A stretch of 36,326 nt of DNA from Gammaproteobacteria bacterium (GCA_023144715.1 JAGLFC010000020.1:1-36326), one strand, 5' to 3'; positions 1 to 36,326 are shown, counted from the first letter of the stretch. Translations and numbers: made by a program. The notes: a model not told the origin generated them from the letters alone.

Positions 1-115
1 ACTTACGACTTACAACTTCTTTTTCATGAAGTCAGATAAAATTGATAAATAGTTAACATTTTTGCCGCTAATTTCCTTGTTTTGCTGTTATCTGGGGTTT
101 TTTTAAAAAAGACTA

Positions 116-144
116 TTGACAAAAACAGGGTATATCAGTATATT
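116..144 (+). promoter_or_regulatory. sigma70-type promoter
   Basis: TTGACA (116-121), 17-bp spacer, TATATT (139-144); predicted start near 151. Confidence 0.75.
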
Positions 145-150
145 ATTATT

Positions 151-262
151 CAACTGATTACTGTTCACATGAAGTGACAGCAGTTATTTTATACCTCCAT
201 CCTCCTTTGGTGGTTTTTTAAAACGGCGTAACTCCCCCCCCCCTTGGTTACGCTTTTTTTTT
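151..262 (+). ncRNA. candidate small RNA with three stem-loops and an intrinsic terminator
   Basis: Follows the promoter. Hairpin 152-185, hairpin 193-214 with loop TCCTCCTT, then terminator 226-262. No meaningful ORF. Confidence 0.6.
226..262 (+). terminator. rho-independent terminator
   Basis: GCGTAAC (226-232)/GTTACGC (247-253) stem with C-rich loop, followed by T9. Confidence 0.75.
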
Positions 263-282
263 CTTTAAAATTAAGAAAACAC

Positions 283-318
283 TTTTTAAATGTTAAAAAT
301 TCAGGTATAATCTCGTGC
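283..318 (+). promoter_or_regulatory. probable rplM-rpsI promoter
   Basis: Perfect TATAAT at 306-311 followed by a GC-richer discriminator-like CTCGTGC; -35 is weak. Confidence 0.45.
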
Positions 319-393
319 TCTTTGAATAGCAAGTGGATTTAAGCACTTCTTTTTCAATACACTTATTTTAAACTAAATACAGGCGCTGTAAAA

Positions 394-822
394 ATGAAGA
401 CATATAGTGCGAAACCAGAAACTGTCGAACGTGACTGGTATATCGTTGATGCTGAAAACAAAACCCTGGGTCGTCTGTCAACAGAAATTGCCAGACGTCT
501 TCGTGGTAAACATAAACCAGAATATACCCCTCATGTAGATACAGGTGATTACATTGTTGTCATCAATGCTGAAAAAGTCTATGTCAGTGGTAATAAAAGA
601 ACCGATAAAATGTATCGCCACCATACAGGTTATGTGGGTAATCTAAAAAGTATCAGTTTTGATAAATTGATAGAGAAAGCCCCTGAGCGTGTAATTGAAA
701 CAGCAGTTAAAGGTATGTTGCCCAAAAATTCTTTAGGTCGTACTATGTACAAAAAAATGAAGGTTTATGCGGGTAGTGAACATCCTCATACAGCACAACA
801 ACCTAAGACTTTGGAAATATAA
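394..822 (+). CDS. rplM: 50S ribosomal protein L13
   Basis: [35 protein letters not shown]; 142 aa. Confidence 0.99.
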
Positions 823-827
823 AAATT

Positions 828-1217
828 ATGACAACTCAATATTATGCAACTGGTCGCCGTAAAAGTTCATCTGCTCGTGTTTATTTACGTCCAGGAAAAG
901 GTGATATAACCATTAATGATCGTTCTATTGACGTATTTTTTGGTCGTGAAACATCCAGAATGGTGGTACGCCAACCTTTAGAGTTAACTGAAATGTCAGA
1001 AAAATTTGATATTTTAGTCAATGTTGATGGTGGTGGTATTACAGGTCAAGCAGGTGCAATTCGTCATGGCATTACTCGCGCACTGATCGAATATGATGAG
1101 ACATTACGCAGTCCATTGCGTAAAGCAGGTTTTGTGACGCGTGATGCTCGCCAAGTCGAACGTAAGAAAATTGGTCTACATAAAGCACGTAAGCGTCCAC
1201 AGTACTCTAAGCGTTAA
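828..1217 (+). CDS. rpsI: 30S ribosomal protein S9
   Basis: [29 protein letters not shown]-terminal RKRPQYSKR; follows rplM. Confidence 0.99.
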
Positions 1218-1257
1218 AAAAATAGACAACATTATTATTTTTTATTGTTGATATTTG

Positions 1258-1293
1258 AAAAAAGCCCTACTGATTATTCAGCAGGGCTTTTTT
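1258..1293. terminator. bidirectional intrinsic terminator
   Basis: A6-GCCCT.CTGA-loop-TCAG.AGGGC-T6 between convergent rpsI and leuA. Confidence 0.85.
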
Positions 1294-1313
1294 ATGTTTT
1301 AATATTAAGTATT

Positions 1314-2981
1314 TTACAAAGAATCAGAAATGGCTTGTAAGATAGCATTTAATGATGCCATGACAATATCCTTATTTTTTGCCACTCCCGAAAAATAATC
1401 AGCCTCAATATTTAAACGAACAAAAGCAATTGCGTATGCAGAATTATTTGCTTCAAGTGTTTGTTCATTATATTCTATAATCTCTATAGTCATATCAAAC
1501 TGTTCTGCTAAAGCAGTGATAAAACAATCCAAAATACCGACCCCCTGAGCATTAAGTATTAATGGCTTATTCATATAAGACATCATAAATTCTGTTATAG
1601 TGGGTTTTTCTGTATGAATTTGAGTCGTATTATACTGGTTAATATGTATTATATTATTAGGCTTTAAATATTGTGCTGTAAATAAATCAATCAGTGTTTC
1701 AGAAGATATTTCAGTACTGTGTTGCTCAGTATATTGTTGCACTATTTGACTGAATTCAACTTGTAACCAACGAGGTATTTGAGTTGCTAATGCTTGTTCA
1801 ATAATATAACTGATGCCTCCTTTACCTGATTGGCTATTAATACGAATGACTTCTTCGTAAGAACGACCTAAATCAGTCGGATCAATGGGTAAATAAGCAA
1901 TATCCCATTGTGTTCCTGCCTGATAGCTTGCCAAACATTTTCGGATAGCATCTTGGTGACTGCCAGAAAAAGCGGTATAAACAAAATGACCAATATAAGG
2001 GTGGCGTGGATGTATGGGTATATCAATCAGTTGACTGACTTTATCACTTAATGATTGAATATTAGATAAATCAAGTTGTGGATCAATACCCTGACTATAA
2101 CAATTCATTGCCATTGTGATAATATCCATATTACCTGTTCGTTCACCATTACCTAATAATGTGCCTTCCACTCGATCAGCCCCTGCTAATAAAGCCATTT
2201 CAGCTGCTGCTATCGCACTGCCACGATCATTGTGGGTATGAACACTGATAATAATATTTTTACGATGCTCAATATGATCAATAAACCATTCAATTTGATC
2301 GGCATAAATATTGGGTGTGGACACTTCTACTGTGGCAGGTAGATTTAATATGACAGGATTTTCTTCTGTAGGTTGCCATACAGTATTGACGGCATTACAA
2401 ATGGTCACCGCATACTCTAATTCAGTGGCGGTAAAACTTTCGGGTGAATATTGAAAATGCCACTGAGTCTCTGATTGTATGTGGGCATATTGTTTGATTA
2501 ATTTGGCAGCATGGACAGCCATTTGAGTAACAGCGGTTTTATCCATATTAAAGACCTTATTTCTCTGTACTTTTGACGTGGAATTATACAGATGAATAAT
2601 GGCTTTTTTAACCCCTTTTAATGCTTCAAAAGAACGTTGAATAAAAGTGTCCCTAGCAGGGGTTAATATTGAAATCGTCACATCGTTAGGAATGTATTGT
2701 CCTTCAATCAACACTCGAACAAAATCAAAATCATCCTGAGAGGCGGATGGAAAGCCCACTTCAATTTCTTTAAAACCAATATCTAATAATATTATAAATA
2801 GGCTTAATTTTTGTTGCACGGATAGGGGATTCACCAGTGCTTGATTACCATCTCTTAAATCAACACTACACCAAGTGGGTGCTTGAATAATTTGTTGATT
2901 CGGCCATTTTCTTTGAGGCAAATGAAGGGTAGGGAAGGCTTGATATTTTTTATGATCATAAGTGTTGCGATAAGAATTCAT
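1314..2981 (-). CDS. leuA: 2-isopropylmalate synthase (WCSVDLRDGNQAL type)
   Basis: DLRDGNQ, YSPESF, HTHNDRG, GNGERTGN, AFSGSHQDAI, RINSQSGKGG; C-terminal regulatory domain; AAGGAG RBS. Confidence 0.96.
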   Translation of the reverse strand: MNSYRNTYDHKKYQAFPTLHLPQRKWPNQQIIQAPTWCSVDLRDGNQALVNPLSVQQKLSLFIILLDIGFKEIEVGFPSASQDDFDFVRVLIEGQYIPNDVTISILTPARDTFIQRSFEALKGVKKAIIHLYNSTSKVQRNKVFNMDKTAVTQMAVHAAKLIKQYAHIQSETQWHFQYSPESFTATELEYAVTICNAVNTVWQPTEENPVILNLPATVEVSTPNIYADQIEWFIDHIEHRKNIIISVHTHNDRGSAIAAAEMALLAGADRVEGTLLGNGERTGNMDIITMAMNCYSQGIDPQLDLSNIQSLSDKVSQLIDIPIHPRHPYIGHFVYTAFSGSHQDAIRKCLASYQAGTQWDIAYLPIDPTDLGRSYEEVIRINSQSGKGGISYIIEQALATQIPRWLQVEFSQIVQQYTEQHSTEISSETLIDLFTAQYLKPNNIIHINQYNTTQIHTEKPTITEFMMSYMNKPLILNAQGVGILDCFITALAEQFDMTIEIIEYNEQTLEANNSAYAIAFVRLNIEADYFSGVAKNKDIVMASLNAILQAISDSL

Positions 2982-3144
2982 TATGTCTTTACTCCTTTAA
3001 TTACGCGACTAATTATCTTGTTAATGTGTTGATTAGTATAACTAAAATTGCTTGATATTAAATTGTTAAAGATAACGAATTATTATCTATTATTAATAAT
3101 ATATGCCAAACTATACAAATATATTGATATATTATGCTAATAAA

Positions 3145-3618
3145 ATGAAATTAAGTAAAATTGATTTGACTATTCTTAATGAAATTCAACAGAATGCTAG
3201 AATCACTAATTTAGAATTATCCGATAAAGTGGGTCTGTCTCCATCACCTTGTTTGAGACGTGTAAGACAATTAGAAACAGCAGGTTTTATTGATGACTAT
3301 GTGACAAGACTTAATCAACAAAAATTAGACCTAAAAATGATGGTACTTATCCAAATCAGTATGGATAAACATACCCCTGAGCGATTTGATCATTTTGAAC
3401 AGCATGTAAAAGAGTATGTGGAGGTATTAGAATGTTATATGATTACAGGGCAAACAGCGGATTATCTATTAAAAGTCATTGTACCTGATATGGAATTTTA
3501 TCAAAAATTTCTCTTAGGGCATTTAACGTGTATTGAAGGCGTGAGCGCAGTACAATCTAGCTTTATTATGCGTAAAGTGGTTGATCGTACTAGCCTGCCT
3601 TTAGGACATTTGAATTAG
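3145..3618 (+). CDS. Lrp/AsnC-family transcriptional regulator
   Basis: HTH NARITNLELSDKVGLSPSPCLRRVRQLE and RAM domain ECYMITGQTADYLLKV; divergent from leuA. ATG 3145 preferred over 3103 on family length. Confidence 0.92.
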   Translation: MKLSKIDLTILNEIQQNARITNLELSDKVGLSPSPCLRRVRQLETAGFIDDYVTRLNQQKLDLKMMVLIQISMDKHTPERFDHFEQHVKEYVEVLECYMITGQTADYLLKVIVPDMEFYQKFLLGHLTCIEGVSAVQSSFIMRKVVDRTSLPLGHLN

Positions 3619-4568
3619 GAATCTAATTGCTGTATGCCATCTAAATACCAAGTCAGCTCAGAACTATTATTGGCACGAACAAAGTGCCATAATTCTCTTA
3701 CTTGAGAGGCTCTGCCTTGTGTATTATTCTCATCTTCATCCAATAGTGCATCAAATAAAACAGAGGCTTCACTGTGACTGTCTTGTTCATTAAAATCAAT
3801 TAATTCGGCATTTAATTGAATAATACGGGTATGACCACCATGAGAAGGATCTTGTGCAAATTGTTGACTAATTTCATTAAACACAGACTCAGTACTCAGC
3901 AGTTTTATTGCCTCTAAATTACCGTTATCCCAAGCTTCTTGCAATACTGTATAAGCAGAACGTGCCCCAGAAAGAAATTCTTCTTGATCAAACCAGTCAG
4001 GTAATATCATTTCATTGTCATGAGTTTGTTCATTATGATCCAATGAATTGGAAGAAGGATTGTTTGAAGCAGAGCCATCATTGCTATAATTCATACCAAA
4101 GTTTTCTGCAAATGTCGCATTTTTTTTCTGATGATCCATTGGTTGTGATGCACTAAAATCATTGGGTGTTGCTGGACTGGTTTGTCTTCGAGGACTGAGA
4201 GCTTTACGCTTCATAAACCAAAATATTGCGAAGGCAATACCACCGATCATAAGAAAATCAAAAAAGTTAATATTCTCAAATGCACCTCCAAAGAATAATG
4301 CACCGAGTAATCCACCTAATGCAAGACCACCTAACATTCCCATCAATCCACCCCGTTTTGAAAGCTGTTGTTGACGTTGTTGATTAGTGGCTGAGGCTTT
4401 TTGTTGTGAAGGTGATTTTTTTTGGGTGCTTTTTTTAAAAGGAGAACTATAAGATTTTTTACTACCAAAAGACGAGCCTCCTCCTAATCGTTTAGCTTCT
4501 GCACTACTGGCGATGATAAAGGTCATTAAAATAAAAGCAATAAAAGTATAAAATAAATGTTTATTCAT
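3615..4568 (-). CDS. Tim44-like domain membrane protein
   Basis: Signal peptide plus AEAKRLGGGSSFG, Gly-rich TM region, C-terminal FDQEEFLSGA...LQEAWD...RELWHF...WYLDGIQQ. Confidence 0.88.
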   Translation of the reverse strand: MNKHLFYTFIAFILMTFIIASSAEAKRLGGGSSFGSKKSYSSPFKKSTQKKSPSQQKASATNQQRQQQLSKRGGLMGMLGGLALGGLLGALFFGGAFENINFFDFLMIGGIAFAIFWFMKRKALSPRRQTSPATPNDFSASQPMDHQKKNATFAENFGMNYSNDGSASNNPSSNSLDHNEQTHDNEMILPDWFDQEEFLSGARSAYTVLQEAWDNGNLEAIKLLSTESVFNEISQQFAQDPSHGGHTRIIQLNAELIDFNEQDSHSEASVLFDALLDEDENNTQGRASQVRELWHFVRANNSSELTWYLDGIQQLDS

Positions 4569-4612
4569 TAATAAAGTCCTAGTTAGAAATATTATTGATT
4601 ATTAGGGAAATA

Positions 4613-5029
4613 TTAGTTTTTCTCTTTAGAAGAAACAATAGGAGGCTGTTCAATACGAGAAAATTGAGCAACTATTTTATCATTGAGTAATAATTGAGCA
4701 TTCTTTTTATCTAAATTCATAAATAGGTAAATGTCTTCTTTACTCACATCATTGGCATTAACACATTGTAAACGCATAGATTTTTCGGTAGCAGCTGACC
4801 AAAAACAGCGATAAATGGCTTCTTTTTTACCTTGAGTATAAAAATCAGCCGTGCCTTCAAAAGTAATATTGATAGAGGAAATATTCAATGAATTACTGCC
4901 CTGAGTCTGCCAATAGCCTGTACCTGAATGCGGTGAACAAGCAGATAGTATCAATAAACTGAGTAAGATAAAGACAATAAATGGGTGGGGTAATTTTTTT
5001 ATCATCAATGACATTAGGTGCTGTATCAT
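4613..5029 (-). CDS. putative lipoprotein
   Basis: Hydrophobic signal ending in lipobox LSAC; two further Cys; start codon uncertain. Confidence 0.65.
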   Translation of the reverse strand: MIQHLMSLMIKKLPHPFIVFILLSLLILSACSPHSGTGYWQTQGSNSLNISSINITFEGTADFYTQGKKEAIYRCFWSAATEKSMRLQCVNANDVSKEDIYLFMNLDKKNAQLLLNDKIVAQFSRIEQPPIVSSKEKN

Positions 5030-5216
5030 ATTTTTAAGATCCTAGTGGCTTCTGGTATGACTCATTATCGGGCTTATTATGGCAAGTATATAAAATGGGT
5101 ACAAGGACTTTTAAGAGTCGTAATGAATTTTTCTTCTGAATATTTAATGACAAAACTTTTGTACGTCAGGTACAATGCACTTTGCTGTATTAAAAAATGA
5201 CATTGGAAGCATCCTT

Positions 5217-6398
5217 ATGAAAAGCCAAGCAACAAACCATTTATTTGAAACACCTTTTGGTGATTTTAATCTAAAACGAATTCCTGATAATGATAAAAAT
5301 TTATTGGCTTGGAATTCAGCGGATCGATATCTACTCAAGCATTTATTTAGCTTGCAAGAAGCGGGTGATATTGACTTACACAAGGCAAAAATACTCATTT
5401 TAAATGATGCCTTTGGTGCTTTGACAGTGCCACTGTCTCAGTTTTCTTGTGACTCTTATGGTGATTCTTTTGTGAGTCAGGAAGCTATTAAAAAAAATAG
5501 TATTTATGGCACTGCCATGTTAGATAATATTAACTTTTTAAAAAGTACAGAAACATTAACAAGCCAGTATGATATTGTCTTATTTAAAGAAGTTAAAAAT
5601 CAAGGATTTTTACAGGATGAAATGCTTAAAATTGCACAAAACATTACTCCTAATGCCTTGGTTATTGGTGCTTTTATGGCAAAAAACCTACAACAAAACA
5701 GTATTAAAATTCTGAATAAAACGATTGGCGATACTCAAGCATCACTTGCTTGGAAAAAAGCACGATTACTGTTTATTAAACCCAAACAACATGATCAGAA
5801 TACTGTAGAAGCTTCTCAAATATCCACTTATACATTAGAGGGCAGTAATGAAACAATTTATAATTTACCTAATGTGTTTTCTAAAAATAAATTAGATATT
5901 GGTACACGTTTATTTTTACAACATTTACCTCAGCCTGAGGAAAATGAAGACAATAATTATAAAAGTATTATTGATTTAGGTTGTGGTAATGGGGTGTTGG
6001 CATTAAAAATGGCACAACGTTTTCCTGAAGCAAAATTAACCTGTGTTGATGAATCTTATATGGCATTGGCATCGGCTAAAATGACACTGGAAGCCAATGT
6101 CAATGTGGAACATAGAGATTTAAACTATATTGAAAGTAATGCTTTATTAGGTTTTTCTGAAAATAGTACCGATTTAATTGTGTGTAATCCACCTTTTCAT
6201 CAGCAATTAGTGGTCAGTGATTCGGTGGCTTGGCAGATGCTTCAACACTCTAAGACGGTATTAAAGAAAGGGGGAGAATTATGGATAGTAGGCAATCGAC
6301 ATCTGGATTACCATGTAAAATTACAAAAAATATTTGGTAATTACAAACTTATTGCCAGCAACAATAAATTTGTAATTTTAACCGCTTTTAAAAATTAA
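5217..6398 (+). CDS. rlmG: 23S rRNA m2G1835 methyltransferase RlmG-like
   Basis: AWNSADRYLL, ILNDAFGAL, VFSKNKLDIGTR, DLGCGNG, CNPPFHQ, VGNRHLDYH. ATG 5217 has GGAAG upstream (track start 5175). Confidence 0.9.
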   Translation: MKSQATNHLFETPFGDFNLKRIPDNDKNLLAWNSADRYLLKHLFSLQEAGDIDLHKAKILILNDAFGALTVPLSQFSCDSYGDSFVSQEAIKKNSIYGTAMLDNINFLKSTETLTSQYDIVLFKEVKNQGFLQDEMLKIAQNITPNALVIGAFMAKNLQQNSIKILNKTIGDTQASLAWKKARLLFIKPKQHDQNTVEASQISTYTLEGSNETIYNLPNVFSKNKLDIGTRLFLQHLPQPEENEDNNYKSIIDLGCGNGVLALKMAQRFPEAKLTCVDESYMALASAKMTLEANVNVEHRDLNYIESNALLGFSENSTDLIVCNPPFHQQLVVSDSVAWQMLQHSKTVLKKGGELWIVGNRHLDYHVKLQKIFGNYKLIASNNKFVILTAFKN

Positions 6399-6430
6399 TA
6401 CATTTTAAGAGTGATGATGGATACTTGTAT

Positions 6431-6634
6431 TTAATCAAAGATATTAAATGTATCAATATGGTTTTCACTCTCATTTAATATTTTAATATTTTCATCTGTG
6501 ACTATTTTTGTTGCTGAAGTAAAAAATTCAGTACTTTCGGCAACATCAGAAAAAAATTTTTGTTTGGCAACAACAATATTATCAGCCTCTATTTCATGAT
6601 CAATAATAGCGGTGTGTCTAAAAATGTACTTCAT
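6431..6634 (-). CDS. small hypothetical protein (67 aa)
   Basis: ATG at 6634 with AGGA RBS; MKYIFRHTAIIDHEIEAD...; no recognised family. Confidence 0.5.
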   Translation of the reverse strand: MKYIFRHTAIIDHEIEADNIVVAKQKFFSDVAESTEFFTSATKIVTDENIKILNESENHIDTFNIFD

Positions 6635-6823
6635 TATATTTATATATCCTAATTTTACGATCTTATGAAAAGTAATTATAATGTAACTGTGAATGCTTTT
6701 ATATAAGTAATTACCCATATTCAACAAAACTTATATCATTAAGTGAATTATCTTACTGTAGAATTATTGATCACGTAAATAATTTTACAATTTATCTAAT
6801 TATTATTAATATTGGTCATTAAA

Positions 6824-7447
6824 ATGATAAAATTATTATGTGCGTTTCTTTTGTTATGCTTCCTTACCCCTGTATCTGCAAATAAAATATTGGATCAGTT
6901 TTTTCAAAGTACACAAAATTTTCAAGCAAATTTTACTCAAAAAGTAATGAATAATTCAGGTCGTGTAATAGAAGAGTCAAAAGGACTATTAATTATTAGC
7001 CGACCTGATAAATTTGTACTTGATTACCATTCACCTGCTGAACAAAAATATATTTCCAATGGTCAAACTATCTGGATTTATGATGTTGAACTAGAGCAAG
7101 TGAGTATTAAAGAATTGGATGAAGCAATAGGTGATTCTCCTGCATTATTACTGAGTAGCAATTCTAATGTATATAAACATTACACTGTCAGTGAACAAGA
7201 AAATAATAGTACTGATAAAATTTCTAAGATCATATTACATGCTAAACAAGAAGAAATGACTTTTGAGAAAGTCTTATTAGCTTTTTCTAATGGTCTTTTG
7301 ATACGAATGGTGATGTATGATAGTTTTGGACAAATTACCCAATTGGACTTTTCAGATATTGAAGTCAACAAACCATTTGCACTCTCAACCTTTACTTTTG
7401 TACCGCCAGAAGGTGTGGATGTGATAGGCAATACGAGTGCCAAATAA
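6824..7447 (+). CDS. lolA: outer-membrane lipoprotein chaperone LolA
   Basis: Signal peptide, FQANFTQKV, RPDKF, SNGQTIWIYDVELEQV, FTFVPPEGVDVI; upstream of rarA. Confidence 0.93.
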   Translation: MIKLLCAFLLLCFLTPVSANKILDQFFQSTQNFQANFTQKVMNNSGRVIEESKGLLIISRPDKFVLDYHSPAEQKYISNGQTIWIYDVELEQVSIKELDEAIGDSPALLLSSNSNVYKHYTVSEQENNSTDKISKIILHAKQEEMTFEKVLLAFSNGLLIRMVMYDSFGQITQLDFSDIEVNKPFALSTFTFVPPEGVDVIGNTSAK

Positions 7448-8804
7448 ACAGACAGACTTATTAGATGAATATCATGATCATAGGGATAAAAATAATCCTA
7501 TCGCACCACTGGCCGATAGAATGCGTCCCGATTCTCTGGAATCTTTTATAGGTCAGTCTCATTTAATAGGGAAAGATAAGCCATTACAACGAGCCTTATA
7601 TAGTGGTCAGCCACATTCCATGATCCTTTGGGGACCACCTGGTGTGGGTAAAACAACCTTAGCTCGTTTAATTGCACATTATTCTCAGGCTCAGTTTTTA
7701 TCCATTTCAGCAGTCCTTGCGGGTGTTAAAGAAATTCGTCAGGCGATTGAACACGCTAAACAGCATTATCAAACGTATCAACACAGTACCATTTTGTTTG
7801 TGGATGAAGTCCATCGTTTTAATAAATCGCAACAAGATGCGTTTTTGCCCTATATTGAAAATGGTACTTTTATTTTTATTGGAGCAACTACAGAAAATCC
7901 TTCCTTTGAACTCAATAATGCACTTTTATCACGTGTGCGAGTGTATTTATTACACTCATTATCTCAAGATGAATTACTGAGCTTATTAGAATCAGCACTA
8001 TTGAATCATAAAAAAGGTTTGGGTGATGATGCGATTGAAATAATGGATGAGGATAAGCTGCACTTAGTAAGAGCAGCCGATGGCGATGCACGACAATTAT
8101 TCAATCTATTAGATGTTGCCACTGATTTAATGGTACTGGAAGGCACTAAAAATTATATTAATAGCGATATGATTAAACAGACAATATTGGGTTCACAACG
8201 ACGTTTTGATAAAAGGGGCGATTTATTTTATGAGCAAATATCTGCTTTTCATAAAGCAGTAAGGGGTTCAAGTAGTGATGGTGCATTATATTGGATGTCA
8301 CGTATGATTGAGGCAGGCTGTGATCCCTTATATATTGCACGACGCTTATTGGTGATTGCCTCAGAAGATATTGGTAATGCTGATCCTAGAGCCATGCAAG
8401 TGGCTCTGAATGCTTGGGATGCTTTTGAACGTTTAGGAGCAAAAGAAGGCAATCGAGCCATTGCTCAAGCAGCTATTTATTGTGCCTTAGCACCCAAAAG
8501 TAATGCCGTTTATAAGGCATTTAATGCTTCTATGAAATGTGCAAAGGAATCAGGATCACTTGATGTACCCACACATTTAAGAAATGCACCCACACAATTA
8601 ATGGAGGCTATGGGATATGGTCAATATTATCGTTATTCTCATGATGAGCCAGAAGGCTTTTCAGCAGGACAAACCTACTTACCCCCCGAGCTAGAAGACA
8701 TACAATTTTATCAGCCACAAGAACGTGGTTTGGAAATCAAATTTAAAGAAAAATTAACGTATTTACAACACTTAAATCAATGTGCTTCTGAACAAAAATC
8801 ATAG
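7437..8804 (+). CDS. rarA: replication-associated recombination protein A (MgsA/RarA AAA+ ATPase)
   Basis: PLADRMRP, WGPPGVGKTT, FVDEVHRFNKSQQD, GATTENPSFELN, ASEDIGNADP, VPTHLRNAPT. Confidence 0.97.
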   Translation: MPNKQTDLLDEYHDHRDKNNPIAPLADRMRPDSLESFIGQSHLIGKDKPLQRALYSGQPHSMILWGPPGVGKTTLARLIAHYSQAQFLSISAVLAGVKEIRQAIEHAKQHYQTYQHSTILFVDEVHRFNKSQQDAFLPYIENGTFIFIGATTENPSFELNNALLSRVRVYLLHSLSQDELLSLLESALLNHKKGLGDDAIEIMDEDKLHLVRAADGDARQLFNLLDVATDLMVLEGTKNYINSDMIKQTILGSQRRFDKRGDLFYEQISAFHKAVRGSSSDGALYWMSRMIEAGCDPLYIARRLLVIASEDIGNADPRAMQVALNAWDAFERLGAKEGNRAIAQAAIYCALAPKSNAVYKAFNASMKCAKESGSLDVPTHLRNAPTQLMEAMGYGQYYRYSHDEPEGFSAGQTYLPPELEDIQFYQPQERGLEIKFKEKLTYLQHLNQCASEQKS

Positions 8805-8815
8805 CCTGTTGCTTA

Positions 8816-10075
8816 TTATTTTGATTTGTTTTGAATGTCACTGAGATTAAATTTATTGGCCTGATTCTGTTTTTGTTTATTGAGTGTATGTAGATAGATC
8901 ATAGTAGTACCGACATCAGCATGTCCAAGACGTTCTTGCGTGGCTTTTAAGTCATCAGTGACTTTAAGAAAATAAGTCGCATGAGAGTGTCTGAGCCAAT
9001 GACAAGTGGCACTTTGATAAATACTGATTTCTCGTTTTAATTGTGGATATTCATTAGAATGCGGATCAAATTCTTCAGCAATTCGCTGTTGTTGGCTGGC
9101 AGCCAAGTCAAATAACCAACGAAAAATATTACTGATTTGACGTTCACTAATATGTTGATGTAAATTTTCTTGGGGTATTAAGGGTGTTTTTTCTTCAAAT
9201 AAAGGTAAGGCTGTTAAGCCAACCGATAGACGAAAATTCATTAAAGCTTCCATAAGTTCAGTACCCAATTGAATATCTCGTCCTTCATCTTCTTCATCGC
9301 CCTTACCTTGAACAAAAATTTTCCATTCACCATTATGATTTTCTAAATGCCCCATGGTATAAGTGGCAGGTTCAGAAATACGCATACCCGTATGTAAATA
9401 GAGTAGAAAGATATATCGAGCACGATGAATCATAAAAATAGCACGTTTATTATCTTCCTCTAAGTTTTCTTCATAAGTATTGAGTGTTTCTAAAATAAAA
9501 AAAATTTGGTTCAATTCAAGGAAACGTTCTACAGAATTTTTTGTTTTCTTTTTTCGTTGTCCTTTGGTGCGTTTGGCGGTGAGAGGATTGCCATATAAAT
9601 AGTTATTATCAACCAGATATTTAAAGTAGGAATCTAGTATTTTACGTGAACGTCGAGTGGTGGCATCAGACAAACCACACATATTTTCTTTGGAAAAAGA
9701 GAAGGGCATCCAAGCTTTATTAATCGTACCATCTTTTTTAAATTTATTGGCACGATGACCACACCATAGGAGCGGATCAGGTTTTTTTAAAAATTCCATA
9801 TATTCAGCAGCATGACTTCTTTTTAAAGCAGAAATGGGTAATAATTTTTCATAACATAACCAAGAAATAAAACGTTCCATTTCGCTGGTATAAGAACGGA
9901 GTGTTTTGGGACTGCCTTTATATTCATTTAAAAATTCTATAATACTATCCCAATCATTATCAGCCTCTAAAGTACAAGCTTCATCCGAACGATTATAGCC
10001 AGATTCCATCTTTTTTGGGGGCGTGATAAATACTGCCCGACCTGTTCTAATATCAATAAAGGGAATTATAGTCAT
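8816..10075 (-). CDS. tyrosine-type site-specific recombinase/integrase
   Basis: Catalytic set intact: R (TGMRISE), K (QGKG), HxxR (HWLRHS), H (LGHAD), Y (TTMIY); N-terminal core-binding region SPKTLRSYTSEMERF. Confidence 0.93.
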   Translation of the reverse strand: MTIIPFIDIRTGRAVFITPPKKMESGYNRSDEACTLEADNDWDSIIEFLNEYKGSPKTLRSYTSEMERFISWLCYEKLLPISALKRSHAAEYMEFLKKPDPLLWCGHRANKFKKDGTINKAWMPFSFSKENMCGLSDATTRRSRKILDSYFKYLVDNNYLYGNPLTAKRTKGQRKKKTKNSVERFLELNQIFFILETLNTYEENLEEDNKRAIFMIHRARYIFLLYLHTGMRISEPATYTMGHLENHNGEWKIFVQGKGDEEDEGRDIQLGTELMEALMNFRLSVGLTALPLFEEKTPLIPQENLHQHISERQISNIFRWLFDLAASQQQRIAEEFDPHSNEYPQLKREISIYQSATCHWLRHSHATYFLKVTDDLKATQERLGHADVGTTMIYLHTLNKQKQNQANKFNLSDIQNKSK

Positions 10076-10189
10076 GCCTTTGCCTTGATGATAAATGATG
10101 ATAGGAAATAAATAAGAATGTATGTATTTTGCAATATTTTATGTTAAATTCACAGTGCTTATCAATAAAAAAATATAAAGAGAAAAATT

Positions 10190-10780
10190 ATGAACAACAT
10201 CCTAAAGAAAACAGTTTACCGAGTATTGTTATTGAGCATATTATTGTTTAATCCTGTGAGTGCAGATGAAGTTACGGATGTAATGGAAGAAGCCTTAGTG
10301 GCGTATAAAAAAGAAAACTATGCACAAATGAAGGATGATTTGAATTATGTACTTGATTTAATTAGACAGAAAAAAAATGACAGCTTAAAAAATATATTAC
10401 CTGAAGCACCTGATCATTGGACAGCAGAAGAAGTTATATCAGAAACGGCGATAGCAGGCGTATTGGGTGGAGGCACAACGGTGAGTCGTGTTTATAAAAA
10501 AGAAGCGACCACAGTGACTATAATGATTATAATAGATTCTCCACTGATGCAAAGCATTGGCACGATGCTTTCAAATCCTCTGTTTGCTTCAGCGGGTAAA
10601 ATAAAGCGTATTAATAGAGAAAAGGCAATGATTAAATATAATGGTCAACAAAAATCAGGTGAGGTTATCTTAGTGATTGATAAGCAATATATGGTGACGA
10701 TAAAAGGTTTAAATGTCACAGAAAAAGAACTGATTGATTATACACGATTAATAGATTTTGAAACATTAAAAAATATATAA
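10190..10780 (+). CDS. exported hypothetical protein
   Basis: Signal peptide ending VSA|DE; helical N-terminus followed by beta-rich region; 196 aa. Confidence 0.8.
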   Translation: MNNILKKTVYRVLLLSILLFNPVSADEVTDVMEEALVAYKKENYAQMKDDLNYVLDLIRQKKNDSLKNILPEAPDHWTAEEVISETAIAGVLGGGTTVSRVYKKEATTVTIMIIIDSPLMQSIGTMLSNPLFASAGKIKRINREKAMIKYNGQQKSGEVILVIDKQYMVTIKGLNVTEKELIDYTRLIDFETLKNI

Positions 10781-10915
10781 GGGAAAAATTTGAGTCATTA
10801 CGATAAAATGAATGGCTTTCTTGTTATAGACAACCATAAAGAATATGATTGTAAAAATTAGAAGGTGAGAGTATTCATTCACCCTTAAAATAAGCTTATT
10901 ATAGATTACCCTATT

Positions 10916-11950
10916 ATGAAAAAAATTAAATGTGCCATTATTGGCTGTGGTAGAATTTCCTTAAAACATTTTGAAGCGATTGATGAGCATCATCAATCAC
11001 TTGAATTAATTGCTGTATGTGATACTGATTTACTATTAGTAGAAAAAATTTCAGTAGAAAAAAAGTGTAAAGCTTATACCTCTCTTCCTATTTTACTGAG
11101 TGATAATAGTATAGAGCTGATTATACTGTGTACGCCTAGTGGTCTTCATGCCTGTCAAACTGTACTGTGTGCTCAAGCAGGAAAACATGTTATGACAGAA
11201 AAACCAATGGCAACTCGTTGGCAAGATGGCTTAACAATGGTCAAGGCTTGTGATGATGCAAATGTTCAATTATTTGTTGTTAAGCAAAATCGACGAAATA
11301 CAACCTTACAACTACTCAAACATGCGATTGAACAAAAGCGTTTTGGTAAAATTTATATGGTACAAATTAATGTTTTCTGGACACGTCCTCAAGCCTATTA
11401 TGATCAAGCAAAATGGCGTGGTACATGGGAATTTGATGGAGGTGCTTTAATGAATCAAGCGAGTCATTACATTGATCTTTTAGACTGGTTAATTGGTCCA
11501 ATCAAAGATATTCAAGCAATGACAGGTACATTAGCTCGTGATATTGAAGTAGAAGATACAGGTGTCATGAACGTACGCTGGCGATCTGGCACACTAGGAT
11601 CTGTGAGTGTTACCATGTTGACTTATCCTAAAAATTTAGAAGGTTCGATCACTATTTTAGGTGAAAAAGGAACGGTTAAAGTGGGGGGGGTTGCTGTTAA
11701 TCAAATTGAACATTGGGAGTTTGAAGACTCAAATCCTGATGATAAAAAAATTAAAGAAGCCAGTTATAAAACAACTTCTGTGTATGGTTTTGGACACCCT
11801 TTATATTATAAAAATGTGATAGAGACCTTAAATGGGCAGGCTGTTGCTGAAACAGATGGACGAGAAGGATTGAGATCATTAGAATTGTTAATTGCTTCTT
11901 ATTTATCTGCTAGAGACGGTAAAAAAGTATCCTTACCTTTGGAATATTAA
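10916..11950 (+). CDS. wbpB: UDP-GlcNAcA 3-dehydrogenase (Gfo/Idh/MocA family; WbpB/WlbA-like)
   Basis: [49 protein letters not shown]; precedes wbpD/wbpE homologues. Confidence 0.88.
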
Positions 11951-12528
11951 TGATGAATTATTTTGCTCACCCAAGTGCAATTATTGATGAGGGTGCTAGT
12001 ATTGGACAAAATAGTCGAATTTGGCATTGGGTTCATGTGAGTGCAGGTGCCAAAATTGGCAATAGTTGTTCACTGGGACAAAATGTCTTTATCGGTAATC
12101 AAGTGACCATTGGTCATAATGTTAAAATTCAAAATAATGTATCTGTTTATGATAACGTTACTTTAGAAGATGATGTTTTTTGTGGTCCAAGTATGGTTTT
12201 TACCAATGTTTATAATCCTCGTTCAGCCATTAAAAGAAAAACTGAATATCGTGATACCTTAGTTAAAAAAGGAGTAACATTGGGTGCAAATTGTACTATT
12301 ATTTGTGGTATAACAATTGGTCAATATGCTTTTATTGGAGCAGGTGCTGTTATCAATCAAGATGTACCTGATTATGCGTTAATGGTGGGCGTACCAGCCA
12401 AGCAAATAGGTTGGATGAGTGAATATGGAGAGCAATTAGAATTACCACTGATGGGCGTAGCAGAAGTAAAATGTCCTCATAGTGGCAAACAATACCAATT
12501 AAACAATGATATTTTAACGGCAATATAA
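11950..12528 (+). CDS. wbpD: UDP-3-amino-GlcNAcA N-acetyltransferase (hexapeptide repeat; WbpD/WlbB-like)
   Basis: [48 protein letters not shown]. Confidence 0.92.
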
Positions 12529-12569
12529 GCTTTTTATTACAGATTTTAAATTCTCAGGAATCCATTGTT

Positions 12570-14153
12570 ATGCAATTAGAAAGCAATAATAAAAAAATGT
12601 ATCTAAATAAATCTCATCTACAGTTTGTTTTTGATAAAAATGTTTTAGCGGATGCTTTGCTTTCAAGAGGAAATGATTATCAATATACGGTTAATTTGCT
12701 TCAATCTGTTAAGCAACAATACGTTGAAGGGTGGGTTGCTTCACACACAGTATCCATACTGTATTATTTAGTCAAACAAGCATTACAAGCAGATGATTAT
12801 AATAAAGAAGAGTCCCAACAAATTGCCTCAAAACGTATTAAAGAAATAATGTCCTTTTTAAAAGTGTTGCCTCAATGTGGTCATGACCTTATTACTGCCT
12901 TTGATGAATTTGAACTAGATTATGAAAATTATTTGATTACAAAATTAGTCAAAGATTATTTACCAAATCCCATTATTATCTCACAAAATAAAAAATTTGA
13001 AGGGCAGGGCTTAACGGTTAAACATCCGAGTGATATGACTGATAAACTATTAATCTCCCTTAATCAATGTGATACACATTTTGTTGATTTAAAACAGCAA
13101 CAGAGGCAAGCCTTTCCTAATATAGAAAAAAACATTAAAAATGTTTTGGTTAACTGTAATTTTATTCAAGGCAATGAAGTTAAACAACTTGAAAAAAAAC
13201 TGGCACAATTTGTAGGTGTTAAGCATTGTATTGGTGTTTCTAGTGGGACAGATGCGTTATTAATTGCTATGATGGCTTTAGGAATACAATCAGGTGATGA
13301 AGTTATTACGACACCTTTTACCTTTATTGCGACAGGAGAAATGATTGCATTATTAGGGGCAAAACCCATTTTTGTTGATATTGATCCAAACACTTATAAT
13401 ATTGATCCTAATAAAATAGAGCAAGCCATCACACACAAAACAAAAGCAATTTTACCTGTCAGTCTTTATGGTCAATGTGTAGATTTTGATAGTATTAATC
13501 TCATTGCAAAAAAATATCAAATACCTGTAATTGAAGATGGTGCACAAAGTTTTGGAGCAACTTATAAAGGAAAAAAATCTTGCTCTTTAACGACTATTGC
13601 GTGTACAAGCTTTTTTCCCTCAAAACCATTAGGGGGTTATGGAGATGGTGGTGCATGCTTTACCGATAATGATGAATTAGCAACACTCATGCGTGAAATT
13701 AGAGTACATGGTCAAAATAAACGATACCATCATCCTAGAATAGGGATTAATGGTAGACTTGACACCCTTCAAGCAGCTATTTTATTAGCAAAATTAGATA
13801 TATTTCCAAAAGAGATCGAAAAAAGGAAAATAATTGGTGATACTTATACCCAATTGTTGACTAAACATTGTCCTCATATAATCCCTCCTTATATAAAAAA
13901 TGGGTATACTAGCGTTTATGCACAATATACGATTAAAGTGGATAATCGAGATAAGTTGATCGAAACACTTAAAAAAGTACATATTCCAAGTGCAGTGCAT
14001 TATCCTGTTCCTCTTAATCAACAACCTGCTCTAAAAACAGATGCGTTTGATTTATTAAATGCTCAAGAATTATCAAGCAAGGTAATGAGTTTACCCATGC
14101 ATCCTTATTTAACAGAAGTTGAACAGCAGTATATTGTTAATATGCTCAAATGA
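12570..14153 (+). CDS. wbpE: DegT/DnrJ-family aminotransferase (WbpE/WlbC-like) with N-terminal PIN-like domain
   Basis: C-terminal ~360 aa: SSGTDAL, TPFTFIAT, IEDGAQSFGA, SFFPSKPLGGYGDGG, NGRLDTLQAA, SLPMHPYL. N-terminal ~155 aa: FVFDKNVLAD...DYEN...ISQNKKF. Confidence 0.88.
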   Translation: MQLESNNKKMYLNKSHLQFVFDKNVLADALLSRGNDYQYTVNLLQSVKQQYVEGWVASHTVSILYYLVKQALQADDYNKEESQQIASKRIKEIMSFLKVLPQCGHDLITAFDEFELDYENYLITKLVKDYLPNPIIISQNKKFEGQGLTVKHPSDMTDKLLISLNQCDTHFVDLKQQQRQAFPNIEKNIKNVLVNCNFIQGNEVKQLEKKLAQFVGVKHCIGVSSGTDALLIAMMALGIQSGDEVITTPFTFIATGEMIALLGAKPIFVDIDPNTYNIDPNKIEQAITHKTKAILPVSLYGQCVDFDSINLIAKKYQIPVIEDGAQSFGATYKGKKSCSLTTIACTSFFPSKPLGGYGDGGACFTDNDELATLMREIRVHGQNKRYHHPRIGINGRLDTLQAAILLAKLDIFPKEIEKRKIIGDTYTQLLTKHCPHIIPPYIKNGYTSVYAQYTIKVDNRDKLIETLKKVHIPSAVHYPVPLNQQPALKTDAFDLLNAQELSSKVMSLPMHPYLTEVEQQYIVNMLK

Positions 14154-14224
14154 AAAAGATTATAGAAAAAATTAAAAAAAGAGAAGGTTGTTCAACTGAA
14201 TTTAAACGTTTTTGTCAAAAATAA
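14150..14224 (+). pseudogene. 24-codon ORF, possible remnant of an AlbA_2/Schlafen-domain gene
   Basis: ATG overlaps the wbpE stop (ATGA); MKKIIEKIKKREGCSTEFKRFCQK*, resembling the E-x(4)-EFK N-terminal motif. Confidence 0.3.
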
Positions 14225-14296
14225 GTTATAGAATTTTGGAATGTGAAAAATGATAAATAGTGATAAAGTATATTATTTTCAAAACTATACATTCTT

Positions 14297-15550
14297 ATGT
14301 TACGTCAATTAAAGCCTAAATCAGAGTTTTCTCGTCATGTACTGACTCTTATGACTGGGACGACGATTGCACAAGCAATTCCTATTGCAATCAGTCCTAT
14401 ATTAACAAGAATATATACTCCAGAAGATTTTGGTGTTTTTGCACTGTATATGAGCATCACTTCCATATTGTCTGTGCTTGCTACAGGTCGATATGAATTG
14501 GCTATCATGCTTCCAAAAAAGGATGACGATGCACTTAATATAATGATTCTTTCTATTATAATATCTTTTTTTGTCAGTTGTTTTTTATTTATAATTGTAT
14601 TTGTTTTTAATGATCAAATTACCTATTTTCTTGGCAATCCTAAAATATCTAACTGGCTTTATTTTATTCCTATGACCGTGTTATTAACAGGCATTTATCA
14701 AAGTGTTAATTACTGGAGTAATAGAAAAAAACAATATCAAAGATTAGCAATAAACAAAATACTGAAAAGTGGGACAACAGCAACAACAAATCTTGGAATG
14801 GGATTGAGTGGTGTTGGCAGTAGTGGATTAATACTCAGTCAATTGATAGGGCAAAGTATTGCTACAGTTATGCTTTGTACGGTCATCTGGAAGGAAGATA
14901 AAAACTGGTTAAAAAAGGTTAAAAAATTAAAAATATTTGCTTTAGTAAAAAAATATATTAAATTTCCAAAATATGATGTAGGAGCATCATTATTAAATAT
15001 TTTAGCACACCAATTACCCAATATTTTTTTTAATATTATTTTTAACTCTAGTGTTTCAGGATACTATTATTTAACGCAACGAATCTTAGGGCTTCCTATT
15101 TCTATTTTAGGCGCAGCTATACTTACTGTATTTAGAGAACAGGCATCAATAGATTATAAAAAATTTGGTAATGCAAAAAAAATATATATACAAACATTTA
15201 AGAAACTTTTTATAATAGGTTTTTTCACGTTTATTTTGCTTTATTTTTTTTCTGTGGAATTATTTGTTTTAGTATTTGGAGATAAGTGGAATATTGCAGG
15301 TGAATACGCAAAAATACTTACACCCTTATTTTTTTTAAAATTTATTTCTAACCCACTTAGTTTTATGCTTTACATAGGTGAAAAACAAAAATTAAATTTA
15401 TATAGTCAATTTTTATTTATAATTGCATTATTATACAGTTTTCTAGTCAGCAGTAACATATATGAAGTATTACATAATATAACAATATTTTTTTGCCTTA
15501 TTTATATCTATTATTTATATCTATCAGCTAAAATTGCAAAGGTTTTTTGA
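14297..15550 (+). CDS. wzx: O-antigen/polysaccharide flippase (Wzx family)
   Basis: NVLTL-type start HVLTLMTGTTIAQAIPIAISPILTRIYTPEDFG; many TM helices; LVFGDKWNIAG. Confidence 0.9.
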   Translation: MLRQLKPKSEFSRHVLTLMTGTTIAQAIPIAISPILTRIYTPEDFGVFALYMSITSILSVLATGRYELAIMLPKKDDDALNIMILSIIISFFVSCFLFIIVFVFNDQITYFLGNPKISNWLYFIPMTVLLTGIYQSVNYWSNRKKQYQRLAINKILKSGTTATTNLGMGLSGVGSSGLILSQLIGQSIATVMLCTVIWKEDKNWLKKVKKLKIFALVKKYIKFPKYDVGASLLNILAHQLPNIFFNIIFNSSVSGYYYLTQRILGLPISILGAAILTVFREQASIDYKKFGNAKKIYIQTFKKLFIIGFFTFILLYFFSVELFVLVFGDKWNIAGEYAKILTPLFFLKFISNPLSFMLYIGEKQKLNLYSQFLFIIALLYSFLVSSNIYEVLHNITIFFCLIYIYYLYLSAKIAKVF

Positions 15551-15561
15551 AAGGAATTAAA

Positions 15562-16224
15562 ATGAAAAATAAAAAAGGCGTTACTAGAGAATCTAGTTTA
15601 ACAAAAAATATATACTTCAGTGACAATTATTTTAATAAATATCAATTATTTTCATTAAGTGAACAAATAAATTTATTATATAAATATTCTAAATTAATAT
15701 ATAAGCCTAAAATTCTTGAAATTGGTAAAGGAAATGGTTTTGTATCTGATTTTTATAAAAAAGCAAACTTTTATATAAAAACATTTGATATAAATAAAAA
15801 TTTAAATCCAGATATACTTGGTAATATATTAGAACTAAATAAATTGATAGATTTTAAACCTGATTTAATACTATGTGCTGAAGTATTAGAACATATAGAA
15901 TTTAATTCTTTTAAAAAAATATTAGAAGAGTTAAGTATAGCAAGTAATAGCTATGTCATTATAACTTTACCAGAATTTAAAAAATTTTTTGGTTTAAATA
16001 TACAAATTAGAACCTTAAATTATAATATTTTTTCAATTCCGTTATTTATAAAAACAAGACATAAAAAAAAATTAGGGAGTGGTCATTTTTGGGAAATTGA
16101 TTATGATAATGATTCAAAAAGAAAGAATATTGAAAAAATAATTAGAAAATATTTTATAATTATTGAGCAGGGTAGGTTTCATTCTAACCCTTATCATAAT
16201 TATTATGTATTAAAAAAAATTTAA
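15562..16224 (+). CDS. class I SAM-dependent methyltransferase
   Basis: ILEIGKGNG, FDIN, DLILCAEVLEHI, HFWEI; ATG 15562 has AAAGGA RBS (track start 15547). Confidence 0.85.
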   Translation: MKNKKGVTRESSLTKNIYFSDNYFNKYQLFSLSEQINLLYKYSKLIYKPKILEIGKGNGFVSDFYKKANFYIKTFDINKNLNPDILGNILELNKLIDFKPDLILCAEVLEHIEFNSFKKILEELSIASNSYVIITLPEFKKFFGLNIQIRTLNYNIFSIPLFIKTRHKKKLGSGHFWEIDYDNDSKRKNIEKIIRKYFIIIEQGRFHSNPYHNYYVLKKI

Positions 16225-16275
16225 TACATTGAAAAATAAAATATTTTTTTAAATTTATGGGAATTTTTTAATATA

Positions 16276-17418
16276 ATGAAAAAAAAATTACGAGTTATAG
16301 TTTGTGCTTTAGCTAATTTAGATAATAATCCACGTCCAAATAGAATGGTTAACTATTTTAAAGATAAGACTGAATATGAAGTATCATATTTAGGTTTTAA
16401 TTGCACACTGCCAGATATAAAATTTTTTAAAATAAAAGAAAATAATTATTTTCACATTAAACTTATTCGTCTTTTTTCAAAATTATTTAGGTTATTTACT
16501 GTTATTGAAAAGATAACTTACACTATTGATCCAGTAATAGACTTTAATGATTATGAACTTGTGATTTGTCATGATATAAAGTTACTTCCTTATATATTAA
16601 AATCAAAAAGATCGTTTAAAATTATTTTTGATGCTCGTGAGTATTATCCAAAACATTTTGAAGATAAAAGAATTTGGAAAATTATTAATGCACCATTTTT
16701 AGATTATTTATGTAAGAAACATTTATCAAAGATTGATTATGGTATTACTGTTTCAAACGGTTTAAAAAAAGGATATAGTGAAAATTATTCTATTGATATG
16801 GATATTTTTTATAGTTTACCACCTTATATTAATCTACCTGTTAGAAAAGTAGGGAAAATAATAAGATTTATTTATCATGGAAATTCAAATGAAAGTAGAA
16901 AAATTGAACAATTGATTTATGCAATGGATAATGCCAATGCTAATATTTTATTAGATCTTATGCTTGTAGGTAATAAAAATGATGTCAAGAAATTATTGTT
17001 ACTAACTAAATATCGTTCCAATGTTAGGGTAATAGAAGCCGTTTCTTTTAATGAAATTATTATAACATTAAATAAGTATGATGCAGGGGTCATATTTTAC
17101 CCACCTTCTTCATTTAATCTCGAATACTGCATGCCTAATAAATTATTTGAATGTATTCAGGCAAGAATTCCAGTTATTGTTGCACCTCTTACTGATTTAA
17201 AAAAATTTGTAATTTCAAATAAAATTGGTGTTGTTTCATCAGGTTTTAATTCATTGTCATTGGCAGAAAGTTTTAATGATTTAGACTCCGATACTTTATA
17301 TCAATTCAAACAGCAGTCTGATAAATTAGCTAAAATTTATAATCAATCGAAAAATAATAAAGCAATGGATATTATTATAAAACAACTATTTTTAAATACA
17401 TCGACTTTAAGCAATTAA
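16276..17418 (+). CDS. glycosyltransferase (GT-B/GT4-like)
   Basis: NPRPNR, IFDAREYYP, FIYHG, YCMPNKLFECIQARIPV. Confidence 0.8.
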   Translation: MKKKLRVIVCALANLDNNPRPNRMVNYFKDKTEYEVSYLGFNCTLPDIKFFKIKENNYFHIKLIRLFSKLFRLFTVIEKITYTIDPVIDFNDYELVICHDIKLLPYILKSKRSFKIIFDAREYYPKHFEDKRIWKIINAPFLDYLCKKHLSKIDYGITVSNGLKKGYSENYSIDMDIFYSLPPYINLPVRKVGKIIRFIYHGNSNESRKIEQLIYAMDNANANILLDLMLVGNKNDVKKLLLLTKYRSNVRVIEAVSFNEIIITLNKYDAGVIFYPPSSFNLEYCMPNKLFECIQARIPVIVAPLTDLKKFVISNKIGVVSSGFNSLSLAESFNDLDSDTLYQFKQQSDKLAKIYNQSKNNKAMDIIIKQLFLNTSTLSN

Positions 17419-18510
17419 ATGATGAAAATTATTACCATAATCGGTGCAAGACCACAATTCATCAAAGCCTCTGTTGTGTCCAGAGCTTTTGCCCTACATA
17501 AACCCTCTATACAAGAGATGATTATTCATACGGGTCAACATTATGACTCTAATATGTCAGATATTTTTTTTAATGAACTTGATATTAAAAAACCAGATTA
17601 CAACCTAGGGATAGGGGGGGGATCACATGGACAAAATACAGGACGAATGATTGAAAAAATTGAAACTGTTTTACTTCATGAACAACCCGATTGTGTTTTA
17701 GTGTATGGTGATACAGACTCGACATTAGCAGGCACTTTAGCCGCTGTAAAACTTCATATTCCTATTGCTCATATTGAAGCGGGTTTGCGTTCATTCAATC
17801 GTCAAATGCCAGAAGAAATTAACCGTATATTAACAGATCATGCTGCTAATTTACTATTTACTCCCACTAATATTGCCACAAAAAATTTATCTAATGAAGG
17901 AATCAAGGGCGATCAAGTACAACAATTAGGGGATGTAATGTATGATGTTGCTCTTTATTATGCACATAAAGCTGAAAAAAATAGTCGCATACTAAAGACT
18001 GAAAAACTGGATTCAAAAAATTATATTCTGGCTACTGTACATCGTGCAGAAAATACAGATAATATTACTCAGATGAAAAATATTCTTTCTAGTTTTGCTG
18101 CTATCAATAAAATAATAGTTTGGCCTATTCATCCGAGAACAAGAAAACGTATTAATGACTATGGTTTAGCCATACCTCATACAATAAAATTGATAGATCC
18201 TGTTGGATACTTAGATATGGTGATGCTTGAAAAGCATGCGTCTCTTATTATTACAGATAGTGGTGGTGTCCAAAAAGAGGCTTTTTTTCATAAAGTGGCG
18301 TGCATTACTTTAAGAGAAGAAACAGAATGGTTGGAACTCATAGAATTAGGTGCAAATATACTCCATTCAACGATAGGCTTTGAAAAGGAAGTGTTATCTA
18401 ATTTTAATAAGATATTTAAAGACAATCATAATATTTATGGATCAGGTAATGCGGCTGATAAAATAGTTGACTATTTATATTATGAACTAAAAAAATCAAA
18501 TAAAGGCTAA
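17419..18510 (+). CDS. wbpI: non-hydrolysing UDP-sugar 2-epimerase (WbpI/WlbD-like, WecB family)
   Basis: GARPQFIK, HTGQHYD, VYGDTDSTLA, HIEAGLRSFN, MPEEINR, HRAEN, TDSGGVQKEA; context of wbpB/D/E. Confidence 0.87.
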   Translation: MMKIITIIGARPQFIKASVVSRAFALHKPSIQEMIIHTGQHYDSNMSDIFFNELDIKKPDYNLGIGGGSHGQNTGRMIEKIETVLLHEQPDCVLVYGDTDSTLAGTLAAVKLHIPIAHIEAGLRSFNRQMPEEINRILTDHAANLLFTPTNIATKNLSNEGIKGDQVQQLGDVMYDVALYYAHKAEKNSRILKTEKLDSKNYILATVHRAENTDNITQMKNILSSFAAINKIIVWPIHPRTRKRINDYGLAIPHTIKLIDPVGYLDMVMLEKHASLIITDSGGVQKEAFFHKVACITLREETEWLELIELGANILHSTIGFEKEVLSNFNKIFKDNHNIYGSGNAADKIVDYLYYELKKSNKG

Positions 18511-18516
18511 AGTAAA

Positions 18517-19665
18517 TTGAAAAATGTTTTGATTGTTGCATATTATTTTCCACCCTATGCAGGTGTCACTGCTAGGATAGAAAAAAATTATAAATATTTA
18601 CCAAAATTTGGTTGGAATCCTTTAATTTTAACCGTTGATCCTCGTTATTATAATGAAAAAGTGATTCTAGAAAAAAATATTCAGTCGAGTAATATCTATC
18701 GTATTCCCTATATAAAAATTCCCTTTGCTTCATTACTGGTAAGAGGATTTCTTCCATTATTAGTATTAATCTATAGCCTATTTAATTATAAAAAAATTAA
18801 TGCTATTTATTTGACAGGAGGTGTATTTTTTCCATTTATTGTGACTACAATTGTGACTGGAATTTTTAAAATGCCGAGCATTCTTGATTTTAGGGATTCA
18901 TGGAGTATTAACTATGGTTTTGATGGCAGAAAAAAACAAGGATTTAAAGCCAATATAAAAGAAAAAATATTAGGTGTACTCGAAAAAATATCAATACATT
19001 ATGCCACTGAAGTAATCTTTGCCACGTCACACTTGCAAGATGAATATGAGCAGTTATTTCCAACATATACCCATAAATTTCATACCATCAATAATGGTAT
19101 TGATCCAGATGATTTTGTTAATATAACACCAAAAAAAATAACACAAGGGAAAACAATTATAGTAACAGGTAAATTTTATCTTTATACGCCAAGTGTTATC
19201 CCTTATTTTATGGAATTATTAAAAAATTACTCTGATATTACGTTTATATATGTGGGGAGTGAACATGAAATTATAAAACAATTTGCAAAACAATTTAATG
19301 TTCAAAAACAAGTGATTACTTATAAGTATCAACTGTATGAAAAAACATTAGAGTTAATTGCAGGTGCAGATTATTGTATTGTTACAAATGGCATGGTTAA
19401 TGGCCTAGGAACAAAAATATTTGATTATTTGGCTCTATCAAAGCCTGTTCTTTGTTTTGTTCCAAAAAATTCTATATTAACAACCACATTAGGATCATTA
19501 GATAATATTATTATATGCGAACCTAAATATACTTTAACGACAGTTGATAATGGAATTAAAAAATTAATTCATTCAAACAATATGGATAATCAAGAAGTAT
19601 TAAAAGATTTTTCAAGAGTCTATTCATCAGAAAAATTAGCTCAGTATTTATCTAAAATTTCTTAA
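18517..19665 (+). CDS. glycosyltransferase (GT4-like)
   Basis: VLIVAYYFPP, KYLPKFGW, LDFRDSW, INNGID, TKIFDYLALSKPVL; TTG start. Confidence 0.82.
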   Translation: MKNVLIVAYYFPPYAGVTARIEKNYKYLPKFGWNPLILTVDPRYYNEKVILEKNIQSSNIYRIPYIKIPFASLLVRGFLPLLVLIYSLFNYKKINAIYLTGGVFFPFIVTTIVTGIFKMPSILDFRDSWSINYGFDGRKKQGFKANIKEKILGVLEKISIHYATEVIFATSHLQDEYEQLFPTYTHKFHTINNGIDPDDFVNITPKKITQGKTIIVTGKFYLYTPSVIPYFMELLKNYSDITFIYVGSEHEIIKQFAKQFNVQKQVITYKYQLYEKTLELIAGADYCIVTNGMVNGLGTKIFDYLALSKPVLCFVPKNSILTTTLGSLDNIIICEPKYTLTTVDNGIKKLIHSNNMDNQEVLKDFSRVYSSEKLAQYLSKIS

Positions 19666-19689
19666 TAGATGAAAAAAATACCTCTTTAT

Positions 19690-20595
19690 TTATTTGCCCT
19701 TGAAATATTGAGCTAGTTTCATCTGTTCATAATTTTTGGCACGTTGTTTAATTTTACCTTGTTTACCTGTTTGTAGCCATTTTTTGATTCTATTGGCATC
19801 ACCAATTGGGCTACGTTTACCATAAGAATCTAAAAGTACCATAACAACATCTTTATTATTTACTTTTCGTACCACTGTTAAACAACGTCCTGCTTCATCA
19901 AGATAACCTGTTTTACTTAATTTTATATCTTTATTACCTGTGCGAATTAATAAATTAGAATTAGTATAGCCTAAAATATAACGTGGTTTTTTAAAACGAG
20001 CGGTATACACTTGGGTGGTAGTATATTTTTTTATTAATGGATATTTTGTGGCTGCTCTCACCATTTTGGCTAAATCAGAGGCTGTTGATATATTTTTTTC
20101 TGATAAACCTGTTGCATTCACAAAGCGTGTTTTTTTCATACCTAATAATTTTGCTTTGGCATTCATGGCTTTAATAAAGGCTTTTCTACCTCCCGGATAC
20201 GTTCGAGCTAGTGCCGCAGAAGCTAAATTTTCTGAAGACATTAGAGCAATTCTTAATGTATCGGCACGACTGAGTTCTGAACCAATGCGTATTCTGGAAA
20301 AATAATTATTAATGATTTTTTTATCGGCTTTACTAAAACGTATTTTTTCTTTGAGAGGGAGTTTTGCATCCAGTATTACCATAGCGGTCATCAATTTTGT
20401 AATGGATGCTATGGGTACAACCAATTTTGAGTTTTTTGCGACTAATACTGAGCCTGTTTTTAAATCAACAGAAATAGCACTAATAGAAGCAAGATTTACT
20501 GATTTTTGACCTTTTGTATTAGCATGAGCATTTAGGCTATAAGATAAAAAGAGTAACACACTAAAGTAACAGAAATTTAAGCAAATTTTTTTCAT
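19690..20595 (-). CDS. pbpG: D-alanyl-D-alanine endopeptidase (PBP7, peptidase S11)
   Basis: SxxK (ASITKLMT), SxN (MSSEN), KTG (SKTGY); signal peptide. Confidence 0.9.
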   Translation of the reverse strand: MKKICLNFCYFSVLLFLSYSLNAHANTKGQKSVNLASISAISVDLKTGSVLVAKNSKLVVPIASITKLMTAMVILDAKLPLKEKIRFSKADKKIINNYFSRIRIGSELSRADTLRIALMSSENLASAALARTYPGGRKAFIKAMNAKAKLLGMKKTRFVNATGLSEKNISTASDLAKMVRAATKYPLIKKYTTTQVYTARFKKPRYILGYTNSNLLIRTGNKDIKLSKTGYLDEAGRCLTVVRKVNNKDVVMVLLDSYGKRSPIGDANRIKKWLQTGKQGKIKQRAKNYEQMKLAQYFKGK

Positions 20596-20627
20596 ATAAT
20601 TTTTTTCATCATTGTATATGGATTGAT

Positions 20628-21665
20628 TTAAAATTGAACCAGCTCTCGTAATACGGCGGTTGCATAAGTGCCACTCGGTAGTGAAAAAGATAAAGTGACT
20701 TGTGTGAGTGAATCATCTAAACATTGAATTGACATATTTTTAGGGATTAAGCGTATTGAGCGACGTTCTTGTTTTAACCCTTGTTTTTCAAGTCCAGCAC
20801 ACCATTGAGAAAGTGCCTTTGGTGCTTTTTCTAACGAGTTTTTACCCCATAAAGCAACTGTGGGATGAATATCACCTGTATTAAAACGTTGTTGCAGGTC
20901 ATCATTGATTTCAGGTGCATCAAATATTGAATGTGTTCCTGAAAGCATCATAATATCACCATTAAGTAATTTATCCCAGCCTATAGAAAGAATTCTTTGT
21001 GACAACATTTGATTAAAGACCATAGAACGTGCGGCAGAAAGGATAATACTTTTCTCAGCACGTTTTTTAATTTTTATATGACCATTAAACCAACGAGCTG
21101 CACGACTTAAATTATTATAATCATATCCAAAGCGTTGCTGTGCAAAGTAATTAGGGATACCTAATGATTGAATTTGATGGACTTTTTTAATGAGTTCATC
21201 CTGATTTGTTTGTTTAAGTTGTCGAAGAATAATATCAAATTGATTATATTTTATGGATCCTCTTTTTAATTTTCTACGATGCAACGTCTTTTTTAAAAGA
21301 GTCACACCTTCCACTTGAAAATTATCCCAATTAGGGGCTTCAATAATTTCTAAATTAATACTAAACCATTGTTCAGTAATCGCATGTCTATCTTTTAATC
21401 CTGCATAACCAATTTCTTTTACTTCAACGCCTACAAATTCTGCGAGTTTCCGTGCTAACCATTCTGTATTGGTATTGATCTTTTGAATATATAAATAGGC
21501 ATGTGTCCCTTCACCTTCTGGCTCAAAACTTAATACTTCTCGTACAATAAAATCACTATTTTGAGTTTTAAATTTTGCCTGAGCTTTTGGGGGTTCAAAG
21601 GCATAGGCTAACTCTTCTACTGTATGTATTGGGTAATTAGCTAAGTTATTATTAATGTCTGTCAT
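20628..21665 (-). CDS. truD: tRNA pseudouridine(13) synthase
   Basis: DFIVRE, GEGTH, GYAGLKDRHAITEQW, PNYFAQQRFG, LPSGTYATAVLREL. ATG 21665 has AGGA RBS (track start 21722). Confidence 0.95.
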   Translation of the reverse strand: MTDINNNLANYPIHTVEELAYAFEPPKAQAKFKTQNSDFIVREVLSFEPEGEGTHAYLYIQKINTNTEWLARKLAEFVGVEVKEIGYAGLKDRHAITEQWFSINLEIIEAPNWDNFQVEGVTLLKKTLHRRKLKRGSIKYNQFDIILRQLKQTNQDELIKKVHQIQSLGIPNYFAQQRFGYDYNNLSRAARWFNGHIKIKKRAEKSIILSAARSMVFNQMLSQRILSIGWDKLLNGDIMMLSGTHSIFDAPEINDDLQQRFNTGDIHPTVALWGKNSLEKAPKALSQWCAGLEKQGLKQERRSIRLIPKNMSIQCLDDSLTQVTLSFSLPSGTYATAVLRELVQF

Positions 21666-21839
21666 TGTTTTTCCTACTGTATATTGAGCGATAGTATAAT
21701 AGGATTTGGTCAGTTCTAACATAATTTACTTTTAAACAACTCAAATAAATTATAATTGTAAAAATGGATAGGATAAACAATAATTATATGTTTAGATCAC
21801 AATTAAATTCTCTCTTGTTTCAAAAAATGGTAAAAAAAT

Positions 21840-21995
21840 ATGACAATGATTTATCTTTATCTAATAGCTTTGTTTATAGTCTTTATTTATCTTGCCTATC
21901 GCTTGGTACTGAAAAGAAAACGTACTAAAGAGACGTATGAAGATCGTGAAGATGACGTTTTTTATGATGCTGCAAAAAATATTAGACGAGATTAG
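21840..21995 (+). CDS. small single-pass membrane protein (51 aa), not in ORF track
   Basis: MTMIYLYLIALFIVFIYLAYRLVLKRKRTKETYEDREDDVFYDAAKNIRRD*; one TM followed by KRKR; ends 15 bp before the MATE gene. Confidence 0.6.
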   Translation: MTMIYLYLIALFIVFIYLAYRLVLKRKRTKETYEDREDDVFYDAAKNIRRD

Positions 21996-22010
21996 TGCGA
22001 TGTTAATGTA

Positions 22011-23378
22011 TTGAAAAAACAACTTCTTTCATTATTAACAATGGCTCTCCCTATTTTTACAACGCAATTAAGTCAAATGGCAATGGGAGTAGTGGATACC
22101 GTGATGTCGGGTCATGCCAGTACGGTTGATTTAGCCGCGGTGGCAGTAGGATCAAGTCTTTGGATTCCACTGGTTTTTTTGATTGTGGGTATCTTAATGG
22201 CAATCACGCCTACTATTGCTCATTATTATGGAGCCAGTGATTATCATAAGATGGGTCACACCATTCGACAATCTTTATGGATTGGGCTGATTCTCAGCCT
22301 GTTGGGTGGTACAGTATTACTCTCTGCTCATCATTTATTTGTGTTTATGGATATTAAAGCACCTATTTTACCCATTGCGACTGATTATCTTTATGCAATT
22401 GCATGGGGAATGCCCGCGATTGCTGGATACCATATTTTACGCTATCTTAATGAAGGCATTGCCAATCTTATACCTATTATGCTGATTGGATTGCTGGGTC
22501 TATTGGTTAATATTTTATGTAATTATGCCTTAATTTTTGGTCATTTTGGCTTCCCCTCACTGGGTGGGGTAGGTGCGGGTTGGGCTACAGTGATCACTCA
22601 CTATTTTATGTTTTTATGCTTATTGATTTATGTTTATAAAAGTAAAAAATTTATTCCGATTCAACTTTTTCAAGCAGATTTAGCACCTCACTTTCAGGAA
22701 TTAAAGACCTTATTAAAACTTGGTCTGCCTATTGGTATTACTTTTTTTGTTGAAGGCAGTATTTTTTCTGTCATTTCTTTATTTTTAGCCTCAATGGGCG
22801 TTGTAACAGTAGCCTCTCACCAAATTGCATTAAGTTTTTCTTCTTTAATTTTTATTTTTCCTTTAAGTCTATCAATCAGTCTGACCATTCAAATAGGGCA
22901 TCAATGTGGTGCAAAACAATGGCAAATGATCAGTGATACGATCAAGGCAGGCTATTTAATCAGTTTTGGTATTTCTATTTTCTCAGCCTTTTTAATCACC
23001 CGATTTTCTACTGAAATTGCATCCTTGTATACGGATAATCATGAGGTCATTGATTTAGCCAGTCATTTAATGATTTTTACAGCCTTGTACCAATTTTCTG
23101 ATGGTATTCAACTGTGTTCAGCAGGTGCATTACGCGGTATGAAAGATACGACAATACCCATGTTATTATCAATTGTATCGTATTGGATCATTGGTTTTCC
23201 CTTAGGGTATACCTTAGCTTTAACGGATATAATAACTGATGCAATGGGAGCTAAGGGATTTTGGATTGGCTTATTATGTGGGCTGACTTTATCCGCTATA
23301 TTAATGACTCTTAGACTTTATGTTAAAAGAAAAAAATGGCTAAAGGGACTGGAGTGTCCAGCCCCTATTTTAAAATAA
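22011..23378 (+). CDS. norM: MATE-family efflux transporter (NorM-like)
   Basis: MGVVDTVMSG, DLAAVAVG, LGGVGAGWAT, LGLPIG, VASHQIA, YQFSDGIQ, GALRGMKDT; ~12 TM; TTG start. Confidence 0.9.
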   Translation: MKKQLLSLLTMALPIFTTQLSQMAMGVVDTVMSGHASTVDLAAVAVGSSLWIPLVFLIVGILMAITPTIAHYYGASDYHKMGHTIRQSLWIGLILSLLGGTVLLSAHHLFVFMDIKAPILPIATDYLYAIAWGMPAIAGYHILRYLNEGIANLIPIMLIGLLGLLVNILCNYALIFGHFGFPSLGGVGAGWATVITHYFMFLCLLIYVYKSKKFIPIQLFQADLAPHFQELKTLLKLGLPIGITFFVEGSIFSVISLFLASMGVVTVASHQIALSFSSLIFIFPLSLSISLTIQIGHQCGAKQWQMISDTIKAGYLISFGISIFSAFLITRFSTEIASLYTDNHEVIDLASHLMIFTALYQFSDGIQLCSAGALRGMKDTTIPMLLSIVSYWIIGFPLGYTLALTDIITDAMGAKGFWIGLLCGLTLSAILMTLRLYVKRKKWLKGLECPAPILK

Positions 23379-23396
23379 GGTGTCATATATTATATT

Positions 23397-25169
23397 TTAA
23401 GAGGCATTTTTAGGGTGCATGACTTGTTTTGATATCGATCTTGCTAATGAATAAATACGAGTTATTTTTTCCATGAGTGAAACTTCAAGACGTGCCATTT
23501 TCCAATAATCATCTTGTTCACCCCCCAAATGATTTGATTTTCTGGATAATATTTTATTTTCATAATGCTTAATTGTTCTTCTTTGATTAATAATGGTTTC
23601 TGCGACTTGCTGATCATTTTGACCAATCACCACGACACTGTCTTCAAGTGTGACACAAATGTCATGATAAAATTCAAGAAAAATTTCTTTTGTTAAATCA
23701 CTGACTTTATACTTATGATCAATAAAATATTGCAATATCTCAGCAATATCATTGCGTATAATAGAAGACTGATTTTGTAAATGAATGGTAGTAGACATCA
23801 TGGCTTGATGATCAAAACTTTCCTGTTCAGTCAGTTCTTCTCTTCGTAATTGGCTTAAATAACCTAATACTGCATCGGCAAGAATATTCACTTTTTCAAA
23901 CTTTAAAAAAATCTCTTTTAATTGTTTGCGATCTTGGTTGACGGTAGCCACTCGTATATTACTAAACATTTCACTATTGAGTTCCGCCATACGTGCTAAT
24001 TCAAGACGTACCTGACCTAATGCAAGACTGGGAGTATTTAAGGTATCCTCCATGATATATTTAGGTTCAATAAGAATACTGGTGTCCTTAGAAGGTTCTG
24101 GAGCAATAAAAACGGCTAATCGAGCAAACCAGCCTGTAAAACCAATGAATATAATGGTATTGATCACATTAAATAATGTATTGGCATTGGCTATTTGTCG
24201 GGGTACAGCACTGGCGAGGCTTTCTCCCTCTGCGACAGGTGATAAGGCGGTGGCAAATTCGGCTAATTGTGGTATAAAGAATAACCAGAGTAAAACGCCT
24301 AACACATTAAATAAGACATGAACAATGGCAGCACGTACTGCTTCAACAGGTTTGCCTATGGCGGCCATCATGGCAGTGACACAGGTGCCAATATTAGCCC
24401 CCATCGCAAGTGCAATGCCTGCGGGTAAACTTAATAAACCTTCACTTGCCATAGCAATAGCAATACCTACAGTGGCAGCAGATGATTGCACCAAGCCTGT
24501 AAAAATAGCCCCAGCAAGCACACCAATCATGGGTTTTTCCATGGACTTTAAAAATTCGATAAAAGGCTCAAAGGTGCGTAAAGGACCCATTGCATCACTC
24601 ATAAGTCCCATACCAAAAAAGACCAGTCCTAGCCCCATTAGCATCATGCCGTAATATTGAATTTTTTCACGTTTGGCAATAAAAGTCATAAAAAAGCCAA
24701 TAGCAATGGGTAATAAAGCATAGGCAGATAAATTAAAGGCGAGTAATTGAGCGGTCATAGTGCTACCAATATTGGCACCCATGATGACTCCAACGGATTG
24801 ACTCAGAGTCATAACACCCGCGGTAATAAAGCTAACCACTAACACGGTGGTCACAGAAGATGAATTCAAAATACCCGTGACAATAGCACCTGTGAGTGCA
24901 CCCATAAAACGATTGGTGGTGAGTTTGGATAATAATACTTTGAGCGTTTCACCCGCTGCTTTTTTTAAGCCATTGGAGAGCATATCAAGCCCTGCAAGAA
25001 AAAGTGCTAAACCACCAAAAAGTCCCATGCCTAATTGCAACCAATCAATAGAAGTCTGTTGAGAGGTATCAATCACTGCTGGAGCAGCTGAAAGTGTGGT
25101 TGCACCTATAAATAATGCAATTAATAGCATAAAACCAATTATTTTATGTGTGGGTATCATAGTCAACAT
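23397..25169 (-). CDS. Na/Pi cotransporter family protein with C-terminal PhoU-like domain
   Basis: GGLALFL, NSSSVTT...MGANIGST and QSSAAT...MGANIGTC repeats, RQIANANTLFN; helical soluble C-terminus. Confidence 0.92.
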   Translation of the reverse strand: MLTMIPTHKIIGFMLLIALFIGATTLSAAPAVIDTSQQTSIDWLQLGMGLFGGLALFLAGLDMLSNGLKKAAGETLKVLLSKLTTNRFMGALTGAIVTGILNSSSVTTVLVVSFITAGVMTLSQSVGVIMGANIGSTMTAQLLAFNLSAYALLPIAIGFFMTFIAKREKIQYYGMMLMGLGLVFFGMGLMSDAMGPLRTFEPFIEFLKSMEKPMIGVLAGAIFTGLVQSSAATVGIAIAMASEGLLSLPAGIALAMGANIGTCVTAMMAAIGKPVEAVRAAIVHVLFNVLGVLLWLFFIPQLAEFATALSPVAEGESLASAVPRQIANANTLFNVINTIIFIGFTGWFARLAVFIAPEPSKDTSILIEPKYIMEDTLNTPSLALGQVRLELARMAELNSEMFSNIRVATVNQDRKQLKEIFLKFEKVNILADAVLGYLSQLRREELTEQESFDHQAMMSTTIHLQNQSSIIRNDIAEILQYFIDHKYKVSDLTKEIFLEFYHDICVTLEDSVVVIGQNDQQVAETIINQRRTIKHYENKILSRKSNHLGGEQDDYWKMARLEVSLMEKITRIYSLARSISKQVMHPKNAS

Positions 25170-25374
25170 GCCTTATGTAATATTTTATATGCTATAAAAT
25201 ATATTAGTATAATTAGGATTAAAAGTTTATCATATTATTAGGTAAAATAAATTAAGGGTAAACCTTAATAGAACTTATGAACAAAAATGATACAATTAAA
25301 AAAAATAAATTGATAATTAGAATATTAATAAATATTAATATTATGATTACAAATAACAATTAAAAAGGTATTTA

Positions 25375-26520
25375 ATGATGTTAAGGCGTTTAAGCGACTT
25401 TTTTGTTTTAACGGTGACTTTTGGGCTATTATTTGCCGGGCAAGCGTTTGCTAGTGAAATTATTGATGTAGGAACACATAAAGATGTAGAGCAAATTTAT
25501 CTTGGTGGTAGTGTTATTCCTTATAAAGAGGTAACACTCTCTGCACAAATGCCAGGACGTATTGAATTTGTTGCTGGAGAAGAGGGTGATTCTTTTGAAA
25601 CAGGTGTTTTATTGTTAACCATGAGTGACGAAAGTTTATTGGCAAAACGTAAATCTGCTATGGCTCAATATGATCAAGCAATGGCAGGATTACAAAACTC
25701 TCAAGTGCAATATAATAGAGAATTATGGTCACCACAATCAGAAAATGCCACGCAAATGCCTGGTATGGGACTCCCCGGAATGTTTGATCAGATGTTTACC
25801 AAACAGATGAGCGACTCTATGGGCTATGGTGATACAGATGTACAGCGTCGTGCGGATCTTTATAATCAAGGTTCGGCCGTTAATCAGGCTAAAACTAACG
25901 TAAGAAGTGCACGTGAAGCCATTAATGAAATAGATGCTATGCTTCGTGATACTCGTTCAATTGCACCTTTTAAAGGAATGATCATCAAGAAGTTTATCGA
26001 AGTAGGTGATACCGTTCAACCGGGAATGCCCTTATTGTCTTTTGCCAATACTGATTATATAAAAATTCGTACCGAAGTACCTGTACGTCTTATACCGTAT
26101 TTAAAAGTAGGCGATACTGTTCAAGCATACCTTGATGTGAGTGGTATGATGATTCCAGCAAAAGTGACTCAAATTTATCCTTTAGCCGATAAAAGTAAAC
26201 ATACAGTGACGGTAAAATTTGATTTACCTATTGGCACAACAGGCGTGCCGGGTATGTATGCTGAAGTGGCTATTCCTGTTAAAAATTCCAAACCCAGCAC
26301 CTCTATTATTATCCCTCAAACAAGCATTCTTAAACATTTGGGCAGTTTACCCAGTGTTTTAGTGATGAATAATCAAGGTATGGCAGAAATGCACGTGATA
26401 CGCTTAGGTAAAAAAGTGGATGGTGGTAAGTCTTATGTGGTACTTTCAGGGCTAAAATCAGGTGATAAAATTGTTAACCATCCGCCAAAAAACTGGCGAC
26501 CTGGTTTAAAATTAAAATAG
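25375..26520 (+). CDS. RND efflux periplasmic adaptor (membrane fusion protein)
   Basis: N-terminal signal, lipoyl halves (SAQMPGRI...EGD; IAPFKGMI...VGDTVQPG), IYPLAD, PGMYAEV, VLSGLKSGDKIV. Confidence 0.9.
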   Translation: MMLRRLSDFFVLTVTFGLLFAGQAFASEIIDVGTHKDVEQIYLGGSVIPYKEVTLSAQMPGRIEFVAGEEGDSFETGVLLLTMSDESLLAKRKSAMAQYDQAMAGLQNSQVQYNRELWSPQSENATQMPGMGLPGMFDQMFTKQMSDSMGYGDTDVQRRADLYNQGSAVNQAKTNVRSAREAINEIDAMLRDTRSIAPFKGMIIKKFIEVGDTVQPGMPLLSFANTDYIKIRTEVPVRLIPYLKVGDTVQAYLDVSGMMIPAKVTQIYPLADKSKHTVTVKFDLPIGTTGVPGMYAEVAIPVKNSKPSTSIIIPQTSILKHLGSLPSVLVMNNQGMAEMHVIRLGKKVDGGKSYVVLSGLKSGDKIVNHPPKNWRPGLKLK

Positions 26521-26621
26521 TGTACTCAGTGGCTTGTCATACGATTTATATGAACTCATTGATATAAATCGCTACAATCTAAATTAAGAAATAATGAATC
26601 AGTACGAGTAATAGTAAATCT

Positions 26622-29600
26622 ATGGATACTTCAGATAATAAACATGGTTTGGGTCTTGCGGGTAATTTAACGAAGACCTTTATGCATTCACCATTAACAT
26701 TGTTGCTTATTATAGCAACCTTTGCTATTGGTTTTGCTGGCTTTATGATGACACCAAGGCAGGAAGATCCTCAAATATCAGTGCCAATGGTGGATGTTTT
26801 TGTGAATTATCCTGGAGCATCAGCCAAGCAAGTTGCTTCTCTTGTTACCGATCCACTCGAACGGATTATGAGTGAAATTCCTGGTGTTGACCATGTTTAT
26901 TCTGCTTCACAGCGTGATCAAGCGGTTGTGACGGTGCAGTTTGAAGTGGGCGAGGAAATGGGCGAATCATTGGTTAAATTGTATGATAAATTACAATCCA
27001 ATATGGACAAAATTCCACCGGGCGTATCACCACCGTTAGTAAAACCCAAGGGAGTGGATGATGTGCCTATGGTTGCATTAACACTTTGGTCAGATAGTCT
27101 TGATGATGCGGCATTACGTTTAATTGGTCTTGATGTCATGCAAGAACTTAATGAAATTCCAGAAACTAGCCAAAGCTTTGTGATCAGTGGTCGTCAAGAA
27201 CAACTTAGAATTGAAGTTAAGCCCGAACGATTGGCTGGCTATGGTATCACTATGGCACAAATAGCTGGTACCATTATGACGGCCAATAGTGAAAAAACAG
27301 TGGGTTCAATTGAATCAGGTGAAAGTAGCTTTAATCTTTATACAGGTTCTTTTTTACATACCGCAGAAGATGTTGAACATCTAGTGGTGGCAATACATGA
27401 TGGAAATCCTGTTTATATTAGAGATATTGCTAAAGTGATTCATGGTCCTGGAGAAACCCACAAATTTGTTAATTTCTATACAGGTGCTGCCTCAACAGAA
27501 AGTAAGGCGGCTAATGGTGTGCCAGCAGTCACACTCGCTTTGGCTAAAAAGAGCGGTACCAATGGTATCAGTGTCGTTGAAGAAATTTTAAAACGTGTTG
27601 AATCAATGAAGGGTCGTCTGATTCCTAGTAATGTTGAAGTAAGCGTAACACGTAATTATGGTAAATCAGCACAAGATAAAGTCAATGGTTTAATGTTTAA
27701 GCTGGTATTAGTCACCGTTGCCGTCTCTATTCTTATTCTTGGATTTTTAAATTGGCGTGCTGCTTTAGTCTGTTTTATTGTGATTCCTAATGTTATTTTA
27801 GTGACCACCTTCTTTGCATTAATGATGGGCTATACCATTGACCGAGTGAGCTTATTTGCCTTAATCTTTTCTATTGGTATATTGGTAGATGATGCCATTG
27901 TGGTGGTCGAAAATATGTATCGGCGTTGGGCAATGGATGGTGAAATTTCAGATGCAACCTCCATTGATGCGGTAAGAGAAGTCGGAAATCCGACCATTCT
28001 TGCGACCTTTACAGTCATTGCTGCTTTATTACCTATGGCAATTGTACGAGGTATGATGGGACCTTATATGGAACCTATCCCAGCACTGGGTTCAGTCGCG
28101 ATGATGTATTCCTTGTTCGCAGCCTTTGCTTTTACACCATACTTAGCCATTCGTTTTAAACCCAGTATGGATTCTTTGAATAAAATGGAAGAATCTGAAC
28201 ATAATACTGTTCGGTTATTAGATGGTTTTTATCGTTCTATTTTAAATCCTCTTATTGATAGCAAATTTGCGGGCAACACCTTTTTAATCTCTTTATTTGT
28301 GGTCTTCTTTTTATGTTGTAGCTTACTTTATGTGAAAGCAGTTAAAGTAAAAATGATGCCCTTAGATAATAAATCTGTTTTTAATGTGGTGGTTAACTTT
28401 CCTGCGGGCACTTCACTGCCTGTAACCGCTAATTTAACGCGCCAATTTGCTGAAGAAGTGAGAAAAATTTCTGAAGTCACCGCTATTCAATCTTATGTGG
28501 GTACTGCTTCTCCTTATGATTTTAATGGTTTAGTACGTCACTATTACTTGCGTCAACAGCCTTGGCAATCGGATTTGAATGTACAGTTAGTGGATAAAAA
28601 AGAACGTGATCGGAGCAGTCATGAAGTGGCTGTAGAAGTCAGAAATACCTTAACCGCAATGGTGGCTGCAAAAGTTAAAGAAGGGACTTACACCGAAAAT
28701 AGTAAACCCAAGTTTCAAATTGTAGAAATGCCACCAGGTCCCCCTGTGCTACAAACAATGGTTGCTGAAGTGTATGGACCGACTGCACATGAACGTCATG
28801 CGGTTGCTATGCGATTAACCGAATTATTTGAACAATCTGAAATTATTACGGATGTGGACAATTATATTCAAAAACCTTATGAAATATGGACATTTCAAGT
28901 CAATCGTGAAAAATCAATTCGTACGGGTGTTACCGTTGATGCCATTAATAAGGCATTAGAAATGGCGATGGGTGGCTTTGTTTTGGGTGATATTAAAGAT
29001 GGTTCAATATTAGATCCCACCATGATTATATTACAAGTTCCCCTTGATATTCGTGCTAATTTTAACTCATTAAGCCAATTACCTGTGCCTACTATGCAAG
29101 GAACGAGTGTACCTTTGGCAGAATTAGGTCTATTTAGTAAAGGCTATAAAGAAGCCATTATTTTCCATAAAGATTTAAGAGATGTTGAATATGTGATTGG
29201 TGAGGTTCAAGGCAAATTAGCATCCCCTATTTATGCCATTCTTGAAGTGAATAAATTTCTTCAAAAAGAAGAAAACTTAGGGCCTCGAAAGGAGATCATA
29301 GAAGGGACTCTCACTGGACCTCCTGATGCTGGAGATATGCATAATTTTTCAGGCTTTGAGTGGGCAGGTGAATGGATTGTCACTTATGAAACCTTTCGTG
29401 ATATGGGACTGGCATTTGGTGTCGCTATTATTTTAATTTATATGCTGGTTGTGTGGGAATTTGGTAATTTTAGTTTGCCCGCAGTGATTATTTCACCCAT
29501 TCCACTGACATTAATTGGTATTTTACCGGGTCATGCTTTAATGGGTGCAGAATTTACCGCCACTTCTATGATTGGTTTCATTGCATTGGCGGGTATTATT

Positions 29601-30467
29601 GTGCGGAATTCCATCTTGTTAGTGGACTATTCACGACAGGAAATTAGTCGAGGCGTTGAAATTAAGGAAGCCATTATTATGGCCTGTATTACTCGCACAA
29701 GACCTATTATTATTACCGCTTTGGCGTTAGTGGTGGGATCAACCGCTATTTTGATGGATCCTATTTTTCAAGGCATGGCTGTATCACTCATGTTTGGTGT
29801 GTTTGTATCCACTATTTTAACATTGATTGTAATTCCTCTAGGTTGTTATAGTGCACGTAGTGCGTTTTGTGATGTGATGCGTGAAGATCATCCTGATTAT
29901 GAATTATGTATCGCAGAAAAAGAAGGAAAAAAAAAAGATAATTTAAAAGAAAAAGACACTGGTTTTATCGTACAAGGATTGTTCAGTGTCTATAATGTTA
30001 TTATCGCTGTCTTTCAGGTTGTATGGTGGAGTTTACAAGGGCTTTATAGGTTACTATTTAAGCAAAAAAAAACTAAAACGACACCTAAGCCCATAGCAGT
30101 TTCTGATCAAAGTATTTCAAAAAAAGAAACGCCCAGAGAACCAGAATCTGAGTCGGATCATATAGAAGATATTTCAGAATCTAAGAAAGAAGAAAAAGAA
30201 GTGCAACCTGAACCTGTAGTAGAAAATGATATTTCTGATACTGATCAGGTTGAAAAAAATTCTGTTGTAGAGAAAACAACCCCTATTAAGAAAAAATCTT
30301 CTGTTAAAAAGAAAACTCTAACAAAGAAAAAAGCCATAAAAAAGAAAGCTTCTACTCGAAAAAAATCATCGACAACCGCTTCTAAACCTTCTTCAACAAC
30401 AAAAAAATCTGTTAAAAAGAAGGGACGGCGTGGTATACAATTAAAAGGTGATTTAGGGAAAGAATAA
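26622..30467 (+). CDS. RND efflux permease (AcrB/AcrD/AcrF family) with long C-terminal extension
   Basis: TPRQEDPQI, GILVDDAIVVVEN (TM4), GIIVRNSILLVD (TM10), RTRPIIIT (TM11); ~200 extra aa after the last canonical TM. Confidence 0.93.
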   Translation: MDTSDNKHGLGLAGNLTKTFMHSPLTLLLIIATFAIGFAGFMMTPRQEDPQISVPMVDVFVNYPGASAKQVASLVTDPLERIMSEIPGVDHVYSASQRDQAVVTVQFEVGEEMGESLVKLYDKLQSNMDKIPPGVSPPLVKPKGVDDVPMVALTLWSDSLDDAALRLIGLDVMQELNEIPETSQSFVISGRQEQLRIEVKPERLAGYGITMAQIAGTIMTANSEKTVGSIESGESSFNLYTGSFLHTAEDVEHLVVAIHDGNPVYIRDIAKVIHGPGETHKFVNFYTGAASTESKAANGVPAVTLALAKKSGTNGISVVEEILKRVESMKGRLIPSNVEVSVTRNYGKSAQDKVNGLMFKLVLVTVAVSILILGFLNWRAALVCFIVIPNVILVTTFFALMMGYTIDRVSLFALIFSIGILVDDAIVVVENMYRRWAMDGEISDATSIDAVREVGNPTILATFTVIAALLPMAIVRGMMGPYMEPIPALGSVAMMYSLFAAFAFTPYLAIRFKPSMDSLNKMEESEHNTVRLLDGFYRSILNPLIDSKFAGNTFLISLFVVFFLCCSLLYVKAVKVKMMPLDNKSVFNVVVNFPAGTSLPVTANLTRQFAEEVRKISEVTAIQSYVGTASPYDFNGLVRHYYLRQQPWQSDLNVQLVDKKERDRSSHEVAVEVRNTLTAMVAAKVKEGTYTENSKPKFQIVEMPPGPPVLQTMVAEVYGPTAHERHAVAMRLTELFEQSEIITDVDNYIQKPYEIWTFQVNREKSIRTGVTVDAINKALEMAMGGFVLGDIKDGSILDPTMIILQVPLDIRANFNSLSQLPVPTMQGTSVPLAELGLFSKGYKEAIIFHKDLRDVEYVIGEVQGKLASPIYAILEVNKFLQKEENLGPRKEIIEGTLTGPPDAGDMHNFSGFEWAGEWIVTYETFRDMGLAFGVAIILIYMLVVWEFGNFSLPAVIISPIPLTLIGILPGHALMGAEFTATSMIGFIALAGIIVRNSILLVDYSRQEISRGVEIKEAIIMACITRTRPIIITALALVVGSTAILMDPIFQGMAVSLMFGVFVSTILTLIVIPLGCYSARSAFCDVMREDHPDYELCIAEKEGKKKDNLKEKDTGFIVQGLFSVYNVIIAVFQVVWWSLQGLYRLLFKQKKTKTTPKPIAVSDQSISKKETPREPESESDHIEDISESKKEEKEVQPEPVVENDISDTDQVEKNSVVEKTTPIKKKSSVKKKTLTKKKAIKKKASTRKKSSTTASKPSSTTKKSVKKKGRRGIQLKGDLGKE

Positions 30468-30566
30468 ATACATGTTATGATAGTTCAAAGACATTTGCAC
30501 CAAAAGTTATATTTTGATTGTTTTATCAGCAAATATTAAATTGAGTTTGGCTATAGGGTATTCTAT

Positions 30567-31196
30567 ATGATTACAGTGATTGGTAATTTAAAAGGTGGTA
30601 CTGGAAAAAGTACAGTGACATTTAATTTGGCCGTCTGGCTGGCATTAAATGATTATTGCGTTAAGGTCTTTGATTTAGATCCACAAGCAACACTCAGTGA
30701 TGTGGGCGATATTCGTAAAGAAGATGAATATGAACCTATTATTTCTATTAGCAATTCGCTGGATGATTTGGATTTATCTAAACAGTCTAAAGAGGATGAA
30801 ATACTGATTGATATTGGCACCGCGGATACTCAATCAATGAAAAAAGCCATTGCTTTAACCAATCGTATTATTGTTCCTGTACCACCTAGTCAGGCTGATA
30901 TTTGGTCAACACAACGCTTTATAAAAATGGTCGTTGATATTTGTGGTAAGGATAATATGCCACAGATGTTAGGCTTTGTTAATCGTGCTGATACTCATAA
31001 GGGAGTACGTGAGACAGGAGAAGCAGAAGATGCACTCAAAATACTCCCCTATATTGATTTAATAGGTACACGCTTATATCAAAGAACAACCTATAGGCGT
31101 TCTTTTAGTGAAGGTCTTGCGGTGTTTGAACTTGAACCCAAAGGCAAAGCAGCAGCAGAAGTGAATAAGTTTGCCAGTATGATTTACCCAGCATAA
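30567..31196 (+). CDS. small ParA/MinD-family ATPase
   Basis: Deviant Walker A KGGTGKST, DLDPQ, Walker B ILID, IIVPVPPSQADIW, FVNR; 209 aa with no N-terminal HTH. Confidence 0.92.
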   Translation: MITVIGNLKGGTGKSTVTFNLAVWLALNDYCVKVFDLDPQATLSDVGDIRKEDEYEPIISISNSLDDLDLSKQSKEDEILIDIGTADTQSMKKAIALTNRIIVPVPPSQADIWSTQRFIKMVVDICGKDNMPQMLGFVNRADTHKGVRETGEAEDALKILPYIDLIGTRLYQRTTYRRSFSEGLAVFELEPKGKAAAEVNKFASMIYPA

Positions 31197-31198
31197 AA

Positions 31199-31226
31199 TA
31201 GCTTATTAGTGTATTCTAATAAGCTA
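31199..31226. repeat. perfect 11-bp inverted repeat (operator or mRNA hairpin)
   Basis: TAGCTTATTAG-TGTATT-CTAATAAGCTA right after the ParA-like stop; no T-tract downstream on the + strand. Confidence 0.7.
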
Positions 31227-31328
31227 AAAATAAAGCTACCTATGACTATTATTTTCTTTTATAATAATACAAGAACACTATTATATTAATGACCTGTTAA
31301 TGTGATTAATGCTTGGGAGAGACAATAA

Positions 31329-31934
31329 ATGCCGATTAAAAGGTTATATCATAAACTGACTGCCGAAACTGTACCAGCAGATGCCGCGGGTTTTGATTCA
31401 GATACACTAGACAAGCGTAAAAAAGAGGTTGATGTTAAAGGTCAACGTTTACAACTTATTGTTTATTCAGCATTATTTGCATTTATTATCTTAGCAGCTT
31501 ATGGGTATTATCTTATTTTTAATCTTACTCATGATGTTCATTCAATGTCTAATGATGTCAGGCAGATGAGTCAGGCAGTGAGTGGTATGTCACACTCAGT
31601 TATTATGAATATGGATGTTATTTCAGAAAGTATTGTGAAAATGCAATCCAGCACCCAATTAATGAGTCGTGTGGTCGCAGATTCTCTGCCTGAAATGACT
31701 AAAAATACGACTATCATGACGCAAACTGCTCAAAATGTGAATGCTCGCATTAATGATATTAGTGCGGATATTCAGATCATGAGTGTCAGTATGGTTGCCA
31801 TGCAACGTGATATGTGGAGTATGAATGATACTTTTAGCAATCCAGTAGAAAGTATTTTTCATAATATGATGCCTTGGAGTAATAAAAAACAAGGTTCATC
31901 GGGTCCTTTATATTTTAGGCAACCCATGCGTTAA
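31329..31934 (+). CDS. membrane-anchored Met-rich coiled-coil protein
   Basis: GGGAGA RBS; one TM (LIVYSALFAFIILAAYGYYLIF); Met recurring at heptad spacing; 18 Met in 201 aa. Confidence 0.85.
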   Translation: MPIKRLYHKLTAETVPADAAGFDSDTLDKRKKEVDVKGQRLQLIVYSALFAFIILAAYGYYLIFNLTHDVHSMSNDVRQMSQAVSGMSHSVIMNMDVISESIVKMQSSTQLMSRVVADSLPEMTKNTTIMTQTAQNVNARINDISADIQIMSVSMVAMQRDMWSMNDTFSNPVESIFHNMMPWSNKKQGSSGPLYFRQPMR

Positions 31935-31984
31935 AATGATTGTTTTTTAATGTTTAATTATTTGTTTAGGAGAGGGTATCACCC

Positions 31985-33466
31985 ATGTTTGAAAGTCCGA
32001 CTACACTGCTTCAGTCACGTTTAAAGAGTTTGAAAGAAAACCTTGCCACTGAAAATCCTATTTTAGTGGATGCCGTTAACTCTTTTCAAGATTTAGATAA
32101 AGTGGGTTATGAAACAGGTCTGTTAGCAACTGATGAATCTTTTGCGACTAAAATTTCATGGTGGCCCTTAATTTCAATTTTAGGGACTTTCTCAGCAGGA
32201 AAGTCTTCGTTTATTAATAGCTATTTAGGTGTCAATCTACAGTTAACAGGTAATCAAGCGGTTGATGATAAATTTACAGTCATCACTTATAGTCAGGAAG
32301 AAAAACCCCGAGTATTGCCAGGTTTAGCACTGGATGCCGATCCACGTTTACCTTTTTATCAAATCAGTGAAGCCATAGAAAAAGTTTCTACAGGAGAGGG
32401 CAGTCGAGTTGATACTTATTTACAACTTAAAACCTGTAAAAGTGATGCACTAAAAGGTAGAATTTTAATTGATTCCCCTGGATTTGATGCGGATGATCAA
32501 CGTAATGCAACGCTTAGAATTACCGATCATATTATTGATTTAGCGGATTTAGTGATGGTCTTTTTTGATGCTCGACATCCAGAACCTGGTGCGATGAAAG
32601 ATACTCTACAACATTTGGTTGAAGGGACGATCAAACGTAATGATACCAGTAAATTCTTATTTATTTTAAATCAAATGGATACTACGGCTAAGGAAGATAA
32701 TTCTGAGCAAGTGGTGGCCGCATGGCAACGTGCTATTGTACAAACAGGACTGTCAGCAGGTCGTTTTTATTGTATTTATAATGAAAAAACAGCGCCTATT
32801 ATTGAAGATGAACAAATGCGCAAGCGTTATAAAGAAAAGCTTGATTTTGATATGAGTGAAATCAATCAACGTATGCAGGAAGTAGGTGTTGAACGAGTGT
32901 ATCGTATTATTGGTGCTTTAGAAAATACAGCTAATGGTATAGAACGTGTTGCAATACCAAAAATAACAAAAGCATTAGACTCATGGTCTCGTACGGTATT
33001 AAAAATTGATGCAGTATTATTGGGCTTATTAATTGCTATCCTATTGGGTATTTCATATTATGCTAATTATTGGATTGACGGTTCATTCCAACCATTTTGG
33101 CTAGAATCTTTTTCAGATAATCCGATTCTACAAAGTATTGTTTTAGGTGTTTTTGTGCTGATATTAACAATACTACATTTTAAAGTACGTCGTTTTATGG
33201 CTCATAAAATTGCTAAAAAATTACCCACTGAAAATGGACCAGGTAATATTGCAGGTGCTTTTCTAAAGAGTACACATCCTATACGCAGTATTTTTATGTC
33301 TACACCCTCAGGTTGGCGTAAAAAAAGTCGCCAAGTGATTGAGCAAGTACGTAATCAGGCAGACAATTTTGTAAAATTACTGAATGATAATTTTACTGAT
33401 CCATTAGGGCGTAGAGAAGCTGAAGGTTTAATAGAAAAAAAGAAGGCGGATGTTGCGAAATCATAA
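31985..33466 (+). CDS. dynamin-like (EHD-type) P-loop NTPase with two TM segments
   Basis: G1 GTFSAGKS, G3 IDSPG, G4-like LNQMD, DDKFTVI, ADLVMVFFDA; helical stalk and two hydrophobic helices. Confidence 0.85.
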   Translation: MFESPTTLLQSRLKSLKENLATENPILVDAVNSFQDLDKVGYETGLLATDESFATKISWWPLISILGTFSAGKSSFINSYLGVNLQLTGNQAVDDKFTVITYSQEEKPRVLPGLALDADPRLPFYQISEAIEKVSTGEGSRVDTYLQLKTCKSDALKGRILIDSPGFDADDQRNATLRITDHIIDLADLVMVFFDARHPEPGAMKDTLQHLVEGTIKRNDTSKFLFILNQMDTTAKEDNSEQVVAAWQRAIVQTGLSAGRFYCIYNEKTAPIIEDEQMRKRYKEKLDFDMSEINQRMQEVGVERVYRIIGALENTANGIERVAIPKITKALDSWSRTVLKIDAVLLGLLIAILLGISYYANYWIDGSFQPFWLESFSDNPILQSIVLGVFVLILTILHFKVRRFMAHKIAKKLPTENGPGNIAGAFLKSTHPIRSIFMSTPSGWRKKSRQVIEQVRNQADNFVKLLNDNFTDPLGRREAEGLIEKKKADVAKS

Positions 33467-33521
33467 TGAAGGAATGTTATTCTTTATCGTCAGTAAAGGT
33501 TCTATCTAGGAACAAATATTT

Positions 33522-33905
33522 ATGAACTTTGAAAAAGTATCTTTTGCTTTTTTTGTTGTGTTTGCTCTGACCATTAATTTTGGTTTTTTCATTGGTGACA
33601 TTGATGAACCAAAACACCATCATGTCTTTGAATTATTTCTTGCCATCATCATTAGTTTAATTGCCACTGTTATTAAACTTGGTGATCGATCACACATTGG
33701 TGCAGTATTATTAGCAACCAGTTTAGTTGCAGATATTCATCTTATTGCCGCGGCTATTATTTGGGGCTTTGCTGAACATATTTCAGCAAGTGGTGTAGGC
33801 CCAGATGTCATGGCAACCATTGTTTCAGTATCAGGGGGTGCTTTGATTGCCAACTTGACATCTGTGGTATTATTAGTCATTGAAACGACTGTTGTTCGAC
33901 GTTAA
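33522..33905 (+). CDS. small integral membrane protein (resembles DUF6394 family)
   Basis: About four TM helices; MNFEKVSFAFF, NFGFFIG, KLGDR, LLATSLVADIHL; family recalled, not searched. Confidence 0.75.
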   Translation: MNFEKVSFAFFVVFALTINFGFFIGDIDEPKHHHVFELFLAIIISLIATVIKLGDRSHIGAVLLATSLVADIHLIAAAIIWGFAEHISASGVGPDVMATIVSVSGGALIANLTSVVLLVIETTVVRR

Positions 33906-33960
33906 CTTTAAACTATTTTATCCTCTCTTTTATGAGACAAGATAATTTACTGACAGACTA

Positions 33961-35865
33961 ATGAATAGTTTTATTTTTATATTGCTCAAACGAATAAGAT
34001 TACCCATAATATTGCTTATTTCTAGCTATGCAATTGTTATTTTGGGGTTTGTACTGATACCCGGTCAGGATGATCAGGGCAATGTTTGGCAGATGAGTTT
34101 TTTTCATGCTTTTTATTTTGTCAGTTTTATGGGTTCTACAATAGGTTTTGGAGAAATCCCCTATGAATTTACAGATGCTCAGAGAATGTGGACAATTTTT
34201 GCAATTTATACAACAGTCACTATTTGGCTGTATAGTATTGGTGCCATTCTTAATGCTTTACAAAATCCTGTTTTAAAAAAAATTCTAAGAGAGAATGATT
34301 TTAAAAAAAAAGTACAGGGCATTAAAGAACCTTTTTATCTTATTTGTGGTTATGGTGATACAGGAGAATTATTAGCACACGAACTCTCGGCTAATAATAT
34401 TTTATCCGTGGTACTGGATATTGAACAGGAACGCATTGATAACCTACAAATAGATGAACCCGATATTGATATTCCAGCATTAGCCGCTAATGCTGCCTAT
34501 CCTGATGTCTTAGAAAGTGCAGGTTTAACTCATGCCTACTGCAAAGGTGTTATTGCTTTAACCAATAAAGATTCAGTTAATCTAAAAATTGCCATCACAG
34601 CACGTTTACTCAATAAAAAACGTCTTTTAGAACATGATTTAATGGTTATTTGTCGTGCACAAAGTGTAGAAGTAGAAGTGAATATGGCTTCCTTCGGTAC
34701 ATCACATATTATTAATCCTTATGATATTTATGCCAGACGCTTGGCTTTATCTGTGCGTTCACCCAGTGCCTACCTAATTTACGAATGGTTGACCAATCCT
34801 TACCATAAAGTAAGAAAAGAACCCATAAAACCCCCTAGAGGCACTTGGGTGGTCTGTGGTTATGGGCGTTTTGGTAAAGCAATTTCAAGACATTTGAATT
34901 ATGTGGGTATCAAAACAATTATTATTGAAGCAAAGCCAGACTTAACGCAAGCTCCAGAAGGAACAATAGCAGGAAAAGGCACGGAATCCGTGACATTAAG
35001 AGAGGCAAAAATTACAGATGCTGTTGCTATTGTTGCAGGTACTGACAATGATGCGAATAATCTTTCTATTGTGATTAGTGCTCAAGATGAAATGAGTCGT
35101 TATTATAAAGGACAAAGGAGAGAACAAGAATATTATGATAAATATTATTCAAATACAGAAGGTGACAGCCAAGAAGAAATCAGTAACCATCATTATCATA
35201 AAAAATTATTTTCAATTGCTAGACAAAATTTTGGACGCAATAAAAAAGTGTTTGAAAAAGCTGAACTGGACTTTATTATGCAACCTGCCAGTATTGTGGC
35301 AGGAGAAATTCTTTCTATTATAAAAACACCTCTTATGTCTACCTTTTTATCCTTAGCAAGAAGGCAAAAAGATAAGTGGGCAAATATTTTAATCAGTCGT
35401 ATTAGTAGTTTTATTGATAATAGTGCAACGACATGGATGTTAGAAATTTCAGAGAAACAAACACCTGCTTTAATGAGTTTTTTACAAAGTAGTCACATTA
35501 CGATCAAACATATTAGTAGTGATCCTGATAATAGAGAAAATTTATTGGATTGCGTTGTTTTATTAGTGCATCGTAAAAAAATATCACCATTAGGTGAGCG
35601 TAAAGGTATATTGAATGTTGATGAACCCATTAAACATATTAATTTTTTACTGCCTAATGATGAATTTGAAATTAAAAAAGGGGATCAATTGCTGATTTGT
35701 GGTGATATAATCAGCAAGCAAATGATGTGCCGTGTTGTTAATAGTCATAAGGATTATAATTATATTCATACAGGGTGTGAATTGGGAGGTAGTTATTTTT
35801 GGCAATGGCTATATAAGAAAAACTATCTTACTAAAGAGAATGTAAATAATGTTCAAAAAGAATAA
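33961..35865 (+). CDS. 2-TM potassium channel protein with tandem TrkA-N/RCK domains
   Basis: Pore helix and filter AFYFVSFMGSTIGFGEIP; two Rossmann motifs ICGYGDTG and VCGYGRFG; ALTNKDSVNL, AGTDNDANNL. Confidence 0.9.
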   Translation: MNSFIFILLKRIRLPIILLISSYAIVILGFVLIPGQDDQGNVWQMSFFHAFYFVSFMGSTIGFGEIPYEFTDAQRMWTIFAIYTTVTIWLYSIGAILNALQNPVLKKILRENDFKKKVQGIKEPFYLICGYGDTGELLAHELSANNILSVVLDIEQERIDNLQIDEPDIDIPALAANAAYPDVLESAGLTHAYCKGVIALTNKDSVNLKIAITARLLNKKRLLEHDLMVICRAQSVEVEVNMASFGTSHIINPYDIYARRLALSVRSPSAYLIYEWLTNPYHKVRKEPIKPPRGTWVVCGYGRFGKAISRHLNYVGIKTIIIEAKPDLTQAPEGTIAGKGTESVTLREAKITDAVAIVAGTDNDANNLSIVISAQDEMSRYYKGQRREQEYYDKYYSNTEGDSQEEISNHHYHKKLFSIARQNFGRNKKVFEKAELDFIMQPASIVAGEILSIIKTPLMSTFLSLARRQKDKWANILISRISSFIDNSATTWMLEISEKQTPALMSFLQSSHITIKHISSDPDNRENLLDCVVLLVHRKKISPLGERKGILNVDEPIKHINFLLPNDEFEIKKGDQLLICGDIISKQMMCRVVNSHKDYNYIHTGCELGGSYFWQWLYKKNYLTKENVNNVQKE

Positions 35866-35872
35866 TAAAAAT

Positions 35873-36326
35873 ATGCAATTGACTGATAAAGGATTATATA
35901 TGTTATTGCTTATTTTCAATTGTTTATTACTAGAAGTAACCTATGCAAGAGGGCATTATATATTTCCAGATGAAATTGATCAGTCTTCTAACACATTTCA
36001 ATATAATCAAGCCTCTTCAATTCAAAAAAAGCACTGGAATTACCCTCAATATGTTACAGATTTAACAACTGAAAATTCTGTTGATAATAAGCAACCCCCT
36101 TTATACAACAATAATTTTCGTGATCAATATCGTTATCCTAAAGAAAATAATATGAAAAATAAACTCTTTAGATTTTCACAGCCTATTTATCCTAGTGATT
36201 TAGAAACGAGTAACCATACTATTAAACCCATAAGATACAAGGATAAAAATTATAATCTATCAGAGGATACAATCGATCATTTACCTTATCATATCCCTAA
36301 TGCTCCAAAAATAATAAAACATCCCA
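35873..36326 (+). CDS. exported low-complexity hypothetical protein (truncated by window end)
   Basis: Frame open from ATG 35873 (alternative ATG 35900 with AAGGA RBS) to the end; signal-like LLLIFNCLLLEVTYA|RG, then Tyr/Asn/Pro/Gln-rich. Confidence 0.65.
   Translation, partial: MQLTDKGLYMLLLIFNCLLLEVTYARGHYIFPDEIDQSSNTFQYNQASSIQKKHWNYPQYVTDLTTENSVDNKQPPLYNNNFRDQYRYPKENNMKNKLFRFSQPIYPSDLETSNHTIKPIRYKDKNYNLSEDTIDHLPYHIPNAPKIIKHP

What the first reader, a model, noticed from the sequence alone, without database searches (positions are those of the whole stretch)
25375..36326. Candidate undescribed system: RND exporter + ParA + Met coiled coil + dynamin-like NTPase + K+ channel
Seen: eight consecutive + strand genes with gaps of about 7-135 bp and no T-tailed terminator noticed between them. 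They encode an adaptor, a tailed RND permease, a small ParA, a TM-anchored Met-heptad protein, a TM-anchored dynamin-like protein, a ~4-TM protein, an RCK K+ channel and an exported low-complexity protein. There is no TolC, ParB or local regulator. Knowledge: orphan ParA/MinD ATPases position protein cargo (McdA, ParC, PpfA), and bacterial dynamins remodel membranes. I know of no characterised system combining these with RND export. Inference: a machine that builds and spaces membrane-associated export sites or periplasmic inclusions. My unverified recollection of similar genes in sulfur-oxidising gammaproteobacteria suggests sulfur-globule biogenesis as one hypothesis; envelope-stress repair is another.
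Basis: partly seen in the sequence, partly recalled or inferred. Interest (0 to 1): 0.82.

Follow-up and report, generated by a model that had tools for sequence, protein, structure and literature searches.

The report
Sulfur-bacteria pump–ParA–dynamin cluster
Five of these eight neighbouring genes form a cluster kept together in many sulfur-oxidising bacteria, in which a membrane pump likely uses a short tail peptide to grip a positioning ATPase and so would help build and space the cell's sulfur-storage globules, while the potassium-channel genes are a lineage-specific neighbour.

Summary
All eight ORFs are real, but they are two modules.

Core: adaptor, RND, ParA, Met coiled coil and an EHD-like dynamin. 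Its ParA is in 48 of 330 class genomes (34 families) and in Magnetococcales. All 48 are sulfur oxidisers (44 dsrA, 4 soxB); none of 33 soxC-only genomes has it. Relatives often carry sulfur-globule (Pfam SGP) genes between pump and ParA. This copy has lost them, though homologues lie elsewhere in the genome.

Add-on: DUF6394, K+ channel and ORF8 follow the dynamin in 19 of 20 own-family genomes (the channel pair) but in 0 of 45 outside loci.

The pump ends in RRGI[RQK]LK. It is present in 45 of 45 assessable ParA-bearing genomes and absent in 6 of 7 cluster genomes lacking ParA (four separate tree positions). ParA–tail complex prediction gave weak support (0.59, best control 0.33).

Best reading (0.45): a TolC-less sulfur-globule building and spacing machine. 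Against: 58 of 102 dsrA genomes lack the ParA, and published expression data are mixed. No description was found in the papers searched. The scan found this cluster before on other DNA.

The parts
25375..26520 (+). Periplasmic adaptor (MFP), 381 aa, with an N-terminal hydrophobic signal-like segment. CORE.
   Evidence: TIGR01730 150 bits over cut-off 94.9; model folds like AcrA/MexA/MacA
25729..25833 (+). About 35-residue conserved Met/Phe-rich insertion at the tip of the adaptor hairpin (aa 119-153), where ordinary adaptors are recalled to contact TolC.
   Evidence: Helices 86-118 and 154-192 flank a low-pLDDT insert; P120 and G130 invariant, P134/F137/D138/F141/T142 at least 90% in 32 adaptors
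26622..30467 (+). RND permease, 1281 aa: 12 TM with proton-relay-type motifs, then an amphipathic segment and an acidic-then-Lys-rich tail. CORE.
   Evidence: ACR_tran 477 bits; nearest solved chain MexK, E 4e-61; GILVDDAIVVVEN and GIIVRNSILL conserved; TM scan
30426..30446 (+). Terminal peptide RRGIQLK of the pump tail (family consensus RRGI[RQK]LK); candidate ParA-activating peptide.
   Evidence: G and I invariant, R/R/L/K 84-92 of 93; lost together with ParA in four tree positions; weak complex prediction
30567..31196 (+). Short ParF/McdA-type ParA ATPase, 209 aa, with deviant Walker A KGGTGKST and no ParB nearby. CORE.
   Evidence: K9, G10, G11, G13, K14, S15, T16, D38 invariant in 40; best PDB hit ParF TP228, E 1.4e-15
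31199..31226 (.). 11-bp AT-rich hairpin after ParA, U-tailed only on the - strand; it lies where relatives have a TM-TPR gene.
   Evidence: region z -2.67, 2 of 200 shuffles; TPR gene position in relatives
31329..31934 (+). Single-TM, Met-rich coiled-coil protein, 201 aa, with a conserved TM and a C-terminal N..P...(F)MPW-type motif. CORE.
   Evidence: TM aa 40-64; Met 9.5% median in 104 homologues vs 2.5% in genome ORFs; only generic coiled-coil PDB hits
31985..33466 (+). EHD-like dynamin-family NTPase, 493 aa, with a TM hairpin (aa 335-394). CORE, but also found without the cluster.
   Evidence: Dynamin_N 57.8 bits; EHD4 is the only PDB sequence hit and the top fold hit, E 2e-12; pLDDT 84
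33522..33905 (+). DUF6394 four-TM protein, partner gene of the K+ channel. ADD-ON.
   Evidence: PF19931 118.8 bits; followed by the channel in 20 of 20 loci elsewhere
33961..35865 (+). Two-TM K+ channel with filter TIGFG (aa 60-64) and two RCK domains, 634 aa. ADD-ON.
   Evidence: Ion_trans_2 and TrkA_N x2; filter
35873..36326 (+). ORF8: signal-peptide-like N-terminus and N/P/Y-rich body, cut by the contig end; 300-400 aa in relatives. ADD-ON, seen only in own family.
   Evidence: No Pfam hit; matches own-family HMM at E 2.7e-8; that HMM hits only own-family loci

Best explanation
The adaptor, RND pump, ParA, Met coiled-coil and EHD-like dynamin genes form a cluster conserved in sulfur-oxidising bacteria that likely builds and spaces periplasmic sulfur globules, with the K+ channel pair as a family-specific neighbour. 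Shown: gene order, distribution, motif conservation, folds, and co-loss of tail motif and ParA. Inferred step 1: a proton-driven RND with a capped adaptor and no local TolC delivers a hydrophobic cargo (lipid, or organic polysulfane/S0) into the periplasm rather than outside; relatives add an SCP2-like cytoplasmic carrier and a DUF4412 periplasmic protein. Inferred step 2: Sgp-type coat proteins condense around that site, with the Met-rich coiled coil as a membrane-anchored stalk. Inferred step 3: the EHD-like NTPase bends the inner membrane into the invagination that holds the globule. Inferred step 4: the pump's basic terminal peptide stimulates the ParA dimer on the nucleoid, as McdB does for McdA, so these sites are distributed along the cell and inherited.
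For: Distribution: ParA orthologue in 48 of 330 class genomes; 44 of them carry dsrA against 58 of the other 282; the other 4 and G000 have soxB over cut-off; 0 of 33 soxC+/dsrA- genomes carry it. The pump subfamily (at least 1000 bits) is in 47 of the 48.
Sgp link: an Sgp-type gene lies between pump and ParA in 12 of 32 class loci and 30 of 49 named-collection loci; of 18 candidates scanned, 14 reach the Pfam SGP cut-off. G000 has three full Sgp-like homologues, the SCP2-like gene and DUF302 on other contigs.
No OMF: none among 46 candidate ORFs of 380-620 aa flanking pumps in 141 loci; conserved adaptor-tip insertion.
Tail motif: present in 45 of 45 assessable ParA-bearing genomes and in 1 of 7 cluster-type genomes without the ParA; the six motif-less pumps need four separate changes on the tree.
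Complex prediction: ParA dimer + ATP/Mg + tail scored 0.59, best control 0.33, 'weak support'. The mark was reached by 116 of 157 solved and 2 of 215 mismatched pairs, but at 0.60 or under by only 18 solved and by both mismatches; runs agree in at least 49% of contacts; partner pLDDT at least 46.
Known ParA partners use a positively charged disordered terminus (PMC10241942 passages).
Riftia symbiont: putative orthologues, assigned by accession order and size only, are detected as proteins; the 1364-aa pump falls from small to large cells in S-rich hosts as SgpB does.
Against: 58 of 102 dsrA genomes lack the ParA and 48 lack the pump subfamily, so the cluster is not needed for all sulfur storage; SUP05 forms periplasmic globules and is reported to lack dynamin (PMC6509183 passages). 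The window's copy has no Sgp gene inside. The dynamin occurs in 21 of 231 ParA-negative genomes, 13 of them without dsrA, and is unlinked in 5 of 5 Magnetococcales genomes checked. G231 keeps the motif with no ParA found. Putative A. vinosum orthologues (Alvin_1759-1764, annotation order only) change little on S0 vs sulfide (0.34-1.10-fold) while sgpB and sgpC drop to 0.05-0.06, and its sgpA/B/C genes lie elsewhere. In the Riftia data the pump is flat in S-depleted hosts, the ParA trend is not significant and the putative dynamin rises where Sgp falls. The complex score is weak, may reflect likeness to solved ParA/MinD-peptide complexes, and a basic peptide could dock non-specifically. Kin are not independent, so the 2x2 tables overstate. 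Several carriers are labelled Ectothiorhodospiraceae, a family described as depositing sulfur outside the cell. No substrate evidence exists.
Confidence: 0.45

Rival explanations
1. The core is a ParA-positioned lipid or hydrophobe trafficking and membrane-remodelling system of sulfur oxidisers (SCP2-like carrier, RND, LolA-like DUF4412 protein, dynamin) that serves the envelope or periplasmic sulfur enzymes; Sgp genes sit in it by shared regulation, not because it builds globules.
For: An SCP2-like gene precedes the adaptor in 36 of 80 named loci and 8 of 46 class loci (fold assignment). A DUF4412-like gene lies between pump and ParA in 40 of 49 and 15 of 32 loci, more often than Sgp. Tail-less paralogue pumps sit beside flavocytochrome c sulfide dehydrogenase in 3 of 14 loci. 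Little co-regulation with sgpB/C.
Against: Sgp genes and other secreted Gly/Tyr/Pro-rich ORFs fill the pump-ParA interval in many families; a general envelope role does not explain absence from 33 of 33 soxC-only genomes and 191 of 195 genomes with neither marker. The DUF4412 hits are weak (21-24 bits) and gave no PDB match.
Confidence: 0.27
2. The pump is an ordinary tripartite efflux system that borrows a TolC encoded elsewhere and exports polysulfide, S0 or another toxic product; ParA merely localises it.
For: G000 has OMF genes on four contigs; the nearest solved relatives are MexK/TriC-type efflux pumps; proton-relay motifs are intact; some carriers are labelled as a family with extracellular sulfur.
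Against: No OMF gene beside pumps in 141 loci; the adaptor tip carries a conserved 35-residue insertion; efflux does not explain the Sgp, Met-coil and dynamin neighbours.
Confidence: 0.13
3. All eight genes, K+ channel included, are one machine, as the first reader proposed (for example turgor or ion control coupled to inclusion growth).
For: Same strand, 7-55 bp gaps, adjacency in 19 of 20 own-family genomes; DUF6394 is enriched in ParA carriers, 34 of 48 vs 42 of 281.
Against: 0 of 23 class and 0 of 22 named loci with room carry it after the dynamin; in complete or long assemblies it lies far away, e.g. G067 at 27 kb vs 1,587 kb; 14 ParA carriers have no DUF6394 match.
Confidence: 0.05
4. 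The link to sulfur is phylogenetic hitch-hiking: an ancestral envelope operon inherited by lineages that happen to oxidise sulfur.
For: Kin are not independent; many dsrA genomes lack it; no phylogenetically corrected test was run.
Against: Carriers span 34 families plus Magnetococcales; only 4 of 195 genomes without dsrA/soxC carry it and all four have soxB; Sgp genes are physically inside the cluster.
Confidence: 0.1

Closest known systems
McdA-McdB carboxysome positioning and ParF-ParG (TP228); ParA/MinD cargo systems
   Same: Short ParA with signature lysine and C-terminal arginines, no ParB; ParF is the best PDB hit. The candidate partner is a basic, disordered terminal peptide, as described for known partners (PMC10241942 and PMC11407121 passages).
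   Different: The candidate peptide is at the C-terminus of an integral RND pump, not at the N-terminus of a soluble adaptor. The cargo would be a membrane or periplasmic site. A carboxysome-locus ParA in G298 scored only 84 bits on the family profile against 205 or more for sister ParAs.
Tripartite HAE1-type RND efflux pumps (MexJK, TriABC, AcrAB-TolC)
   Same: Adaptor plus 12-TM permease with DD in TM4 and a basic residue in TM10.
   Different: No OMF gene in the locus family, an adaptor-tip insertion, a 170-375-residue tail (in the examples printed) with a terminal motif, and NCBIfam drug- and metal-pump models far below cut-off.
EHD ATPases and their bacterial TM-anchored homologues (Schäffer et al. 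2020, PMC7016017)
   Same: Dynamin-family domain followed by a TM pair, exactly as that paper describes for the closest bacterial homologues (passages); EHD4 is the top sequence and fold match.
   Different: No EH domain; the passages read give no gene neighbourhood or function; nucleotide preference untested.
Sulfur globule proteins SgpA/B/C/D of Allochromatium vinosum (Pfam PF17228)
   Same: Secreted Gly/Tyr-rich proteins inside relatives' clusters reach the SGP cut-off.
   Different: Only coat proteins are described (PMC10386293 introduction and passages); no pump, ParA or dynamin is linked to globules there. The window's cluster has no Sgp gene.
RCK-gated two-TM K+ channels (MthK/GsuK type, names recalled) with DUF6394
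   Same: TIGFG filter and two RCK domains.
   Different: Always preceded by DUF6394 in the loci examined (20 of 20); no paper holds the term DUF6394.

Membership tests
ParA/MinD cargo-positioning system (McdAB-like) | Deviant Walker A with signature lysine and catalytic aspartate | tested here: met
   K9, GGxGKST and D38 invariant in 40 sequences
ParA/MinD cargo-positioning system (McdAB-like) | Basic C-terminal surface for non-specific DNA binding (or a membrane-targeting helix) | tested here: inconclusive
   R173 and R177 invariant, R178 and K194 at least 90%; protein is net acidic, 24 K+R vs 30 D+E; DNA binding not measured
ParA/MinD cargo-positioning system (McdAB-like) | Partner with a basic disordered terminus that binds and stimulates the ATPase | tested here: inconclusive
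   Co-loss of tail motif and ParA; prediction weak, 0.59 vs best control 0.33; stimulation not testable
McdAB proper | McdB gene and carboxysome locus next to the ATPase | tested here: not met
   Neighbours are pump, TPR, DUF302, Met and dynamin genes in the 126 loci labelled with cluster HMMs; no McdB or shell-protein profile was run
ParABS / type Ib partition | Adjacent ParB or ParG gene and centromere | tested here: not met
   No such gene in the window; gene after ParA is TPR 71, Met 26, DUF302 7, dynamin 1, other 16
Tripartite RND efflux pump | 12-TM permease with proton-relay residues plus an adaptor | tested here: met
Tripartite RND efflux pump | Outer-membrane factor partner | tested here: inconclusive
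   None beside pumps in 141 loci; OMFs exist elsewhere in G000; adaptor tip altered
Tripartite RND efflux pump | Export of substrate to the medium | not testable with these tools
   Needs a transport assay
Bacterial EHD-like dynamins with C-terminal TM pair | G1/G3/G4 motifs, EHD-like fold and a TM pair after the NTPase domain | tested here: met
   G67-S74, D163-G166 and N229-D232 conserved; fold; TM 335-362 and 376-394
Bacterial EHD-like dynamins with C-terminal TM pair | Membrane remodelling activity | not testable with these tools
   Needs a liposome assay
Sulfur globule protein (PF17228) | SGP match for a gene of the window's cluster | tested here: not met
   No window ORF matches. Relatives' in-cluster genes do. 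G000's homologues are 39-62% identical to those over aligned parts but did not reach E 0.001 themselves

The most novel reading that the evidence does not exclude
A dedicated biogenesis-and-inheritance machine for sulfur globules: a TolC-less RND pump that doubles as the ParA adaptor through its C-terminal RRGIxLK peptide, so that a nucleoid-based ParA gradient positions a periplasmic organelle across the inner membrane, with an EHD-like dynamin shaping its membrane pocket.
Probability: 0.3. Interest if true: 0.9.

Novelty: categorically new. Interest (0 to 1): 0.72.

Why it matters
In the paper on sulfur globules that I read in part, only coat proteins are named, and nothing on how globules are nucleated or placed. 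This cluster gives concrete genes to test and a seven-residue handle: mutate RRGIxLK or delete ParA and watch globule spacing. If right, it adds a periplasmic inclusion to the cargo list of ParA/MinD ATPases, shows an RND transporter acting as a ParA partner through a C-terminal peptide, and gives a context to the unstudied bacterial relatives of eukaryotic EHD proteins. The window adds a reduced natural variant (no Sgp, DUF4412, TPR or DUF302 gene inside) that points to a five-gene core.

Tried and rejected
K+ channel/DUF6394/ORF8 as core parts: rejected. Upstream Na/Pi cotransporter and MATE genes: rejected, since relatives mostly have a proS-like gene there (name recalled from sequence). 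Met protein as sole ParA partner: not favoured; it follows ParA directly in 26 loci but is retained in 5 of 6 loci that lost ParA, the sixth ending at a contig edge; not modelled. Extra hydrophobic segment after TM12 as a true 13th TM: not favoured, as 23 of 77 motif-bearing tails lack it. ORF8 homology to secreted proteins inside other clusters: no hit. Met protein family search: only generic coiled coils. DUF4412-like profile against PDB: no hit. Rfam over 19000-36326: nothing. Expression of the window itself: no RNA holder listed; DNA contigs cover the stretch but one run may be its source. The IQ-TREE pump tree did not finish; FastTree was used. The original A. vinosum transcriptome and proteome papers are not held. 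Literature searches without a description of the cluster: dynamin+ParA+RND+sulfur-oxidizing 0 papers; sulfur globule protein+dynamin 1 paper, unrelated, 1 paper, listing only; sulfur globule+RND transporter+upregulated 0; DUF6394 0; listings showed none. Subscription journals are mostly outside this library.
Full report
1. What is in the window. Pfam and NCBIfam give adaptor, RND permease, ParA-like ATPase, no family, Dynamin_N, DUF6394, K+ channel with two RCK domains, and no family. The window is a whole contig of a 64%-complete, 35% GC genome, so ORF8 is cut and absences in this genome prove nothing. DNA contigs from two runs of one study cover the stretch; one may be its source.

2. Two modules, not one. 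The dynamin matched 23 of 24 own-family genomes, and their loci repeat adaptor-RND-(Sgp)-ParA-(TPR)-Met-dynamin-DUF6394-channel-ORF8. In 330 class genomes of at least 90% completeness the ParA matched 48 at E 1e-40 or better, all at 178 bits or more, in 34 families. This count is a floor: a profile found a diverged in-cluster ParA in G045 and sister ParAs in G128 and G309. Around the 46 outside-family hits, the pump was present in 28 of 32 loci with 8 kb upstream; Met, dynamin and TPR were in 22, 22 and 23 of 36 loci with 5 kb downstream; DUF6394 or channel in 0. Eighty named loci (best 80 of at least 579) gave pump 43 of 50, Met 42, TPR 32, dynamin 22 and channel 0 of 55. At least four of these repeat contigs of the class set, so the two sets are not independent. 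They include Thiomargarita, Sedimenticola, Thiohalorhabdus and many Magnetococcales, where ParA-Met stay adjacent and the dynamin lies elsewhere. DUF6394 matched 76 of 329 class genomes, was followed by the channel in 20 of 20 loci examined, and lies away from the ParA outside the own family. It follows the dynamin in 19 of 20 own-family genomes with room. The channel pair and ORF8 are therefore a family-level neighbour.

3. Link to sulfur. dsrA matched 102 of 330 genomes: 44 of 48 ParA carriers and 58 of 282 others (the Fisher p of 1e-21 overstates, since kin are not independent). The four dsrA-negative carriers and G000 all have soxB over cut-off. None of 33 soxC+/dsrA- genomes has the ParA, and 4 of 195 with neither marker do, namely those four. 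The pump subfamily at 1000 bits or more is in 59 genomes, 54 with dsrA. The pump-ParA interval holds secreted Gly/Tyr/Pro-rich ORFs; my Sgp HMM labels one in 12 of 32 and 30 of 49 loci, and 14 of 18 hand-picked candidates reach the Pfam SGP cut-off. The window has a 99-bp gap there; G000 keeps three full Sgp-like homologues, an SCP2-like gene beside a rhodanese, and DUF302 on other contigs. The dynamin is less specific: 32 of 38 ParA carriers and 21 of 231 others, 13 of those without dsrA (taking the 270 as the first 270 of the same draw).

4. The pump. It has 12 TM and proton-relay-type motifs and MexK as nearest solved chain. No OMF was found among 46 candidate ORFs of 380-620 aa near pumps in 141 loci, although G000 has OMFs elsewhere. 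The adaptor folds like AcrA, but its hairpin tip carries about 35 conserved extra residues; that this hinders TolC docking is inference from recalled structures. Relatives add an SCP2-like gene upstream and a DUF4412-like periplasmic gene (weak hits; its LolA-like fold is recalled). This suggests, without showing, transfer of a hydrophobic cargo into the periplasm. A cysteine just after TM12 is kept in 103 of 111 subfamily pumps and in none of 4 outgroup pumps.

5. The tail peptide and ParA. The lead came from an earlier scan note and was tested here. The tail ends in RRGI[RQK]LK, with G and I invariant in 93 tails. Among the 48 ParA carriers, 41 have the motif, 1 has it in a frame-shifted next ORF, 5 are cut by contig ends and 1 has no pump hit. 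G045, G128 and G309 add three with motif and a diverged or sister ParA. Of seven cluster-type genomes with no such ParA, six lack the motif in all frames (G298, G161, G033, G224, G185, G329; best profile scores 87 bits or less) and one keeps it (G231). On a FastTree tree of 73 pump cores, tails excluded, the six need four changes, forced by well-supported branches. Fourteen stand-alone paralogue pumps also lack the motif. The tail is likely cytoplasmic, since 23 of 77 motif-bearing tails have no further hydrophobic segment. Folding a ParA dimer with ATP, Mg and the last 39 residues scored 0.59 against a best control of 0.33, verdict weak support. The mark was reached by 116 of 157 solved and 2 of 215 mismatched pairs, but at 0.60 or under by 18 solved and both mismatches; runs agree in at least 49% of contacts; partner pLDDT at least 46; the counts hold only roughly, and likeness to solved ParA/MinD-peptide complexes may contribute. 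Described partners act through a basic disordered N-terminus (PMC10241942 and PMC11407121, passages); the second paper's main text has no 'sulfur', 'RND' or 'dynamin'.

6. Dynamin and Met protein. The dynamin model (pLDDT 84) matches EHD4 best by fold and by profile and has a TM pair, matching the bacterial EHD relatives noted in PMC7016017 (passages). The Met protein has one conserved TM and a Met-rich coiled coil with no family; its role as a stalk is speculation.

7. Published expression, orthology unverified by sequence. In A. vinosum, Alvin_1764 (MFP), 1763 (RND), two hypotheticals and 1760 (ParA-type annotation) follow the cluster's order (supplement rows of PMC11267869). They change 0.34- to 1.10-fold on S0 relative to sulfide, while sgpB and sgpC fall to 0.05 and 0.06 and sgpA is 1.11: no clear co-regulation. 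In the Riftia symbiont proteome (supplement rows of PMC7787665), a 1364-aa RND (abundance rank 223), its MFP, a 224-aa ParA-type protein and the next gene (rank 98) are detected. The RND falls 4571 to 2840 from small to large cells in S-rich hosts, as SgpB does, but is flat in S-depleted hosts; the putative dynamin rises. This shows likely expression and is mixed on function. Supplements of the original A. vinosum studies, which I could not see, may bear on this.

8. Verdict. A real, widely conserved five-gene core restricted to sulfur oxidisers in this sample, with a specific and testable ParA-pump link, plus an unrelated channel module. Sulfur-globule building and spacing is the most likely function (0.45), lipid or envelope trafficking the main rival (0.27). 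It fails or leaves open membership of McdAB, ParABS and tripartite efflux, while working in part like McdAB. No description was found in the searches named. Of PMC10386293 I read the abstract, introduction and passages; of PMC6509183, passages. Earlier scan notes reported the same cluster in other genomes; they are not counted as support.

Noticed in passing
L029:16109-18714, L041:3-1099, L042:14738-17198: In three own-family genomes ORF8 is followed directly by APS reductase genes (AprB by Pfam; AprA by position and FAD domain); G021 has only remnants there. What follows ORF8 in G000 is beyond the contig end.
   Followed up: partly
L251, L252, L256: Tail-less paralogues of the pump sit next to flavocytochrome c sulfide dehydrogenase genes in 3 of 14 loci, so the pump subfamily itself may be sulfur-linked.
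   Followed up: partly
window 31329-31934 homologues, e.g. L162, L168, L175, L103: The cytoplasmic N-terminus of the Met protein carries a CxxC in 19 of 104 homologues (many Magnetococcales) and some Cys in 54; the window's copy has none.
   Followed up: no
window RND aa 1075 (about 29844): Cys right after TM12 is conserved in 103 of 111 subfamily pumps and absent from outgroup pumps; H91, H640 and H667 are also near-invariant.
   Followed up: no
L274, L275: A sister ParA subfamily (205-219 bits on the cluster profile) occurs away from the cluster in G309 and G128, whose pumps keep the tail motif.
   Followed up: partly
L271 (G097:C3), also G234:C385 and G339:C163: More distant RND pumps with about 1440-aa open frames; in L271 the extra length is not at the C-terminus, so it may be an N-terminal fusion.
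   Followed up: no
window 8816-10780: A tyrosine recombinase/integrase (419 aa) and a 196-aa ORF with no Pfam match lie between mgsA and a polysaccharide gene block.
   Followed up: no
window 12570-14153: DegT-family aminotransferase with an extra N-terminal part giving a weak PIN_3 match (E 3e-4, below cut-off), within a sugar-biosynthesis cluster at 10916-19665.
   Followed up: no
L030:12373-16320: In G017 the DUF6394-channel module is interrupted by transposase-like ORFs (names recalled from sequence) and the channel is in pieces, while the five-gene core is intact.
   Followed up: no
L176: A record titled as an archaeal MAG carries the full cluster; possibly a labelling or binning error.
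   Followed up: no
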